Shown: positions 1-64,000 of the stretch, one piece after another
Layout: each line of letters starts with the position of its first letter
Numbering within the stretch: the stretch's first letter is position 1
Assembly (NCBI GenBank): GCA_963734995.1
Contig: CAVTJD010000010.1
Coordinates: 81,103 to 145,102 of the forward strand
Length of the DNA stretch: 64,000 nt
Origin: an uncultured Chloroflexia bacterium
GTDB taxonomy: Bacteria; Chloroflexota; Limnocylindria; Limnocylindrales; CSP1-4
Reading direction: 5' to 3'
Position numbers and translations under genes: made by a program
Notes under the pieces: generated by a model
What the model was told of the DNA's origin: nothing
What the model saw: the letters and a program-made list of their open reading frames with translations, nothing else
Database searches by the model: none

Positions 1-840
1 GATCGGCTGGCCGGGATGCATGGTGCGGCCCTCGTCGGCGATCGAGGCCTGGCGCTCCTGGGGCTGCGCTTCCCGCTGCTGATCAAGGTGATCGACGCAG
101 CGGAGTGGCTTTCGCTGCAGGTGCACCCGTCCGATGCGATCGCTGCCGAGCTTCACGGGTCGCCGAGCGTCGGCAAGACCGAAGCCTGGGTGGTCCTCGA
201 GGCCGACACGGACACGCAGCTCATCACGGGTCCGAGCCGGGACCTCGCCGAACCGGATCTCCGCGAGGCGATCGCCTCCTGCACATTGGACCGCACCGGG
301 TGCGAGGTGCGCGAGGCGGTCCGAGGCGACGCCTACCTCCTCCCCGCGGGCACCATCCACGCGGTCGGTGCGGGGTTGCTGGTGTACGAGATCGAGCAAC
401 CCTCGGACCTGACCTACCGGATCTCGGACTGGGGCCGGCCGCCCACGCCGGGCCGACGGCTGCACGCGGCCGAGGCGCTTCGGGCAGTCGACCCGGCATC
501 GCACGCGATCCCTTCGGGCTCCGGGTTCGCGCTCACCGGCGGCTCGATCACGGTCCCCTGCTTCCGACTGGAGGTGGTGACCGCGGGTTCAGGCACCTCC
601 GGCGCTGCTCTCGGCGGCCCGGCCGGGCCCGGCGCTGCTCTCGGCGGCTCAGCCACTCGTGCCCCCGCCGGCCGCAGCCTCGAGATCGTCACCGCGGTCG
701 CCGGCCGCGTCGACGTCGTCGGAGATGGCTGGCGCGAACGCCTGGCGCCGTTCGAGACGTTGGTGGTGCCCGCGGCCGTACCGCAGTACACGATCGAGAC
801 CGGGGAGGGTGGCATGGCCTTCGTCGGCAGCGTGCCCTGA
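1..840 (+). CDS. manA: Mannose-6-phosphate isomerase class I, C-terminal part; 5' end lies outside the window
   Basis: The translation contains FPLLIKVIDAAEWLSLQVHP, KTEAWVVLEA and LLVYEIEQPSDLTYRISDWGR, which match type I PMI blocks. The reading frame is open from base 1. Confidence 0.8.
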   Translation, partial: DRLAGMHGAALVGDRGLALLGLRFPLLIKVIDAAEWLSLQVHPSDAIAAELHGSPSVGKTEAWVVLEADTDTQLITGPSRDLAEPDLREAIASCTLDRTGCEVREAVRGDAYLLPAGTIHAVGAGLLVYEIEQPSDLTYRISDWGRPPTPGRRLHAAEALRAVDPASHAIPSGSGFALTGGSITVPCFRLEVVTAGSGTSGAALGGPAGPGAALGGSATRAPAGRSLEIVTAVAGRVDVVGDGWRERLAPFETLVVPAAVPQYTIETGEGGMAFVGSVP

Positions 841-854
841 GATCATCCGGCGTC

Positions 855-1595
855 GTGACCGGCCGATCTGGCGCACGATCCGGGGCGGCTCGCCCACCGA
901 CGACCAGGGTCCAGCGACTGGCGGGGCACCTGCTCGATGGCGGGCCCGATGATGCGCTGGCAGCCGAGCTCGCCGGTTGGCTCGAGCAGTCGCCGCGGTT
1001 CCGGACGTTCTCCGATCGGCATCGCGACAAGATCCGCAAGAAGCTGCGTGGCGCCGCCGATCCTGACGCCCGTCTCGACGTTCGCGCCGAGCTGCAGGCG
1101 GCGCACCTGCTGCTGGCAGACCGGCGGACCGAGGTCGCGTTCGAGGCGTACGGGTCGGGGCGGGTCGGGCCGGACTTCACGGTGACTGTCCGCGGCACAC
1201 CGGCGTTCAACGTCGAGGTGACGCGGCTCCGTGGCTCACCGAGCGTGGAGCGAATCGGCGGCGTCCTGCTGGTCAAGCTCCGGCAGCTGCCACCGAGCGT
1301 CGGCAACATGCTCATCATCGCCATCGACGGTGGCGCCGAGGACGACGCAGTCGCGGTCGCCGTGCAGCGCCTGCGGACGCGAGCGGATCGAAAGGACGAG
1401 GCCTTCTTCACGGGACGCGGGCTCGCAGGAACGCGTGACTTCTACGATCGGTTTCTCCGCCTGGGGGCGGTCGTGCTGTGGTGCGAGCGCGAGGCAGGCG
1501 ACGCCCGGGCCACGCTGTGGCTGAACGGCTCCGCCCAAATCGCCCTCCTCAAGCGCGCCACCGACGCGTGCCTCGCAGGTCTTCGAGCGGGCTGA
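855..1595 (+). CDS. Hypothetical protein
   Basis: The C-terminal roughly 240 codons of ORF 105..1595 read like a real protein (mixed composition, e.g. NMLIIAIDGG, FYDRFLRLGAVVLWCEREAG). The upstream part of that ORF is low-complexity Arg/Pro-rich. A GTG at 855 is the first plausible start after the manA stop, but the start is uncertain. Confidence 0.35.
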   Translation: MTGRSGARSGAARPPTTRVQRLAGHLLDGGPDDALAAELAGWLEQSPRFRTFSDRHRDKIRKKLRGAADPDARLDVRAELQAAHLLLADRRTEVAFEAYGSGRVGPDFTVTVRGTPAFNVEVTRLRGSPSVERIGGVLLVKLRQLPPSVGNMLIIAIDGGAEDDAVAVAVQRLRTRADRKDEAFFTGRGLAGTRDFYDRFLRLGAVVLWCEREAGDARATLWLNGSAQIALLKRATDACLAGLRAG

Positions 1596-1667
1596 CCGGT
1601 TCCGCAGGCGCCGCCCACGGAGGGTCCGTTCCGGAGCCGGAGCCGGAGGCGGGAGCCGTCCCCCGGG

Positions 1668-1994
1668 CTACCACTCCCCGGTGGGGCGGCGCCGGAGCGC
1701 TGCCAGCCGTCCGGCGGGGAGATGCGCCTCGAGGCAGGTGACGCCCGTCTCGCCCACCAGCGCATCGTGAGCGGTCCCTGCCGGCAGGTCCAGCCGATCT
1801 CCGACCGCCAGATCGACGGCGCGGCCCGCTGCGGGGAGGCCGAACCGGATCGATCCCACGGCGCACACCAGCACCTTGTCGTAGCCGTGCTCGTGTGCGG
1901 CGTACCGGTCGCCCGGGCCGTTCGACCATGAGCCGGGATCGAGCCCTTCCGCGCGCAGGCGGGCGGTGAGCTCGGCGGGTGTCGTCGGCCGCAT
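1668..1994 (-). CDS. Cupin domain protein
   Basis: This is a 108-aa ORF 3 nt downstream of the VIT gene on the same strand. It has a His-rich conserved-barrel-like motif (AAHEHGYDKVLVCAVGSIRF...TAHDALV). Confidence 0.55.
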   Translation of the reverse strand: MRPTTPAELTARLRAEGLDPGSWSNGPGDRYAAHEHGYDKVLVCAVGSIRFGLPAAGRAVDLAVGDRLDLPAGTAHDALVGETGVTCLEAHLPAGRLAALRRRPTGEW

Positions 1995-1997
1995 CGG

Positions 1998-3200
1998 CTA
2001 CCCCGCCACCCCGACCCCGATGATCCTGCCCACGGCGAACGTGACGGCGGCGGCTGCGGCACCGAGACCCATCTGCCGCAGACCGGACAGGAGCGTGCTC
2101 CGCCCGGTGAGCAGGCTGACCGCGGCACCCACCAGGAACAGGGCGCCGAGGCTGAGCGCGAGGCTGGCGACGAAGCTGGCGGTGCCCCCGCCGAACAGGT
2201 ACGGGATCACCGGCACGGCCGCGCCCAGGCAGAACGCCAGAAACGATCCGCCGGCCGCGCCCCAGGGTGAGCCGAGCTCATCGGGATCGAGGCCCAGCTC
2301 CTCGCGCACGAGCGCGTCGAGCGCCGTCGCCGGGTCCTCGAACATGCGCTCGGCGATGCGCTCCGCCTCCGCGCGCGAGAACCCCTTCGACATGTACAGC
2401 GCCGCCAGCTCGCGCTGCTCCTCCTCGGGCATCGCCTCCAGCTCGGCGCGCTCGAGCTCGATCTGGCGCTCGAACAGCTCGCGCTGGCTCTGCATCGAGA
2501 TGTACTCGCCGGCCGCCATGCTGAACGCGCCGGCGAGCAGGCCGGCGATCCCCGCCAGCAGGATGAACCCGCCCTGATCCGACGCCCCGGCGACACCCAT
2601 CACGAGCGACAGGTTGGACACCAGGCCATCGGAGACGCCGAAGATGGTCGCGCGCAGGGTTCCCGACCGGCCGCTGCGATGCCAGCGCTCTCGGCGCTGG
2701 ATGTTCTCGGGCAGCTCCGCGCGCCCCGCCGCGATCGCGGGGTGCTCGGTCGCCGTGACCACGCTCGCGGCCTCCTTGCGGTCCGCGCTTCCGGCCGCCG
2801 CTCGTTCGCGCTCGGCGTCCAGGCGGTGCCAGATCTCCGCGTGCTCGCGCTCATCGGCCGCGATCGACTCGATCTCCCCGCTCCCCTCCTGGCCCTCGTA
2901 GATTGCCTCCTCGTCTCCCTCGAGGCTCTTGACCAGGTCCGACACGGCCTGCGTTCCGAACACGCGCGCGACGAGGATGATGAATCGAACGCGCAGGCGC
3001 GGGCGAGCCGGCGGAGGCACGGTCGCGCCCAGCTCCGCGAGCCGCTCCGCCCAGATGCCGGCATGCCGTCGCTCGTTCTCCGCGATGTGTCGGAACGCGG
3101 CCGCGCGTCGAGGATCCTTCTCGATCCGGGCCAGGGCGTCGTACAGGACGACGGCGTCCTGCTCGAGCTTGAGGTTCTCCAGGCTCTGCGCGATGCTCAC
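1998..3200 (-). CDS. Ferritin-like/rubrerythrin domain fused to a VIT1/CCC1-family iron transporter
   Basis: The N-terminal ferritin-like helices (LENLKLEQDAVVLYDALARIE...ENERRHAGIW) are followed by a VIT1 membrane domain (TIFGVSDGLVSNLSLVMGVAGA, multiple TM segments). The ORF-track start at 3575 is upstream of Arg/Gly-rich junk. A GTG at 3200 (VSIAQSLENLK) was chosen as the start. Confidence 0.75.
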   Translation of the reverse strand: MSIAQSLENLKLEQDAVVLYDALARIEKDPRRAAAFRHIAENERRHAGIWAERLAELGATVPPPARPRLRVRFIILVARVFGTQAVSDLVKSLEGDEEAIYEGQEGSGEIESIAADEREHAEIWHRLDAERERAAAGSADRKEAASVVTATEHPAIAAGRAELPENIQRRERWHRSGRSGTLRATIFGVSDGLVSNLSLVMGVAGASDQGGFILLAGIAGLLAGAFSMAAGEYISMQSQRELFERQIELERAELEAMPEEEQRELAALYMSKGFSRAEAERIAERMFEDPATALDALVREELGLDPDELGSPWGAAGGSFLAFCLGAAVPVIPYLFGGGTASFVASLALSLGALFLVGAAVSLLTGRSTLLSGLRQMGLGAAAAAVTFAVGRIIGVGVAG

Positions 3201-3289
3201 GCGCCAGAATCTAGCCGATGCCGGGCCCGAGCCGAGGCGCCGCGCCGCCGTCCGTTCGTGTCCCGCCCTGCCGCCCCCCAGCCCACGCC

Positions 3290-3410
3290 CCGCCCACGCC
3301 CCGCCCGCCTGTCGCCCATCCTCCTGCCCGCTCCGCTTGGCCCGCCCGCCTGTCGCCCATCCTCCTGCCCGCTCCGGCTTGGTCCGCCCCACCTGTCGCC
3401 CACACCTGAT
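3290..3410. repeat. Direct repeat, about 41 bp in two full copies plus a degenerate third (cccgcccgcctgtcgcccatcctcctgcccgctccg...)
   Basis: Read directly from the sequence between the VIT gene start and the ocd gene. Confidence 0.8.
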
Positions 3411-3454
3411 CAGCCACCCACCCCACGGGTGCGATCCGGCGGCGCCATCAGGCG

Positions 3455-3700
3455 ACCTGCGCAGGTACCCATGGGGTGCATGCAACGGCCGCGACCAAGC
3501 GTCGGACCTGCGCAGATACCCGTGGTGTGGGTCCTCGCGCAGCTGTCGACCCACCACACCTGCGCCACGACCCACCCGGTGGGTACCTGAGCAGGTTGAC
3601 GGCCCTCACCCGGCGATCCGCGCCCGGCTGACCCGTCGGACCTGCGCATGTCCACCGTTCGTACCCACCCCATGGGTACCTGATCGAGTCGCGCGGTGAG
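3455..3700. repeat. Cluster of at least 5 copies, in both orientations, of an element of about 22 bp (GACCTGCGCAGGTACCCATGGG) made of two mini-palindromes, CCTGCGCAGG and CCCATGGG
   Basis: Copies were seen at about 3462, 3511, 3577 (inverted), 3642 (variant) and 3672 (inverted). Confidence 0.75.
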
Positions 3701-3885
3701 CGGGGGTCGCGCGGTGAGCGGGGGTCGCGGGGCGAGCGGGGGTCGCGCGGTGAGCGGGGGTCGCGCGGTGAGCGGGGGTCGCGGGGCGAGCGGGGGTCGC
3801 GGGACGACCGGCGTGAGGGACGACCGGCGGTGAGCGGGTCGCGAGGCGAAGGGGTCGCGAGGCGAGCGGGGGTCGCGATGACCGG
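3691..3885. repeat. 18-bp tandem repeat (gcgcggtgagcgggggtc) in about 9–10 copies, with degenerate copies at the 3' end
   Basis: This is a head-to-tail array with no unique spacers, so it is not CRISPR-like. It lies about 90 bp upstream of the ocd start. Confidence 0.85.
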
Positions 3886-3976
3886 GGGTCCTCGACCACC
3901 GGCGGCTGACCAGGTCGATCAGGCATTCGACCGATGCCCCCGCGCGACCTCGCACGTGACCGATAGACTGCGCCTC

Positions 3977-4978
3977 ATGTCCGAGCTCCCGGCGCTGCGA
4001 TACCTGACCGCCAATGACGTCACGGCAGCGATGCCCAGCCTGGCCGAGCGGCTGGCTCTGGCGGAGATCACCCTGCTCGGACTGTCCGGAGCCGCGGAGC
4101 TGCCGGCGAAGATCGCGGTCCATCCACGACCGGAAGGGGCGTTCGCACATGCGATGCCGGCGTTCCTGCCCGGGGACGATCCGGGTGGCGGCGACGATCG
4201 GCTGGGCATGAAATGGGTGCTCGGCTTTGCGACCAACGCCCCCCTGAACCTGCCGGCGATCGCCGGCACACTGCTGCTCAACGACCCGCGCACGGGGCTG
4301 CCGACGGGCATCCTCGATGCCGGTCCCATCACCGCCCAGCGCACCGCCGCGGTGTCGGGCGTCGCCGTTCGGGCGTGGGCGCCGCCGGTCGCAGGGCGCC
4401 CCCATCGGGCCGCCCTGGTGGGAGCCGGCGTGCAGGGTCGGAGCCACGTACCGGTGCTGGGCCACGTCCTGCCGGGGGTCGAGCTCACGGTATACGACCG
4501 CGATCCGGATCGGGCGACGGCGCTCGCGAAGATCGCCCGCGGCACGGACGGCATCGGCACGGCGCGCGTCGCACCCTCCGCGCGCGATGCGGTCGCGGAC
4601 GCCGACGTCGTGGTCACCGTCGCGTCGTTCGTGGCGCCGCCCGAGCGCCAGGTGATGACCAACGACTGGCTCGCGCCCCAGGCGCTCGTCGTCCCGGTCG
4701 ACTACGCGACGTACTGCGCCGCCGAGGTCGCGCGCGACGCATCGCTGTTCGTGGTCGATCATCGCGACCAGTTCCTGGCCAACCGGGATGCCGGCCAGTT
4801 CGACGACTATCCGGATCCGAGCGCGATGTTCGGGGAGACGCTCGGCCGCCGAGAGCCGCGCCCGGCCGGGCGCGTCGTCGCGACCCACCTCGGGACCGGG
4901 CTCGCCGACGTCGTGTTCGGCACGGCCATCCTCGCGGCAGCCGAGGCGCGAGGCCTGGGCACGATCCTCGCTCGCTGA
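3977..4978 (+). CDS. Ornithine cyclodeaminase / mu-crystallin family protein
   Basis: The Rossmann motif LVGAGVQGRSHV and overall OCD-family architecture are present. The start is at MSELPALRYLT (ATG 3977), in frame with ORF 3830..4978. Confidence 0.8.
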   Translation: MSELPALRYLTANDVTAAMPSLAERLALAEITLLGLSGAAELPAKIAVHPRPEGAFAHAMPAFLPGDDPGGGDDRLGMKWVLGFATNAPLNLPAIAGTLLLNDPRTGLPTGILDAGPITAQRTAAVSGVAVRAWAPPVAGRPHRAALVGAGVQGRSHVPVLGHVLPGVELTVYDRDPDRATALAKIARGTDGIGTARVAPSARDAVADADVVVTVASFVAPPERQVMTNDWLAPQALVVPVDYATYCAAEVARDASLFVVDHRDQFLANRDAGQFDDYPDPSAMFGETLGRREPRPAGRVVATHLGTGLADVVFGTAILAAAEARGLGTILAR

Positions 4979-5008
4979 TCGTGCGCCGCGCCCATACCAT
5001 GGGCCGTC

Positions 5009-5974
5009 ATGTCGCGTGATCGCAATCTGTTGCTGGGCTCCATCAACGCCCTCGCCGCCGCTTCGCTGTTCGGGACGCTCGGGCCGCTTTCACGCTTCGG
5101 AGCCGAGGCCGGCGTCGGCGGGCTCGCATTCACCGCGTGGCGTGGCCTGCTGGGTGTCGCGGCCCTGGGGCTGCTGATCGCCGGGCGGGGTGCCATCCGG
5201 ACCGCGATCACCTCGATCGGCGCCCTCGACGCGAGAGGGCGGGCGTCGCTGGCGGTGGCCGCTCTGATGGGTCTCACGCTCAATGCGTCGATGTTCAGCG
5301 CCTTCGGGCGGATCCCGATCGCGCTCGCCCTGATGTTGTTCTACACCTACCCGGCGGGCGTGGCGGTGGTCGACGTCGCGCTGGGCCGCGAGCGCATCAC
5401 CGCGCCCCGCCTGGCGGCGCTCGCGCTGTCATCGGTGGGGGTGATCCTCGTGCTCGCCGGAACGATGGATTCGGCCGAAGGGCTGGCGGCCGACGCGCTC
5501 GGGATCATGCTCGGGCTGTGCGCCGCCGCCAGCCAGGTGGTGTTCGTCACCATCAGCCGGAACGGCTACCGATCGGTGCCGGCAGATGCCGCCACGCTCG
5601 TGATCCTGGCCGCATCGGCGGTCGGGGCGTCCGTGATCGGCATCGCGATCGGGCAGGCCGACGATCTGGCGGTGCCGTTGCGGAACACGTCCACGTGGCC
5701 GACCCTGCTCGCGGGTGGTGTGCTCGCCGGTGGCGTGTCGTCGCTGCTGTTCCTGCGCGCCATCCGGTTCATCGGCGGAACCCGGACCGGGATCCTGATG
5801 CTGCTCGAGCCTGTGGTCGGCGTGTTCCTGGCGGCCGTGTGGCTGGGCGAGTCGCTGGTCCCGGTCCAGCTGCTCGGCGGAGCGCTGGTGCTCGCCGGCG
5901 CGGCCGTCCTGCAGCTGCGCTCGGCGCCCGAGCTCGAGCCGGTGGTGGAGGCCGGCGCGGGGCCGATGCTGTAG
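5009..5974 (+). CDS. DMT-superfamily (EamA-like) permease
   Basis: The hydrophobicity pattern suggests about 10 TM segments with two EamA-like halves. Confidence 0.7.
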   Translation: MSRDRNLLLGSINALAAASLFGTLGPLSRFGAEAGVGGLAFTAWRGLLGVAALGLLIAGRGAIRTAITSIGALDARGRASLAVAALMGLTLNASMFSAFGRIPIALALMLFYTYPAGVAVVDVALGRERITAPRLAALALSSVGVILVLAGTMDSAEGLAADALGIMLGLCAAASQVVFVTISRNGYRSVPADAATLVILAASAVGASVIGIAIGQADDLAVPLRNTSTWPTLLAGGVLAGGVSSLLFLRAIRFIGGTRTGILMLLEPVVGVFLAAVWLGESLVPVQLLGGALVLAGAAVLQLRSAPELEPVVEAGAGPML

Positions 5975-6219
5975 CGGGACTGACGGCGCGGGTCGCGCTC
6001 GTGCGGGGCCGATGGCGCCAACAGGACGGATGGCACGAGGCCGATACCCGGGCGGGCTACGAGGTTGTCGCGGTCCGGGCCGGGCCTCCGACGGGCCGCG
6101 GCCGTCGCAGCGGCGCTCACCCAGCGCACACCCGGCGTTCACCCGGCGCGAGACGATGCGCACGGCCCTACCATTGGTGCGGGCGTCACGTGGTGTCGCT
6201 CGATGGAGGAGGCGCGTCG

Positions 6220-6927
6220 ATGATCCGAGTCACTGGCCTCGAGGATCGCGTGGCCGTGGTCACCGGGGCGGGCCGCGGCATCGGCCTGGCGATCGCCCAG
6301 GTGCTGGTCGCGAATGGGGCGCGGGTGGCCGGACTCGGTCTCGTGCCGCCGGAGCGCGACGACATGCTCGGGATCGAGTGCGACGTGGGCGACGAATCGG
6401 CCATCCACGCGGCCTTCGACCGTATCGATGCGGAGCTCGGCCCGGCCTCGGTGCTGGTGCTCAACGCCGGGATCACCACCCTGGTGCCGTTCGAGGAGAC
6501 CTCGACCGAGCTGTGGGAGCGCACGCTCGCGATCAACCTGACCGGTGCGTTCCTCGCCTGTCGCCGGGCCATTCCCGCGATGCGCGACCTGGGCTACGGC
6601 CGGGTCGTTGCGCTGGGCGCCGCGGCGGGCAAGTCCGGCGGTGCGCGCTCGGCCGCGTACGCCGCGTCGAAGGCAGGGCTCGGGGCGCTCATCAAGTCGA
6701 TCGCCTCGGAGTACGCCCGGGCCGGCATCACCGCCAACATCGTGGCGCCGGCCCTGATCGACAGCGGCTCGATCAGCAACGTGCGCAGCTTCGTCGATCG
6801 GGTACCGGTCGGCCGGCTGGGCACCACCGACGAGGTGGCGGCGCTGGTCGCCTTCCTCGCCTCGGACGATGCCGGCTACATCACTGGCGAGGTGGTCGAC
6901 ATCAATGGCGGGACGCTGATCGACTGA
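6220..6927 (+). CDS. SDR-family oxidoreductase (FabG-like)
   Basis: It carries the TGAGRGIG cofactor motif, the NAG motif, and a YxxxK catalytic motif (YAASKAG). A GGAGGA RBS sits 9 nt upstream of ATG 6220. Confidence 0.9.
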   Translation: MIRVTGLEDRVAVVTGAGRGIGLAIAQVLVANGARVAGLGLVPPERDDMLGIECDVGDESAIHAAFDRIDAELGPASVLVLNAGITTLVPFEETSTELWERTLAINLTGAFLACRRAIPAMRDLGYGRVVALGAAAGKSGGARSAAYAASKAGLGALIKSIASEYARAGITANIVAPALIDSGSISNVRSFVDRVPVGRLGTTDEVAALVAFLASDDAGYITGEVVDINGGTLID

Positions 6928-6954
6928 CAGTGACCGGCGGCACTCGCCGCCGTC

Positions 6955-7299
6955 TCACACGTCCTCGATCACCTCGAGCGGGCCGTCGGGCACATCGATC
7001 GTCACCCGTCCATCGACGACCTCGACCGGGTAGACGGCCAGCGGCAGCTCCGCCGGCGGATCGAGCGGCTCGCCGTCGGTCAGGTCGAAGCGTGACAGGT
7101 GGAGCGCGCAGGTCAGCGTGCCCGCCGTCAGGAACCCGCGGTCGAGCTCGAAGTACTCGTGCGAGCAGGTGCCTTGAAGCGCGTGGAAGTCACCGTTGAC
7201 GTGGACGACGAGGACGGGATCGGTCCTGTCGACCCAGACCATCCGCATCTCGCCCTCGTCGAGCTCATCGACTCCGAGCAGGTCGATCCGGCGACTCAC
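6955..7299 (-). CDS. Rieske [2Fe-2S] domain protein
   Basis: The CSHEY...CALH (CxH..CxxH) cluster-binding boxes are present. It lies directly downstream of sufD on the same strand. A GTG start at 7299 avoids overlap with sufD. Confidence 0.65.
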   Translation of the reverse strand: MSRRIDLLGVDELDEGEMRMVWVDRTDPVLVVHVNGDFHALQGTCSHEYFELDRGFLTAGTLTCALHLSRFDLTDGEPLDPPAELPLAVYPVEVVDGRVTIDVPDGPLEVIEDV

Positions 7300-7330
7300 G
7301 TCCTGATCGTAGCGGGAACGTGCGGCGGAG

Positions 7331-8715
7331 TCAGGCCGCGGAGGCCGATATCTCGGTGCCCGCCGCCCATTTCGCCTCGAGCGCCTCGCGCAGCCGCTCG
7401 CGCGCATCTTCGAGCGGCACCCGGGCAACGACTGGCTCGAGGAAGCCGAGCACGATGAACTTTCGTGCATCCTCGGCCGGGATCCCGCGGCTCTCGAGGT
7501 AGAACAGCTGGGTCTCGTCGATCGGGCCCACCGACGACGAGTGAGCGGCGCGCCGGCAGTCGGGCTGATCGATCTCGAGCGACGGGATCGCGACCGCCCG
7601 CGCCGTCTTGGCCAGGTTCATCCCGAACTCGCCCAGGAAGCTGTCCGTCCCGATCGCGCTGCGCTCGATCGTGATCAGGCCCTTCATGTAGCTCCGCGCG
7701 CGGTCGAGCAGCACGCCCTTCGACATCAGCTCGCCGGTCGTGTCACGTCCCACGTGGCGGGTGTACGAGGTCAGGTCGTGGAGCTGGTCCGCGGCGCCGA
7801 ACACGATCTCGACCTGCTCGACGGTGCTTCGATCGCCGGCCAGCACGTTGTCGACACGTGACCGGACGAGCCGTCCGCCGAGCTGGGCCAGGGCCCAGCG
7901 AAGGTCGGCGGCCTCACCCAGCGATGCGTGGCGCTGCTGGAACACGATCTGGTCCGGGCCTGACTCCTGGAGGCTCGCCATGGCCAGCCGTGCGTGGGCA
8001 CCGAGCCGGATCTCGGTCGTCGATGTGAACAGTCCCTGGCCACCGGGGACCGCGGCGGCGGACGGCACGATCTCCTCCACCAGCGACGCGTCCGCCCCGT
8101 CACCCAGCACGACGATCGAGCGCGCGTGGAGTGCCCGCCCCGGTGCGCCGACGGCCCAGCGCAGCACGATCGGCTGCTCGAGGACCACCCCGGCCGGCAC
8201 ATGTACCAGTGCGCCCTGGTTCCAGGCTGCTCGACTGAGCTGGGCCAGCCGGTCATCGGCCGCCAGGGAGCCGGTTCCGACCAGCAGGGTGCGTGCCAGC
8301 TCGGGATCCCGCTCGACCAGCGCGCCCAGCGGCTCGACGGTGACGCCGGCCCGGCGAGCGGCATCGTCGATGGCGAGCGTCGCAACGCGACCGTCATCGA
8401 ACGTCGCCATCGCCGACAGCCCTGGATCGAGCTGCGCCGACGGTTGCCCGCCGCCATCGGCCCCGTCCCACGCGACCATGTCAGCGAGCTGCGCCGCCCG
8501 CAGGTCGACGTATCCGGTGTACAGCTGGTTGGGCTCGATCGGCAGCGCCCCGAACGCGGCCAGCGCCGCCCGGCGATCCGCGGTCAACCAGTCCGGCTCG
8601 CGGTCCGCGAGCCGCTCGATCAGCTCGGGGTCAGGTCGATAGCTCAGCTCGCCCGGCAGCGCGCGGGCCCGCCGCGGGCGTGACGCCGTTGCGGTCGATG
8701 GCTCGGCCACCCCGG

Positions 8716-8719
<4 letters not shown>
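7331..8719 (-). CDS. sufD: Fe-S cluster assembly protein SufD
   Basis: There is SufD-family similarity across the ORF. Its ATG 8719 overlaps the sufB stop (ATGA). Confidence 0.85.
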
Positions 8720-10119
<1,400 letters not shown>

Positions 10120-10390
10120 TCGCTGCTCCAGTCGCGGCAGCCGGCCGCGGGGTTCGGGTCGGAAGGTCCGGGAACGCCGCGGCCGCAGTGCGGGGCCGCG
10201 GGCTAATCCCGAGTGAAATTATCGGAATTCCCGGCCGTTTCGTCAACGACGCCGTGCGACGAGGCGCTCCGGCTGCCGCGAGGTGTCCCGCCGCACGCGT
10301 CACGCGCCGGACGAGCGCCCGGGTCCGCAGCCTATAGTGGGCGCCGTGCACGGCGGCCTGGGAGGTGCCGGCACGCTGGGAGGCAGAGGG

Positions 10391-11026
10391 ATGCAAGTCA
10401 TCATCGCGATCGTTGCGCTGCTGGTCGGCGCGGCGTTCTGTTTCGGCGGCTTCAGGTTCTTCCTCCTGCTGCTGCCGCTGTACATGTTCGTGGGCGGCTT
10501 CAGCGTGGGCACGGACGCGATCACCGCCCTGTTCGGCGACGGGACGTTCGCCACGGTGCTGAGCTGGGTCATCGGCCTGGTGGTAGCGCTCGTGTTCGCC
10601 GTCGTGTCCTATCTGTACTACTACCTCGCCGTGGCGCTGATGGGCGGCATGGTCGGCTACGCGCTGGGTGCCGGAGCATGGGGCCTCGTCGGCAACGAGT
10701 ACGGTGCGATCGCGTTCGTGATCGGCATCGTGGTGGGCGCCATCGCGGCCATCATCGTGCTCGCGCTCAACGTGCCCAAGTACCTGGTGATCGTGGTGAC
10801 GGCGCTGGGCGGCGCCGCGACGATCCTGGCCGGCTGGTTCGTCCTGATCGGCACCATCCCGACCGACGCGATCCACTGGACCACCATCGGCGCCAAGATC
10901 GCCGACAGCTGGTTCTACCTGCTCGTGTGGGCGGCGATCGCGGCCGTGGGCATGGTTGCCCAGATCCAGTCGACGTCGATCGGCTCCGACCGCTACCAGC
11001 CCGAACGCGCGAACTACCGCTACTAG
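10391..11026 (+). CDS. Hypothetical polytopic membrane protein
   Basis: There are six or more hydrophobic segments. The start is at MQVIIAIVALLVG, in frame with ORF 10283..11026. Confidence 0.5.
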   Translation: MQVIIAIVALLVGAAFCFGGFRFFLLLLPLYMFVGGFSVGTDAITALFGDGTFATVLSWVIGLVVALVFAVVSYLYYYLAVALMGGMVGYALGAGAWGLVGNEYGAIAFVIGIVVGAIAAIIVLALNVPKYLVIVVTALGGAATILAGWFVLIGTIPTDAIHWTTIGAKIADSWFYLLVWAAIAAVGMVAQIQSTSIGSDRYQPERANYRY

Positions 11027-11224
11027 GCCGCCGGCGCTTCACAGCGAGCGCCGCCGACACGCGGCGCTCGCTGGACACGCGCGGGCGCGCGAGGGTCAGC
11101 CCGGCTCGCCATCGGTCTGCGAAAGAGCGAACATGGATCTCGTACACGACGGCTCGGCGCACCCACCAGCCGTCGTCCTGGTCGTGCCGAGCCCGGTCCG
11201 GCTCTGGCTGCCCGCGCGATCCGG

Positions 11225-12452
11225 CTAGAAGCCCGTCGAGCACCATGGCTCATCAGCGGTTCGCAGCAGCGCGTCGAGCGCGGCGACGGCGCCTGGCCGG
11301 TGCTCGTCCACGCCGGTCCCGACCACGACACGGCCGAGGCGCGCGCCGCCCAGGTACGCGGCGCTCAGGGCGGCGATCGGCAGCGTCAGGTCCGGATCAC
11401 GATCGGTGGATCGGCAGTCCGCGCCGTCCGGTGTGGCATCGAGGACGACCCGCGTCGGGGCCTGTGTCTGCGGATCCACCACCTCGATCACGATCGCGCC
11501 GCTCGTCTCATAGTGACGGGCGGCGAGGGCCCTCGGCACGTCGAACAGCCGGAGCCACATTCCATCGAAGATGTCGGACACGATCGCGGCCCGCTGGTTG
11601 GTCAGCAACCACGGCAGCCGCTCGGACGGGCTGCGACGGACGGCCGCGACCCGGCTCACGAGATCGACCTCCGCCAGGTACCGCCACAGCGCGGCGTAGG
11701 CGTCGCCGGTCAGGGCGTGCAGGTCGTCGACCGTCAGCTCGCTCCGGGGCTGGTTGTGCTCCCAGTTCATGGTCGCGCTGTAGCGGACGTAGCCGTCGAC
11801 CCGACCGTCGTCGTCGCGATGGAGGGCAAGGAATCCATTCCAGCGCGGTCGCCACACGGGGGTCCTGAGCCCGAGCGCGTAGTCCCAGTGCTCGTCGCGT
11901 CGCAAGACCTCGCCCGCCTGCCTGACCCGCCACGAATTCGAACACGGTCTTCAGCACGTCGCGACTGGACGCGTCGGGGAGTACGAGCTCGATGGTGCCC
12001 GTCTGCTCGCCGTGGAACCCGGTAACACCCGCGTCAAGGGTCCACGTGGCCACGCGGCAGGCGGGGCCGTAGCCGAACCGGCCATAGATTGGATACTCCG
12101 ATGCGTACAGGACGGCGAGGGCCTCGTCCGTCTCGCGGATTGCGGCGTGCGCGCTGTCGGCCATCCTGGTCAGGATCCCGCGCCGACGGTGGGTCGGGCT
12201 GACGGTGACCGCCTCCACCGCAGCGGCGGGCAGCTGCCTGCCACCAGGAACGGTGACCTCGGTTCGCCACGACAGGAAGCTGCCGCACACCCGGTCCCCG
12301 TCGAACGCTCCCCAGGTCCGCTCCGGCTCGAACTCGGGGCGGATCTGCTCCACGAACTTGTCGATGTCCGGGCGGTCAAGGAAGGCACTGGAGATGGTCT
12401 CGGCGTAGGCGGCCAGCTCGTCCTCGCGGATCCTGCGTACCTCGATCGTCAT
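11225..12452 (-). pseudogene. Eis-like GNAT acetyltransferase (GNAT-GNAT-SCP2 architecture) split by a frameshift near 11905–11940
   Basis: The N-terminal GNAT part is in frame with ORF 11508..12569, starting at MTIEVRRIRED (12452). The C-terminal part is in the frame of ORF 11225..11905. Together they make about 400 aa, typical of the family. Confidence 0.5.
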
Positions 12453-12779
12453 GTGCCCGACTGTAGCATCGGCCGCCCGACGGGCCCGATGACGGCTGCG
12501 CCCGCCTGAGCCGTTCATCAACGCGCTAAGGTAGGGCAGGTCGAACGTCAGGACGGGGAGGCAGCCCATGCATTCGACCGCCCATGGTCAGCCGTTGCTC
12601 CTGCCCCGGGCATCCGTCGGTCAAGCCCGGGCCGGGCTCCGTGCTCGTCGCAGCGCTCGTGCCCGAGACGCCTGTCCATCGACTCTGTCGGCGGGCGGAC
12701 CACCCTCGCGCGGGGCTGTCCCAAATGGGGTGGTGGTGCGTGCCTGGGGCCGGGTCTCGCTCCAGGCCGGTGTCCCGCG

Positions 12780-14336
12780 ATGATGCGCACCGGGCCGGGC
12801 GGAGCAACGGGCATCGGCGGAGCGCGCCCCGATCACGCCGCGGCGGCGCACACCCTGACCGTGCCCGATGGCACGCTCCTCCTCCACATCGGCCCTCACA
12901 AGACGGGGACGACGTCCCTCCAGCAGGCGATGTACCTGGCGCGCGACGCGATGCTGGCGCAGGGCGTTGCGCAACCCGGGTGGGCCATCAATCCCGTCAG
13001 CGCCGTCAACGCGGTGATCGGACGGGGCTCCAGATCCAGGGGTGGGCGGGTCCCATCGATACGGCTCTGGCATCGTCTGGTCCAGGACGTCAACCGCACG
13101 CGCGAGCCGCGCATGGTGATCAGCAGCGAGACGTTCGCCGACGCGCGCCCGGACGCCATCCGCACCATCGTCGCCGATCTCGGTTCGTCGAGGCTGCACG
13201 TGGTGGTCACGCTCCGGCCACTCGCGCGGATCCTGCCCTCCCAATGGCAGCAGCAGGTTCAGAACGGGATCATCGCCTCGTACGATCACTGGCTCGCCAC
13301 CGTGCTCGACGACCGTTCCGACAGACCGGCCCGGACGTTCTGGTATCGCCACCGTCACGACCACCTGATCAAGCGGTGGGCCGAGGTCGTCGGTCGCCAG
13401 CAGCTGACCGTGGTCGTGCTCGACGATCGCGACCGTGGCCTGCTGTTGCGAAGGTTCGAGCAGCTGCTCGGCCTCGAGGAGGGCTCGCTTCCCCGCCCCA
13501 CCGGCGCCGCGAACCGGTCCCTGTCGCTGTCAGAGGCAGAGGCCATTCGGGCGTTCAACCGGGCATTCAGAGAGCGGCGTCTCAGCGAGGATCTGCATGC
13601 GAAGGTCATGACCTTCGGCGCCGCCCGATACATGAAGCAGCGACCCCATGATCCGTCCGAGCCACGGATCCAGACGCCGCAGTGGGCGCTCGATCGGGTC
13701 GCCGGGATCACGGCCGTGATGGTCGCCAATATCGCGGCCTTCGGCGTCCGGGTCGTCGGCGACCTGACGACCCTGAACCGGGTCCAGAGCCGAACATCCG
13801 ACGATGACCGACGCCCTGCCACGGCGATCCCGCCCGGGACCGCGGCCCGGATGTCCCTGGGGCTCGTCATCGTGTCCGGGCTCGCGCGGGGCCCAGGCGA
13901 CCACGGGCGCGGGAGCGGGCCCGTCCCCGACCGGCCCGGGTCGATCAGCTCAGTGCGCGAGCCGACGGAGCTTGGACACGTGCCCACGTATGTGCTGGCC
14001 GCAGCCGTTGCCTTTCGCGTGCGAGACGCCCTCACCCGACGCATCCGTGCGTTGCGGGGGCGCCGGCTCCGCCGCCCGGGCGGAGCGACGCCGGCGCTGA
14101 TCGCCCGTGTCGGCGGCCGACTGCGCGCCGACCGCACCCAGGGTCCGCGCCCGGTGGCCGCCGGGCGATCTGTCCGGTCGTCCGTGGGAGGCCGCCGGCG
14201 ACACCTGCCGGTGCCACTGATCTCCCGCGCAGCATCCCGAGCGGGCATCATGGTCACGGGCCAGCACGGTCGCGCCGCGCCGGCGAACAGCGGCGATCCG
14301 GGCATCCCGACCACGCACGGGGACACCGAACGGTGA
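12780..14336 (+). CDS. Sulfotransferase-like protein, paralog 1 of 3
   Basis: The N-terminus has HIGPHKTGTTSLQ, which fits the PK[ST]GTT 5'-phosphosulfate-binding loop. TLRPLARILPSQWQQ fits an R-x7-S 3'-phosphate-binding motif. A conserved C-terminal block is shared with the other two paralogs. Confidence 0.5.
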   Translation: MMRTGPGGATGIGGARPDHAAAAHTLTVPDGTLLLHIGPHKTGTTSLQQAMYLARDAMLAQGVAQPGWAINPVSAVNAVIGRGSRSRGGRVPSIRLWHRLVQDVNRTREPRMVISSETFADARPDAIRTIVADLGSSRLHVVVTLRPLARILPSQWQQQVQNGIIASYDHWLATVLDDRSDRPARTFWYRHRHDHLIKRWAEVVGRQQLTVVVLDDRDRGLLLRRFEQLLGLEEGSLPRPTGAANRSLSLSEAEAIRAFNRAFRERRLSEDLHAKVMTFGAARYMKQRPHDPSEPRIQTPQWALDRVAGITAVMVANIAAFGVRVVGDLTTLNRVQSRTSDDDRRPATAIPPGTAARMSLGLVIVSGLARGPGDHGRGSGPVPDRPGSISSVREPTELGHVPTYVLAAAVAFRVRDALTRRIRALRGRRLRRPGGATPALIARVGGRLRADRTQGPRPVAAGRSVRSSVGGRRRHLPVPLISRAASRAGIMVTGQHGRAAPANSGDPGIPTTHGDTER

Positions 14337-15421
14337 CAGCTGACGGCGAGGCGCCGGCTCTCCCGAGAGGCACCCGTGTGCTGCATGTCGGGCCGCCCAA
14401 GACAGGGACGACCGCACTCCAGTCGGCTCTCCACACCGGTCGAGACGCCCTGCTCGCGCACGGGGTTCGTTACGCTGGCCGGGCGCAGCACTCCCGCCGC
14501 GTCGCATACGCGGCCATCAGGCGACCGGAGTACCCACACCTCGACCAGCCGCCGCCGGAGCGACTGTGGCAGGCGTTCGTCACGGACGTGCGCGAGGCGC
14601 CCGAGGCGCGGGTGATCGTCAGCAGCGAGATCTTCACCGACGGTGACGATGACGCGATGCGGCGGGTGGTGAACGATCTCGGCCCGCACCACGTGCACGT
14701 GGTCCTCACCCTGCGTGCACTTCCCCGGATCCTCGCCTCGCAATGGCAGCAGGGCCTCAAGGGTGGCCTGACCCCATCGCTCGATGACTGGCTGCGCGAG
14801 ATCTTCGACGGTGACGGGCCGGTCGCGCGGAGGTTCTGGCGCCGCCACCGCCACGACCGCCTGGTCGCTCACTGGTCCGACGTGGTCGGGTCCGAGAACC
14901 TCACCGTCGTCGTCGTCGACGATCGCGATCACGGGCTGATCCTGCGCGCGTTCGAGCAGCTGCTCGACCTGCGACCAGACACCCTCCGCGGGATCCAGGA
15001 TCGTGAGAACCGGTCGATGACGCTTCCGGAGGCCGAGACGATCCGGGCGTTCAACGTCGCGTTCCGTGGGGCGGGGCTCCGGAGCCGCCGGGCGCACCGG
15101 GTGCGGCAGGCAGTCGTTCGCCGCTACCTTCGATCACGCCGTCCATCGGCGGCCGGGCAACGCATCGAGGCCCCACCCTGGGCCCTCGAGCGAACCGGCG
15201 GTATCGCCGCCGAGATGGTCGCCGCCATCCGGGCCACAGAGGTCAATGTGATCGGTGACCTGGACAGCCTCGCCGCCACCACCGGTCGTGCCTCGAGCAC
15301 GATGACCGCCTCGGCCGCCGTGGGCGAGAGGGTGTCGCTCCCGTGGCGCATGCGTGCCACGCTGGCGTTGCTGCGCGCCACCGAGCCGATCGCACCCAGG
15401 CGACGCGGCCGGGCCACCTGA
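14333..15421 (+). CDS. Sulfotransferase-like protein, paralog 2 of 3
   Basis: It has HVGPPKTGTTALQ and TLRALPRILASQWQQ. Its GTG start overlaps the stop of paralog 1 (GTGA). Confidence 0.5.
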   Translation: MTADGEAPALPRGTRVLHVGPPKTGTTALQSALHTGRDALLAHGVRYAGRAQHSRRVAYAAIRRPEYPHLDQPPPERLWQAFVTDVREAPEARVIVSSEIFTDGDDDAMRRVVNDLGPHHVHVVLTLRALPRILASQWQQGLKGGLTPSLDDWLREIFDGDGPVARRFWRRHRHDRLVAHWSDVVGSENLTVVVVDDRDHGLILRAFEQLLDLRPDTLRGIQDRENRSMTLPEAETIRAFNVAFRGAGLRSRRAHRVRQAVVRRYLRSRRPSAAGQRIEAPPWALERTGGIAAEMVAAIRATEVNVIGDLDSLAATTGRASSTMTASAAVGERVSLPWRMRATLALLRATEPIAPRRRGRAT

Positions 15422-15522
15422 CGAGCAGCACTCCGGCGAGCGGCGTCCAGTCGACCGGCGTCAGTCATCCGTCCCTCCGCCGAGGCGGGCCGCCGGCGAC
15501 CCGTGATCCTGGGCGATCCTGC

Positions 15523-17139
15523 TCAGGGGCCGATCGGACGGTGGAGCATTCGCAGCACCCGCCGTCCGGCCGGGCTGGCGGCCGCCGTCCAGACAACGCC
15601 CGGGAGCCGTCGGGAGCGCAGCGGGCGGGGACCTTGCCACCGAGCGCGACCCATCGCGGGGGCACCATCGACGAACAGGAGCGGGCGGGTCCGCCCGAAG
15701 CCGGCCGACCGACGGACGGGCGTGTCGAACCTGTAGCCCGCGAACAGGATCCGGGTGAGGATGTCCCATCGCCCGGATTGCAGGGCCGAGCCCTCGATGC
15801 CGACGTCCGGATCGATCTCGACCTGCAGCTCGCTGATCAGCCGGATGTGGCCACCGTCCTCGGTCCGCGTTCGCCGCACGGTCGGCCGGAGCACTACCTC
15901 GGCGGAATCGCGGCGACGATGCAGCACGATCAGGGCCTCACCCTCCGCGGATACGGGGATGAGCCGTGTGCCGGGATCCACCGCCGCCGCGACGGCCACC
16001 GGCACCGGCAGCAGCAGCGCGCCGTCGGCCGCCTCGAACCGGACGGGGCGGCCGTCGTTGACGAGCTCGGCTTCGACGTCGAGCAGGACGCGCCGGCCGT
16101 CCAGATGTCGCAGTCCATGGAACCGGACCGCCAGATCCATGGCCAGATCGGACTCGGCGAGTGCAACGAGCAGATCGAGCCGATCGGCGCGGACCAGCGC
16201 GAGCTTGGTGCGAACCTGCGCCGGCAGCGTCGGGTCGACGGTATCCGGGATGTACCGATCGACCACCGATCGGACCTCGCCCAGGAGAACTCGGCGACCT
16301 TCCGGGCTGCTGACCAGGAAACGATGGGTCGTGAAGCGCGACAACAGCTCCCGCTGGGTGAATCGACGCAGCAGACGGTCGCGTGCCGGACCGGGCTCGG
16401 TGTGCGTCTCGACGACCTCGAGGACCTCACGCAGGAAGCGGTAGTACCAGGCGGGATCGAAGCTGCCCGCGGGGTCGTAGGCGCCGCGGCCCGCGTTGCC
16501 TCGATCCTCGCGGGCGAGGTGGTAGTAGCAGGTGTAGTCGGCGAGGATCGAGATGACGCTCGCCGCGAAATAGGCCGTCGCGACGAACACGTGGTCCTCC
16601 AGGCGGCGCCTGCCCTCGGGAAAGCGGATCCCGGTCTCGTCGAGGAAACCCTTCCGGAACATCTTGTGGGGTGACAGCGAGCTCATGATCGGGGCGTCGT
16701 CGACCGTTACCCGGTCGCGGGTCTCGAGGAACAGCATCCGGGGGATGCCGCGTCCGTGTCCGGCCATCTTGCCGATCACGATGTCGGAGCCGTTCCTCTC
16801 GGCAAACGCATACATCCGCTCCAGGGCCTCGGACCCCAGGACGTCATCGTGGTCCACGAAATACAGGTACTTGCCGCGCGCCGCGTCGATCCCCACGTTG
16901 CGCGGCTTCCCCGGCCAGCCGGAGTTGGGTTGGTGGATGACCCGAATGTTCGGATGGGCGACCGCGAGCGCGTCAAGCTCCGCCGGCGACTCGTCCGTCG
17001 AGCCGTCGTCGACGAAGATCGCCTCGAACTCGTCCTGGGGCAGCGACTGCCCGACGATCGAATCCGTGCACCGTCGCAGGTACTTCCCGGGGTTGTAGAC
17101 GGGCACGATCACCGACACCTTGGGCTGCGTCAGCGGCAT
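15523..17139 (-). CDS. GT2-family (GT-A fold) glycosyltransferase with a C-terminal extension of about 280 aa of unknown function
   Basis: SVIVPVYNPGKYL...FVDDGSTDESP...FVDHDD is a classic GT2 N-terminus with a DxD motif. Confidence 0.8.
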   Translation of the reverse strand: MPLTQPKVSVIVPVYNPGKYLRRCTDSIVGQSLPQDEFEAIFVDDGSTDESPAELDALAVAHPNIRVIHQPNSGWPGKPRNVGIDAARGKYLYFVDHDDVLGSEALERMYAFAERNGSDIVIGKMAGHGRGIPRMLFLETRDRVTVDDAPIMSSLSPHKMFRKGFLDETGIRFPEGRRRLEDHVFVATAYFAASVISILADYTCYYHLAREDRGNAGRGAYDPAGSFDPAWYYRFLREVLEVVETHTEPGPARDRLLRRFTQRELLSRFTTHRFLVSSPEGRRVLLGEVRSVVDRYIPDTVDPTLPAQVRTKLALVRADRLDLLVALAESDLAMDLAVRFHGLRHLDGRRVLLDVEAELVNDGRPVRFEAADGALLLPVPVAVAAAVDPGTRLIPVSAEGEALIVLHRRRDSAEVVLRPTVRRTRTEDGGHIRLISELQVEIDPDVGIEGSALQSGRWDILTRILFAGYRFDTPVRRSAGFGRTRPLLFVDGAPAMGRARWQGPRPLRSRRLPGVVWTAAASPAGRRVLRMLHRPIGP

Positions 17140-17273
17140 GGCTTGACCACCTGGTGCGAGATCGTGTGCCCCATCGCGCGTCCCATCATGGGGCCAGAGT
17201 ATCGAGCCGTCCGGCGGCCGGCGCCGAGAGCGCCGGTATCATCTGAGCAGCTCCAGCGATCCGAAGAGGATGC

Positions 17274-18533
17274 ATGGCGATCCGATCACCCGTCGACGCG
17301 AGCGCACGCCCCCTCCCGGTAGGGACACGGCTGGTGCACATAGGGCCACCGAAGACCGGCACGTCGTCCCTGCAGGGAGCATTCCACGCGTGTCGCGCCG
17401 CCACGGAGGCGCAGGGCGTCCACTACGCGGGTCGGCGCCGACACTCGGGCAGCGCCGTCCACGCCATATCGGGCCGGCCCGGCTTCTTCACCGGCGACGC
17501 CCCGCCGCCGATCTCCCTGTGGCGAGAGCTGGTCTCGGACGCGCGGCGGTCGAAGGCAGATCGGGTGGTGATCAGCAGCGAGTTCTTCGCCGACGCGCTG
17601 CCGGACGTGCTGCCCCGTATCGTCGACGACCTCGGCGGGCCGCGGGTCCAGGTGGTCGTCACCCTTCGGCCGCTCGCGACGATCGTTCCCTCACAGTGGC
17701 AGCAGTACGTACAGAGCAACATGCGCGCGTCGTACGACCGGTGGCTGAAGGCGATGCTCGTCGGGCCGGCGGGCAAGCTCACGCCGACGTTCTGGCGGCG
17801 ACATCGGCATGACCAGCTGATCGCCCGATGGGCGGAGGTCGTCGGTCCGGACCGGGTGACGGTGATCGCGCTCGACGATCGAGACCACACGCTGGTGCTG
17901 CGCATGTTCGAGCGGCTGACCGGCCTGCGTGAGGGCACGCTGGCAGCTCCGCCCGAGGTTGCGAACCGGTCGATGACACTGCCCGAGATCGAGGCCGTCC
18001 GCGCCTTCAATGTGGAGTTCAAGGCGGAGGGCTTCGGCTCGGCGCTCCAGAGCAAGGTCATGCACTTCGGGGCGGCGAGCTACATGCGGCGACGCCAGCC
18101 GGCTGCCGATGAGCCGCGACTCGAGACCCCCCGGTGGGCGCTCGACCGCCTCCGGCCGATCGCTCGTGAGATCGTCGACAACATCGCCGCGTCGGGTGTG
18201 CACGTGATCGGCGACCTTGAGGCCCTCTCGGTGGTCCCCGACGAGGGCCCGGAAGGCGACCCGGCGGCGGCTGTGGCCGTCTCACCCGAGATCGCAGCCT
18301 CGATGGCGATGGGCGTGCTGTACGCGAGCGACCTGGCGCGCCGATCGGACCCGTCGAAGGCCGGATCGGGCCGGATGGCCGGCATGTCACGCTTGATCCC
18401 GGTGTTCAGCGAGCCGCTCGAGACCGCACGCCTGCCGACCGAGCAGCTGGTGGGGATCGTTCTCCGGCGCGGGCGTGTCGCGGCCGCCCGACAATGGCAG
18501 CGCCTGACTCGGCGACGCTCGACATCGCGGTGA
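17274..18533 (+). CDS. Sulfotransferase-like protein, paralog 3 of 3
   Basis: It has HIGPPKTGTSSLQ and TLRPLATIVPSQWQQ. A GAAGAGGA RBS sits 3 nt upstream of ATG 17274. Confidence 0.5.
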   Translation: MAIRSPVDASARPLPVGTRLVHIGPPKTGTSSLQGAFHACRAATEAQGVHYAGRRRHSGSAVHAISGRPGFFTGDAPPPISLWRELVSDARRSKADRVVISSEFFADALPDVLPRIVDDLGGPRVQVVVTLRPLATIVPSQWQQYVQSNMRASYDRWLKAMLVGPAGKLTPTFWRRHRHDQLIARWAEVVGPDRVTVIALDDRDHTLVLRMFERLTGLREGTLAAPPEVANRSMTLPEIEAVRAFNVEFKAEGFGSALQSKVMHFGAASYMRRRQPAADEPRLETPRWALDRLRPIAREIVDNIAASGVHVIGDLEALSVVPDEGPEGDPAAAVAVSPEIAASMAMGVLYASDLARRSDPSKAGSGRMAGMSRLIPVFSEPLETARLPTEQLVGIVLRRGRVAAARQWQRLTRRRSTSR

Positions 18534-18596
18534 TCGCGGGGGCAGAGGGCGCCTTGCGAGCTGTGGGTCGGCGGCGCCTTCCGCGGTGAGGGTTGG

Positions 18597-19637
18597 TCAG
18601 CGGCCGGCCACCTCACCCGATCTCATTCGTGCCCGGTCGCCCGCGGTGGCCGCGTCGAGCCGGGAGCGAATCTCGCGAACGGCATCGGCGACGTCCACGC
18701 TCGACGCGTCGATCACGACGTCCGCGTCATCGGGCGTCTCGTAGGGCGATGAGATCCCGGTGAACTCCGGGACCTCGCCCGCGCGGGCACGCGCATACAG
18801 ACCCTTCCGGTCGCGCGCCTCGCACACCTCGAGTGGGGTGCTGACGTGGACCAGGAGGAACGCTCCGTGCGGCTCGGCCATGGCGCGGGCGGCGCGCCGA
18901 CCTGCGGCAAACGGGGCGATCGGCGCCGCGATCGCGATCCCGCCGTGCGCGGCGATGAGCGCCGCGACCCACGCGATGCGATCGATGTTGGCGGCACGAG
19001 ATTCGGCATCGAACCCGAGGCCGCGCGACAGGTGCTGCCGCACCTCGTCGCCGTCCAGGAGCGTCACGCGCCTGGGGTCCTCGTCGGCAAGCTCATCGGA
19101 CAGCGCCCTGGCGATGGTCGACTTTCCCGATCCCGACAACCCGGTGAAGAACACGACGGCACCCTGCTCGGGAGCCGCCCGCAGCGCCTGCAGGACCTCC
19201 CGCGCCGAGGCCGGCGGGTACAGCTCGTCGACCTCGCGCTCGAGCACGCCGGCGAGCGCCCTGATCCGATCCAGCTCATCACGGCTGCGCAGCTCGGTAA
19301 CCCGCGTCGACATGCCCACGCCTGCGGTCGCGAGGAGAGGCCCGAGCTCGACCGTGTCCCGTGGTGGCCATGGCAGCACGAGCCGGATCACCGTCCGCGC
19401 CAGGCCGCCGGTCGCAACGGCCTGGGCGAGGTGATCGGCGACCGCCCAGGCGGCCCGCGTCACGCCGGCGCTGCCCACGAGACCTCGAGGCTGCCGGCGG
19501 CGCGCGACAGGGACCACGACCAGGATCGTGTCCTCGCGCGCGCCACCTGCCGCCGCCAGCAGCGTCTCCTCGTCCGCGCGCGTCGGCACATCGTCGATGA
19601 CCAATGCCAGCGTCCCGCTCGCGGCCCGGGCGGTCAT
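18597..19637 (-). CDS. cysC: Adenylyl-sulfate (APS) kinase with an N-terminal extension of about 165 aa of unknown function
   Basis: The C-terminal roughly 180 aa has the P-loop FFTGLSGSGKSTIA and APS-kinase blocks. The start is uncertain: an ATG at 19637 was chosen, and the ORF stays open to 20123 through a repeat-encoded Arg/Pro-rich stretch. Confidence 0.75.
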   Translation of the reverse strand: MTARAASGTLALVIDDVPTRADEETLLAAAGGAREDTILVVVPVARRRQPRGLVGSAGVTRAAWAVADHLAQAVATGGLARTVIRLVLPWPPRDTVELGPLLATAGVGMSTRVTELRSRDELDRIRALAGVLEREVDELYPPASAREVLQALRAAPEQGAVVFFTGLSGSGKSTIARALSDELADEDPRRVTLLDGDEVRQHLSRGLGFDAESRAANIDRIAWVAALIAAHGGIAIAAPIAPFAAGRRAARAMAEPHGAFLLVHVSTPLEVCEARDRKGLYARARAGEVPEFTGISSPYETPDDADVVIDASSVDVADAVREIRSRLDAATAGDRARMRSGEVAGR

Positions 19638-19804
19638 GGCCAAGACGGCCTCGAGTGGCAGCCGGACGCCCGGGTCCCAGTGGGGGCCAGACCCACGCGA
19701 GAGCGGGCGCAGCGGCGTGAGCGTCGGTTCGGTGCCGGTCGTGGCGTGGACGTGCGCCACGGGGCTGTTCTCCGCATCGGTCAGCACGAGGTCCGAACCG
19801 CTGC

Positions 19805-19955
19805 CGGGCGCGCCGGGCAGGGCGAGCGCCCCGGGCTGAACGGACGCGTCGGGCACGCCGGGCTGACGGGCGACGGCGCGCCGGGCTGGACGGGCGCGCC
19901 GGGCTGGACGGGCGCGCCGGGCAGGGCGGGCGCCCCGGGCAGGGCGGACACCGGC
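19805..19955. repeat. 18-bp tandem repeats (ggcgcgccgggctggacg / gggcgccccgggcaggg variants) between the TauE-like gene and cysC
   Basis: Read directly. In the cysC frame it translates to the RPARRARPARRA low-complexity stretch. Confidence 0.7.
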
Positions 19956-20088
19956 ACCCAGCCGCCCAGCGCGAGGTCGAGCAGGTCCAACCCGTCGTCG
20001 TCCAGGACGAGCCGCGGCACGTCGGTCAGATGGGCCAGGCTCTCCGGCTCGGCCGGATCCATCGGGTCGTCGGACGTACCGGGCGTGG

Positions 20089-21045
20089 TCACGGCGACCG
20101 CGGGTCCGTCTCGAGGCGCCCATCCTCGCTGTGCCGGCCGGCCGCCGACGGTGGTCGCCGGGTCACGCGGTCGCGAATGATCCGCCACGCGACGAACGCG
20201 AACAGGACGGCCGCCGCCGAGCTCGCCAGCACCACGACGTTGGGCGCGCCCAGCAGCTTGAGGCCCGAGGCCATCAGGAGCACGGCCAGGATGCGCCGGA
20301 TGATCCCGCCCGGCGCGCGGCTCGAGATCTGGGCGCCGATCCATGCCCCCGGGATGGCTCCGAGCAGGATCGAGGAGGCGACCGACAGCGAGAACGCACC
20401 GAACATCAGGTGCCCGATCGCGGCCGCCCCGACCAGCGGGATCGCCTGCGCGAGATCTGTCCCGACCAGCGAGGACGCCTTGAGCCGCGGGTACATCAAC
20501 AGCAGCGTGACGACGATGATCGATCCGGCACCCACGGACGTGAGCCCGACCATGAGACCCGCCGTGGCGCCGAGGATCACGGTCGGAACCGGTCGCACGA
20601 CCACCGCCGGTGGCTGGGTGGGGCGCGCCGGACCCTCACCCAGCGGCAACCGGTTGCGCCACATCTGGAGCGCGGCGCGCACGAACAGCCCGGCGGTGGC
20701 CAGGAGGAGCGCCAGCCCCAGCAGCTGCTGCAGGATCGCATCCAGATCCGCGTCGTGGGGTACCAGCGAGATCAGCCAGGCACCGGAGAACGCCGCCGGA
20801 ACGGATCCGAGGCACAGCCATCCGACCAGCCGCAGGTTGACGGTCCCGCGACGCAGGTGGACGAACGCGCCGACCGGCTTCATGAACAGGCTGGCGACGA
20901 TATCGCTCGAGATCGCTGTCAGGGGATTGACCCCGAACACGAACACGAGCATCGGGGTCATGAGCGCCCCGCCGCCCATCCCGGTCAGGCCCACAACGAT
21001 GCCGACGACCAGGCCGCCGAGGGCCAGCGGGAGGTCGAGGGTCAC
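20089..21045 (-). CDS. TauE/SafE-family (DUF81) anion permease
   Basis: It carries the GxGGG signature (GLTGMGGGALMTPMLV) with duplicated 4-TM halves. A GTG start at 21045 was chosen, with an alternative TTG near 21090. Confidence 0.7.
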   Translation of the reverse strand: MTLDLPLALGGLVVGIVVGLTGMGGGALMTPMLVFVFGVNPLTAISSDIVASLFMKPVGAFVHLRRGTVNLRLVGWLCLGSVPAAFSGAWLISLVPHDADLDAILQQLLGLALLLATAGLFVRAALQMWRNRLPLGEGPARPTQPPAVVVRPVPTVILGATAGLMVGLTSVGAGSIIVVTLLLMYPRLKASSLVGTDLAQAIPLVGAAAIGHLMFGAFSLSVASSILLGAIPGAWIGAQISSRAPGGIIRRILAVLLMASGLKLLGAPNVVVLASSAAAVLFAFVAWRIIRDRVTRRPPSAAGRHSEDGRLETDPRSP

Positions 21046-21214
21046 GCCAACCGTGGCGTACGGCGCCTGGCGGGCATGCGAACCATGCAGCGATGATAAC
21101 TTCGACGCCAACTGAGATCGCGGATCGGCCGACCGGTCCTCGGCCCCGAACGAGCCGCGATCCGACCATGCCCCGGAGCCCGCAGCGAGGCGCAGTGAAG
21201 ACCGTCGACGTCCG

Positions 21215-22075
21215 GTGACGATCCATGCCCCCCACGACATGTCCGTGATGGACGACGGGCGGCTGGCGGCCGCCCTCGCGTCCGGAGCAGCCGAGACCCT
21301 GATGCAGCTGCGCGCGGATGCCGACGCGGGCCGGGTCGACACCCGGACGACCGGGCTTCGCGACGCGGGCGATGCCGGTGCGCAGGCCTGGCTGGCACGA
21401 GCGCTGGCCGAGGCTCGCCCGACGGACGCGGTGCTGTCCGAGGAGGCCGTCGACGACCGCCGACGCCTGACCGCCGAGCGCGTCTGGATCATCGATCCGC
21501 TCGACGGCACTCGCGAGTTCGCCGAGCGTACCGAGGAAGGCGGCTGGCGCGATGACTTCGCGGTGCACGTCGCGCTCTGGCAGCGAGGACGCGGGCTGAC
21601 CGACGCAGCGGTAGCGCTCCCGGCCCGGGGCATCGTCCGCGGGACCGGATCGACCGCGAACATCGGCCCTGCCCCCGCCGAGACCGACGACGAAGGTGTG
21701 CTCGCAGGCCGTCGCCCGATGCGGATCGCCGTCAGCCGCACCCGGCCCCCGTCGATCGCGGCCCGCCTCGTCGAGCGGGGCGTCGCGGAGCTCGTGCCGA
21801 TGGGGTCGTGCGGCGTCAAGACGCTGAGCGTCCTGGACGGCACGGTCGATGCCTACGTCCACGCCGGCGGCCAGTACGAGTGGGATTCGGCGGCACCGGT
21901 GGCCGTCGTCCGCGCCGCGGGGATCGTGGCCACCCGTCTCGACGGATCCGAGATCGCGTACAACCAGCCCGATCCCTGGTCGCCCGACCTGCTGATCTGC
22001 CGGCCCGGGCTGACGGATCACCTGCATGAGCTGCTGGTCGCCGCCGGGCTCGGCACCGAGGGATCCGAGACATGA
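21215..22075 (+). CDS. cysQ: 3'(2'),5'-bisphosphate nucleotidase, CysQ/inositol-monophosphatase family
   Basis: It has the IMPase metal-binding motif WIIDPLDGTREF and a WDSAAP block. Its stop overlaps the cysD start (ATGA). Confidence 0.7.
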   Translation: MTIHAPHDMSVMDDGRLAAALASGAAETLMQLRADADAGRVDTRTTGLRDAGDAGAQAWLARALAEARPTDAVLSEEAVDDRRRLTAERVWIIDPLDGTREFAERTEEGGWRDDFAVHVALWQRGRGLTDAAVALPARGIVRGTGSTANIGPAPAETDDEGVLAGRRPMRIAVSRTRPPSIAARLVERGVAELVPMGSCGVKTLSVLDGTVDAYVHAGGQYEWDSAAPVAVVRAAGIVATRLDGSEIAYNQPDPWSPDLLICRPGLTDHLHELLVAAGLGTEGSET

Positions 22076-22983
22076 CACCCCTGGTCCACCACGGGCTCAG
22101 CCAGCTCCGCAGCCTCGAGGCCGAGAGCATCCACATCTTTCGGGAGGTGGCTGCCGAGATGCAGAAGCCGTGCCTCCTGTTCTCTGGCGGCAAGGACTCG
22201 ATCACGATGCTCCACATCGCGCGCAAGGCGTTCGCGCCCGCGCGCATCCCGTTCCCCGTGATGCACGTGGACACCGGGCTCAACTTTCCGTCGATCCTCG
22301 CCTACCGCGACGGCTGGATCGAGAAGCTGGGCCTCAAGCTCGTGGTCGCCTCGGTCGAGGACGCGATGCGCCGGGGGCTGGTGAAGGAAGAGCCCAATGG
22401 CTCGCGCAACCGGATCCAGACCCCGGTCCTGCTCGAGGCGGCGGAGCAGAACGGCTTCGACGCCCTGTTCGGGGGCGGCCGGCGGGACGAGGAGAAGGCC
22501 CGCGCCAAGGAGCGCGTGTTCTCGTTCCGCGACGAGTTCGGCCAATGGGACCCGAAGAACCAGCGTCCCGAGATCTGGTCGCTGTACAACGGCCGCGTGT
22601 TCCCGGGCCAGAGCATCCGCGTGTTCCCGCTGTCCAACTGGACCGAGCTCGATGTCTGGACCTACATCCGCGAAGAGTCGATCGAGATCCCCGACCTGTA
22701 CCTGGCGGCCGACCGCGAGGTCGTCGAGCGCGGTGGCATGCTGTACGCGGTCAACCCGTTCATCGTCCCGCGCGACGGCGAGCCCGTGCAGGTCCGGCGT
22801 GTCCGGTATCGCACGGTCGGCGACGCGAACCTGACCGCGGCCGTGGAGTCGGACGCGGACACCGTCGACAAGATCGTGGCCGAGATCGCGGCCGTCCGGA
22901 TCACCGAGCGCGGCGCCACTCGCGGCGACGACAAGGTGAGCGAGGCGGCCATGGAAGACCGCAAGAAGGAGGGGTATTTCTGA
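22072..22983 (+). CDS. cysD: Sulfate adenylyltransferase subunit 2 (CysD)
   Basis: It has the PAPS-reductase-like fold with SGGKDS and full-length CysD conservation. Confidence 0.95.
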   Translation: MTPLVHHGLSQLRSLEAESIHIFREVAAEMQKPCLLFSGGKDSITMLHIARKAFAPARIPFPVMHVDTGLNFPSILAYRDGWIEKLGLKLVVASVEDAMRRGLVKEEPNGSRNRIQTPVLLEAAEQNGFDALFGGGRRDEEKARAKERVFSFRDEFGQWDPKNQRPEIWSLYNGRVFPGQSIRVFPLSNWTELDVWTYIREESIEIPDLYLAADREVVERGGMLYAVNPFIVPRDGEPVQVRRVRYRTVGDANLTAAVESDADTVDKIVAEIAAVRITERGATRGDDKVSEAAMEDRKKEGYF

Positions 22984-24251
22984 TGCCCGGCGAGCTCCTC
23001 CGATTCGCCACGGCCGGGTCCGTCGACGATGGCAAGAGCACGCTCATCGGTCGCCTGCTGTACGACTCCAAGTCGCTGTTCATCGATCAGCTGGCGGCGG
23101 TCGAGCAGGTCAGCCGCGACCGGGGCGACGACTACACCGATCTCGCGCTGCTGACCGACGGGCTCCGCGCTGAGCGGGAGCAGGGCATCACGATCGACGT
23201 CGCCTACCGGTACTTCGCGACACCCCGGCGGAAGTTCATCATCGCCGACACGCCCGGGCACACGCAGTACACCCGGAACATGGTGACCGGGGCCTCGACC
23301 GCCGACGTGGCGCTGATCCTGCTCGATGCGCGCAAGGGGATCACCGAGCAGAGCCGCCGGCACGCGTTCCTGGCCACGTTGCTGGGCGTGCCCCACCTCG
23401 TGATCTGCGTCAACAAGATGGACCTGGTCGACTTCTCCGAGGCGCGGTTCGACGAGATCCGCGGGGAGTTCGAGGAGTTCGCGACGCGGCTGCGCGTCCG
23501 CGACATGACCTTCATCCCGATCTCGGCGCTTCTGGGCGACAACGTCGTGACCCGCTCCGACCGGACGCCGTGGTACGACGGCTCGCCGCTCCTCAGCCAC
23601 CTCGAGCGGCTGCACGTCGCGAGCGACCGCAACTTCATCGACGTCCGGTTCCCGGTGCAGTACGTGGTTCGGCCCCAGTCGTTCGAGGTGATCGACTATC
23701 GCGGCTACGCGGGCACCGTGGCCTCGGGTGTGCTCAAGCCGGGCGACCAGGTGCTCGCGCTGCCCAGCGGCATGGAGACCACGATCGCGTCCATCGACAC
23801 CGCCGACGGCCCGGTGGCCGAGGCATTCCCGCCGATGGCGGTCACGGTCACCCTCACCGACGACATCGACCTCAGCCGCGGCGACATGCTGTGCCGCCCG
23901 CACAACGTGCCCAACGTTGCCCAGGACATCGACGCCCAGATCTGCTGGATGGATGAGAGCGCGCCGCTCACGGTCGGGCGTAAGTACGCGATCAAGCACA
24001 CCACCCGCTGGGCCAGGGTCCTGGTCAAGGCGCTCGAGTACCGCATCGACGTGAACACGCTCCACCGCGACGAGCAGGCGACCGAGCTCAGCCTCAACGA
24101 GATCGGGCGCGTTCAGCTGCGCTCGACGCAGCCGTTGTTCGTGGATGCCTACGTCGAGAACCGGCAGACCGGCGCGTTCATCCTGGCCGACGAGAGCACC
24201 AACCGGACGGTCGCGGCGGGCATGATCGGACGCCAGCCTGGGGGTTACTGA
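22983..24251 (+). CDS. cysN: Sulfate adenylyltransferase subunit 1 (CysN GTPase)
   Basis: The G1 motif GSVDDGKST, G3 DTPGH and G4 NKMD are present. Its ATG overlaps the cysD stop (ATGA). Confidence 0.9.
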   Translation: MPGELLRFATAGSVDDGKSTLIGRLLYDSKSLFIDQLAAVEQVSRDRGDDYTDLALLTDGLRAEREQGITIDVAYRYFATPRRKFIIADTPGHTQYTRNMVTGASTADVALILLDARKGITEQSRRHAFLATLLGVPHLVICVNKMDLVDFSEARFDEIRGEFEEFATRLRVRDMTFIPISALLGDNVVTRSDRTPWYDGSPLLSHLERLHVASDRNFIDVRFPVQYVVRPQSFEVIDYRGYAGTVASGVLKPGDQVLALPSGMETTIASIDTADGPVAEAFPPMAVTVTLTDDIDLSRGDMLCRPHNVPNVAQDIDAQICWMDESAPLTVGRKYAIKHTTRWARVLVKALEYRIDVNTLHRDEQATELSLNEIGRVQLRSTQPLFVDAYVENRQTGAFILADESTNRTVAAGMIGRQPGGY

Positions 24252-24340
24252 GCGGATCCCCGCGCCTGGGGCCGCCAGCCGGCGGCCTACTGAGCGGATC
24301 CCCGCGCCTGGGGCGCCCGACCCGGCTGGGCGCCGCAACG
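24235..24340. repeat. Tandem duplication (unit about 45 bp, 2 copies) that includes the last codons and stop codon of cysN (…tactgagcggatccccgcgcctgggg…)
   Basis: Read directly. Confidence 0.8.
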
Positions 24341-24371
24341 CCGCTGCGCAGCTGGCGTGCCAATCGGCGCG

Positions 24372-25649
24372 CTACAGCCGGGGCCGCACCGCCTTCCGGA
24401 GCGTGCGGTGCCGGGCAGTCGCCGGCAGCGACGTGCGGCGCAGCCCGGCGAACTCACGGTGGGCACGCAGCGCGGCGGCGAACGCGGCCACGAACGCCCC
24501 GTCGCCGGCCGCCAGCGGGTCGAAGCCCGGTTCCCACCACAGGCCGACCACGCGCAGCGTGCTCGATGCCCGGTCGAACCGCGGCTCGATCCGACCCACG
24601 AACCGGTCCCCGTACAGGACCGGCAGGACGTAGTAGCCGAAGCGGCGCTTCGCGGCCGGGACGTACACCTCCCACCGGTAGTCGAAGCCCCATAGCCTCG
24701 AGAGCAGATCCCGATCCCAGACCAGCGGGTCGAGCGGCGCCACGAACGTCACGCCCGGCTCCTGGCCCCCCGGGCGAGGCGGCGCCGCCGTTTCCGCCTC
24801 GGCCGCCACCTCGATCCCGGCGGCGTCGAGCAGCGGCAGCTCGTCGGTCACCACGAATCTGGGGCCACGCAGCCCCTCGACCTCGATCGCGGTGATCTGG
24901 CCCGACTCGACCAGGCCGTCGTGCACGACCCGCCGCTCGGGCGCCTTGCCCAGGCCCATCCATAGCGTGTAGTCACCGGTCGCCCCGAGCAGGCCGTTCC
25001 CCCGGTATCGCGACAGCAGCTTGTGTCGCAGCTGCTCCTCGGCCCGGACGTCGCGGGCCAGCAGGTCCGACGGAAACAATCGCTCGGTGAGGTCGTACAC
25101 CCGGCGATTGCCCTCACGCCGGGCGATCGCGAGGATGCCGGCCTCGGCCAGCGCCTCGAGCAGCGCCCGGACCTGGTTGGTCGGCCGCCAGTACCAGTCG
25201 ATCGCCGCGCGCGGCTCGACATCGGTGGACGACAGCGGCCCGTCGGCACGGATCCGGTCGAGGAGCTCCTCAACGAGCGGCGCATGCTCATCGAACGCCC
25301 CGCCGCGGTGCTCCTCGTGGGCCCGGTCCCAGGTGATCCGGTACCACGGCAGCTCGGCGGTGGGCACGAGCGACATCTGCTTGTTGTACGTCTCGTACAG
25401 GACACGGTCGCCGTACAGCAGCTGATCGGTCCAGGAACGCCGGTAGCCGTCGATCCGCGCCAGCAGGGTCAGGTCGTGGTTCCGGCCGGCCACCTCGAGC
25501 GGATCGAACTGCAGCGATCCCAGGCGGTCGACGACCCGCATCACCGACGCCGGCTCGGCGGCCAGTGAGCGCGGCGGAGCGAGCAGGTGGCGCCGGACGA
25601 GGAAGCGCCGCGCAGTCGCGGCGGAGATCCGGCGTGCGGGCGGGCTCAC
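24372..25649 (-). CDS. Winged-helix DNA-binding domain protein (DUF1006/YcaQ/AlkZ-like family)
   Basis: Its length and motifs (…GNRRVYDL…, PRFVVTDELPLLD, FGYYVLPVLYGDRFVGRIE) resemble the HTH_42 family. Confidence 0.55.
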   Translation of the reverse strand: MSPPARRISAATARRFLVRRHLLAPPRSLAAEPASVMRVVDRLGSLQFDPLEVAGRNHDLTLLARIDGYRRSWTDQLLYGDRVLYETYNKQMSLVPTAELPWYRITWDRAHEEHRGGAFDEHAPLVEELLDRIRADGPLSSTDVEPRAAIDWYWRPTNQVRALLEALAEAGILAIARREGNRRVYDLTERLFPSDLLARDVRAEEQLRHKLLSRYRGNGLLGATGDYTLWMGLGKAPERRVVHDGLVESGQITAIEVEGLRGPRFVVTDELPLLDAAGIEVAAEAETAAPPRPGGQEPGVTFVAPLDPLVWDRDLLSRLWGFDYRWEVYVPAAKRRFGYYVLPVLYGDRFVGRIEPRFDRASSTLRVVGLWWEPGFDPLAAGDGAFVAAFAAALRAHREFAGLRRTSLPATARHRTLRKAVRPRL

Positions 25650-25716
25650 GAGCGGGATCGTACGGGCTGCACGCGCCGGATCGTGTCAGGTTCCCGGCGT
25701 GGCAGCCGTCCGCCGG

Positions 25717-27873
25717 TCAGGCGTCCGAGGGCTGCGCGACGGACGAAGCCGACCGCGTCGCCACGTGATCGCCCGGATCACCCTTATCGTCGCTGGAAGA
25801 GGCGTCGATCTCGATCATCTCGATCACCAGGCGCCAGGTGGCCGAGATGATGGCGGCGATCGGGACCACCAGGAACATGCCCAGGATGCCGGCCACCGCG
25901 CCACCGATGGGCACCGCCAGCAGCACCACCGCGGGATGAAGGCTGAGCGCCTTGCCGTAGACGATGGGTGCCACGCCGCTCCCCTGGATCAGGTTGAACA
26001 CGACGGTGTACCCGGCCATGATCACGATGTCGGTGGTCGTACCGGCCGCCACGGCCACCAGGAACGCCAGGGCGGTGGCCACGAACGAGCCGATGTACGG
26101 GATGAACCCGCCAAAGAAGCTGAGGACGCCGATCGGGACCGCGAGCGGCAGCCCGAGGATGGCCATGATCAGCCAGCTCGTGACCCCGCCGAACAGGGAG
26201 ATCGCGGCCGTCCCCGCCATGTAGCCGGACAGCACGCTCACCGCCCGCTCCCCCGCCCGGTCCAGGCGCTCGCGTCGGGCCCCGTCCACGCGGCCCGTGA
26301 ACCCGTGCCACGCGGCCGACCCGTCGCGCAGGAAGAAGAACGTCAGCAGCAGGAACATGATCGTCCCGAGGGCGAACAGCAGCAGCGTCGCGAGCCACCC
26401 GCCGACATCGATCGTCATCGTGGACACGACCTCGGCCACCGCGTCCTCCAGCCAGCTGATGTCGAGGTCCGCGGCCCCGCGGATCGCCTCGTCAGCGATC
26501 TCCCGCAGCGGCCGCAACGTCCATGCGATCGAGGCGGCGAACGCGAACACCACCAGCACGGCGCCGCCGAGGGTGGTGGTCGCGGCGGCGGCCGATCGTG
26601 ACCAGCCGGCCCGCACCAGCCACTCCACCACGGGCAGCACGGTCGCGGCGATCACGATCGCGAGCACCACGGGCACGACGATGACCGGCAGCAGGACGAT
26701 GATCTGGACGGTCACCCATCCGACGCCCACGACGACCAGCCCGCGCCAGCTCCACTGCGCCAGCCGGTCGAGCCATGGAGGCACGCCCCAGGCGTCGGTC
26801 GTCGCCCGGTCGGCGGCCGGCCCCAGCCCGAGCGCGACAACGATCGACTTCATGACGGCGAGCAGGAACACGATCACCGGCAGCCCGGCCACCAGCCCCA
26901 GCACCCCGAACAACGCCGCCGAGGTCGGGATCGCAAGCGCCACGATGATCGGGCTGACATCGACCTCGGCGCCCAGCGAGGTGCCAGCGAGCAGGCGAGC
27001 CGCGACGATCGACGTCGCGGCCGCGGCCACCAGCACGATGACGGCGGCCGGCGTGCTCACGAGCGCCAGCGAGACGAGCACCAGGGTCACGGTCATGGCG
27101 ATCGCGCCCAGGTAGGGCACGAACCCGGCCAGGAACACCATGGCCGTGAGCGCTGCCACGTGCGGCACCCCCAGGAGCGTGAGCACGATCCCCATGGCGA
27201 TGGCATCGACCGCGGCCAGGACCGCGGTGCGGCGGACGTACCGGCTCACCCGGATCAGCCCCAGCGAGGCGCTCTCGGTCACGGTCGCGGCCTGCCACTC
27301 GGACAGCAGGTTCATCGCCCAGTCCCAACCCCGATCGCCGTCCTGGAGTAGGAAGAACACCAGGAAGAATGCGAGCACGAGCACCGTGCCCAGGGTGATC
27401 GCCGTCTCCCCCAGCGCGGCGGGATTGATCGAGACGAGCTCCCTGACCGAGTCAGCGAGCGAGCTCAGGGCGTCGATCGCCCAGCCCGGCGCGCCGAGCG
27501 ACGCCAGCTGCGCCGCGATGTCACGGATGCCCGCCACGGCGGCCTGCACGATCTCGCGCAGGGACGGGGCGATCGCGATCACCAGCAGCACCGTCACCAG
27601 GACGAGCGTCAGCGACGCGGTGCCGACCGCGATCGCCGCCGCGATCGAACGCGACAGCCCGCGTGCGCGAAGGCCCTGGACCGTCGGCGTCATGACCACC
27701 GCCACGAGCACGGACAGCAGGACCGACGCCGTCACCGTGACCAGCATCACGGCAACGGCCGCGATGACCAGGGCCATCGCGGCCGTCACGAGCAGGCGCC
27801 AGGCAACACTCGCCAGCCGGTCCAGCCAGACCGGCACCAGGCGTTGCGGAGGCGTGGGCGGCACCGAGCTCAT
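25717..27873 (-). CDS. AI-2E-family (PerM/UPF0118) transporter, tandemly duplicated and fused (two AI-2E modules, 718 aa)
   Basis: There are two repeats of an 8-TM-like pattern, each with the FxPYxG/FIPYIG signature (AGFVPYLG; GGFIPYIG). Confidence 0.75.
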   Translation of the reverse strand: MSSVPPTPPQRLVPVWLDRLASVAWRLLVTAAMALVIAAVAVMLVTVTASVLLSVLVAVVMTPTVQGLRARGLSRSIAAAIAVGTASLTLVLVTVLLVIAIAPSLREIVQAAVAGIRDIAAQLASLGAPGWAIDALSSLADSVRELVSINPAALGETAITLGTVLVLAFFLVFFLLQDGDRGWDWAMNLLSEWQAATVTESASLGLIRVSRYVRRTAVLAAVDAIAMGIVLTLLGVPHVAALTAMVFLAGFVPYLGAIAMTVTLVLVSLALVSTPAAVIVLVAAAATSIVAARLLAGTSLGAEVDVSPIIVALAIPTSAALFGVLGLVAGLPVIVFLLAVMKSIVVALGLGPAADRATTDAWGVPPWLDRLAQWSWRGLVVVGVGWVTVQIIVLLPVIVVPVVLAIVIAATVLPVVEWLVRAGWSRSAAAATTTLGGAVLVVFAFAASIAWTLRPLREIADEAIRGAADLDISWLEDAVAEVVSTMTIDVGGWLATLLLFALGTIMFLLLTFFFLRDGSAAWHGFTGRVDGARRERLDRAGERAVSVLSGYMAGTAAISLFGGVTSWLIMAILGLPLAVPIGVLSFFGGFIPYIGSFVATALAFLVAVAAGTTTDIVIMAGYTVVFNLIQGSGVAPIVYGKALSLHPAVVLLAVPIGGAVAGILGMFLVVPIAAIISATWRLVIEMIEIDASSSDDKGDPGDHVATRSASSVAQPSDA

Positions 27874-27914
27874 CGCTCAGCGGCAGTGTCGCCCACGCGG
27901 TTGCGCGACAGCGA

Positions 27915-28394
27915 TCAGCCGCCCATCGCCTTCTTCTTGAGCTCCTCGTACTCGGGGACGGTGATCGCCCCGGCCGCCTTGAGCTGGTTGAGCTTCTCGA
28001 TCTGGTCGGCGGGAGTCACCCCGGCCGCGGCACTCGCGGCGGCTTCAGCCCGGGCCATCATCTCGACGTCCTGCGCGGTGACCTTCGGGCGCATGAGCAT
28101 GTAGAGCAGCGCACCGAGGAACGGCAGGAAGAACAGCACGACGATCCAGATCACCTTCCAGCCACCCGACAGGTCGTTGCGACGGAAGATGTCCGCGAAG
28201 ATCGTGATGAAGATCCAGATCGCCATGAACCAGAAGAAGAAGAACACCATCGACCACACCACGTCCCAGAACGTGATGCTGTTGGTGCCGACCTGCGCGC
28301 AGCCCGCGACCAGCAGCGCGAGCGTCGCCAAGGCCGGCACGACCGGCCTTCCGAACAGAGCCCGCGCAGTCCTCTCCAAGACCATCTCCCTCAA
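27915..28394 (-). CDS. Small membrane protein with a PLD-nuclease N-terminal (PLDc_N) domain and a C-terminal SHOCT domain
   Basis: GWKVIWIVVLFFLPFLGALLYMLMRP is PLDc_N-like. IEKLNQLKAAGAITVPEYEELKKKAM is SHOCT-like. The start is uncertain (M at 28394, or MVLER), and LVAGC is a possible lipobox. Confidence 0.55.
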   Translation of the reverse strand: MREMVLERTARALFGRPVVPALATLALLVAGCAQVGTNSITFWDVVWSMVFFFFWFMAIWIFITIFADIFRRNDLSGGWKVIWIVVLFFLPFLGALLYMLMRPKVTAQDVEMMARAEAAASAAAGVTPADQIEKLNQLKAAGAITVPEYEELKKKAMGG

Positions 28395-28774
28395 CCTCCT
28401 GTCCCTGGATCGGCGCCCGGAGCGCCGATCGCTTGATCACGATACATCGGCGGGGGCTGCGTCATCCGCAACCGGCGACGCGTCCCGGCCTTCCCGCCCG
28501 GGGGTCAACCCTTCGTCCCGAACGCCAGTCCGGCGCCCGTCGAAGGGCGAGCCATGTCCCTGAAATCAGCGGATCCCCTCCTCCTCCTACGAGCGCATGC
28601 CGCGCGCGGCTGAGCGACGCCCGGGGACGGGCGGCGGAGCACTCCCGCTCGAACGCGGCGGAGTATGTCACACGCAGGGTCGCGGTCGCGTCGGTCACAT
28701 TGGCCGATCCGGTGTATCGTCTGTGGCTGATCATTTGGTATCACCGAACCATCAGTCACTCGCGAAGGAACAGG

Positions 28775-29317
28775 ATCATCTCCCACGACGATCGCTCGGC
28801 CACCATCGATTCTCTCGTCGCCGGCTTCGCACAGCTGATGCAGCGGCTGTCCGGCGCCCGTGCCTCGGAATTCCTCGAGATCGACGTGACCATGCCCCAG
28901 GCCAAGGTCCTGTATCTGCTTGCGGCCGCCGGGGAGCTGCGGATGTCCGACCTGGTCGCGCAGCTGGGCGTGTCGCTGTCGACCGTATCCGGGCTCGTCG
29001 ACAAGGTGGTCGATCACGGGCTGGCGGCCCGCCACGATGACCCCACCGACCGGCGGCACGTCGTGGTCTCACTGACCCCCGCCGGCCGAGCGATCCTCGA
29101 TCAATTCCATGAGCTCAACGCCTCACAGCTTCGCGATCTGCTCAGGCTCCTTGACGACGACGGTCTCAGCTGCGTCAACGCCGCGGTTGCGGCGCTGAGC
29201 AGGGCTGCCGACCGGTTCGTAGCCGGTTCCGGGGTCGCCACCACACCGTCAATCCATCCGGGCGCCGATGCCACCCGGCCTTCCTCGCCTCCCATCGACC
29301 GAAAGGATCCTGCATGA
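28775..29317 (+). CDS. MarR-family transcriptional regulator
   Basis: It has a wHTH (LYLLAAAGELRMSDLVAQLGVSLSTVSGLVDKV...DPTDRRHVVVSLTPAG). The start is uncertain: the first in-frame ATG is at 28838, and upstream there are only non-canonical ATC/CTG codons after a GAAGGAA RBS. Its stop overlaps the RND start. Confidence 0.6.
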   Translation: MISHDDRSATIDSLVAGFAQLMQRLSGARASEFLEIDVTMPQAKVLYLLAAAGELRMSDLVAQLGVSLSTVSGLVDKVVDHGLAARHDDPTDRRHVVVSLTPAGRAILDQFHELNASQLRDLLRLLDDDGLSCVNAAVAALSRAADRFVAGSGVATTPSIHPGADATRPSSPPIDRKDPA

Positions 29318-32300
29318 GCCGCCTCTCCGAGCTCGCGGTCGCCAAGCGCAGCGTCACCCTCCTGCTGGCCGCCGCCCTGTTCATCGCCGGCATCGCCGCC
29401 TGGGGCAACCTCAAGCAGGAGCTCCTGCCCGACATCGACTTCCCGGTGATCACGGTGGTCGCGTCGCTGCCCGGCGCAGGCGCGACCGATGTCGCCGACC
29501 AGGTGACCAAGCCGATCGAGCAGGCGATCTCGGGCGTGCCTCGACTCGAGAACCTGCAGTCGACGTCGGCGAACTCGATCGCGCTCGTGGTCGCCCAGTT
29601 CTCATACGGCACCGACGTCAAGGAGACGCGGAGCACCATCGAGCAGAACCTGCAGAGCGCCGGGCTGCCCAGCACGGTCTCGCCACAGGTGAGCGCCCTC
29701 AACATCAACGCCTCGCCCGTGATCATCGCGTCGGTGGCGGCGACGTCGGAGAACGGCCTCACGGACGCCGCGCGGGTCGCCGAAACCGACATCGTGCCCG
29801 CGCTGCTCGCGCTCGATGGCGTCGCCAGCGTGGACCTGACGGGCGGCGAGGTGCAGCGGGTCGCGATCACGCTCGACCCGGCCAGGCTGGCCGAGGCGGG
29901 CATCACCGAGCAGCAGATCACCGGCGTGCTCACGGCCAACAACCTGACGATCCCGTCGGGCGAGGTCCGGAGCGACGGCTCGAAGACGTCCGTCTCGACG
30001 ATCGCGGCGATCGGCAGCATCGATGAGATCAAGGGCCTCGTGGTGGGGGTGAAGGCACCTGCGGCCACGACTCCCGGCGCGGGCGGCGCCACCACCCCCG
30101 GCTCATCGGCCGCGCCGGACGCGTCCGCGCTGCCGACGACGCCCGCCGTCCCGGTGCCGGTCACGATCGGAGACCTCGGCACCGTCGCCCTCGAGGGCGT
30201 GCCGACCACCGGTTACGCGCGGACGGGCACGCCCGAGACGGGTGTCAACCCGGCCCTCTCGCTGTCGGTGTCCAAGACCTCCAACGCCAACACCGTCGAG
30301 GTCGCGGACGAGGTGACCGCCAAGCTCGACGAGCTCGGCCAGCAGCACAGCGACTCGGTGTCGATCCTGGTCGTCTCCGACCTGTCCTCGTTCATCAAGG
30401 AATCGCGCGACGGGCTGCTCCGCGAGGGTGGCACCGGCGCCCTGTTCGCCATCCTGACGATCTTCCTGTTCCTGTTCAGCCTGCGCTCGACGCTGGTTGC
30501 CGCGGCCAGCATCCCGCTGTCCCTCGTGACAGCGCTGGTGATCATGCAGCTCGCCGGGATCAGCCTCAACATCATGACCCTGGGCGGTCTAGCGGTCGCG
30601 GTGGGCCGGGTCGTGGACGACGCGATCGTCGTGCTCGAGAACATCTACCGCCACCGGGCGATGGGCGAGGATCGCCTGACGGCATCCATCCGTGGTCCGC
30701 GCGAGGTCGCGGGCGCGATCACCGCCGCGACCGTCACGACCGTGGGTGTGTTCCTGCCACTCGGGTTCGTGGGTGGCCTGGTCAGCCAGTTCTTCCTGCC
30801 ATTTGCGCTGACCGTGACCTTCGCGCTCGTCGCCTCGCTGGTGTGCGCGCTGACGGTGGTTCCGGTGCTCGCGTACCTGCTGATCCACAAGGTCCCGGCC
30901 AACGTGGACGCGGACGGCGAGCCACGGAACTCGATCTGGATTCGCCTCTACACGCCAACGATCACGGCCGTCCTGCGCAACCGATGGACGAAGCTGAGCG
31001 TGCTCGGGGTGGCGAGCGTGCTGTTCGTGGGCGCCACGCTGATCGCGCCGTTGCTGCCCACACAGTTCATCAACGCCGGCGGCGAGAAGCTGGTGTCCGT
31101 CACCATCGCGCCACCCGCCGGGACGGCGTCCGATGCGGTGCTCCAGCAGGCGATCCAGGCCGAGGACATCCTGCTCACGGACCCGAAGGTGCTGCTCGTC
31201 CAGACCTCGATCCCCGGGGAGGGTGACGCGGGGTTCCAGACGATCGTCGCCGCGATGTCCGGCCAGCCGGCCAACAGCGCCCGCATGACGGTTCGGCTCG
31301 ACGACAGCGTCGACCTGACCGCCTACTCGAAGCACCTCTCCGACGAGCTCGCCCCGATCCGAACCGACGGCTACGACGTGGCCGTCGCGGAAGCGGCCGG
31401 CTTCAGCTCCAACAACCTCAACGTCATCGTCTCCAGCGACGATCCCGCCGCCGTATCCGCGGCGAACGACGTCGTCCTCAACTCGCTCGCCGATAACCCG
31501 GACCTGCTCAACCTCAAGTCCGATCTTGCCGAGGGCACACCCGAGATCCAGGTCAGGCCCGACCCGAACAAGAGCATCGGCGTCGGGCTCACCGCCGCGC
31601 AGGTCGCGCAGCAGGTCCGCAGCGCCCTGGTGGGCAGCGTCGCGACCCGCGTCCAGCTGGCCGGCCAGAACGGCCCCGTCGACGTGTTCGTGCAGCTCGA
31701 TCCGACGCAGGTCACCTCGGTCGAGTCGCTGCAGCAGCTCCCGGTCGGGACCGTGGCCAAGGTCCCGCTCGGACGGATCGCCACCGTGGAGCAGGTCGCC
31801 GTCCAGGGCTCCATCACGCGGATCGACCAGTCGCCGGCCGCCTCGATCTCGGCCGAGATCGTGAGCGTCGATACCGGCCGGGTCAGCCAGGACGTCCAGC
31901 AGCGGATCGACGCCATGTACGCGGACGGATCGATCCCTGCCGGCGTGGACGTGCGGCTGGCCGGTGTCACCCAGCAGATGAACGAGGCCTTCGGCGGGCT
32001 GTTCTTCTCGATGGCCGTCGCGATGCTCGTCGTCTACGTCGCGATGGTGCTGACGTTCAACTCGCTGATCACGCCGTTCATCATCATGTTCAGCCTGCCG
32101 CTGGCCGCGATCGGCGCGCTGCCGGCCCTGCTGATCACCGACCGTGCCATTGGCGTGAGCGCCCTGATCGGCTTCCTGATGCTGATCGGGATCGTGGTGA
32201 CGAACGCGATCGTGCTGCTCGATCTGGTCGAACGGCTGCGCTCGCAGGGGATGTCGACCAACGACGCCCTGATCGAGGGCGGCCGAACCCGCGTCCGGCC

Positions 32301-32544
32301 GATCCTGATGACCGCGATCGCGACGATCCTCGCGCTGATCCCGCTCGCCGCGGGGTTGAGCCAGGGCTCGATCATCGCGGCCGAGCTGGGGACGGTCGTC
32401 ATCGGGGGCCTGTTCAGCTCGACGTTCCTGACCCTGATCGTGGTGCCCGTGGTCTACTCGCTGGTCGACGGTGTACGGCAGCGGTTCTCCGGTGGTCCCC
32501 GGACGGAGCCGGCACCGGCGGCACCCGAGGCCGAGTTGGCCTGA
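29314..32544 (+). CDS. RND-family efflux transporter permease (AcrB-like, 12 TM with two periplasmic loops)
   Basis: It is 1076 aa with conserved RND blocks (ALVIMQLAGISLNIMTLGGLAVAVGRVVDDAIVVLENI; LIGFLMLIGIVVTNAIVLLD). Confidence 0.9.
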   Translation: MSRLSELAVAKRSVTLLLAAALFIAGIAAWGNLKQELLPDIDFPVITVVASLPGAGATDVADQVTKPIEQAISGVPRLENLQSTSANSIALVVAQFSYGTDVKETRSTIEQNLQSAGLPSTVSPQVSALNINASPVIIASVAATSENGLTDAARVAETDIVPALLALDGVASVDLTGGEVQRVAITLDPARLAEAGITEQQITGVLTANNLTIPSGEVRSDGSKTSVSTIAAIGSIDEIKGLVVGVKAPAATTPGAGGATTPGSSAAPDASALPTTPAVPVPVTIGDLGTVALEGVPTTGYARTGTPETGVNPALSLSVSKTSNANTVEVADEVTAKLDELGQQHSDSVSILVVSDLSSFIKESRDGLLREGGTGALFAILTIFLFLFSLRSTLVAAASIPLSLVTALVIMQLAGISLNIMTLGGLAVAVGRVVDDAIVVLENIYRHRAMGEDRLTASIRGPREVAGAITAATVTTVGVFLPLGFVGGLVSQFFLPFALTVTFALVASLVCALTVVPVLAYLLIHKVPANVDADGEPRNSIWIRLYTPTITAVLRNRWTKLSVLGVASVLFVGATLIAPLLPTQFINAGGEKLVSVTIAPPAGTASDAVLQQAIQAEDILLTDPKVLLVQTSIPGEGDAGFQTIVAAMSGQPANSARMTVRLDDSVDLTAYSKHLSDELAPIRTDGYDVAVAEAAGFSSNNLNVIVSSDDPAAVSAANDVVLNSLADNPDLLNLKSDLAEGTPEIQVRPDPNKSIGVGLTAAQVAQQVRSALVGSVATRVQLAGQNGPVDVFVQLDPTQVTSVESLQQLPVGTVAKVPLGRIATVEQVAVQGSITRIDQSPAASISAEIVSVDTGRVSQDVQQRIDAMYADGSIPAGVDVRLAGVTQQMNEAFGGLFFSMAVAMLVVYVAMVLTFNSLITPFIIMFSLPLAAIGALPALLITDRAIGVSALIGFLMLIGIVVTNAIVLLDLVERLRSQGMSTNDALIEGGRTRVRPILMTAIATILALIPLAAGLSQGSIIAAELGTVVIGGLFSSTFLTLIVVPVVYSLVDGVRQRFSGGPRTEPAPAAPEAELA

Positions 32545-32660
32545 CGGAGGCCGAGTTGGCCTGACCGAGGGCGAGTGGACCTGACGGAGGCCGAGTTGGC
32601 CTGACGGAGGGCGAGTTGGCCTGACCGCTCGCGGGTCGGTCGTCTGCGAGTCGGTCGTCT
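32524..32660. repeat. 21-bp tandem repeat (gaggccgagttggcctgacgg) in 5 copies, each with a TGA; the first copy is the RND gene terminus. It is followed by a 15-bp repeat in 2 copies (gcgggtcggtcgtct).
   Basis: Read directly. Confidence 0.85.
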
Positions 32661-32756
32661 GCGGGGCAAACGCCGCCACGAAGGACCGCCCGGCCGGCCG
32701 CACATCGAGTCAACGCATGGCACTCTTGCAGACCTGAAGTGAAGGAGGTGAACAGC

Positions 32757-33197
32757 ATGATCACGCGTTTCGCCGAGGTGACCTGGTCGGGCGACCTGGC
32801 CTCGGGCACCGGTTCGATCAACTACGTGTCGTCAGGGGCCCTGTCCCGCCTGCCGGTGACCTGGGCATCGCGCACCGAGGACCACAACGGGCGAACGAGC
32901 CCGGAGGAGCTGATCGCGGCGGCCCACGCGTCGTGCTTCTCGATGGCGTTCAGCGCCGGCCTCGGACGGAACGGGACCCCGCCCACCAGCCTGGAGGTCA
33001 AGGCCGAGGTCTCGTTCGACAAGCTCGACGGCGGCTGGACCCTGACCTCGAGCACGCTGATCGTCCGCGGCACCGTGCCCGGGATCGACCAGGCCACGTT
33101 CGCCGAGCTCGCCGAGGCAGCCAAGGATGGGTGCCCGGTGTCACGGGCGCTCAAGGGCAACGTCGAGCTGTCCGTCAAGGCCGAGCTCATCGCCTGA
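32757..33197 (+). CDS. OsmC/Ohr-family peroxiredoxin-like protein
   Basis: It has the OsmC fold motifs (HASCFSMAFSAGL; DGCPVSRAL). An AAGGAGGTG RBS sits 6 nt upstream of ATG 32757. Confidence 0.8.
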   Translation: MITRFAEVTWSGDLASGTGSINYVSSGALSRLPVTWASRTEDHNGRTSPEELIAAAHASCFSMAFSAGLGRNGTPPTSLEVKAEVSFDKLDGGWTLTSSTLIVRGTVPGIDQATFAELAEAAKDGCPVSRALKGNVELSVKAELIA

Positions 33198-33319
33198 CGC
33201 CCGCAATGGGTGGGCCTTCATGCCAGGCCATCGCTCCAGGCGATCACTTTGGTATCGAGGGGTTCGGCCATCGTACCGTCCGGGGACACCTATCGCCCCG
33301 GGCGATGGCTGTGCGCCGA

Positions 33320-33540
33320 GGGCCGTGCCGTTCGGCAGGCTGAGCGCGTTGCGCTTCGATACGTTCGCTGCCGGCGATGGCGAGGAGCGTTGGGCCGTGC
33401 CGTTCGGCAGGCTGAGCGCGCTGCGCGTCCATACGTTCGCTGCCGGCGATGGTGGGGAGCGTTGGGCCGTGCCGTTCGGCAGGCTGAGCGCGCTGCGCGT
33501 CCATACGTTCGCTGCCGGCGATGGTGGGGAGGTTTGAGGC
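33320..33540. repeat. 72-bp tandem repeat in 3 copies plus a partial copy (gggccgtgccgttcggcaggctgagcgcg…ccggcgatggtggggagcgtt)
   Basis: Read directly. The period was measured between the copy starts at 33320, 33392 and 33464. Confidence 0.85.
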
Positions 33541-33566
33541 GTGCCGTTGCCGATGTGGTGATGCCG

Positions 33567-33640
33567 CGCGCCTGGCCGATGGTCGCGCCTGGCCGATGGT
33601 CGCGCCTGGCGGATGGTCGCGCTTAGCCGATGGTCAGGAT
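33567..33640. repeat. 17-bp tandem repeat (gatggtcgcgcctggcc) in 4 copies; the last copy supplies the final codons and stop of the phosphotriesterase gene
   Basis: Read directly. Confidence 0.85.
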
Positions 33641-34561
33641 GCGACGCGGGTTGTGGATCGTCAGCTGCTCGATCTCGGCCTCGGACACGCCCGCCTCGCG
33701 CAGCCTCGGCAGGAACGTCGTCTGGAGGTACGTGTACCCGTTGCCCTGGTAGTGGCGGAGCTGGCTGTTGTGGCACACGTCCTGGCTCAGCAGCACCCGA
33801 TCGCCGTGACCGCGGTGGAGCAGCTCGAGCAGAAGATCGACGACACGGCCCTCGCCGTGCTGCTCCATGACCGTGAACGACATGCCCAGGAAGTCGAACT
33901 CGATCGACGCCCCGCGCGAGATCAGCGACAGGTAGTGGTCGAGCACCGGATAGCTGTCCGAGTGGCCGATGACGATGCGTCCGGGGTCGACCCCCTCCTC
34001 CTCGAGGATCGTCAGCTGGGCCGCGCCCACATCCGACATCACGGCATGGGTGATGATCCCGAGCCCGGTCCGGCGCGAGGCGCGCGCCACGGCTCGGAAC
34101 ACGCGCTCCTCGGCGGGTGACACCCACGGCTTGTCCGTCCCGATCTCACCCAGGATCCCGATCCGGATCCCCGTGTCACCCACCCCGACGGTGGCCTCGG
34201 CGACCAGCTCCTCGGCCAGCGAATCGGTCGAGCGGCGGTCGATCAGCGCCTCCTGCGGGTAGTACGCGGTTCGGTACCAGCCACCACCCATGATGACGTG
34301 CAGGCCGGACGTCTCGGCCAGCCTGCGCAGCCAGCCGGGGTTGCGCCCCATGCCCGGCAGGGTCAGGTCGGCCAATGCCGTACCGCCCGCCTCGCGGAAC
34401 AGCCGGAGCTCCTCGGCCATGATCGACTCATCGGCGGTGAGCTCCCAGTAGTCCCAGCGGTTCTGGATGTGCCACAGGGCGATCTGGGTGTGCTCGTGCG
34501 GGAGCGTGAACCCGAGGGCATCGGGCGCCACGGGCCCGAGGACGGTCATGACGTGCGACAT
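33623..34561 (-). CDS. Phosphotriesterase-family protein (amidohydrolase superfamily, PTE/PHP-like)
   Basis: It has the N-terminal metal ligands HEH (TLPHEHTQI), plus GIITHAV and HSDS blocks, at a length typical of PTE homologs. Confidence 0.8.
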   Translation of the reverse strand: MSHVMTVLGPVAPDALGFTLPHEHTQIALWHIQNRWDYWELTADESIMAEELRLFREAGGTALADLTLPGMGRNPGWLRRLAETSGLHVIMGGGWYRTAYYPQEALIDRRSTDSLAEELVAEATVGVGDTGIRIGILGEIGTDKPWVSPAEERVFRAVARASRRTGLGIITHAVMSDVGAAQLTILEEEGVDPGRIVIGHSDSYPVLDHYLSLISRGASIEFDFLGMSFTVMEQHGEGRVVDLLLELLHRGHGDRVLLSQDVCHNSQLRHYQGNGYTYLQTTFLPRLREAGVSEAEIEQLTIHNPRRILTIG

Positions 34562-34757
34562 GGACGGATCGTAGCCCCCGCCACGAGCGCGGTCAGGGGC
34601 CGATCCTCATGGCTGGCCGGATCGAGGGGCACCTACCGGCACGGAAGGTGCCGTGGCGACCAGCGTGGGAGCCGAACACGACCGCGAGGGAAGTCGAAAC
34701 CGGAAGCCGAGAGCAACCGCAAGGAAGGTCGACACCGGAAGCAGGAGCGCCGGCACG

Positions 34758-35456
34758 CTACGACGCCCTGGCGGGCTCCGCCTCCCGGATCACGCTCCAC
34801 GGCTGCGGCGGTGGCAGCTGGAGCTCAGGAGCCGTGGCGGCAGCTGCCGATGCCAGCAGCGGTCGCAGCAGGGCGAGGGCACGTCGCTCGGCCAGGTCCC
34901 GCCGGTACGCATCACCCAGCTCGATTCGCCACACGAGGAGGCCGTCGAGGAACGAGACCAGCGCGCTGCTCAATGCGGCAGCGTCGATCCAGGGTGGCAG
35001 CTCGCCGGTTTCCATCGCCTCCCGGATCAGCAGCTCGCCAACGGTCGCGATCTGGTCCCGGCGCCGCGCGAGCGACAGCCGGATCGCCGGCTCCGCCTCG
35101 GCGCGCGACCACTGCATCACCAGCGCCGATGCCATATCGGGCTCGTGCGGCTTTCCCGCCAGGGCATCCAGGAAGAAGCCCACGGCGATGGCCAGCTTCT
35201 CCGCGGCGCCGTGGCCGTGTGCGAGCCGCGCGCCCAGCCCACCGAGGTCCTGCCCGGTGCTGATCTCGCACGTCGCCAGGAACAGCTCGTCCTTGCTGCG
35301 GTAGTACGTGTAGATCGCACCGACCGACAGTCCGCTGTCGCGAACCACGTCCGCGATGGTCGCATCGTGATAGCCCTTTTCGGCAAACACCCGCAGGGCC
35401 GACTCGATGATCCGGGTTCGGACGGCCTGCTCGTGGGCCTGACTGATACGGGGCAT
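34758..35456 (-). CDS. TetR/AcrR-family transcriptional regulator
   Basis: It has an N-terminal HTH (FAEKGYHDATIADVVRDSGLSVGAIYTYYRSKDELF). It is divergent from the mmpL gene. Confidence 0.85.
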   Translation of the reverse strand: MPRISQAHEQAVRTRIIESALRVFAEKGYHDATIADVVRDSGLSVGAIYTYYRSKDELFLATCEISTGQDLGGLGARLAHGHGAAEKLAIAVGFFLDALAGKPHEPDMASALVMQWSRAEAEPAIRLSLARRRDQIATVGELLIREAMETGELPPWIDAAALSSALVSFLDGLLVWRIELGDAYRRDLAERRALALLRPLLASAAAATAPELQLPPPQPWSVIREAEPARAS

Positions 35457-35469
35457 GCGTCCACGCTAA

Positions 35470-35489
35470 CAGAACGAATGCTCGTTCTG
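35470..35489. promoter_or_regulatory. Perfect inverted repeat CAGAACGA-atgc-TCGTTCTG, a candidate TetR operator
   Basis: It lies 14 bp upstream of the TetR start codon in the divergent tetR–mmpL intergenic region. Confidence 0.55.
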
Positions 35490-35540
35490 CAAGCGAGCGT
35501 GACAACGTCGCGAGGCTCTTGAGATTCGCGGTCCGATCGG

Positions 35541-35570
35541 TTGACAAAGAGAATATGCGCTCTTTATGGT
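35541..35570. promoter_or_regulatory. Putative sigma-70-type promoter for mmpL: TTGACA – 18 bp – TATGGT, with the inverted repeat AAAGAG-n8-CTCTTT in the spacer
   Basis: This is a near-consensus -35/-10 in a genome of about 70% GC. A palindrome in the spacer suggests a second operator. Confidence 0.5.
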
Positions 35571-35631
35571 GTCGCTATCACTTGCGCTGCCGATCGGCCG
35601 CCGTCCCACCACGCACATCTGGAGCCCATCG

Positions 35632-38055
35632 ATGTTCAGCCGCTGGGGAGCCTTTGTCTATCGCCACCGCCGGGTGGTGTTCGCGATCGCACTGCTGGTC
35701 GGGATCACCGGCAGCCTCGCGGCCGGACGCGCCGCCTCCGTGCTGAGCGCGGGGGGCTGGTTCGACCCGGGCTCCCAGTCCGCACAGGTCGCCGATCGCC
35801 TCGCATCAGAGTTCGGTGCCGGCAAGGGCGCGCTCATCGTCCTCTACCGCGGCTCCGACACGGTCGACGCTCGGAGCGCCCAGTTCCAGGCGCAGGTCTC
35901 GGCCTCGCTCGCCGGCCTTGCCAGCGACCACAACGTGGCGGGCGTCGTGGGCTACGCCCAGACCGGGGATGACCGGTTCATCGCCAACAACGGCCACGCC
36001 GCCTACGCCATCGTCAACCTCAATGTCAGCGACGAAGCGTCGGTGCCGCTGCTCGATGGGTTCGAGTCGGAGATCCAGCAGCCGGGCGACGGGATCCAGC
36101 TGCTGCTGGGCGGCTACGCGCCGCTCACCCGGGACTCGGCGGACCAATCCGAGCAGGACCTGATCCAGGCGGAGTCCGTGTCGCTGCCGATCGCCGCGCT
36201 GGTGCTGATCCTGGTGTTCTCGTCGGTTCTGGCCGCGGGCATCCCGCTGCTGGTCGCGCTGATGGCCATCCCGACCACGCTTGCGCTGGTGTACGTCGTG
36301 GGCCAGCAGGTCGAGCTGAGCATCTACGTCCAGAACGTGTCCACGATGCTCGGGCTCGCGCTCGCGATCGACTACTCGCTGTTCATGGTCAGCCGCTTCC
36401 GCGAGGAGCTGCGCAAGGGACGAACCGTCGGCCAGGCGGTCGAGATCGCGGTCGCCACCTCGGGCAAGGCCGTGACGTTCTCCGGCATCGCCGTCGCCAC
36501 GGGGCTCGCCGGCCTGCTCGCATTCAGCTCACCGGCCCTTCGCTCGTTCGGCATCGGCGGGATGCTCACCGTGGCGGCTTCGCTGTTCTTCGCCCTGACG
36601 TTCCTGCCGGCGCTGCTCGGGATGCTCGGCCCACGCGTCAACGCGCTCTCGGTCTCGACGCTCGTCGACGGCGTTCGCTGGCTCCTTCGCCGGCCACCCC
36701 GTATCAGCGACCCGGCGCTGGCCGTGTCCCGCTGGGAGCGCATCGCCAACGCCGTCATGGCACGCCCGATCCTGGTCCTCGTCCCGACCCTCATCGTGCT
36801 CGTGCTCGCCGGCACCCCGTTCTTCGCCCTCAAGCAGGGCATCCCCGATGCATCGACCCTGCCCAACGGACTCGAGAGCCGCGAGGCGGCGGTTGCGCTC
36901 CAGAACGAGTTCGAGCCCGGCACCACCTCACCCATCATCGTGCTCGCCGACGTGACCGGCGACCCTGCGTCCGCGTCCAACGTCCACGCGCTCGCCGCCT
37001 ACGCCGGCCGACTGGCCGCGCTCGAGGGCATCGAGCGCGTCGAGAGCCCGTTCAGCGGCATCCCCAACCCGACCACCGGTCAGCCCCTCGACGCCGATCA
37101 GCTCGCCGCCCTGTACGCGAGCCCCAGGTCGACCTGGCCCGCCGCGCTGGCCGACCTGTGGAGCCGCTACGTGCACGGCTCGACCGTCAGGTTCGATGCC
37201 ATCAGCCCGTTGCCGGCGTCGTCGCCCGAGGGCACGGCCGTCGTGCCGCTCGTCCGCGCGGTCGACCCGGGTCAGGGGATCAGCACCAGCGTTGGCGGGT
37301 TCGCGGCCACCGGCTACGACTTCCTCGAGGCCCAGACCGCGCGCATCCCGATCGCGATCGGGGTCGTGATCATCGCGATGGGCGCGATCCTGTTCCTGCT
37401 GTTCGGCTCGGTCGTGCTGCCGGCCAAGGCCATCCTGATGACGCTGCTCTCGATCAGTGCCTCGTTCGGCGCCCTGGTCTGGATCTTCCAGGAGGGCAAC
37501 CTGTCGAACGTGCTCGGGTTCACCAGCCCCGGGTTCACGATCGCCGGCAACCCGATCATCATGTTCAGCGTCCTGTTCGGCCTGTCGATGGACTACGAGG
37601 TCCTGCTCCTCTCGCGCGTTCAGGAGGCATACCGACGGACGGGCGACAACCGGGCGGCCGTGGCCGAGGGCCTGGCGCGAACGGCCGGGGTGATCACCGG
37701 CGCCGCGATGATCATGGTGTCGGTGTTCGCGGCGTTCGCGCTGGCCCAGACGATCACCATCAAGAGCATCGGGGTGGGCATGGCGATCGCGGTGTTCGTG
37801 GATGCCACGATCGTCCGGGTGCTGCTGGTGCCGGCCACGATGCGGCTGCTGGGCCACTGGAACTGGTGGGCGCCGGCGTTCATGTCCCGGATCGCCGACC
37901 GGGTCGGGTTCAGCCATGTCGAGGACGAGGCGTCGATCCCGACCGATGATCCGGCCGAGGACAGCGCCGCGGGTGAGCATGGCGCCGCGGGTGAGCATGG
38001 CGCCGCGTGGCACGCGCCCGGGCGGAGCCGTGAGGCGAACGCAGACTCGATCTGA
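35632..38055 (+). CDS. MMPL-family (RND superfamily) membrane transporter
   Basis: It has two 6-TM bundles with MMPL-type periplasmic domains (AIDYSLFMVSRFREEL; GLSMDYEVLLLSRVQEAY). The start is set at MFSRWGAF because the ATG at 35566 lies inside the predicted -10. The C-terminus carries an AAGEHG repeat in 2 copies. Confidence 0.85.
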   Translation: MFSRWGAFVYRHRRVVFAIALLVGITGSLAAGRAASVLSAGGWFDPGSQSAQVADRLASEFGAGKGALIVLYRGSDTVDARSAQFQAQVSASLAGLASDHNVAGVVGYAQTGDDRFIANNGHAAYAIVNLNVSDEASVPLLDGFESEIQQPGDGIQLLLGGYAPLTRDSADQSEQDLIQAESVSLPIAALVLILVFSSVLAAGIPLLVALMAIPTTLALVYVVGQQVELSIYVQNVSTMLGLALAIDYSLFMVSRFREELRKGRTVGQAVEIAVATSGKAVTFSGIAVATGLAGLLAFSSPALRSFGIGGMLTVAASLFFALTFLPALLGMLGPRVNALSVSTLVDGVRWLLRRPPRISDPALAVSRWERIANAVMARPILVLVPTLIVLVLAGTPFFALKQGIPDASTLPNGLESREAAVALQNEFEPGTTSPIIVLADVTGDPASASNVHALAAYAGRLAALEGIERVESPFSGIPNPTTGQPLDADQLAALYASPRSTWPAALADLWSRYVHGSTVRFDAISPLPASSPEGTAVVPLVRAVDPGQGISTSVGGFAATGYDFLEAQTARIPIAIGVVIIAMGAILFLLFGSVVLPAKAILMTLLSISASFGALVWIFQEGNLSNVLGFTSPGFTIAGNPIIMFSVLFGLSMDYEVLLLSRVQEAYRRTGDNRAAVAEGLARTAGVITGAAMIMVSVFAAFALAQTITIKSIGVGMAIAVFVDATIVRVLLVPATMRLLGHWNWWAPAFMSRIADRVGFSHVEDEASIPTDDPAEDSAAGEHGAAGEHGAAWHAPGRSREANADSI

Positions 38056-38181
38056 GCCGGGCGGTGCCCGGGTCGGGGCGGCCAGGCCAGTGGCCGAGTC
38101 GGGTAGCGGGCGTCTGGCGGGGGTACACGCGCCCCGATCACGCGGTACGCTCGTGTGTGCCATGAGGCAGGGAGGGTGGAC

Positions 38182-38742
38182 ATGAGTGAGGGCCGCGACC
38201 GGCCCATCGCCGGTGATGTGATCGACTCCGGAAGCGTCCATGTCTACGGCTGGGAGTGGAACGACATCGGCGGGCCCCGGGGCCGCAGCCGGCTGCCCTG
38301 GTTCGGCATCTTCCTGGTGGTGTTCGGCGGCCTGCTGCTGTTGCGACAGGTGTTCCCGGCGCTCGAGACGGCGGGCTCGCTGCTGTTCCTCGCCGCGGGC
38401 CTTGCGTTCCTGGTCTCGTGGCTGGTCAACCGCGGCGTCGGCTCACTGTATCTGGGCTCGATCATCACGGCCCTGGCCGCACCGGACCTGCTCGCTGCCG
38501 CCAACATCGTCGAGGGCCCGGGCGTCGGGACGCTGTGCCTGGGGATCGCGTTCCTGTTCATCGCCGTCGTCCGCGCGGCGAGCCGGGGAGGCTGGGGGTG
38601 GCAGGCGGCGCTGGGCGCGATCCTGGTGCTGATCGGCGGGTCCAGCCTGGCGCTGCCGCCGTTCAGCGACCTCGTATGGCCGATCCTGCTGGTGGTGCTG
38701 GGTGGGATTCTGCTGATCCGGGCGTCGACCGGGCGCGACTGA
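38182..38742 (+). CDS. Hypothetical membrane protein (LiaF/DUF5668-like TM region)
   Basis: It has four or five hydrophobic segments. The start is at MSEGRDR. Confidence 0.45.
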   Translation: MSEGRDRPIAGDVIDSGSVHVYGWEWNDIGGPRGRSRLPWFGIFLVVFGGLLLLRQVFPALETAGSLLFLAAGLAFLVSWLVNRGVGSLYLGSIITALAAPDLLAAANIVEGPGVGTLCLGIAFLFIAVVRAASRGGWGWQAALGAILVLIGGSSLALPPFSDLVWPILLVVLGGILLIRASTGRD

Positions 38743-38784
38743 TCCTGGGGGCCGATCCGGGCGGAGCGAGCCTGCGGCTGCTGC

Positions 38785-40167
38785 TCAGCTGTCGCGGGTG
38801 GCGGTGGCTGACGTCGCGGGCACAGGATCCGGCTGAGACCCGACGCTCGCCAGGGCCAGATCGAGCGCCTCGGCCAGCCCATCGACGATGCGGACCAGCT
38901 CCTCGTCGGTGATCACGAACGGCGGCCCGAGCAGGATCACATCCCCGTCGACACCGTTGGCGTTCCCTGTCCCCCAGTACACCAGCAGCCCATGCTCCCG
39001 AGCGATCCGCACCACGGACTCCGCCAGCCTCGTGGCCCTCGGGAACGGCTCGCGTGTCTCGCGGTCGCGCACCAGCTCGAGCCCCACCATCAGCCCGCGG
39101 CCTCGAATGTCGCCCACCGCCGGGTGGTCGCCGAGCCGCTCGCGCAGCAGCTGCACCAGCCGCTCCCCCTTCACCCGCGAGGCTTCGACCAGCGACTCCG
39201 ACTCCAGGATGCGGAGGACCGCCCGGGCAACGGCGGCGCCGACCGGCTGATGCGAGTAGGTGAACCCGTGGACGAACGGACCGGCCGAGGTCACCCGGTC
39301 GTGGATCTCGCCCGACGCCGCCACGAACCCGAACGGCCAGTAGCCCGACGTCGCCCCCTTCGCGGCAACCAGCAGATCGGCACGGACCTCGTCGTGGTCC
39401 AGCGCGAACCAGGTGCCCGTCCGGCCGAACCCGGTCATGACCTCGTCCGCGATGAGCAGCACGCCGTGATGGCGGCACACGTCGGCGACCGCGCGCCAGT
39501 AGCCCGCCGGTGGCGCGACGGCGCCCAGCGACGCGCCGACGATCGGCTCGGCGACGAACGCGGCGACCGTCCCCGGACCCGCGGCCGTGATCATGCGGTC
39601 CAGCTCGTCGACGAGCGCCTGCGTGGTCCCCAGCGCCTGGGCACCGGGATCGCCCGCGCGATACGGGTATGCGGCGCTCACGTGCCGGAAGCGGCCCAGC
39701 CATCCCTCGTACGGCCGGCGCAGCGGCTTGCGGCCCGACAGGTCGAGCGCACCCAGCGTGTTGCCGTGGTAGCTAGACCAGCGGGCGATCACGACCCAGC
39801 GGTCCGGCTCCCCACGCGCGAGCTGCATGGCGCGAGCCAGCTTGAGCGCCGTCTCGATCGCCTCGGACCCTCCGGACACCGGGTAGATCGCCGGATCGTC
39901 GACCGGCAGGTGCGGACCGATCTCCGCGGCGTACCGCTCGAGCGGCTCGTTGGTGAAGGCGCTCCCGTGGGCATAGGAGACGCGGGCCACCTGGTCGGCG
40001 ATCGCATCGGCGACCTCGCGTCGACCGTGACCCACGTTCACGACCACCGCGCCACCCGCCGCATCGAGATACTCGCGGCCGTCCGCGTCGACGATGGTCG
40101 ACCCGTGCGCCTCGACCGCGACGGCCGGGTTCGGATACGCCGAGCGACGGAAGACGCGCCCGCTCAT
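38785..40167 (-). CDS. Class-III (omega) aminotransferase, PLP-dependent
   Basis: The block GHGRREVADAI...SGGSEAIETALKLAR...LLIADEVMTGFGRTG...AKGATSGYWPFG (Schiff-base Lys) is present. Confidence 0.85.
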   Translation of the reverse strand: MSGRVFRRSAYPNPAVAVEAHGSTIVDADGREYLDAAGGAVVVNVGHGRREVADAIADQVARVSYAHGSAFTNEPLERYAAEIGPHLPVDDPAIYPVSGGSEAIETALKLARAMQLARGEPDRWVVIARWSSYHGNTLGALDLSGRKPLRRPYEGWLGRFRHVSAAYPYRAGDPGAQALGTTQALVDELDRMITAAGPGTVAAFVAEPIVGASLGAVAPPAGYWRAVADVCRHHGVLLIADEVMTGFGRTGTWFALDHDEVRADLLVAAKGATSGYWPFGFVAASGEIHDRVTSAGPFVHGFTYSHQPVGAAVARAVLRILESESLVEASRVKGERLVQLLRERLGDHPAVGDIRGRGLMVGLELVRDRETREPFPRATRLAESVVRIAREHGLLVYWGTGNANGVDGDVILLGPPFVITDEELVRIVDGLAEALDLALASVGSQPDPVPATSATATRDS

Positions 40168-40407
40168 GACGCGGCGCCGATGCAAGAGATCACGGCTCGA
40201 TTGTAGGTTCCGGACGCGCAGTCGGAGCGGTCGCTGCCGCGTGACGGTGTTCGCACCGGCCCGAGGCCGGCCTGAAGCGCAGGTTGCGCGGGTGCCACGG
40301 CGCCCCGGGCCTCGGGAACCGTGGGAAGGGAGACGGTTCCGGGAGCCCGGGGCGCCGGGAGTGCGGACGGGCTGATGCCCGCCCGAGTCAGGTGGGACGC
40401 GGGGACG

Positions 40408-41607
40408 CTAGACGCGACCCCTCGGGACGGTGTGCCAGTAGGTCTTGTTGAACACGATCTTGCCCAGATGCCACAGCTGGTTCGGCTTGGGTGGCCGCGG
40501 CGGATGCTCGTAGTCGAACTGGAGCAGGGTGCCCTTCCCGTCACCGACCTCGAAGAAGCACATGACCTTGCCGGTGTAGGTGGCGTCCTTGCCGTGGGGC
40601 TTGCGACCGAGCACCGCCGCCGCGACACGCTCGGCCACGATCGGCGCCTCGAAATGCGCGGTGGAGCCGGCCTTCGAGAGCGGCAGGTCGGTGGCATCGC
40701 CCAGCGCGTGGATGTTGGCGTAGCGCGGGATGTCCTCGTCGGCCTGGCCCGGAGCCGGCTTGGCCACGGTCTTGACCTGCAGGGTGTGGCGGTCGGTGGG
40801 CAGCCAGCCTGACTTGGGCGCGAGCCCCGAGTCGATCAGCATCTGGGCGCCCTTGTGGGGCGGCACGACGATCAGCAGATCGTACGGGTGCTCCTCGAAC
40901 GCGTCGGTGATCGCCACCTTGCGTTCGGCGTCGATCTGGGCGATCCCGGCCAGCAGCTCCAGGTGGATGTCCTTCTGTTCGAAGATCGGGGTGACCATCT
41001 CGGACACGCTCTCGATCGTGAACGCACGGTTGATCGGCGACAGGAACGTGATCTCGCTCTTGTCGCGCAGCCCGCGCTCGCGGAGCTCGGATTCGATCAG
41101 GAACGCGACCTCGAGCGGCGCCGGTGGGCATTTGTACGGGATCCCGGCGATCCCGATCACGATCTTCCCGCCCCGGAACCCGTCGAGCGCCTTGCGCAGC
41201 TTGGCCGCCGCGCCGGGCGTGTAGAAGTGGTGCGCCTCGGTGTCGAAGCCGTCGATCAGCTCGGGCATGATCCGCGACCCGGTCGCGACCACGAGCTGGT
41301 CATAGTGGAGCGTGTCTCCCGACGCCAGCTCCACCGACTGGCGCTCCACGTCGACCCGCACGATCCTGTCGACCACGAGATCGACGTTGCCGTCGAGCAA
41401 CGACTTCTCGGAGCGCACGAGCCGCTCCGGCTTCTCGTTGCCCATGGCGATGTACATGTAGCCCGGCTGATAGGTGTGGCGGCCCGTGGCGTCGACGATC
41501 GTGACCTTCGCCTCCTGCCGTGCGATGGCCCGCTTGAGCTTGCGCGCGATCAGGTTGGCGGCGAGGGTGCCGCCAACCCCGCCGCCCAGGACGACGACCC
41601 GCTGCAT
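40408..41607 (-). CDS. Sulfide:quinone oxidoreductase-type FAD-dependent pyridine nucleotide-disulfide oxidoreductase
   Basis: It has the N-terminal FAD motif VVVLGGGVGG and a Cys in KCPPAPLE. The protein translated from ATG 41607 is about 400 aa. It sits in a TusA/DsrE context. Confidence 0.7.
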   Translation of the reverse strand: MQRVVVLGGGVGGTLAANLIARKLKRAIARQEAKVTIVDATGRHTYQPGYMYIAMGNEKPERLVRSEKSLLDGNVDLVVDRIVRVDVERQSVELASGDTLHYDQLVVATGSRIMPELIDGFDTEAHHFYTPGAAAKLRKALDGFRGGKIVIGIAGIPYKCPPAPLEVAFLIESELRERGLRDKSEITFLSPINRAFTIESVSEMVTPIFEQKDIHLELLAGIAQIDAERKVAITDAFEEHPYDLLIVVPPHKGAQMLIDSGLAPKSGWLPTDRHTLQVKTVAKPAPGQADEDIPRYANIHALGDATDLPLSKAGSTAHFEAPIVAERVAAAVLGRKPHGKDATYTGKVMCFFEVGDGKGTLLQFDYEHPPRPPKPNQLWHLGKIVFNKTYWHTVPRGRV

Positions 41608-41612
41608 CGGTG

Positions 41613-41861
41613 CTACCGGACCTTTTCGACCACGATCTCGTCGTAGCCGTCGCGGGTGAACACGCCGATCAGGTTGTGACCGGCCTTCTCGATCCACTTG
41701 GGGATATCGGTCTTGCTGCCGTTGTCCGACGACAGGATGGCGAGCACGTCACCGACCTCGGCCTCGCGCATGCCGCGAATGAGCTCCATCAACGGCCCGG
41801 GGCAGAAGCTGCCGCGCGCGTCGAGGGTGGTGGTGATGGCAGGCGTGGTTGTGTCACTCAT
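41613..41861 (-). CDS. TusA-like sulfurtransferase (SirA/YedF/YeeD family)
   Basis: It has the active-site motif CPGPLM in an ORF of about 80 aa. Confidence 0.8.
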   Translation of the reverse strand: MSDTTTPAITTTLDARGSFCPGPLMELIRGMREAEVGDVLAILSSDNGSKTDIPKWIEKAGHNLIGVFTRDGYDEIVVEKVR

Positions 41862-41939
41862 CGGGTTGTCCCTTCCGCAGGTTGCAGGCGACCGGAACCG
41901 GTGCGGAGGGGGCCCGCACGGCTCGCGGCTCGCTGATGC

Positions 41940-42489
41940 TCAGATGAACAGCGGGGCGTAGCCCTCGCCGACGTAGGACAGGTAGGTGGCTGCCCCGACC
42001 GGCTCGCCCATGCCCTCGATGAGGTTCTCGCGCTTGAGGCCGAACATGTCCATGGTCATCTGGCACGGGATGAACTCGACACCCATGGCGGCGGCGATCT
42101 CGAGCAGCTCCTTGGGGCTGGCGACGTTGTACTTCTTGGCAAGCTTGCGCATCATCCACGGGCCCATGCCGAAGAAGTTCATCTTCGAGAGCTTCCGGTG
42201 GCTGATGCCCGGTCGCTGCATGAACGACATCATCTGCTGCATCCAGTTCTCGCCCGTGATGCGCACGTCGTCCTTGACGAAGGTCTGGAGGCCCCAGAAG
42301 GTGACGAACACCTTGGTCGGCATCGCCATGGCGCCGGCGGTCGAGGCCAGGATCATCGCGGCCCAGGTCTTCTCGAGGTCGCCGCTGTAGCAGATGATCG
42401 CGAGGCCCTTGGGCTTGGCGGACTGGTCCGGCTCCTCGGCCGGCTCGGGCATCGTCTCGGGGATGACGGGGGATTCGGCGACGGTCATC
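41940..42489 (-). CDS. DsrE/DsrF-like family protein
   Basis: It has the DsrE-fold pattern (GLAIICYSGDLEKTWAAMILA…FIPCQM). The start is at MTVAESP. Confidence 0.6.
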
Positions 42490-42498
42490 GATCGGCCC

Positions 42499-42735
42499 TC
42501 ACTTCTTGCGCAGAACGAAGTGGAACTCGCCACCGTCCGCCGTCTGCTCGACGATCTCGTTGCCGGTGGTCTTGGACCACGCCGCGAAGTCCTTCACGGA
42601 CCCGGGGTCGGTCGCGATCACCTCGACCGTCTGACCCGACGCGAGACCCTTCACCGCCTGCGCGGTGCGGACGATCGGCATCGGACAGTTCAGGCCCCGT
42701 GCGTCGACCGTGAGATCCACGGACACCGTAGCCAT
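42499..42735 (-). CDS. TusA-like sulfurtransferase (second copy)
   Basis: It has the motif GLNCPMPIV (CPxP). Confidence 0.8.
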   Translation of the reverse strand: MATVSVDLTVDARGLNCPMPIVRTAQAVKGLASGQTVEVIATDPGSVKDFAAWSKTTGNEIVEQTADGGEFHFVLRKK

Positions 42736-42782
42736 CGTTGTTGCTCCTTCCCGCGGCGCTCGTGCGCCGCCCTGGTTTGGAC

Positions 42783-43196
42783 CTAGATGAAGACGATCTG
42801 ACCCTCACCCGCGTTGAGGTAGAAGGCAGTGACGCCTTCGGTGCCGTCGACCAGCGGGTCCAGATCCTCGGGTTCGAGGTGGAGGATGTCCATCGACAGC
42901 GAGCATGCCTGGATGTCGACCGAGCCCAGGTCCTTGGCCTGGCGCAAGGTCTCGGCCCAGCTGGCCTGTCCCGCCTTGGCGGCGGCGTCCACCGCGGCCT
43001 TGCCTGCGGCTCCGGCCTCCGGAGCGAGCCCTCGGTCTCCGTCGATCTTGGCCTTCGAGAACGCCTCGAGCGCCCAGTACTGGAGGAAGATGTTCACCGG
43101 TTTGCCCAGCGCGGCGGCACCGGCTGCGAGCACCGCGGCCGCCTGCAGCTTGTCGTCGGTACCCGAGAACAGGACCAGGTTCAGGGGTTCGTCCAT
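42783..43196 (-). CDS. DsrE/DsrF-like family protein (second copy)
   Basis: LVLFSGTDDKLQAAAVLAAGAAALG…IQACSLSMD is DsrE-like, with a conserved Cys. Confidence 0.6.
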   Translation of the reverse strand: MDEPLNLVLFSGTDDKLQAAAVLAAGAAALGKPVNIFLQYWALEAFSKAKIDGDRGLAPEAGAAGKAAVDAAAKAGQASWAETLRQAKDLGSVDIQACSLSMDILHLEPEDLDPLVDGTEGVTAFYLNAGEGQIVFI

Positions 43197-43222
43197 GGGG
43201 GTTGGTTCCTTCCCGAGTTTGG

Positions 43223-43564
43223 CTACTGCGTTTCCACGAGCTCAGCTGCCTGATCCAGGTGCGACAGCCGGCCGAGCCGGGTCAGTCGCCGCTGGAGGAC
43301 GCCACGCATGACCGAGCAGGCCACCACGACGTCGAGATCGGTGAGCCGGTAACGCATCTCGCGGCCGTCGCGCTCCGCGTCGACGATTCCGGCGCTGCGC
43401 AGAACGGCCAGGTGCTGTGAGATATTCGGCTGGCTGACACCCAGCTCTTCGGCCAGGCGCCCGACCTCGCATGGTCCCTGCGCCAGGCGATGCACGATCT
43501 CCAGCCGCCGGGGACTCGCGAGCGTCTTGAGCACCTCCGCCTGGAGGGTCGTGATCTCGTCCAT
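43223..43564 (-). CDS. ArsR/SmtB-family transcriptional regulator; two Cys residues suggest a possible persulfide/sulfide sensor of the BigR/SqrR type
   Basis: It has the wHTH RRLEIVHRLAQGPCEVGRLAEELGVSQPNISQHLAVL, and it sits in a sulfur-trafficking operon. Confidence 0.75.
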   Translation of the reverse strand: MDEITTLQAEVLKTLASPRRLEIVHRLAQGPCEVGRLAEELGVSQPNISQHLAVLRSAGIVDAERDGREMRYRLTDLDVVVACSVMRGVLQRRLTRLGRLSHLDQAAELVETQ

Positions 43565-43572
43565 GCGTCTGA

Positions 43573-43600
43573 GTATCGATACATGCGCAGATGCGCATGA
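43573..43600. promoter_or_regulatory. Two adjacent perfect palindromes, GTATCGATAC and CATGCGCA-ga-TGCGCATG, a candidate ArsR-family operator
   Basis: They lie 9–36 bp upstream of the ArsR-family gene start (43564) in the 370-bp divergent intergenic region. Confidence 0.5.
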
Positions 43601-43936
43601 GAGCCGACGGTCACGACCGGCCGGGCCGTTGGACTGCTGCGGGGGGCCGGTCGGCCCGGGCCGACCGGGGCTGAGATCCGGCGCTGCTCCCAGCTGGGTC
43701 GTGCCACGAGGCTACAGCCCAAGGGTCGGGGTGGCAGTGCGAAGCCGCACCACGCCGCCGGGGTCAACCGGATTGCCCCGATCGCTCCCCCCGTCTCGAC
43801 CACGGACAGGCCATCCGCCCCTGACGGTGCGGCCGGATGTCCCTCGCGCTCGGCACAGCCGCCGCACATGCTCGTGGCGGATCGGATGCCCTGGCGTCCC
43901 GGATCCGGGCACAGGGCCCCGGAGAGGAGGCGCGCG

Positions 43937-44452
43937 ATGGCTGTCGTAACTCCGAGCTCGGGACCCCACCCGGGCCTGATCGACTGGCTCGCCGGTCGTC
44001 ACGTCGAGTACGAGCTGCACGAGCATTCCGAGACGTTCACGGCCGAGGCGACGGCACGAGCCGAACACCTCGATCCCCACCGGTTCGCGAAGGTCGTGGG
44101 GGTCGTGTCCGGCGACGGCCGTCGGACCCTGCTGGTGGTCGATGCCGATGATCACGTCGACCTCGTCAGGGCACGCCGCGCGCTCGACGCGGATGACATG
44201 CGAATCATGACCGAGGCGGAGTTCGCCGCCCTGGCCCCTGACTGCGAGGCGGGCACCATGCCACCCGTCCCGGACCTGTGGGGCGTGCCCGTCTATGCGG
44301 ACTTCGCCGTCCGCGATTCCGCCGAGATCGCGTTCCATGCCGGGAGCCACCGCTACGCGGTTCACGTCGATCGGCAGGCATGGGAGCAGGCGGCCGGCGT
44401 CCACTACGCCAATCTCGCGCAGGTCTCCGATGAGCCTGCCTGGGCGCGCTGA
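43937..44452 (+). CDS. YbaK/ProX-type aminoacyl-tRNA deacylase domain protein
   Basis: It has YbaK-like blocks (VKVVGVVSGDGRRTLLVV; VPVYADFAVRDSAEIAFHAGSH). The start is at MAVVTPSSG. Confidence 0.55.
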   Translation: MAVVTPSSGPHPGLIDWLAGRHVEYELHEHSETFTAEATARAEHLDPHRFAKVVGVVSGDGRRTLLVVDADDHVDLVRARRALDADDMRIMTEAEFAALAPDCEAGTMPPVPDLWGVPVYADFAVRDSAEIAFHAGSHRYAVHVDRQAWEQAAGVHYANLAQVSDEPAWAR

Positions 44453-44464
44453 GCGGGCGCGGAC

Positions 44465-44923
44465 ATGAACCTGCGCACGATCGACGGAGCCACGACGCTG
44501 GTCTGGATCGACAGTGAGGAGGCCATCATCATCCGCTGGGCCGATCGCGCGACCGTCGAGCGCATTCGGTCCGATGTCGAGGGCAGGCACCGATCGACCG
44601 GACACGTCCGCGTCGACCCGCTGGTGCGTCACGGCGGCGGTGGACCGAGCGGCCCGGGGCTGGAGCGCGCTCGACGAGAGCACCTGCGCGCGTTTCTGGA
44701 CGACGTGATCACCCACGTGCCCGACCGCGACGACGTCACCGTCGTGGGGCCGGGACTGGTTCGGCAGCGCCTCGAGCGCAGCCTGCGGGCCGACGATCGC
44801 CAGCACAGCCGTCGACGGCGCGTTCGATCCGCGGCGGCCGATCGGCTGACCGAGCAGGCGCTGGTGGCGCATGTTCGTGAGCTCGCCGGGGACGCTCCCA
44901 GGCGGCACGGCGCGCCGGCCTGA
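44465..44923 (+). CDS. Hypothetical protein
   Basis: This is a 152-aa ORF with a protein-like N-terminal half and no recognisable motif. Confidence 0.4.
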
Positions 44924-45123
44924 TCGGGAGCGGATCGGAGATCCGACGATCCGCGGCCACGGGCGACACGCCGGCGCCGCGGGCCGCCGCGGGCTTCGTG
45001 GCAGCGTCGTGGCCCCCCCTGATCGAGGGGTTCGCGTAGGGAGGACCGGCCCTCCCCGCGGATGCGGTTCGGCCCTCCCGGCACCCGCGTCGCGCGGCCA
45101 TGCTCGACATCGGAGGTGCCTGC

Positions 45124-45408
45124 ATGGCCATGTCCACTCCGCTCGTCGACGCCCCACTTCGACGTTCGTCGAGCGCTCTCCCCGGCTTCCGGCCGGTCCT
45201 CGTGACACACGAGCGGTGCAAGGGCTGCGGCCTGTGCATCGACGTCTGCGCACCGCACGTCCTCGAGCTCGACGTGGCGGTGGTCAACGCGATGGGCCAT
45301 CACCCGGTCCATCTCACCGACCCAGCGGGCTGCACCAGCTGCGCCAAGTGCGCGCGCGTGTGCCCCGATGCGGCGCTCACCATCTTCGCTCGCCCGAAGG
45401 AGGCCTGA
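45124..45408 (+). CDS. 4Fe-4S dicluster ferredoxin, delta subunit of 2-oxoacid:ferredoxin oxidoreductase
   Basis: It has [13 protein letters not shown] and [12 protein letters not shown] motifs. A GGAGGTG RBS sits 5 nt upstream of ATG 45124. Confidence 0.65.
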
Positions 45409-45410
45409 CC

Positions 45411-46646
45411 ATGGCCGTCCTGGATCGTCCCCCGGCCGCCGAGCGCGAGCGTGCCATCGCCTCGCCGCCCGGGACCGGCGGCGAGGCGTCTCCCCCGTCC
45501 GGGGCTGCCGAGCGCGTCCTGATGAAGGGCAACGAGGCCATCGCCGAAGCCGCCATCGCGGCCGGCTGCGACGCGTACTTCGGCTATCCGATCACGCCCC
45601 AGGCGGAGCTCCTGGAGTGGATGGCCCGGCGGATGCCCGAGGAGGGGCGGGTGTTCGTCCAGGCCGAGAGCGAGGTGGCCGCGATCAACATGGCGCTGGG
45701 CGCGGCGGCCACAGGGGCCCGCGTCCTGGTGTCCAGCTCCAGCCCCGGCATCAGCCTCATGGCCGAGGGCATGTCCTACATGGCCGGGTCCCGCCTGCCC
45801 GTGGTCCTGGTGAACGTGATGCGCGGCGGCCCCGGGCTGGGCAGCATCGGCGCGGCCCAGGGCGACTACTTCCAGGCGACGAAGGGCCACGGCCATGGCG
45901 ACTACCGGGTGCCGGTCCTGGCTCCGGCCTCGATCGCCGAGGCGATCGACCTCGTGGGCGATGCCTTCGTGCTCGCCGAGCGCTACCGGACGCCGGTGAT
46001 GATCCTCGCCGACGGCACCCTGGGACAGGCGATGGAGCCGGTCGTCCCGGGGTTCAGATCGGTCCCACGGACACCCGCGGACTGGACGGTCGAAGGCGCG
46101 GCGGGCCGGCCTCCTCGAGTCGTCAAGTCGCTCCGCCTGCATCCACAGGACCTGGAGCAGCACAACCTCGACCTGCAGGCGAGCTACGCGGAGATCGTGG
46201 CCCGCGAACAGCGCTGGGCCGGCGAATCGCTCGACGGCGCGGAGGTCGTCGTGGTCGCGTACGGAACAGCTGCCCGCGTCGCTCGCACGGCGGTGCAGCG
46301 GGCACGAGGCGTCGGGCTGCGGGCCGGGCTGTTCCGGCCGATCACGCTGTGGCCGTTCCCCGCCGAGGCGCTCCGCGCTGCGACCGCCGGAGCGCGGGCA
46401 GTGCTGGCCGTCGAGCTATCGGCAGGCCAGATGGTCGAGGACGTCCGGCTGGCGCTCGAAGGAGCCGTGCCGGTGTTTCACCACGGCCGGATGGGCGGCA
46501 TGGTGCCCAGCCCCGACGAGGTGCTGGGTGCGATGCGCCGGGCCTGGTCGGTGACACCGGGTGCTGATCCTGCCACGAAGCAGGGGGTCGAACCGGCGGA
46601 CACGCCGACCGACGAACGCTCGCGGACGTGCGGAGGCGTGCGATGA
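45411..46646 (+). CDS. 2-oxoacid:ferredoxin oxidoreductase alpha subunit (KorA/PorA-type)
   Basis: It has the N-terminal [27 protein letters not shown] and an alpha-subunit fold throughout. Confidence 0.85.
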
Positions 46647-47569
46647 CCGCGCTCAAGGGCACCGGTCCACTCGGGACAGCGGCGACCGGCCATCGACCCG
46701 TCGGGCGAGAGGCACGCACGATCTACCGCCGTCCATCGCTCCTCTCGAACCCCACCAGCTACTGCCCGGGATGCGGGCACGGCATCGTCCACCGCCTGGT
46801 GGCCGAGGTGCTCGAGGAGCTCGCGCTTGGCGAGCGGACGATCCTGGTCGGGTCGGTGGGCTGCTCGGTGTTCGCGTATGACTACCTCGCGCTCGACTCG
46901 GTCGAGTCGCCGCACGGGCGGGCGGCCGCCGTGGCCACGGGCGTGAAGCGGGTTCGGCCGGACCGGGTCGTGTTCACGTACCAGGGTGACGGTGATCTGG
47001 CCGCGATCGGCAGCGCCGAGATCCTGCATGCAGCGGCACGCGGCGAGCGGATCACCGTGATCTTCGTCAACAACGGCATCTACGGCATGACGGGTGGCCA
47101 GATGGCGCCGACCACGCTGCCCGGCCAGCGCACCACGTCCAGCCCGACGGGCCGCGATCCCGCGGTCGCCGGCTACCCCGTTCCGGTCACCGAGCTGCTG
47201 TCGATCCTGCCGGGCGTCGCGTACGCGGCCCGGGTGGCCGTGGCGGACCCGGGGTTGATCGGCAAGGCCAAAGCGGCGATCAAGCGCGCGTTCGAGGTCC
47301 AGCTCGAGGGCACGGGCCTGGCCATCGTGGAGGTGCTGTCCACCTGCCCGGTCGGCTGGGGCCTGACCCCGAGCGAGGCGATGGAACGGGTCAGGGACGA
47401 GGTCATTCCGGCCTTCCCCATCGGCACCTTCGTCGATCGGCGCAAGGGCATCGCCCCGGCGATGCCGGCGCCGGCCGGTCGGCCCGGCATGACCGCCGCG
47501 GGCACGACGACTCCAGGCACGGCCCCGGCGGCTGTCGGGGCCGGCCGGACACCGGCGACGGAGGCGTGA
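46643..47569 (+). CDS. 2-oxoacid:ferredoxin oxidoreductase beta subunit (TPP-binding)
   Basis: It has CPGCGHG, GDGD (TPP/Mg) and [11 protein letters not shown]. It overlaps the alpha stop (ATGA). Confidence 0.85.
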
Positions 47570-47570
47570 C

Positions 47571-48122
47571 ATGGAATGCTCCACGATCTTCGCCGGGTTC
47601 GGGGGCCAGGGCATCCTGTTCGCGGGCAAGGTGCTGGCCGAGGCGGCCATGCTCGAGGGACGCGAGGTCCTGTGGATTCCGTCCTACGGACCGGAGATGC
47701 GGGGCGGCACCGCCTCGTGCACCGTCATCGTCGCCGATCAGCTGATCGGCTCACCGATCGTCGACCGCGCCGATCACGCCGTGGTCCTCAACCCACCGTC
47801 GCTCGCCAAGTACGGCCCGACGGTGGCGCCGGGCGGGCTGCTGGTCGTCAACACCACGCTCATCGAGGCCGAGTCCGGGCGCGACGACGTCGAGGTGCTC
47901 GAGGTGCCGTGCACGGCGCTGGCGCGGCTGGCGGGCGACGACAAGCTGGTGTCGGTGGTGGCGCTGGGGTCGCTCCTCGGGCGCCGATCGTTCCTGCAGC
48001 CGGACAGCGTGCGCCGCGCGCTCGAGGCCGTGATCGGCGCCAAGCATGCCGATCTGCTGACATCGGACCTGGCCGCCTTCGAGCGTGGCTACGAGGCGGG
48101 CCTCGAGGAGGTCATCGCCTAG
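47571..48122 (+). CDS. 2-oxoacid:ferredoxin oxidoreductase gamma subunit
   Basis: It has FAGFGGQGILFAGKVLAEAA and gamma-subunit conservation. Confidence 0.8.
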   Translation: MECSTIFAGFGGQGILFAGKVLAEAAMLEGREVLWIPSYGPEMRGGTASCTVIVADQLIGSPIVDRADHAVVLNPPSLAKYGPTVAPGGLLVVNTTLIEAESGRDDVEVLEVPCTALARLAGDDKLVSVVALGSLLGRRSFLQPDSVRRALEAVIGAKHADLLTSDLAAFERGYEAGLEEVIA

Positions 48123-48203
48123 CACGACTCGCTGCGCGACGCGCTGCGCGACGCGCTGCGCGACGGGCTCGTTGCGACGGCGCCGCGGGGTAGGCTGCAC
48201 GGC

Positions 48204-49229
48204 ATGACGGCGACCTGGCTGGCCTCCCTGCGCGGCGATCCTCGGCCGTGGCTGCTGGCTGCCGAGCAGCCGGCTGTTCGCCACCTTGCGCTGCGCTGGC
48301 TGGAGGACCGCCCGGTGGATGATCCCGAGGTCGTCGGGGTCCGGGCGGCGGCCATGGCGAGCCCGCCGATCGCGCCCATCCTCGATGCGCAGCACCCCGA
48401 TGGCTGGTGGGCCAAGCCGGGTCACGGGTACGGGCCCAAGTACACGGGCACGGTGTGGAGCCTGATCGTGCTCGAACAGCTGGGCGCCGATCCGACCGAC
48501 CCGCATATCGCGACCGGCTGCGAGTACGTGCTCCGCCACACGGGGACCTCCAGCGGCGGCCTGGGCTGCTCGGGGGCCGCTCGCACCGATCGGCCACCGC
48601 CCCCGTCGTCGGTGATCCACTGCCTCAACGGCAACCTGGTCCGCGCGCTGGTCGCGTTCGGATGGCTCGATGATCCCCGGGTGCAGGCGGCCATCGAGTG
48701 GCAGGCGCGCGCGATCCTGGGTGGGGACGAGGCACCCCGCTACTACGCCTCGGGCACGACCGGACCCGGCTTCGGCTGCGCGGTCAACGAGCAGCTGCCG
48801 TGCGCGTGGGGCGCGCTGAAGGCGATGCGTGGGTTCGCCGCCATCCCGCCAGAGCGTCGCTCGCCGCAGGTCCGCGCCGCGATCGAGGCGGGCGTCGAGC
48901 TGATGCTCTCGGTCGACCCGGCATCGGCCGCGTACCCCGCCGGCTGGGGCGGCACGATCTCCCGGGCGTGGTTCCGGCTGGGCTTTCCGTCGGGCTACGT
49001 CGCCGATGTGCTCCAGATTGCCGAGGTCCTGGTCGAGCTCGGCCGGGCGGACCCGGCGCGGCTGGCTGCCCTGACGGAGCTCGTGCTCGCGAAGCAGGAT
49101 GGCGACGGCAGGTGGCGCAACGAGCAGCCGTACCGGGGCCGGTTGTGGGCCGACATCGACGAGCCACGCAAGCCCAGCCCGTGGGTCACGTTGCGCGCCT
49201 GCCGGGTGCTGCGAGCGCTCCTGGGCTGA
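48204..49229 (+). CDS. Hypothetical protein; possibly an alpha/alpha-toroid (prenyltransferase/terpene-cyclase-like repeat) fold
   Basis: It has repeated W/G-rich blocks (HPDGWWAKPGHGYG; PRYYASGTTGPGFGC). The call is low confidence. Confidence 0.4.
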   Translation: MTATWLASLRGDPRPWLLAAEQPAVRHLALRWLEDRPVDDPEVVGVRAAAMASPPIAPILDAQHPDGWWAKPGHGYGPKYTGTVWSLIVLEQLGADPTDPHIATGCEYVLRHTGTSSGGLGCSGAARTDRPPPPSSVIHCLNGNLVRALVAFGWLDDPRVQAAIEWQARAILGGDEAPRYYASGTTGPGFGCAVNEQLPCAWGALKAMRGFAAIPPERRSPQVRAAIEAGVELMLSVDPASAAYPAGWGGTISRAWFRLGFPSGYVADVLQIAEVLVELGRADPARLAALTELVLAKQDGDGRWRNEQPYRGRLWADIDEPRKPSPWVTLRACRVLRALLG

Positions 49230-49332
49230 CGCGCGTCGAGACTCGACTCACGCCAGTCGGGCGCGTCGCCGCACGGCCAGTCGAGCGCGTTGAGCGACCC
49301 AGTCGAGCGCGCTGAGCCACCGCCGAAGGAGC

Positions 49333-49863
49333 CTAGGCGCCGCTTGCTCCCGGGGCGTCAGTGAACCTGGCGTCAAGGCTGCCGTCAGGGTCGTTGCCGC
49401 GCATGGCGTCAGTGCCTCCGACCGCGGCCGGTGGCTGCGCCGGTGCGATCGCCGACATCGCGTGGACCAGGTCCGAGTTCGAGATCACGCCGATCGGCAG
49501 CGTCTCATCGTCGTCCGCAACCACGACCAGGCGGTGGACGTGGTGGCGCTCCATCTTGCGGGCGGCCATCGTGAGCGGCTGGTCGCGGTGCACCGTGAGG
49601 GCCGGGCTGGTCATCAGGTGGCGCACGCGCAGACCCTCCCAGTTCGCCCACAGGTACTCGGTCGCACGGGCGCGCAGCAGGTCGGTCTGGCTGATGACGC
49701 CAACCAGCGTCCCGGCGCCGTCCACGACCGGCAGACCGGCGACCTGATGGCTGTCCATGAGCCGGGCGGCCTCGCTAAGCAGGGCATCGGCCCGGATCAC
49801 GATCGGCTCGAGCGCCATGAGCTCGCCCACCAGGCGAGGGGTGTTGAGCGGCACGCTGTTCAT
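49333..49863 (-). CDS. CBS-domain pair protein
   Basis: It has two CBS motifs (VAGLPVVDGAGTLVGVISQTDLL; VHRLVVVADDDETLPIGVISNSDLV). Confidence 0.8.
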   Translation of the reverse strand: MNSVPLNTPRLVGELMALEPIVIRADALLSEAARLMDSHQVAGLPVVDGAGTLVGVISQTDLLRARATEYLWANWEGLRVRHLMTSPALTVHRDQPLTMAARKMERHHVHRLVVVADDDETLPIGVISNSDLVHAMSAIAPAQPPAAVGGTDAMRGNDPDGSLDARFTDAPGASGA

Positions 49864-50055
49864 CGCTCAAGCGTGCCGTGGGCGATCGGACGACCCGAGG
49901 GCGATGGGGCACAATCCGGATGGGCCAATGGTCGCCCGTCGGGCGGGTGCAACCCGCCGTCCCTGCAGCGTGTTCCTCCATCCGTTCGGGCTGCCCGGGG
50001 TGCGCCTCGCGGGAGCCGGGCGATACCGTTCGGGCGGACCGTCGCTGGAGATTGA

Positions 50056-51003
50056 ATGCCTGCCCCAGAGCCGACGAATCTCGCCGGCGCGAACGACGAG
50101 ACGAGGATGGCGCTGTTCGCCGCCCTGATCACGATCGTGGTCTGGGCGTCGGCGTTCGTGGGCATCCGGGCCGCGGCCCAGGATTTCGCAGCGGGACCGC
50201 TCGCCCTGGGACGGCTCGCGGTGGGCGCCATCGCGCTGGGGACGATGGTCGCGGTCCGAGGGTGGGTCCGGCCGTCACGCCGCGACGCCGTGCTGCTCGT
50301 CGCTGCAGGGCTGCTGTGGTTCGGCTTCTACAACGTGGCCCTCAACGAGGCCGAGCGCAACGTGGACGCGGGCACCGCCGCAATGCTCGTGAACCTGGGG
50401 CCGATCTTCATCGCGATCCTGGCCGGGGTGTTCCTGCATGAAGGGCTGCCCGCCCGGTTGGTCGCGGGTTGCCTGATCGCATTCGGCGGCACCGTCGTCA
50501 TCGGGCTCGCGACGTCGGGGGCTGCCGCAGCCGGCGCGAGCCCCACCCTGGGTGTCACGCTGTGCATCGCTTCGGCGCTCGCATACGCGGGCGGGGTCAC
50601 GCTGCAGAAGCCCGTCGTCGCCCACGTTCCGGCGCTGCAGGTGACCTGGATCGCGTGCACGGTGGGCGCCATCGTGTGCGTGCCGTTCGCGCCCTCGCTG
50701 ATCGAGCAGCTCCGCTCAGCGGCGCCCGAGAGCATCACATGGGTCGCCTACCTCGGCCTGGTCCCAACCGCGATCGGGTTCACGACCTGGGCATACGCGC
50801 TGCGTCATACGCCGGCGGGCCGTCTCGGGTCGACGACCTACCTCATCCCACCGGTGGTCATCGTGATCAGCGTCCTGCTGCTCGGCGAGGCCCCGGGCCT
50901 CGTCGCCGTCGGCGGCGGTGCGGTGTGCATCGCAGGTGTTGTGGTCGCCCGCTCGGGCTGGTCGCCGAGACGGCGGGCGGCACAGCCGGCCAAGCGGGCC
51001 TGA
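50056..51003 (+). CDS. EamA-family (DMT) transporter
   Basis: It has 10 hydrophobic segments in two EamA halves. An alternative start is at MALFAAL (50107). Confidence 0.75.
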   Translation: MPAPEPTNLAGANDETRMALFAALITIVVWASAFVGIRAAAQDFAAGPLALGRLAVGAIALGTMVAVRGWVRPSRRDAVLLVAAGLLWFGFYNVALNEAERNVDAGTAAMLVNLGPIFIAILAGVFLHEGLPARLVAGCLIAFGGTVVIGLATSGAAAAGASPTLGVTLCIASALAYAGGVTLQKPVVAHVPALQVTWIACTVGAIVCVPFAPSLIEQLRSAAPESITWVAYLGLVPTAIGFTTWAYALRHTPAGRLGSTTYLIPPVVIVISVLLLGEAPGLVAVGGGAVCIAGVVVARSGWSPRRRAAQPAKRA

Positions 51004-51050
51004 CCCGGTTCGACCGGGGCACACGCCATACGTGCGCGAGCCAGATCGCG

Positions 51051-51569
51051 CTAGACGAGGGTGCTCCCGCTGAAGCGAATCCCGGTCAGACGGGCGAGCT
51101 CGCTGGCGATCGCGTTCTGGAAGGCAGCCATGTTGAGGCGAACCGATCGCGACAATGGCCGGCCGTACCCGAAGCGCCGGCCGCCGATGCCCACGAACGT
51201 GCCGTCCGGCAGCCCACCGGGCCGGAGCGCCTCTGCCAGGCCCAGCACCTGATCGATCGGCAGCTCGTGCGACGAGCGTGGCGTCGGCGACATCTCGTCG
51301 GCCACGATCGATCGGATCGGCAGCGTGATCACGTGGCCGGGCGCGATCCCGACGGCGGCATCGACCACCACGGCAACCTCGTTCTCGGGGACATCGAGCA
51401 GGTCCTCGACACGGAGGTGGCCGCAGCGCCGGACCTCGAGCCGCTCGAGCAGGGAGGGCGGAAGCGATGGCAGGAGGGTTGCCACGGCGCTCAGCGCCGC
51501 TCCGTCATCGCCCCGATCCGCGTTCCCGCAGACCAGCAGCCGCACTGAAGGTGGCGGAAGGTGGCTCAT
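51051..51569 (-). CDS. Hydrogenase maturation protease (HycI/HyaD/FrhD family)
   Basis: It has LLVCGNADRGDDGAA (GNxxRGDDG). Its start overlaps the stop of the large subunit. Confidence 0.8.
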   Translation of the reverse strand: MSHLPPPSVRLLVCGNADRGDDGAALSAVATLLPSLPPSLLERLEVRRCGHLRVEDLLDVPENEVAVVVDAAVGIAPGHVITLPIRSIVADEMSPTPRSSHELPIDQVLGLAEALRPGGLPDGTFVGIGGRRFGYGRPLSRSVRLNMAAFQNAIASELARLTGIRFSGSTLV

Positions 51570-52924
51570 CCTGTCCCCTCCTCTCCCCGATCGTCGGTGA
51601 TCCGCAGATCGAGGAAGTGGGTGGCGCAGCTGATGCACGGGTCATACGCCCGGATCAGCATCTCCATCTGGTGGGTCGCCTCGGCGTGCGGCAGGTCGAG
51701 CACGGTTGGGGCAAACGCCGCCAGATCCGCCTCGATCGCACCCTGGTTCTGGCTGGTTGGCGGCACGATCTGTGCATGGGTGACGTGGCCCTGCTCGTCC
51801 ACCTCGTAGCGGTGGTGGAGCAGCCCGCGCGGCGCCTCGGTGGACCAGGCGGCCACACCGGCCCTGGGCGTGAACGGCACGCGCGGCTCGGCCGGCGGCT
51901 GATACGCGTCGATGATGTCCCGCGCCTCAGCGCAGGCATGCAGAAGCTCGACGGCGCGGGCGACGATCGAGCGGTGGATGTTGGTGCGGATCTCCTCCTG
52001 GAGCCCCGTCTCGGCCAGCGCCTCGGCCGCGAGGGGATGCAGCTGGCCGGCGGCCAGCGTGACGCGGGCGGTCGGACCGAGCAGGTAGACCTGACCGTCA
52101 TGGGTGCGGGCATGGAGAGCGTTGGTGCCCTCGAGGTGCTGCTCCTCGAACGCATCGCCCCAGGCGCCGAGGTCGATGTCGAGCCCGTCGGAGGACACGA
52201 TCCGCCCCTCGTTGTACGGGTACTCGTCCGGATGGCGCATCGCCACCAGCGGCTGCGGGTGCTCGAGCGCGGGCGGCTCCCAGCCGGCGACCAGGCGGAC
52301 GGTGGCCTGCGCCTGCTCGACCGCCACATCGAGGCCACGCCGAAGCGCCTCCAGGTCCTTCGGGCGCGGGGCGCGCGAGAAGCCGCCCACCCGCACGGAG
52401 ATCGGGTGGACCGGCCGCCCGCCGAGCGCTGAGATGATCTGGTTGCCCAGTCGCTTGATGGCGAGCCCCTGCTCGACCGCATCGCGGTGGTCCGCCGCCA
52501 TCGCCAGCGCGGACGGGTAGCCCAGGAAGTCCGGCGCATGCAGCAGGTACACGTGGAGCGCGTGACTCTGGATCCACTCGCCGCAGTACAGCAGCCGTCG
52601 CAGGGCGCGCACCGATGGGTCGATCTCGACGCCATACAGCCGCTCGAAGCCGTGGACCGCCGACATCTGGTAGGCGATCGGGCAGATGCCGCAGATGCGG
52701 GCGACGATGTCGATGACCTCGTCACCGGTGCGGCCGACCACCAGCCGCTCGAAGTAGCGCGGTGCCTCGAAGATCTTGAGTCGCGCTTCGACGACCTCGC
52801 GGTCGCGGACGCGCAGCTGGAGGGTGCCCTCACCCTCGACCCGGGTCAGGTAATCGACCCTGAACTCGCGCTCGGCGCCCGGTGCGCCGACGGCGACCAT
52901 GCCGTCATCACCGTGCATCGCCAA
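51566..52924 (-). CDS. [NiFe] hydrogenase large subunit, group-3-like
   Basis: It has the N-terminal RICGICP and C-terminal DPCISCATH Ni-Fe ligand motifs, followed by a cleavable tail. At 452 aa it has the size typical of cytoplasmic group 3 enzymes. Confidence 0.9.
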   Translation of the reverse strand: MAMHGDDGMVAVGAPGAEREFRVDYLTRVEGEGTLQLRVRDREVVEARLKIFEAPRYFERLVVGRTGDEVIDIVARICGICPIAYQMSAVHGFERLYGVEIDPSVRALRRLLYCGEWIQSHALHVYLLHAPDFLGYPSALAMAADHRDAVEQGLAIKRLGNQIISALGGRPVHPISVRVGGFSRAPRPKDLEALRRGLDVAVEQAQATVRLVAGWEPPALEHPQPLVAMRHPDEYPYNEGRIVSSDGLDIDLGAWGDAFEEQHLEGTNALHARTHDGQVYLLGPTARVTLAAGQLHPLAAEALAETGLQEEIRTNIHRSIVARAVELLHACAEARDIIDAYQPPAEPRVPFTPRAGVAAWSTEAPRGLLHHRYEVDEQGHVTHAQIVPPTSQNQGAIEADLAAFAPTVLDLPHAEATHQMEMLIRAYDPCISCATHFLDLRITDDRGEEGTG

Positions 52925-53759
52925 CGCCCTCCGTCATGCTCCTGCCCTCGCCCGGGTCGGTCTTGCCTGGCGGGCCTCCGTGCTCGTCGATCACCGCCCG
53001 GAACGGTCCGGCCCAGCCGGTGAACCCGCTGAACAGGCGGCTGACCTCGACCCCTTCGCGACCGCCGTACTCGAACGCCTGCCCCAGGCTCCTGGTGTTG
53101 GCCTGCTCGCGCGGGCCGAAGCAGCCGTAGCAGCCGCGGCCGAACGAGGGGCACAGCGCGCCGCAACCGCTCTGGGTCACGGGGCCCAGGCACGGGATCT
53201 GCTGGGCGACCATCACGCACACGGTCCCGCGCCGCTTGCACTCGATGCACACGGACTCCTCGCGGATCTGCGGCCGGCGGCCGACGGCCACCGAGACCAG
53301 CAGCTCCCGCAGCTGCTCGGGGCTGATCGGGCAGCCGTGCAGCTCGGCGTCGACCTTGACGTGGTCCGACACCGGGGTTGCCGTGTCCAGGGATTCGATG
53401 AACTCGGGATGGGCGTAGACCGCAGCCCGGAACGCATCGTGGTTGGACCAGTTGCGAAGCGCCTGGATCCCGCCATAGCTGGCACACGCACCGATCGTCA
53501 CCAGCACCTTCGCCTGGCGACGAAGCTCCACGATCTCGGCCGCCTGATCAGGCGCGCTGATGGATCCTTCGACCAGCAGCACGTCGAACGGTCCGGCCGA
53601 GCGCAGCGAGCTGGCCTCCGGGAACTCGACGATCTCAAACCGCTCCGAGAGCGCGAGCAGCTCGGTCTCGAGGTCGAGCAGCGTCAGCTGGCACCCGTCG
53701 CAGGACGCCATCTTCGCGATCCCGACCCGCAGCCGGGGTCGTGCGGCAACGGCCGTCAT
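52908..53759 (-). CDS. [NiFe] hydrogenase small subunit (Fe-S, NuoB-like)
   Basis: It has CDGC, GACASYGG and cysteine clusters for the proximal and distal clusters. Confidence 0.8.
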   Translation of the reverse strand: MTAVAARPRLRVGIAKMASCDGCQLTLLDLETELLALSERFEIVEFPEASSLRSAGPFDVLLVEGSISAPDQAAEIVELRRQAKVLVTIGACASYGGIQALRNWSNHDAFRAAVYAHPEFIESLDTATPVSDHVKVDAELHGCPISPEQLRELLVSVAVGRRPQIREESVCIECKRRGTVCVMVAQQIPCLGPVTQSGCGALCPSFGRGCYGCFGPREQANTRSLGQAFEYGGREGVEVSRLFSGFTGWAGPFRAVIDEHGGPPGKTDPGEGRSMTEGVGDAR

Positions 53760-55819
53760 CAGATGCCCTCCCTGCCGAAGATGTCGCCGACCTGGGCGAG
53801 CGAGAAGATGGGTCCGTCACGGCACACGAACAGGCGGCCCGTCTGACAGTGGCCACACAATCCGATGCCGCACTCCATGTGCCGCTCGAGCGTGACGAAG
53901 ATGCGGTCGGGCGACAGGCCATGGGCCTCGAGCGTCTCGACCGTTGCCTCCATCATTCGCTCCGGCCCACACACAAAGGCCAGCGAACGGGAGCCGTCCC
54001 ATTCGGCGCGATCGAACAGGTGGGTCACGACGCCCACCGGTCCGGTCCAGTCGGGGCCGGAACGGTCGACCGTGAGCTTGACCTCCACGTCGCCCCGAGC
54101 GGCCCAGCCGCGGATCTCCTCCTGATACAGCATGTCGGCCGGCGTCCGGGCGCCGTAGTAGAGGCGGATCTCGTCGAACTTGTCGCGCTGGGCGAGCAGC
54201 CCGTCGATCAGCGGTCGGAGCGGGGCGAGACCGATGCCGCCCGTCACCACGATCACGTCGTGGCCCATGGCGCGCTCGATCGGCCACGAGTTGCCGAGCG
54301 GGCCGCGGAGCCCGATCTCGTCGCGCGGCCCAAGACCGATGATCGCGGACGTGGCCGGTCCGGCCGCCCGGATCGTGAGATCGATGCTGTCACGGCCGAA
54401 GCGGGAGATCGAGATCGGCAGCGGTGGGAATGCCGGGACGGCAACCATCGCGAACTGCCCGAACTCGCCGGCGAGGAACGCCGGATCGACCTCGCCGAGC
54501 GTGAGCGTCGTCACGTCCTGCGTCTCGGGCTTGACCGCGAGGATGCGTGCCGTCGCGTAGGAGCCGGGGGTGGCGGCGACCGGCGCGGGCCGGGCCGGCT
54601 CCGGGCGCGGGGCCAGCGGCGGGGCGATGGCGAGCAGCTCGGCCCGGACGTCGATGCCGACGGGGCACCAGGTGATGCACCGGCCGCAGCCGACGCAGCC
54701 GAAGGAGCCGAACTGGTCGACCCAGGTTGCGAACTTGTGGGTCAGCCACTGCCGGTATCGGTCGCGCGGCCGGCTGCGGAAGCTGCCGCCGGCGACCTTG
54801 GCGAAGCCGGCCGTGAAGCAGAAGTCCCAGACCCGCTCCGAGGTCGAGGCATTGCCATCGAGGTCGGAGCGCTGGACCACGCTGCTGCAGAAGCAGGTGG
54901 GGCAGACCATCGTGCAGTTGGCGCACGACAGGCACCGCTCGGCGATGCGCGCCCACTCGGGGCTGTCGAACTGCGCGAGCAGCCGGTCATGGAGCCCGGC
55001 GGTCGGCACCGGGTCACCGATCGTGGCCGCGGTCTTGCCGACGGCCTCGGCAGCCCGGAACATCTGACCGGCGTCCGCACCGCGGACCGGCAGCCTGGCG
55101 ACCAGGTCAGCACCCTCGGGCGTGCCGGCACGCAGCACGAACCCCTCGTCGAGCTCGGTGAGAACGAGATCGTAGCCACCGCGAACCTCGGGACCGGTGC
55201 CCATCGAGGTGCAGAAGCAGGTCGACGACGGACTGGTGCAGTTGACGGCGATCACCAGGGCGCTGCGCCGCCGGGCGCGGTAGTCCTCGTCGGTGTAGGG
55301 GCCGCCCAGGAACACGCGATCCTGGATGCCCAGCGCCGCCAGCTCGCACGCGCGGACGCCCAGGAAGGCGAGGGCGGGCGGGTCGACCTCGGCGAGCGTG
55401 AACGATACGGCCTTGCCGTCGCGCCGCCCGACGTTGAGCGGCACCGTGGCCGGGAACGTCCAGCGCTTGGGGCTGATCGGCCCGACCGCGTAGTCGAACA
55501 CCCGCTGGTCGTGGTGATCGACCAGCTCGTAGTGGCCCGGGGACTGCTCGTCGCCGATTCCGGCCGGCAGCTGATCCACCGACGTGATCTCGTCGTAGAC
55601 GATCGCGCCGTCCTCGACGGTGGGCCCGATGACCGTCCGGCCATCCTCGCGCAGGAGGTCGATCAGCACACCCAGGTTGGCGCGCGCGAGGAACCATGGA
55701 CCGGTCCCGTTCGGCGATGTGGAGGGAGTCGGCGCGACCGCGGTACCTGACGGGCTGGGATAGGGAGCGTACGGAAAGCGCTCGTCGGTCACCACGGCTG
55801 GGACTCCCCGCGACCCCAC
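53759..55819 (-). CDS. Fused hydrogenase beta/gamma diaphorase subunit: a 4Fe-4S dicluster domain (HydB-like) plus an FAD/NAD(P)-binding oxidoreductase with a C-terminal 2Fe-2S site (HydG-like)
   Basis: It has CLSCANCTMVCPTCFC and CVGCGRCITWCP, then an FNR-like module (VIVVTGGIGLAP) ending in CGIGLCGHCQ. Its stop overlaps the small-subunit start (ATGA). The N-terminal start is uncertain. Confidence 0.7.
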   Translation of the reverse strand: MGSRGVPAVVTDERFPYAPYPSPSGTAVAPTPSTSPNGTGPWFLARANLGVLIDLLREDGRTVIGPTVEDGAIVYDEITSVDQLPAGIGDEQSPGHYELVDHHDQRVFDYAVGPISPKRWTFPATVPLNVGRRDGKAVSFTLAEVDPPALAFLGVRACELAALGIQDRVFLGGPYTDEDYRARRRSALVIAVNCTSPSSTCFCTSMGTGPEVRGGYDLVLTELDEGFVLRAGTPEGADLVARLPVRGADAGQMFRAAEAVGKTAATIGDPVPTAGLHDRLLAQFDSPEWARIAERCLSCANCTMVCPTCFCSSVVQRSDLDGNASTSERVWDFCFTAGFAKVAGGSFRSRPRDRYRQWLTHKFATWVDQFGSFGCVGCGRCITWCPVGIDVRAELLAIAPPLAPRPEPARPAPVAATPGSYATARILAVKPETQDVTTLTLGEVDPAFLAGEFGQFAMVAVPAFPPLPISISRFGRDSIDLTIRAAGPATSAIIGLGPRDEIGLRGPLGNSWPIERAMGHDVIVVTGGIGLAPLRPLIDGLLAQRDKFDEIRLYYGARTPADMLYQEEIRGWAARGDVEVKLTVDRSGPDWTGPVGVVTHLFDRAEWDGSRSLAFVCGPERMMEATVETLEAHGLSPDRIFVTLERHMECGIGLCGHCQTGRLFVCRDGPIFSLAQVGDIFGREGI

Positions 55820-56304
55820 GCCTCTCGGGCGAACAGATCCAGCAGCTGGAGCCTCGTCGCCGACAGCCGGCGCGCGACCGCCTGCAGCACCCGCGGGTAG
55901 ACGGAGGCCGCCAGCGCCGGGTCGACGCGCAGGAGCTTGCGCAGCTCGCTGCCCGGCAGGACCAGCAGGTGAACCGGCTCGATGGCGATCGAGGTGGAGG
56001 TGGCCCGGTGAGGCGGGACGATGGCCGACCAGCCAACGACGTCACCGGGCTCCACGGTGAGTATGGTCACCATGCCGCGTTCCGGAACCAGCGTCCGCAG
56101 CGCCACGCGACCGTCGAGCACGATGGCGAGCTCCTCGGTGACCTGGCCCTCCCGCGTCAGCTCGGCGTCGGGCGCGATCTCTCGCAGCTCCGCGATGCCG
56201 GCCAGCCGCGCCACGGTCTCCGGGGAAAGGCCGGCCCCGAACCAGGAGGCGCTGAGCGCCGAGACCGGATCGGTCGGCAGGTGCGAGACGGACATGTGTG
56301 TCAT
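55789..56304 (-). CDS. Cyclic-nucleotide-binding (Crp-like cNMP) domain protein without an obvious HTH
   Basis: It has a beta-roll pattern with the REGQ..D.L.IVLDGRV signature in about 170 aa. Confidence 0.55.
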   Translation of the reverse strand: MTHMSVSHLPTDPVSALSASWFGAGLSPETVARLAGIAELREIAPDAELTREGQVTEELAIVLDGRVALRTLVPERGMVTILTVEPGDVVGWSAIVPPHRATSTSIAIEPVHLLVLPGSELRKLLRVDPALAASVYPRVLQAVARRLSATRLQLLDLFAREAWGRGESQPW

Positions 56305-56636
56305 CGAGGGCTGACCCCACTACATCGCTACGGGGCCCGGCACGACGTGGTCTCGCACACCGGGCCGCACCGTCATGCTCGGCGATGCCACCCCGCTGCG
56401 GGAGTGCCGTCGGTCGCGGGCCCCGCATGCCGGTCGGCCGCGAGCCCCTGCCGGACGGCCCGCGCCGGTCGGGACGCGCGACGTGTTGCGGAATCCGGCT
56501 GCGGGGTGGCCCACGCGAGCCTGCGTCGACCGCGCGGGTCGGGTTGGAGCGCGTGGTCTGACCGTTCGGGCACCCGCTGGAGCGTTGTGGTCTGACCCTT
56601 CGGGCCCCTCCTGGGGGATGCGATCTTGTCCGCTGG

Positions 56637-56996
56637 TCAGGCCAGGCGACGGAGCTGGGCGATCAGCGTGGCATCGTCAACGGGTCGCTCGACCACGGCC
56701 TCGCAGATCGTCTCGGGGCGATGGCCGATGGCCACGATCTCGCGCTCGAGCGCTGTGCGAAGGTCCGTCGGGCCCAGGACCAGGACGTGGTCGACCTCGC
56801 CGATCCGGTGGGCGACCTCGGCCAGCGCCGTCGTCGCGTCGGTGGGCGCGGCCGGGATGGTCACCTCGATGGGTGCCGGTGCATCGTCATGGCCACCGCG
56901 CACGACCAACGCGCGTCCGGCCTCGATCCACACGACCGCGTTCAGACCCGTTTCGACCGTCTGCGGCGTGGCGTGGGTGCGAGTGGTTCCATGCAT
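56637..56996 (-). CDS. Hypothetical protein
   Basis: The start was chosen at MHGTTRTH. No motif was recognised. Confidence 0.35.
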   Translation of the reverse strand: MHGTTRTHATPQTVETGLNAVVWIEAGRALVVRGGHDDAPAPIEVTIPAAPTDATTALAEVAHRIGEVDHVLVLGPTDLRTALEREIVAIGHRPETICEAVVERPVDDATLIAQLRRLA

Positions 56997-57190
56997 GGCG
57001 ACCTCTCCTTCGGGTGCGGCCACCGTCCGTTCCGGGCCGTCCGGTGATCGGCCGACGGGCTATGCGCGGATCGTCCGTCCGCACGCCCGTCGCATCGCCT
57101 GCCGTTCGTCCCGATCCGCGCGTTCGCTCGGTCCCGATGTGGTCGTGACCCGCGCGAGGACGCACACGCCGGGCCGAGGGTCGGTGGGCG

Positions 57191-57754
57191 CTATGACGCC
57201 GCGTCGAAGCGCGGGTCGCGCGGGGCAGACCCGTGGGCAGGCACCTCGAACACCAGGAAGTGATCGTGAGGGATGTGCGGCTTGTCGGGCACCGGTCGCA
57301 GCTCCTCGCGCCAGTCACTGCCGACGAGCTCCGAGACGACGCGCCGCCAGAACTCGGGCGCGCCCGGGTTGCCCGCCTGGAACCCGATCTCCCAGGGGCC
57401 CGGCCAGCGCTCGAGGATCGCCCGGGCGACCTCGTAGCCGACCCGCCTGCGGCGCACCGCTCGGGCGACGAAGTAGTCGCCGATCATGCGCGTCCCGCCC
57501 GTCAATCCTTCGACGAACGCGAGTCCGGCGGGCGATCCGCGGTACGAGATCAGGAACCCGCAGCGGTCCGGGTCCCCGAAGTAGCCGGGCAGGCGGCCGG
57601 GCTTGAACAGGCCCGCTTCGTTGGGCAGCGTTCCACGAACCTCGGACATGTCGTGCGAGTAGAGCTGCCACAGCCGCTCGACGAGCTGGCGGTCGGCGTC
57701 GGTCAGGGGTAGAAGCTCGATGTCGCGACTGATCGGAGGGATGTCGGGACTCAT
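57191..57754 (-). CDS. Putative GNAT-like acetyltransferase
   Basis: A weak GNAT-like core was seen (GFLISYRGSPAGLAFVE…RRRRVGYEVARAI). The call is low confidence. Confidence 0.4.
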   Translation of the reverse strand: MSPDIPPISRDIELLPLTDADRQLVERLWQLYSHDMSEVRGTLPNEAGLFKPGRLPGYFGDPDRCGFLISYRGSPAGLAFVEGLTGGTRMIGDYFVARAVRRRRVGYEVARAILERWPGPWEIGFQAGNPGAPEFWRRVVSELVGSDWREELRPVPDKPHIPHDHFLVFEVPAHGSAPRDPRFDAAS

Positions 57755-57824
57755 CGGGCGATGGTAGCGATGGTCAGCGGCTCCTGGTGCGGCAGGGTCA
57801 GGCTGCCCGCGCTAGCCTTGCCTC

Positions 57825-58832
57825 GTGCGCGCGATGGTTCTCGCCAGACCCGGCCCGGCGTCCGCCGCGCCGCTCGCGCTCGAGGATCGACCCGAGCTGA
57901 CGCCGGCGGCCGGTGAGCTGCGGCTGCGGGTGACCGCCTGCGGCGTGTGCCGGACCGACCTCCAGATCGTGGAGGGCGACCTCGCCGCACGGCAGCTGCC
58001 GATCATCCCCGGTCACCAGGTGGTGGGCGTCGTCGATGCGCTCGGGCCGGGCGTCAGCGGCTGGGCCGTCGGCGATCGGGCCGGCATCACGTGGCTCGCC
58101 GGCACCGACGGCACGTGCCGGTTCTGCGTCACGGACCGCGAGAACCTGTGCGAGGCGGCGACGTTCACCGGCTGGGATCGCGACGGTGGCTATGCCGAGG
58201 CCGTCCTGGTCCGCGCCGCATTCGCCGTCCGGCTCCCCGACTCGTATCCCGACCTGTCCGCGGCGCCGCTGCTGTGCGGCGGCGTGATCGGCTACCGGGC
58301 GCTGGGCGTGGCAGGCATCGGACCCGCGTCGGAGGGTGCCCGGCTCGGGCTGTACGGGTTCGGCGCATCGGCGCGCCAGGCGCTCCAGGTGGCCCGGGCG
58401 TGGGACGTCGACGTGTACGTGGCCACCCGCTCGTCGTCCGAGCAGGCGCGGGCCCTCGAGCTGGGCGCGGCCTGGGCGGGCGGGATCGATGACCGGCCGC
58501 CAAAGCCGCTCGATGCCGCCGTGACCTTCGCGCCCGTTGGCTCCGTGGTCGCGGCGGCCCTTCGCGCCCTCGACCGCGGCGGCGTCGTCGCCATCAACGC
58601 GATCCACCTCGACAAGCTGCCCGAGATGCCCTATGACGACCTGTGGTGGGAGCGATCGATCCGTAGCGTCGCCAACGTCACTCGTCAGGATGCCCGCGAG
58701 TATCTCGCGCTGGCCGCTCGCATCAACCTCGCGACCGACATCGAGACCCATCCGCTGGCCGACGCCAACCTCGCGCTCGAGCGGCTGGCCGCCGGCAAGG
58801 TGGCCGGGACGGCGGTGCTCACGATCGAGTAG
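57825..58832 (+). CDS. Zinc-dependent alcohol dehydrogenase (MDR superfamily)
   Basis: It has the catalytic-Zn motif CGVCRTD, structural-Zn cysteines (CRFCVTDRENLC) and the Rossmann motif GLYGFGASA. Confidence 0.85.
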   Translation: MRAMVLARPGPASAAPLALEDRPELTPAAGELRLRVTACGVCRTDLQIVEGDLAARQLPIIPGHQVVGVVDALGPGVSGWAVGDRAGITWLAGTDGTCRFCVTDRENLCEAATFTGWDRDGGYAEAVLVRAAFAVRLPDSYPDLSAAPLLCGGVIGYRALGVAGIGPASEGARLGLYGFGASARQALQVARAWDVDVYVATRSSSEQARALELGAAWAGGIDDRPPKPLDAAVTFAPVGSVVAAALRALDRGGVVAINAIHLDKLPEMPYDDLWWERSIRSVANVTRQDAREYLALAARINLATDIETHPLADANLALERLAAGKVAGTAVLTIE

Positions 58833-58921
58833 CCCGACGGCGCGTCCGATACCGAAGATCGAACGGTTGTCCCCGGTCTGACGTCCCTCCAGATGACCAA
58901 ACCGACCGTGGAGGGAGGGGC

Positions 58922-59446
58922 ATGCTCGATCAGGCCGGGGCGGCCGTGAGCCCGGACGACGCCGTCCGCCGGATGCTGTTGACTCGCATCGACGATTCGT
59001 TCCGGCTGGCGACCTTCATCCTGCGCGACCCGGAAGCCGCCGAGGATGCCGTCCAGGAGGCCGCGCTCCTCGCGTGGCGCAAGCGACGCTCGCTGCGCGA
59101 CGACCAGGCGGTCGACGGCTGGTTCACCAGGATCCTCGTCAATGTGTGCCGCGATCAGCTGCGACACCGGTCGCGCCAACCGCGGATCGTCACCCTGGAT
59201 CTGTCAATGGACCAGGGCACGGCGATGGCAGGCGGCGGCGGCGACCTCGGGCCGGCCATCCGCCGGCTGACCCCCGACGAGCAGGCGCTGCTGGCCCTGC
59301 GGTTCGGGCGCGATCTCACGGTCCCCGAGATCGCCGATCGGCTTCAGGTTCCCGAGGGCACCGTCAAGTCACGACTCCATTCCACGCTCCAGCACCTGCG
59401 TGCCGCGCTCGACGCCGAGCGCCGGTCGGAGGAGGCGACACGATGA
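58922..59446 (+). CDS. ECF-type RNA polymerase sigma-70 factor
   Basis: It has region 2 (AEDAVQEAALLAWRK…) and a region 4 HTH (LTVPEIADRLQVPEGTVKSRL). A GGAGGGAGGGG RBS is present. Confidence 0.8.
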   Translation: MLDQAGAAVSPDDAVRRMLLTRIDDSFRLATFILRDPEAAEDAVQEAALLAWRKRRSLRDDQAVDGWFTRILVNVCRDQLRHRSRQPRIVTLDLSMDQGTAMAGGGGDLGPAIRRLTPDEQALLALRFGRDLTVPEIADRLQVPEGTVKSRLHSTLQHLRAALDAERRSEEATR

Positions 59447-60771
59447 ACGACCGCGAGCTCGAAACCCTGCTTCGCAGCCACTACCGGGCGATCGACCCGA
59501 CGGTCGCCCCGCGTGATCTGGGGGTTCGTGTGGACGAAGCGCTGATCAGTCGCACCGGCCGATGGACGTTCCTCGGTCGAATGCCGGCACTCGCCGCAGG
59601 CGTTGCGGCGGTCGCCGTCATCGCGATCCTGGCCGCGAGCCTGATGCCCGGCATCATCACCGGTCCGGCGGCCCCGTCGCCGACGGCGACGCCCTCGGCC
59701 TCTCCGTCGCCGAGCGCACCCGTGACGCCCAGCCCCGCGCCCGCGATCAGCCTGACGCCCGCCGCCACGCTGCCGGGCGGATCGGTGCCTCCGGTCTCAA
59801 CCGAGACCTGGGCCACGCTGGATCTCCAGCCGCTGGTCGGCGGGCCGCAGGCGGGGCAGGTCGTCGCCTGGCCCGGAGGCTACCTCGCGCTGGGGGTCGC
59901 ACCCGGCGCGGCCTGGGTCTCGACCGATGGCCGGACGTGGACCGTACTGCCCGGGGGCACATTCGGAGACGTCACCTCCGTCGTGGCGGCGCCCCTGTCC
60001 GACGGCATCGCGGTCCTCGCCGTGGACGCGGCCGGACGCACCACTGCCTGGCGCTCCACCGACGGCCTGACCTGGACCGAGAGCCCGGCTCCCGCTTTGC
60101 GCCTGGCTGGAGCGACCGACGTCGCCGGTGGGCCGGCGGGTCTGGTGGCGATCACCGAGAGCGCACCCTATCGTCTCGCGGTGAGCGCAGATGGCACCGA
60201 GTGGCATACCGCGTCGCTTCCCGGCCCAGGCGCTGCCAGCGCCCAGGGTGTCGCAGCCTTCGGCAACGGGTTCGTCGCCGTCGGCGACTCGGGGACCGCA
60301 TCCGGTTCGCCCGTCGCCTGGTGGTCACCCGACGGTGTCACCTGGAACCTCGCGCAGGTGCCTGAGCACCCGGGCGACGGGTTCGCCGGCGTGCACTCGG
60401 GCGCGACCGGTCTCGTCGCGACGAGCCAGACCCGCAGCGTTCCTGGCGTGACGACCTACTGGATCAGTCCCGACGGCGGCCGATCCTGGCAGCTGGCGGA
60501 CGATCCGCTGGGCATCTGGCAGCAGGGCGAGGGAGCAGGGAGCGCAAACGGCCTGTTCTCGGGCGACGGGACGCGGCTCCTGGGTTACGGCATCCGGGCC
60601 GACGGACAACCGACCGAGTACTGGACCTCCACCAATGCCACGGACTGGACCAGGTTGGCGCTCACGGGCGACACGGCAGCCGCGGTGGCAGGCGACGTGA
60701 CACCGATGCTGCTCCGAGACGGCGTCCTGTTCGCCGGCAGCGGCGGCACCTGGTTCGGCGCTGCACCGTGA
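59442..60771 (+). CDS. Putative anti-sigma factor: N-terminal cytoplasmic segment, one TM, Pro/Ser/Thr linker and an extracytoplasmic domain with BNR/sialidase-like (S/T-x-D-G-x-T-W) repeats
   Basis: It is translationally coupled (ATGA) to the ECF sigma factor. Repeated STDGRTWT / STDGLTWT / SPDGVTWN / SPDGGRSW motifs are present. Confidence 0.5.
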
Positions 60772-60782
60772 TGGCAATCGTC

Positions 60783-60817
60783 ATGGGCCGGCCGCGCCCC
60801 CCGCGCGGCCGGCCCAT
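60783..60817. terminator. Perfect 15-bp stem hairpin (ATGGGCCGGCCGCGC-ccccc-GCGCGGCCGGCCCAT) between convergent genes; a candidate bidirectional terminator
   Basis: Read directly. It lies 12 bp after the anti-sigma stop and 21 bp from the opposite gene's stop. No U-tract is present, which is common in high-GC genomes. Confidence 0.5.
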
Positions 60818-60837
60818 GTGCCCGGTGAGTCAGTGAC

Positions 60838-62184
60838 TCAGCGGGCTGTGGCGACGGACGCCTTGGCGCGCTCGATGATCGGCGCCAGTGCCTCGTCAAG
60901 CGTCGTGGCCTGCGGTTCCAGCTCGTAGCGCACGCGGACGATCGGCTTCGGAACGGACAGCACCCGTGTGAGGTCGATCGGCGTCGCGGCCAGCACGACA
61001 TCGGCGGGAATGGCGGTCAGGGCCGCCTCCAGCTCGCCGATCTGCTTGGCGCCGTAGCCCATCGCCGGCAGCAGCCGGTCGAGGTCCGGGTACCTGGCCA
61101 GGGTCGCGGCGAGCTCACCCGCGGCGTACGGTCGCGGATCGACGATCTCGGATGCGCCGAACCGTCGCGCGGCGACGATGCCGGCGCCGTACGTCATCCC
61201 GCCGTGGGTCAGCGTCGGCCCGTCCTCGACCACAACGACCGTCCGGCCGCGGATGTCGCCGCCCTCGAGCGCCAGCGACGAGCGCGCCTCGACCACCGCC
61301 GCCCCGGGGTTCACCTCGGCGATGTCGCGATGGACGGCCTCCAGGCCCTCGGGTGTGGCCGAGTCGATCTTGTTGACCACGACCAGGTCGGCCATGCGCA
61401 GGTTCGCTTCGCCCGGGTGATAGCGGAGCTCGTGCCCCGGCCGCAGGGGATCGACCACCACCACCATCAGGTCGGGCCGGTAGAAGGGCAGGTCGTTGTT
61501 GCCGCCGTCCCACAGCACCACGTCGGCCTCGGCCTCGGCGGCACGCAGGATCTGCTCGTAATCGACGCCGGCGAACACCAGCCGTCCCGCGTCGAGATGC
61601 GGCTCGTACTCCTCGCGCTCCTCGATCGTGGTCTGGTAGCGGTCGAGATCGGCGTAGGTCTGGTATCGCTGCACTCGCTGCGCGACCAGGTCGCCGTACG
61701 GCATCGGGTGACGGACGATCGCCACGCGGAGACCCTGCGCCTCGAGCGCGCTGGCCACGTAGCGACTGGTCTGGCTCTTGCCGCTGCCCGTCCGCACGGC
61801 ACACACGGCGACGACCGGCCGGCTGCTGGCGATCATCGTCCGCACCGGGCCCAGCAGCTCGAAATCGGCACCGGCCGCAAGCGCCCGCGATGCGGCGTGC
61901 ATCACGGTCTCGTGGCTCACGTCGCTGTACGCGAACACGACGGTGTCGACGGCGAGCTGGCGAATGAGCGACTCGAGCTCCGCCTCGGGTCGGATCGGGA
62001 TCCCGGCCGGATAGCGCTCGCCGGCAAGCTCGGGCGGATACCGCCGGTCGGCGATGCCGGGGATCTGGGTGGCCGTGAACGCAACGACCTCGACGCTCGG
62101 GTCGTCGCGGTAGGCGACGTTGAAGTCGTGGAAGTCGCGTCCGGCCGCGCCCATGATCAGCACGCGATTGGTGCGCATGATCAC
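60838..62184 (-). CDS. P-loop protein resembling the cyclic 2,3-diphosphoglycerate synthetase family (assignment tentative)
   Basis: It has a Walker A motif AVRTGSGKSQTS, and VVNKIDSATPEGLE resembles an NKxD-like block. The protein is about 445 aa. The family call comes from memory of cPGS-like bacterial proteins. Confidence 0.35.
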   Translation of the reverse strand: MIMRTNRVLIMGAAGRDFHDFNVAYRDDPSVEVVAFTATQIPGIADRRYPPELAGERYPAGIPIRPEAELESLIRQLAVDTVVFAYSDVSHETVMHAASRALAAGADFELLGPVRTMIASSRPVVAVCAVRTGSGKSQTSRYVASALEAQGLRVAIVRHPMPYGDLVAQRVQRYQTYADLDRYQTTIEEREEYEPHLDAGRLVFAGVDYEQILRAAEAEADVVLWDGGNNDLPFYRPDLMVVVVDPLRPGHELRYHPGEANLRMADLVVVNKIDSATPEGLEAVHRDIAEVNPGAAVVEARSSLALEGGDIRGRTVVVVEDGPTLTHGGMTYGAGIVAARRFGASEIVDPRPYAAGELAATLARYPDLDRLLPAMGYGAKQIGELEAALTAIPADVVLAATPIDLTRVLSVPKPIVRVRYELEPQATTLDEALAPIIERAKASVATAR

Positions 62185-62533
62185 CTCAGGGGAGGGGCCT
62201 CGTCAGACGCCCGCGCCGATGCAGATCTGTGGACCAGCAGGCGGACGCGGCGGTCTCACCTCCGCGTCGTCTCAGCATGACCGCCCGGGTCAGGACCGGT
62301 CCCCGGCCGGGTCTCCCTGCGTGAGGTGCCGCAGGTCCCGTGAAGGGGGTCCGATCGGCACTCACGGGCGCCGGCGCCGTCCCTGAGACTGATTGGTGAG
62401 GCGGGTGCCGGAGGGGACGCCCGGCACCCGCCCGAAACGCTGATGACCCTCGCCGGTTGGCGGGGGTTCGTGATTCCCGGCGGGCTTCCCGGCGGGCTGC
62501 CGGGCCGTGCGCGTCGGCCTTGGCCGACGTCGG

Positions 62534-63808
62534 CTACAGCTCCTGGTGCTTGTGCGCCTGGCTGGTCAGCCAGTCGCGGTGATCCGGATGCGCGATCGCG
62601 ATCAGTGCGGCCGCCCGCTCGCGCAGGCTCTTGCCCCACAGCTCGGCCACGCCCCATTCGGTCACCACCGTCCGCACGTGGGCACGCGTTGTGACCACGC
62701 CGGCACCTTCCTTGAGTGCGGGCACGATGCGTGACACGGACCCGTCCGCGCCGGCCGTCGAGGGCAGGGCGATGATCGGACGTCCGCCGGGAGCCAGCGC
62801 GGCACCACGGATGAAGTCCATCTGGCCGCCGATCCCCGAGTACACCCGGTAGCCGATCGAGTCCGCGACCACCTGCCCCGTGAGATCGACCTCGATCGCC
62901 GAGTTGATGGCGGTCATGTTGGTGAACGACCGGATCACGTGGGTGTCGTTGGTGAAGTCCACGGGCCGCATCTCGACCATCGGGTTGTCGGCCACGAAGT
63001 CGTACAGCCTGCGCGTGCCCATCATGAACGCGGCGACCAGCTTGCCCCGGTTGCGCGCCTTGCGATCCCCGGTGACGACCCCGGCCTCGACCAGGTCGAC
63101 CACAGCGTCGGTGAACATCTCGGTGTGGATGCCCAGATCCTTCTTGTCGATCAGGAACTCGGCGGTGGCGGTGGGGATCGCGCCGATCCCGAACTGGAGC
63201 GTCGCCCCATCCTCGACGAGATCGGCGATGAAGTGACCGATCCGCCGCTCGACATCGCCGATGGCCGGCTTCGGGACCTCGTGAACCGGCTCATCGACCT
63301 CGACCCCGAAGTCGATCTGGCTGACGTGGATGAACGACTCACCGAGCGTCCGCGGCATGGCGCTGTTGAGCTGGACGATCACTGTCTTCGCCGCCTCGAT
63401 CGCGGTGTGCATCGCCTCCACCGACACCCCCAGCGAGCAGAAGCCGTGGGCATCGGGCGGCGTGGCGTTGACCAGGACGGCGTCGAGCGGCAGCGCTCCC
63501 GAGCTGAACAGCTCGGGCACGTCGGACAGGAACACGGGCACGAAGTCCGCGCGACCCTCGGCCACCGCCTTCCGCGCGTTTGGCCCGACGAACAGCGCGC
63601 GATGGCGGAAGTGCGGCGCCATCTCGGGGGCCAGGTGCGGGCCCGGACCCTCGCAGTGGAGGTGGGCGATGCTGACATCCCGCAGCTCCTGCGCCCGATC
63701 GACCAGGGCCTGGAGGAGCACCTCGGGTGTCGCGGCCGCGCACTGGACGTAGATCTGGTCGCGGGACCGGACGCCGGCGACCGCTTCCTGAGCACTGACG
63801 ATCTGCAT
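62534..63808 (-). CDS. Acetyl-CoA hydrolase/transferase-family CoA-transferase (4-hydroxybutyrate / succinyl-CoA:acetate type)
   Basis: It has characteristic blocks (QFGIGAIPTATAEFL; EMFTDAVVDLVEAG; SGIGGQMDFIRGAA) with the catalytic Glu in EMFTD. Confidence 0.85.
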   Translation of the reverse strand: MQIVSAQEAVAGVRSRDQIYVQCAAATPEVLLQALVDRAQELRDVSIAHLHCEGPGPHLAPEMAPHFRHRALFVGPNARKAVAEGRADFVPVFLSDVPELFSSGALPLDAVLVNATPPDAHGFCSLGVSVEAMHTAIEAAKTVIVQLNSAMPRTLGESFIHVSQIDFGVEVDEPVHEVPKPAIGDVERRIGHFIADLVEDGATLQFGIGAIPTATAEFLIDKKDLGIHTEMFTDAVVDLVEAGVVTGDRKARNRGKLVAAFMMGTRRLYDFVADNPMVEMRPVDFTNDTHVIRSFTNMTAINSAIEVDLTGQVVADSIGYRVYSGIGGQMDFIRGAALAPGGRPIIALPSTAGADGSVSRIVPALKEGAGVVTTRAHVRTVVTEWGVAELWGKSLRERAAALIAIAHPDHRDWLTSQAHKHQEL

Positions 63809-63879
63809 GGACCGAGTCTATGGGGGCCGGCGGAGGATGGCGCGTCCGACCCGTTCAGGCCGCGGCGGGAGAGGACCTC

Positions 63880-63990
63880 GACGGTCGGGAGCACGGAGCC
63901 CGAGCCGTCGTTGCGAGCTCTCGGCGATCAGCGGCGACGGGCCGGCGCCGGCAGTCCTCGGCGATCAGCGGCGACGGGCCGGCGGGAACG
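63880..63990. repeat. Tandem duplication of a unit of about 41 bp (ctcggcgatcagcggcgacgggccggcg…) upstream of the CoA-transferase gene
   Basis: Read directly, near the end of the window. Confidence 0.7.
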
Positions 63991-64000
63991 CGCTGCCGTC

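Follow-up and report, generated by a model that had tools for sequence, protein, structure and literature searches.

Our analysis indicates, with a probability that we put at roughly 0.8, that three paralogous genes in a 64-kb window (the whole stretch of DNA that was analysed) encode PAPS-dependent sulfotransferases that are cytoplasmic and form a divergent, uncharacterised family, and that an envelope glycopolymer is their likeliest acceptor, the acceptor being the least secure part of this reading. We infer PAPS binding and catalysis by the three proteins (P1-P3) from observed paralogy, motifs and their placement on predicted secondary structure, best fold matches and synteny.

The three paralogs and their motifs

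The paralogs, their putative 5'-phosphosulfate-binding (PSB) loops and 3'-phosphate-binding (3'PB) motifs, and the gene lying among them are as follows.

12780..14336, plus strand: paralog 1 (P1), 518-aa ORF
12885..12914, plus strand: putative PSB loop of P1, HIGPHKTGTT, aa 36-45
13209..13253, plus strand: putative 3'PB motif of P1, TLRPLARILPSQWQQ, R146-x7-S154
14333..15421, plus strand: paralog 2 (P2), 362 aa, GTG start
14384..14413, plus strand: putative PSB loop of P2, HVGPPKTGTT, aa 18-27
14708..14752, plus strand: putative 3'PB motif of P2, TLRALPRILASQWQQ, R128-x7-S136
15523..17139, minus strand: GT2 glycosyltransferase with TarS linker domain, 538 aa (Pfam Glycos_transf_2 1.7e-32, TarS_linker 1.1e-27)
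17274..18533, plus strand: paralog 3 (P3), 419 aa, the most consensus-like copy of the three
17337..17366, plus strand: putative PSB loop of P3, HIGPPKTGTS, aa 22-31
17574..17582, plus strand: SSE motif of P3, its E103 invariant in 102 family members
17661..17705, plus strand: putative 3'PB motif of P3, TLRPLATIVPSQWQQ, R132-x7-S140

The three proteins are 44-48% identical, their alignment holds more than 100 invariant columns, and the GC3 of the genes (0.84-0.86) is typical for coding sequence here; the 518-aa sequence of P1 is present, exactly, in a public collection. The first-pass annotation had described three tandem paralogs: the paralogy stands, but the arrangement is not strictly tandem, because the minus-strand GT2/TarS-like gene separates P2 from P3. 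Alignment and motif scan recovered the common motifs that it had listed (PSB loop, R-x7-S, NRS...RAFN): TLR-x7-SQWQQ lies at aa 144-158 of P1, 126-140 of P2 and 130-144 of P3, NRS..L.E.E..RAFN at aa 245-260, 226-241 and 231-246, and P.WAL[DE]R at aa 300-306, 281-287 and 286-292, respectively. SSE, FW.RHRHD and DDRD are extra blocks common to all three and absent from that list, and the PSB Lys and the Arg are 105 residues apart, where about 120 had been given. In a six-frame translation of the whole window K[ST]GT[TS] occurs exactly three times, always within P1-P3; a chance match is excluded. Comparison with 38-102 homologues showed that Lys27, Thr28, Gly29, Thr30, Arg132, Ser140, Glu103 and Asn231-Arg232-Ser233 of P3 are invariant or at least 90% conserved, Glu103 of the SSE motif being the candidate catalytic base. 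The NRS...RAFN block had been regarded as foreign to canonical sulfotransferases, but it probably represents the third PAPS-binding segment of canonical sulfotransferases, followed by the next helix; the true family-specific addition is a helical region of about 80-100 aa after this block, plus a basic C-terminal helix.

P1 was also said to carry a low-complexity tail of about 170 aa. An extension does exist in the ORF, but about 80 aa of it (a disordered linker and the basic C-terminal helix) are common to P3 and the family consensus, and only about 90 aa are specific to P1. The sulfotransferase-like core with the family C-terminus reaches approximately 14060, and the P1-unique part (about 14060-14336) is Arg/Gly/Pro-rich and unconserved. 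The tblastn similarity of P1 stops at 14036, beyond which no DNA conservation was found in the closest relatives, where the P1 orthologues are 428 and 412 aa long and are followed by a spacer of 200-260 nt. The GTGA overlap is present in the sequence (P1 stop TGA at 14334-14336, GTG of P2 at 14333), but the translational coupling that had been deduced from it is doubtful, since the tail of P1 is unconserved. Thus the P1-unique tail, and hence the coupling of P1 to P2, may be a read-through of a GC-rich spacer.

Fold and sequence relationships

Searches of Pfam, NCBIfam and PDB sequences gave no above-threshold match for P1-P3, and sequence and profile methods found no significant match to a solved structure or to a curated model of any sulfotransferase. 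The sole recurrent Pfam signal in the family is Sulfotransfer_4 (PF17784), seen in 17 of 102 members with a best E-value of 7.8e-5. It stays under the gathering score of 22.8 in the window: P2, for which it is the best Pfam match (E=0.0057), scores 16.9 bits and aligns over aa 15-84 (model 1-67), P3 scores 11.9 bits over aa 21-149 (model 3-115), a stretch spanning both PAPS motifs, and the remaining paralog gives no signal. An hhalign comparison with the 3-OST profile was non-significant (probability below 1%); it pairs TLRPLARILPSQWQQ with ILRDPSERVLSDYTQ and VTVVV.D with IHIVDGD of 3-OST. The proposed sulfotransferase homology of P1-P3 rests on modelled fold, motifs and context, not on sequence or profile methods. 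The family is large, with about 13,000 clusters at 50% identity, mostly from Chloroflexota (Limnocylindria-type) and some from Actinomycetota, and its database entries are mostly named "hypothetical", one UniRef entry being a "Sulfotransferase family protein".

AlphaFold models were obtained for P2 (pLDDT 88.9, pTM 0.87) and P3 (pLDDT 85.7, pTM 0.82). The PSB loop connects strand 15-19 to helix 26-35 in P2 and strand 19-23 to helix 30-39 in P3; the 3'PB motif extends over strand 121-128 and helix 130-143 in P2 and over strand 125-131 and helix 134-147 in P3. A PSB on a strand-loop-helix and the R/S pair on a strand-helix are the hallmarks of a PAPS site (PMC11625862). In Foldseek searches against the PDB the first match of P3 was the sulfotransferase 3rnl (E=6.5e-6), followed by 3-OST-1 with PAP (E=2.4e-4) and 3-OST-5 with PAP (E=5.3e-4), each with probability 1.00, and the first match of P2 was again 3rnl (E=2.1e-4, TM 0.65 on target). 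The TM-scores are modest (0.35-0.47 on query, 0.54-0.65 on target) and the rmsd is large. A different fold, for example that of a P-loop NTPase, had been named in the first-pass annotation as the outcome that would speak against its proposal; structure prediction did not refute the proposal and gave a sulfotransferase first for both P2 and P3.

The entry 3rnl, a structural-genomics structure from Alicyclobacillus acidocaldarius and a detectable sequence relative of 3-OST-1, is the best structural match to both models (probability 1.00, TM 0.57-0.65 on target) and is likewise bacterial and cytoplasmic. However, it is only 14-18% identical to P2 and P3, with no match detectable at the sequence level, and it has about 310 aa, whereas the family of P1-P3 has 360-420 aa with the extra helical region and the basic C-terminal helix. 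3-OST-1 and 3-OST-5 (PDB 3uan, 1zrh, 3bd9) and the NDST N-sulfotransferase domain take Foldseek ranks 2, 3 and 10 for P3. The 3-OST 3'PB segment ILRDPSERVLSDYTQ resembles TLRPLARILPSQWQQ, the last core strand IHIVDGD resembles VTVVVLDD, and the PSB loop has Lys and then G-T, as in P1-P3. The 3-OST-1 catalytic Glu (EVHFFD) pairs, in a single local alignment, with a conserved Gly of the family, with no Glu or His aligned, so the base of the family has to be sought at another position. In contrast to the bacterial, cytoplasmic P1-P3, the 3-OSTs work in the eukaryotic Golgi.

PAPS genes and related loci

Downstream of P3 the window contains the following genes.

18597..20062, minus strand: APS kinase (CysC); Pfam APS_kinase 1.1e-55, NCBIfam apsK
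20089..21240, minus strand: TauE/SafE-family membrane protein; Pfam TauE 1.3e-43
21215..22075, plus strand: CysQ-like 3'(2'),5'-bisphosphate nucleotidase (PAP removal); Pfam Inositol_P 1.4e-30
22072..22983, plus strand: CysD, sulfate adenylyltransferase subunit 2; Pfam PAPS_reduct 4.2e-39
22986..24251, plus strand: CysN, sulfate adenylyltransferase GTPase subunit; Pfam GTP_EFTU, GTP-eEF1A_C

The neighbourhood encodes the whole pathway of PAPS supply and PAP removal, which is independent support that the first-pass annotation had left unused. The APS kinase begins with a domain of about 250 aa that lacks a Pfam match, and its reading frame switches within an 18-nt tandem repeat (19803-19947), possibly damage to the locus; another frame switch, near 11940, lies in an Eis-like GNAT acetyltransferase gene. 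The TauE/SafE-family protein, with start candidates ATG 21240 and TTG 21111, likely serves sulfate uptake. The CysQ-like protein has bisphos_cysQ as its best NCBIfam match, under the cutoff, and its gene overlaps cysD by 4 nt; CysD is 80-95% identical to the CysD adjoining family members in other loci.

Synteny was counted over 58 related loci, each longer than 15 kb; the family occurs in arrays of 1-6 paralogs. CysD was found in 48 of them, CysN in 45, TauE in 41, the CysC N-domain in 40 and CysQ in 38; the Eis-like GNAT is a conserved divergent neighbour (24/58), and just five of the loci have the GT2/TarS gene. Most syntenic loci come from related Chloroflexota, so the count of 48 in 58 does not represent independent events. 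A clear orthologue of P2 (69% identity) was seen only in the closest relative (L001), and in another relative (L078) the TarS-like GT2 is co-directional with the three paralogs. Four actinobacterial loci of more than 15 kb (L069, L071, L072, L073) had no match to the PAPS proteins of the window within 10 kb, and Pfam scans of L071 and L072 revealed housekeeping neighbours only. In Microbacterium sp. KR10-403, an isolate, locus L043 of the genome carries the same cassette, made up of a family member, CysC-like, TauE, CysQ, CysD and CysN, adjoining TarIJ-like, TagF-like, TarS-like GT2, RmlA, RmlB, RmlCD and canonical Sulfotransfer_2 genes. This locus sets the family within a teichoic-acid/rhamnose wall-polymer cluster.

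Discussion

Fold, motif placement and the PAPS-gene neighbourhood support the proposal of the first-pass annotation that P1-P3 form an uncharacterised sulfotransferase clade. Sulfate would enter the cell, probably via the TauE-type permease, CysD/CysN would convert it to APS, and the APS kinase would convert APS to PAPS. Each paralog would then bind PAPS, with Lys and Thr of the GP[PH]KTGT[TS] loop holding the 5'-phosphosulfate and Arg and Ser of TLR-x7-S holding the 3'-phosphate, and would pass on the sulfuryl group by in-line transfer to an acceptor hydroxyl (or amine). The inhibitory product PAP would be hydrolysed by the CysQ-like phosphatase, which is translationally coupled to cysDN. The acceptor would most likely be a glycopolymer of the envelope, either teichoic-acid-like or containing rhamnose, that is built at the cytoplasmic side of the membrane, and the several paralogs would act on different positions or sugars. 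The window locus holds no gene for polymer export, for a flippase or for a ligase.

The mycobacterial Stf0-Stf3 and the rhizobial NodH are cytoplasmic, PAPS-dependent glycolipid or lipid sulfotransferases that rely on cysDN/cysC and CysQ of their own and modify glycolipids of the envelope. Stf0 belongs to PF00685 and NodH to PF13469 (PMC11625862); the family of P1-P3, unlike these, lies outside the curated Pfam families. Pontimonas salivibrio (Microbacteriaceae) has a horizontally acquired cassette for sulfate activation and sulfotransfer, for which wall sulfation was proposed (PMC6106888). It is alike in logic, combining cysDN/cysC-type genes and PAPS sulfotransferases for wall modification and not for sulfur assimilation, but in the Microbacterium genome the family of P1-P3 itself occurs in a Pontimonas-type cassette.

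One would argue that P1-P3 are genuine PAPS sulfotransferases whose acceptor is a glycolipid, a menaquinone-type lipid or a secondary metabolite, and this is possible, though we consider it doubtful. In 53 of the 58 loci no glycosyltransferase adjoins the array, the Eis-like GNAT is a recurrent neighbour, and the paralogs, having no transmembrane segment and ending in a basic amphipathic helix (muH 0.60 in P3), would suit a peripheral membrane enzyme; the mycobacterial Stf enzymes are a precedent for sulfation of menaquinone-type lipids. However, neither the window locus nor the examined relatives hold polyketide, lipid or RiPP biosynthesis genes, and the only informative context outside Chloroflexota is the teichoic-acid/rhamnose wall-polymer cluster. 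A secreted peptide or protein as the target, with P1-P3 as RaxST/TPST-like tyrosine sulfotransferases, is very unlikely: human TPST1 is the third Foldseek match of P2 (E=4.7e-3) and is listed for P3 too, and Xanthomonas RaxST relies on cysDN/cysC homologues of its own, but carbohydrate sulfotransferases give the better structural matches, the locus shows neither a precursor peptide nor genes for a peptidase-containing exporter or for secretion, and arrays of 1-6 paralogs fit multi-site glycan sulfation better.

Sulfotransferases and nucleotide kinases have related folds, and P-loop GTPases appear among the weaker Foldseek matches of both models (E around 4e-3); SRP/FtsY GTPases, F1-ATPase subunits, O-phosphoseryl-tRNA kinase and thymidylate kinase are found at E-values from 4e-3 to 7e-2. 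It is nevertheless highly improbable that P1-P3 are P-loop kinases or NTPases with a coincidental PKTGTT match. The loop G-P-[PH]-K-T-G-T-[TS] differs from the Walker A motif GxxxxGK[ST]: the Lys precedes the Gly, thus it is not a Walker A. Moreover, both models match a sulfotransferase best, R-x7-S is placed on the strand-helix with which sulfotransferases bind the 3'-phosphate, the only recurring Pfam signal is Sulfotransfer_4, and the neighbour genes make PAPS and destroy PAP. It also seems improbable that at least one copy (the odd-tailed P1 or the fast-evolving P2) is decaying or non-catalytic in a partly pseudogenised locus. The frame switches in the GNAT and APS kinase genes, the unconserved extension of P1 and the restriction of a clear P2 orthologue to the closest relative would agree with decay, but P1-P3 keep all invariant family residues, intact frames of family length and a coding-typical GC3, and the frame switches could be indels of the assembly; judging from their record names, the closest relatives are long-read MAGs.

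We therefore return to sulfation of the envelope as the preferred reading. The three genes are a divergent, unstudied branch of sulfate-transferring enzymes, and since they stand next to a complete gene set for making and recycling PAPS, they most likely sulfate a sugar polymer of the cell envelope in what is most likely a soil or freshwater Chloroflexota bacterium.

Results

Gene organization and motifs

The three genes that the first-pass annotation proposed as an uncharacterised sulfotransferase clade lie in DNA of about 70% G+C, next to genes of sulfate metabolism.

Features of the array and its neighbourhood
12780-14336, +, paralog 1, ORF of 518 aa
14333-15421, +, paralog 2, ORF of 362 aa
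15523-17139, -, family-2 glycosyltransferase (GT2) containing a TarS linker domain; separates paralogs 2 and 3
17274-18533, +, paralog 3, ORF of 419 aa
18597-20062, -, APS kinase (Pfam 1.1e-55) carrying a ~250-aa N-terminal domain, downstream of the paralogs
directly downstream of the array, TauE/SafE-family membrane protein
directly downstream of the array, CysQ-like bisphosphate nucleotidase
directly downstream of the array, CysD and CysN

The paralogs are 44-48% identical to each other across their entire common length and their GC3 values (0.84-0.86) are in keeping with coding sequence. A motif search recovered all of the motifs that had been listed for them, in place and in all three proteins: H[IV]GP[PH]KTGT[TS], TLR-x7-SQWQQ, which is an exact fit to R-x7-S, NRS..L.E.E..RAFN and P.WAL[DE]R. 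The blocks SSE, FW.RHRHD and DDRD are also common to the three, and K[ST]GT[TS] has only three occurrences in all six translated frames of the window, one per paralog gene.

Other details of the initial description needed correction. The genes are indeed related but do not form a simple tandem, because the minus-strand GT2 gene separates paralogs 2 and 3. The tail of about 170 aa ascribed to paralog 1 is present, but only its last ~90 aa are unique to this copy; about 80 aa of it consist of a low-confidence linker and an Arg-rich C-terminal helix which are common to paralog 3 and the family consensus. The DNA of the paralog-1-specific stretch (~14060-14336) is not conserved, and in the two closest relatives the orthologues measure 428 and 412 aa, with a spacer of 200-260 nt behind them; gene callers have nevertheless recorded the 518-aa product. 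The GTGA overlap at 14333-14336, from which translational coupling of paralogs 1 and 2 had been proposed, does exist, but the coupling is in doubt because the extension may be a read-through of a stop-poor, GC-rich spacer. A start of paralog 2 upstream of the GTG at 14333 was rejected, as the reading frame there, although open, has no start codon.

Downstream of the array, cysQ and cysD overlap by 4 nt and cysD is separated from cysN by 2 nt. The gene set therefore encodes likely sulfate uptake, activation to PAPS and removal of PAP, an inhibitory product left over from sulfotransfer, and three PAPS-consuming enzymes fit this neighbourhood.

Several further features of the region were recorded. 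The conserved N-terminal domain of the APS kinase (19170-20062, -) is matched by neither Pfam nor NCBIfam; it begins with PRLVLDDDGLD.LELA.GGW.P, a stretch reminiscent of the N-terminus of ATP sulfurylases, and could be a sulfurylase-like domain that has degenerated and perhaps has a regulatory role. The first ~60 aa of the kinase (MDPAEPESLAHLTDVPRLVLDDDGLDLLDLALGGW...PGAPVQPGAP) lie in another frame than the remainder, and the change of frame occurs within a tandem repeat (18-nt unit, 8.2 copies, 19803-19947) whose translation is PGAPxQ in one frame and ARPARR in the other; it would be due to an assembly indel, a genuine frameshift or variation in repeat length. The gene of an Eis-like GNAT (Acetyltransf_9, Acetyltransf_17 and SCP2_2; 11225-12569, -), a conserved divergent neighbour of the array in 24/58 related loci, is likewise spread over two reading frames, split near 11940: the intact 372-aa orthologue from L001, the locus of the closest relative, aligns to 12344-11937 and, in a different frame, to 11950-11228, which would reflect a frameshift or an assembly indel. 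A 42-nt direct repeat (24231-24314, two copies, 90% match) marks the end of cysN, and just beyond it lies a convergent gene for an AlkZ-like DNA glycosylase (24372-25649). The iron-sulfur assembly genes sufB/sufD (8716-10119, -) adjoin the sulfation locus in many Limnocylindria-type genomes, with SufB present in 27/58 related loci at 89-99% identity. An alpha-amylase-family gene stands between sufB and the GNAT in L001 and L078/L079, the two relatives whose gene tables were compared, and is absent from the window.

Predicted fold and PAPS site

AlphaFold2 models built on the family alignment were confident for paralog 3 (pLDDT 85.7, pTM 0.82) and for paralog 2 (pLDDT 88.9, pTM 0.87). The initial proposal named a different fold, such as that of a P-loop NTPase, as the outcome that would speak against it; the best Foldseek match in the PDB was a sulfotransferase for both models. 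For paralog 3 the first rank was taken by the Alicyclobacillus acidocaldarius sulfotransferase 3rnl (E=6.5e-6), followed by heparan-sulfate 3-O-sulfotransferase-1 (3-OST-1) with PAP and a heptasaccharide (E=2.4e-4) and 3-O-sulfotransferase-5 with PAP (E=5.3e-4), each at a probability of 1.00; at lower ranks many cytosolic SULTs were intermixed with SRP-type GTPases. For paralog 2, 3rnl was again on top (E=2.1e-4; TM 0.65 by target, 0.47 by query), ahead of SRP GTPases, TPST1 and other sulfotransferases. Since 3rnl and 3-OST-1 are sequence relatives (phmmer E=1.3e-7), the nearest solved structures are heparan-sulfate-type carbohydrate sulfotransferases, and the alpha/beta fold of the models is closest to that of solved sulfotransferases.

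The PAPS site of such enzymes is defined by a strand-loop-helix with Lys and Gly, which binds the 5'-phosphosulfate, and a strand-turn-helix with Arg and Ser, which binds the 3'-phosphate (PMC11625862). Both elements were found. GP[PH]KTGT[TS] is present in 3/3 paralogs, its K, T, G and T each reach 90% conservation or more across 102 homologues, and in both models the Lys loop joins the first strand to the first helix (19-23 to 30-39 in paralog 3; 15-19 to 26-35 in paralog 2). In TLR-x7-S the Arg closes a strand and the Ser sits on the helix that follows it, again in both models (strand 125-131 and helix 134-147 in paralog 3; 121-128 and 130-143 in paralog 2); among the family homologues R132 (paralog 3 numbering) is invariant and S140 at least 90% conserved.

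In paralog 3 the Glu of the SSE motif, E103, sits where strand 97-102 ends; it is invariant in 102 sequences and is a plausible catalytic base on the model. Its position presumably resembles that of His108 in cytosolic SULTs; the sole local alignment obtained sets the catalytic Glu of 3-OST-1 opposite a Gly of the family. Sulfotransferases have a third PAPS-contacting segment, SKGR... in 3-OSTs and RKG... in SULTs, and we infer that the NRS...RAFN block is this segment together with its helix. The family-specific addition would then be the helical region after about residue 255 and the basic C-terminal helix.

Sequence and profile searches

Curated sequence models failed to pick out the paralogs. 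In Pfam, Sulfotransfer_4 (PF17784) scored 16.9 bits with paralog 2 and 11.9 bits with paralog 3, both below the gathering threshold of 22.8 bits, and did not match paralog 1; NCBIfam matched none of the three. Sulfotransfer_4 was the sole recurring Pfam family, with 9/38 members of the smaller family alignment (A2) and, at E of 0.1 or better, 17/102 members of the larger one (A3) matched (best E=7.8e-5). No significant sequence or profile match was obtained to the heparan-sulfate-type families (Sulfotransfer_1 and Sulfotransfer_3; 3-OST, NDST, NodH): stray matches involved one A2 member each (E=0.09-0.29), and two A3 members matched Sulfotransfer_3 (best 0.043). Among PDB sequences phmmer with paralog 2 found no match, and hmmsearch with A2 and A3 returned noise (SDR, armadillo repeats, S15) and no sulfotransferase.

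Direct hhalign comparison of the family profile with 3-OST-1 alone or with a three-sequence 3-OST profile (probability 0.3%, E=0.18) was not significant; the 3-OST-1 and 3-OST-5 sequences were taken from PDB alignments. It paired TLRPLARILPSQWQQ with ILRDPSERVLSDYTQ and the next core strand VTVVV.D with IHIVDGD, local alignments that make structural sense.

Distribution of the family and related loci

A complete search of 1.84 billion representatives with the family profile gave 12,986 clusters at E<=1e-3 and 1,506 at E<=1e-30 (clusters at 50% identity); its top 150 were close family members only, with no bridge to annotated sulfotransferase families. Source names read 'hypothetical protein' throughout, except for a Mumia UniRef entry named 'Sulfotransferase family protein', and a literature search on the family, on Limnocylindria/Chloroflexota sulfotransferases and on sulfated Microbacteriaceae wall polymers turned up no description of the family. 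The members P0121-P0125 (~760-850 aa, around 800) contain two matched stretches, the better-scoring one in the C-terminal half, and thus look like two-copy fusions.

Scanning one genome per species yielded 483 relatives, most of them in Chloroflexota MAGs labelled Limnocylindria/Limnocylindrales or 'uncultured Chloroflexia' and a few in Actinomycetota (Microbacterium, Mumia, Aeromicrobium, Nocardioidaceae). In the 58 loci whose sequence exceeds 15 kb the family co-occurs with CysD (48/58), CysN (45/58), TauE (41/58), the kinase N-domain (40/58) and CysQ (38/58), counts that overstate independence because the loci are phylogenetically related. Arrays in these loci hold 1 to 6 copies. Paralog 3 is the consensus-like copy, and a clear paralog-2 orthologue (69% identity) was found only in L001; the idea that each of the three copies keeps a conserved orthologous role family-wide was rejected, since most copies elsewhere are paralog-3-like and vary in number from 1 to 6.

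The isolate genome of Microbacterium sp. KR10-403 carries the cassette embedded in a wall-polymer cluster with a CDP-ribitol-synthase-like IspD-SDR fusion, a TagF-like glycerol/ribitol-phosphotransferase, a GT2 with a TarS linker, RmlA, RmlB and RmlC-D. A canonical Sulfotransfer_2 protein (PF03567; L043 9004-9744, -) directly adjoins the family member in this teichoic-acid/rhamnose cluster. CysD and CysN of this strain are 79-81% identical to their Chloroflexota counterparts in the window, which suggests that the whole cassette has moved horizontally between phyla. In L078 the TarS-like GT2 is co-directional with the three paralogs. The Mumia and Aeromicrobium loci contain no PAPS genes within 10 kb of the family gene; their neighbours are housekeeping genes, and this context was set aside as uninformative.

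Discussion

Our data indicate that the three paralogs form a divergent, unannotated family inside a well-known superfamily, placed in a coherent sulfation locus. The original proposal of an uncharacterised sulfotransferase clade is supported by the best fold matches, the placement of the motifs and the PAPS neighbourhood, and we put the probability that the paralogs are PAPS-dependent sulfotransferases at roughly 0.8. One might argue that they are instead P-loop NTPases or nucleotide kinases, as NTPases do appear among the Foldseek matches. However, these matches are weaker than those to sulfotransferases and are not evidence of an NTPase, because the sulfotransferase fold is itself related to nucleotide kinases. 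Additionally, the conserved loop G-P-[PH]-K-T-G-T-[TS] does not fit the Walker A consensus (GxxxxGK[ST]), because its Lys precedes the second Gly; with the loop, the best fold matches and the context all opposed to it, the NTPase reading is hardly credible. Partial pseudogenisation of the locus or of one copy could be suspected from the frame switches in the two neighbouring genes for the GNAT and the APS kinase, yet every invariant residue is kept in all three paralogs, and we consider decay unlikely.

The nature of the acceptor is a separate matter. The TarS-like GT2 in the window and the Microbacterium cluster point to a lipid-linked wall glycopolymer, which we tentatively regard as the most likely acceptor. 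A lipid or a small molecule is possible though less probable, and it is favoured by the fact that most related loci are without a glycosyltransferase. A tyrosine or peptide sulfotransferase of the TPST/RaxST type would find an echo in the Foldseek match to TPST1, which is no better than E=4.7e-3 with paralog 2 and 2.2e-2 with paralog 3, but precursor or export genes were not noticed in the ORF list and Pfam matches of the locus, and we hold a peptide acceptor to be very improbable.

The enzymology of the family is expected to be conventional. The conserved neighbourhood of genes for PAPS supply and PAP removal lends indirect support to the predicted PAPS binding and sulfuryl transfer. Sulfate would be imported, probably via the TauE-type protein, adenylylated by CysDN and converted from APS to PAPS through phosphorylation by the APS kinase. 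Each paralog would hold PAPS by a putative site made of the Lys/Thr loop at the 5'-phosphosulfate and Arg132/Ser140 at the 3'-phosphate, and in-line transfer of the sulfuryl group to an acceptor hydroxyl is predicted, with Glu103 the likely base; PAP would then be hydrolysed by the CysQ-like enzyme. A transmembrane anchor was rejected, as the maximum 18-residue hydrophobicity of the paralogs is 0.57 or lower; their expected place of action is therefore the cytoplasm, the site of PAPS synthesis. The basic amphipathic C-terminal helix may recruit them to the membrane.

A more speculative and rather doubtful extension is that a permease, CysDN, APS kinase, CysQ and 1-6 sulfotransferase paralogs constitute a portable 'wall-sulfation cassette' with the family as its catalytic core, which, in monoderm Chloroflexota (Limnocylindria) and some Actinomycetota, would decorate teichoic-acid-like or rhamnose-containing polymers of the wall with sulfate esters. 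A cassette with the same logic is described in a published genome analysis of Pontimonas salivibrio (PMC6106888).

PAPS-dependent sulfotransferases of bacteria are few in number, their annotation is poor, and the curated models available are skewed to animal enzymes (PMC11625862). The present family is large (~13,000 clusters at 50% identity), undetected by Pfam and NCBIfam and mostly named 'hypothetical'; its recognition would better the annotation of many Chloroflexota and Actinomycetota genomes, and new regiospecific carbohydrate sulfotransferases would be of biotechnological value. The interesting question is the acceptor, and with it whether Chloroflexota and some Actinomycetota make sulfated wall polymers; Microbacterium sp. 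KR10-403, a cultured carrier, makes the prediction directly testable. If it is true, sulfated envelope polymers would exist in lineages without described ones, and abundant oligotrophic soil and freshwater bacteria would have a cell wall made anionic by sulfate, which might spare phosphate, with a sulfation pattern set by the number of paralogs.

Follow-up and report, generated by a model that had tools for sequence, protein, structure and literature searches.

Short tandem duplications at and beyond gene ends in a 64-kb stretch of a Limnocylindria-type Chloroflexota genome

One of the questions raised by this stretch of DNA, the 64,000 nucleotides of an uncultured bacterium that are here called the window, is why several of its genes run out into a tandem array whose repeat unit holds the last codons of the gene together with its stop codon. 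Do such arrays belong to a dispersed family of repeats, are they directed to the stop codon, or are they what is left where duplications can be tolerated? The window has a G+C content of 68-73% throughout, and five of its genes are central to the question. Pfam identifies a CysN-type GTPase gene that ends at 24251, an AcrB-family RND pump gene (29314-32544), a phosphotriesterase (PTE) gene on the minus strand (33623-34561), an MMPL protein gene that ends at 38055 and the gene for the gamma subunit of a pyruvate/2-oxoacid:ferredoxin oxidoreductase (POR gamma, or 'KorG'; 47571-48122), and in all five agrees with the identities proposed in a first-pass annotation. The names used there implied an actinobacterial or mycobacterial host, which is ruled out by the relatives of the RND pump and by synteny. 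In a one-genome-per-species collection the nearest relatives of the pump are Candidatus Limnocylindrales and Limnocylindria MAGs of the Chloroflexota, at no more than 88% identity, and the gene order CysD, CysN, RND pump, OsmC, phosphotriesterase and MMPL is kept in Limnocylindria relatives. The mycobacterial framing of the locus, with its talk of MIRU and mmpL, is therefore an analogy only. The organism is a Limnocylindria-type Chloroflexota of 71% G+C, and its MMPL and RND genes invite mycobacterial names.

Three genes, those for CysN, the RND pump and the phosphotriesterase, each end in an array whose unit is made of the last three to six codons and the stop. At least four such genes had been counted at first, and the fourth has to be removed, since the POR-gamma array (48125-48169, plus strand, 12 bp x 3.8) begins 2 nt past the TAG and leaves out both the stop and the codons before it. 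The CysN array (24231-24314, plus strand) sits in a 120-bp spacer facing a convergent gene, and its unit comprises the last six codons (RQPGGY), the TGA at 24249-24251 and 21 nt of downstream sequence, with the second TGA in frame. It had been described as a unit of about 45 bp in two copies at 24235-24340; the two copies with their stop are there, and Tandem Repeats Finder (TRF) gives the unit as 42 bp x 2.0 at 90% identity. The two copies differ at 4 nt, all of which fall in one 8-nt coding stretch (24239-24246 versus 24281-24288, giving PGGY versus PAAY), and the remaining 34 nt are identical. Judged from the sequence, this clustering suggests that one complex mutational event produced them, and not a series of separate substitutions.

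The RND-pump array (32527-32625, plus strand) has the unit GAGGCCGAGTTGGCCTGACG, which corresponds to the codons for EAELA, a TGA and 2 nt. The TGA is present in each copy, as had been reported, and the period is 20 bp x 4.9 rather than 21 bp x 5. Copy 1 holds the stop of the gene itself (32542-32544), and the downstream TGAs cover all three frames. Directly 3' of this array, and 5' of the OsmC gene, is a shorter one of 15 bp x 2.2 (32631-32663, plus strand). The suggestion that changes in copy number could alter C-termini does not carry far here, as each RND copy restores nearly the same EAELA and stop and the effect is largely buffered. The phosphotriesterase array (33567-33635, minus strand) has the 17-bp unit first ascribed to it in four copies (TRF 17 bp x 4.1; TIG codons, TAA and GCGCG), with the stop TAA (33623-33625) only in the copy nearest the gene and CAG in its place in the three downstream copies. 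In orthologs the end of this protein, NPRRILTIG and stop, is nearly invariant, with LTIG before the stop in 19 of the 21 relatives listed and LSIG or LTIR in the rest; the array in the window has therefore copied TIG and TAA, and the downstream copies lost the stop later. For CysN, an end of the form GMIGRxxxx and stop is kept in orthologs and window alike. The C-termini of both proteins match those of array-free orthologs.

Not all of the arrays are of this kind. The convergent spacer between the OsmC gene (plus strand) and the phosphotriesterase gene (minus strand) holds a 72-bp unit x 3.2 (33320-33548), and the C-terminal tail of the MMPL protein holds an in-frame AAGEHG repeat (37964-38007, plus strand, 18 bp x 2.4) that lies 16 codons before the stop and is flanked by an 8-nt microhomology (GCGCCGCG). 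Both had been seen at first pass, at 33320-33540 and in the mmpL 3' end, and TRF shows both. A 71-codon ORF (33325-33537, plus strand) with a marginal coding score (10.1) lies wholly within the 72-bp array and probably represents no gene, only a side effect of the repeat. The array reported at 19805-19955 is also detected by TRF (19803-19947, minus strand, 18 bp x 8, degenerate at 76% identity; ARPARR repeats if translated), but lies at the 5' end, or N-terminal region, of a gene with an APS-kinase domain and not at a stop. Those reported at 56560-56630 and 63880-63990 dwindle to weak pairs under a TRF score of 30, one of 28 nt at 86% identity (56553-56614) and one of 37 nt at 78% identity (63901-63974).

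Several arrays had been absent from the first list. Two are strong and share a divergent (5'-5') intergenic region, namely 3277-3402 (41 bp x 2.5) and 3688-3917 (18 bp x 10, with a 54-bp higher-order period). The smaller ones are, besides that at 32631-32663, a 23-bp unit x 2.0 at 25641-25684, between the stop of one minus-strand gene (25717-27837) and the start of another (24372-25649), a 22-bp unit x 2.0 at 49277-49321 in the convergent spacer 49230-49332, and a perfect 12-bp unit x 2.1 at 62474-62498, 36 nt past the stop of the minus-strand gene 62534-63808. The divergent spacer as a whole (3201-3976, 776 bp) runs from a rubrerythrin/VIT1 gene (minus strand) to an ornithine-cyclodeaminase-like gene (plus strand) and is repeat-dense, with a 25-nt motif (GACCTGCGCAGGTACCCATGGGGTG) that occurs three times at a spacing of about 51 bp, with inverted partners, beside the 41-bp and 18-bp arrays; it could be a regulator-binding region.

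How far does this exceed what such a sequence would contain by chance? TRF returns 91 rows for the window at a score of at least 30, and after merging there are 17 arrays at a score of at least 50, 10 at 75 or above and 7 at 100 or above. Dinucleotide-preserving shuffles yield 2.2 arrays at the lowest of these three levels and 0 at a score of at least 75, and codon-shuffled genes with shuffled spacers yield 3.0 and 0.13, against the 17 and 10 of the window, whose arrays are therefore far beyond chance. Expressed as arrays per 10 kb at scores of at least 50 and at least 75, respectively, the load is 2.66 and 1.56 in the window, 1.75 and 0.50 in Limnocylindria relatives, 1.40 and 0.50 in the Thermomicrobium roseum megaplasmid and 0.85 and 0.15 in Rhodococcus jostii pRHL1. 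At the higher score this puts the window about 3-fold over its relatives and 3- to 10-fold over the T. roseum and R. jostii replicons; a further control, pTT27 of Thermus thermophilus, offers no valid comparison, since it has four arrays and three are of the CRISPR type. Among the relatives the load of non-coding arrays is over-dispersed (p = 5e-4), array load correlates with G+C (rho = 0.51), and the syntenic segment of the window, with 7 non-coding arrays where relatives average 1.6, stands at the top of the range, which indicates that some lineage-specific factor modulates the rate. The source genome is repeat-rich, yet within a continuum.

Fundamental to the question is where the arrays lie relative to genes. 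TRF was run on the window and 74 related loci (1.59 Mb, 1,517 genes, 284 arrays), with gene calls from our own codon-usage caller, and an independent test of placement used the syntenic loci of the relatives with the window left out (1.53 Mb, 267 arrays); the sample is thus some 1.6 Mb round one syntenic region, in which orthologous arrays of sister species are not fully independent. In the independent test 18 arrays overlap a stop codon where random placement predicts 9.4 (4 of 1000 simulations reach 18), but when the null bars arrays wholly inside genes the expectation becomes 20.4, and the two-fold excess vanishes. The arrays are consequently not 'anchored at stop codons', as they had been called. 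What the same loci do show is a surplus of wholly intergenic arrays (76 observed, 24.8 expected), a deficit of arrays wholly inside genes (170 observed, 218 expected) and, with gene interiors excluded, a marked shortage at start codons (2 observed, 22.1 expected), the last of which may be partly an artefact of the caller's choice of starts. The difference between convergent spacers and divergent ones is independent of exact gene starts. With the window included there are 1.20 arrays per kb in convergent spacers, 0.47 in co-directional and 0.31 in divergent ones, and about 0.12 in coding sequence; with the window left out, convergent spacers still exceed divergent ones per bp by about 4-fold (p = 2.5e-6).

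The periods of the arrays differ by location in a similar manner, being divisible by three in 153 of 174 coding arrays, 11 of 23 that overlap a stop and 39 of 83 intergenic ones. In 13 of 24 stop-overlapping arrays the stop is in the first unit; in 8 it is in a later unit, and half of these 8 have in-frame periods and are repeats in a coding tail. The pattern is one of exclusion from gene bodies and starts with a preference for the 3' side, and there is no attraction to the stop codon. The association with gene 3' ends that the first-pass annotation had put up for statistical testing is borne out as this preference for the 3' side and for convergent spacers, and fails at the stop itself. A survey of short tandem repeats in 117,861 genomes likewise places bacterial and archaeal repeats preferentially downstream of gene ends (PMC12699852).

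The relatives also reveal how local the arrays are. An all-against-all k-mer comparison of the 284 array consensi finds no window unit common to different sites, and nearly all of the strong k-mer matches link coding arrays that are orthologous between sister species, or neighbouring arrays of one locus. When each unit of the window was searched by blastn, in the window itself and in about 1.9 Mb from relatives, the only hits were same-site copies in the short-read contigs L001 and L002. With units unrelated between sites and no copies elsewhere, the arrays are therefore young and local. At the corresponding loci the window arrays are absent from all sampled relatives, even at 88% protein identity. 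One pair of arrays behaves differently: in L044 two separate arrays (5798-6024 and 7117-7278) have the same 61-bp unit, the only dispersed tandem element, or MIRU-like behaviour, seen in 1.6 Mb.

Relatives have arrays of their own in comparable positions. L003 and L004 carry a 24-bp array across the MMPL stop, unrelated repeats follow the phosphotriesterase and OsmC genes in many species, and MMPL C-terminal tails are hypervariable among orthologs. The CysN end has been duplicated with its stop independently in L007 (18 bp x 4.3, LPGGF and stop) and L075 (26-27 bp x 3.2, IGRTHIGG and stop), so that with the window the count comes to 3 among about 20 species. When metagenome contigs were scanned with a degenerate pattern, 28 further CysN 3' ends were recovered, about 14 of them Limnocylindria-like, and not one of the 28 is duplicated. 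At about 2 in 33 outside the window the recurrence is not significant and a CysN-end hotspot is not adopted here; as a hint of a local hotspot the sequences are suggestive. The genome-wide process of slippage or duplication first proposed thus keeps its core, a recurrent and genome-wide-looking formation of short tandem duplications that takes in gene termini with their stops, in relatives as well, and loses its anchoring to stops.

The RND orthologs show a further site of variation, within the gene. Nine of them (L073, L006, L007, L039, L042, L036, L049, L046 and L041) have a hypervariable repeat at about residues 255-300 (locus about 10755-10910), mostly in frame and with a unit that differs per species; in L042 the unit is 17 bp and the gene call is truncated there. 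The window's own pump has no repeat at about residues 255-300 at a TRF score of at least 30. The RND gene of L039 (10001-13320) and the MMPL gene of L006 (15794-20250) are broken into several ORFs, which may be frameshifts or pseudogenes in MAG assemblies.

The explanation that we consider best, and hold to be probable, is that the arrays are locus-specific tandem duplications of minisatellite type (12-72 bp) that arise by slippage or microhomology and are then filtered by selection. Duplications would arise anywhere in the 71% G+C genome, either by replication slippage or by microhomology-mediated template switching between short direct repeats. The edges of the arrays fit such an origin, in that perfect arrays with fewer than three copies end in a partial extra copy with a median of about 4-5 nt, for example GCGCCGCG at the MMPL repeat; this evidence comes from 18 arrays, and selection by TRF score favours such edges somewhat. 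The fate of a duplication would then depend on where it falls. Within genes in-frame units alone would survive, across start codons and promoters duplications would be purged, and 3' of genes, above all between convergent genes, they would be tolerated. A duplication that spans a start codon would create a decoy start or an N-terminal extension, and one that spans a stop would leave the full reading frame and stop in the first copy and send the extra copies into non-coding DNA downstream. Some units would hold terminal codons and a stop because a duplication of that sort is neutral for the protein. Slippage and selective filter alike are what we infer; the reality, sites and periods of the arrays, the unrelatedness of their units, their absence from relatives and the preserved native C-terminus are what is observed.

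Secondary structure is a property of one array more than of the class. As RNA (32522-32630, plus strand) the RND array folds at -58.8 kcal/mol against -42.1 in shuffles (z = -5.2), with a small hairpin, AGGCC-GAGUU-GGCCU, that overlaps the UGA once per unit. Six arrays were folded, the 72-bp one on both strands and hence in seven folds altogether; the other five are of no unusual stability, with z between -1.1 and +0.4. No site from a consensus terminator scan coincides with an array, and Rfam at the gathering threshold has no matches across the whole window. A hairpin or terminator basis for the arrays is rejected, since the RND array alone folds unusually well and no terminators lie at arrays.

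Could the process instead be aimed at gene ends? Duplications might originate preferentially at or just past stops, rather than merely survive there, through fork stalling, through conflict between replication and transcription in termination zones or at convergent ends, or through slippage induced by hairpins. The roughly 4-fold greater density of arrays in convergent than in divergent spacers speaks for such a targeted mutational mechanism, as do the independent hits on the CysN end in the window, L007 and L075 and the hairpin unit and stable fold of the RND array (z = -5.2). It is nevertheless unlikely, given that stop overlap is at expectation once gene interiors are excluded (18 against 20.4), that five of six folded arrays have no unusual structure (z -1.1 to +0.4), that arrays have no terminator-like sites, that strong arrays also occupy a divergent promoter region (3277-3917) and coding sequence, and that about 14 further CysN ends are all free of duplication. 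Correspondingly doubtful is the larger picture in which some Limnocylindria lineages, that of the window among them, have an unusually high rate of 12-72-bp duplication that prefers termination zones or convergent ends and keeps rewriting gene 3' ends, although a 3'-biased process of high rate would, if real, account both for the hypervariable C-terminal tails of RND and MMPL proteins and for the duplication of the CysN end in three species. Selection could also be imagined to keep the arrays for a function, as stem-loops or stabilisers at mRNA 3' ends, as backup stops or as spacers that tune downstream expression. The TGAs in all three frames and the stable fold of the RND array, together with the in-frame second stop of CysN, would suit such a role; such maintenance by selection is very unlikely all the same, with not one window array conserved among the relatives, however close (up to 88% protein identity), with unit sequences and lengths unrelated to one another, and with most arrays devoid of a structure signal and Rfam silent.

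The remaining two alternatives concern what kind of sequence the arrays are. A dispersed mobile family, MIRU- or REP-like, that inserts at gene boundaries is hardly credible. Short tandem units beside stop codons give it a superficial likeness, but units from different sites are unrelated in sequence, no further copy of any of them turns up in the window or in relatives, and they hold each gene's own terminal codons, hence derive from local sequence; moreover the host belongs to the Chloroflexota, and for MIRUs the insertion site described is the start codon, with a -4 overlap (PMC12548453). That the arrays are assembly artefacts, with repeats expanded or collapsed in the MAG, is highly improbable, even though the window and most of its relatives are metagenome-assembled and some relatives have frameshifted genes. 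An exact-protein look-up with OsmC led to two Logan short-read contigs from other runs that are 100% identical to the window over 32527-32663 and also over the first 72-bp unit, and both stop inside the 72-bp array, as is expected of short-read assemblies, which break at repeats. Copies of an array also carry distinguishing substitutions, and the same class of array occurs in MAGs of many projects. With two independent assemblies matching base for base, the RND-region arrays (32527-32663) at least are not assembly artefacts. Variation between strains was sought in the same manner. The RND array was found, identical, in only two other samples (L001 and L002), exact-protein look-ups with the phosphotriesterase (two candidate starts), CysN, POR gamma and the gene at 49333 gave no matches, and neither did an exact 30-mer scan of metagenomes for copy-number variants.

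If locus-specific duplication followed by selection is the correct explanation, the locus offers a clean example of selection shaping where tandem duplications persist, and stop-spanning duplications would form a protein-neutral class, one that marks where genes end although nothing directs it there. In practice, strains of this uncultured soil Chloroflexota lineage could be told apart by their arrays. The arrays also carry a warning for annotation, in that short ORFs and 'second stops' in such arrays, of which the 71-codon ORF is an instance, are by-products.

How, then, do the arrays relate to systems that are already known? MIRUs are a dispersed family with units of about 46-101 bp and a shared consensus, and are not known outside Mycobacterium. 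According to a 2025 review they seem to be mobile, and their insertions fall on start codons, with a -4 overlap and translational coupling (PMC12548453). The arrays of the window have in common with them a potential as typing markers, and the label 'MIRU-like' first attached to them otherwise falls away: each unit is distinct, derived from a local gene end, without copies elsewhere and mostly shorter, with lengths of 12, 15, 17, 18, 20, 22, 23, 42 and 72 bp of which only the last is in the MIRU range; no window unit is common to separate sites; arrays avoid starts (2 against 22.1) instead of inserting, with a small coupled ORF, at them or between operon genes, the stop-containing ones lying in convergent or long spacers; and the host is a member of the Limnocylindria, in the Chloroflexota, and not Mycobacterium. 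REP and BIME elements have the same preference for gene 3' ends and for spacers between convergent genes, but REPs are dispersed palindromic families, whereas the arrays here are undispersed and one of six folded has notable hairpin potential. Unlike a CRISPR array, in which unique spacers of similar length part the conserved repeats, the copies in the window are contiguous, without spacers, and across the whole window nothing reaches the gathering score of a known structured RNA in Rfam. A parallel in composition is found in the Beggiatoaceae, where intergenic TAACTGA direct repeats reuse one heptamer motif genome-wide (PMC4679880); these too are tandem, intergenic and have stop codons in the unit, in contrast to which the window units are unrelated in sequence and locus-specific. 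What defines a VNTR is strain polymorphism in copy number; for the arrays of the window, the variation seen is presence or absence between species, and the two other samples are identical over the RND array. The arrays resemble bacterial VNTR or minisatellite loci, which slipped-strand mispairing generates, in having at least two head-to-tail copies of a unit of at least 10 bp, beyond chance by TRF and shuffles, with units here of 12-72 bp. Like such loci they gather in non-coding DNA, more so on the 3' side of genes, have mostly in-frame periods within genes and microhomology at the edges, and turn over rapidly between species; the load of arrays in the window, above that of relatives and of two control replicons, sets them apart. 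The arrays are thus best filed as ordinary tandem duplication of minisatellite type in an uncultured soil Chloroflexota, and they point to neither a new element nor a new mechanism.
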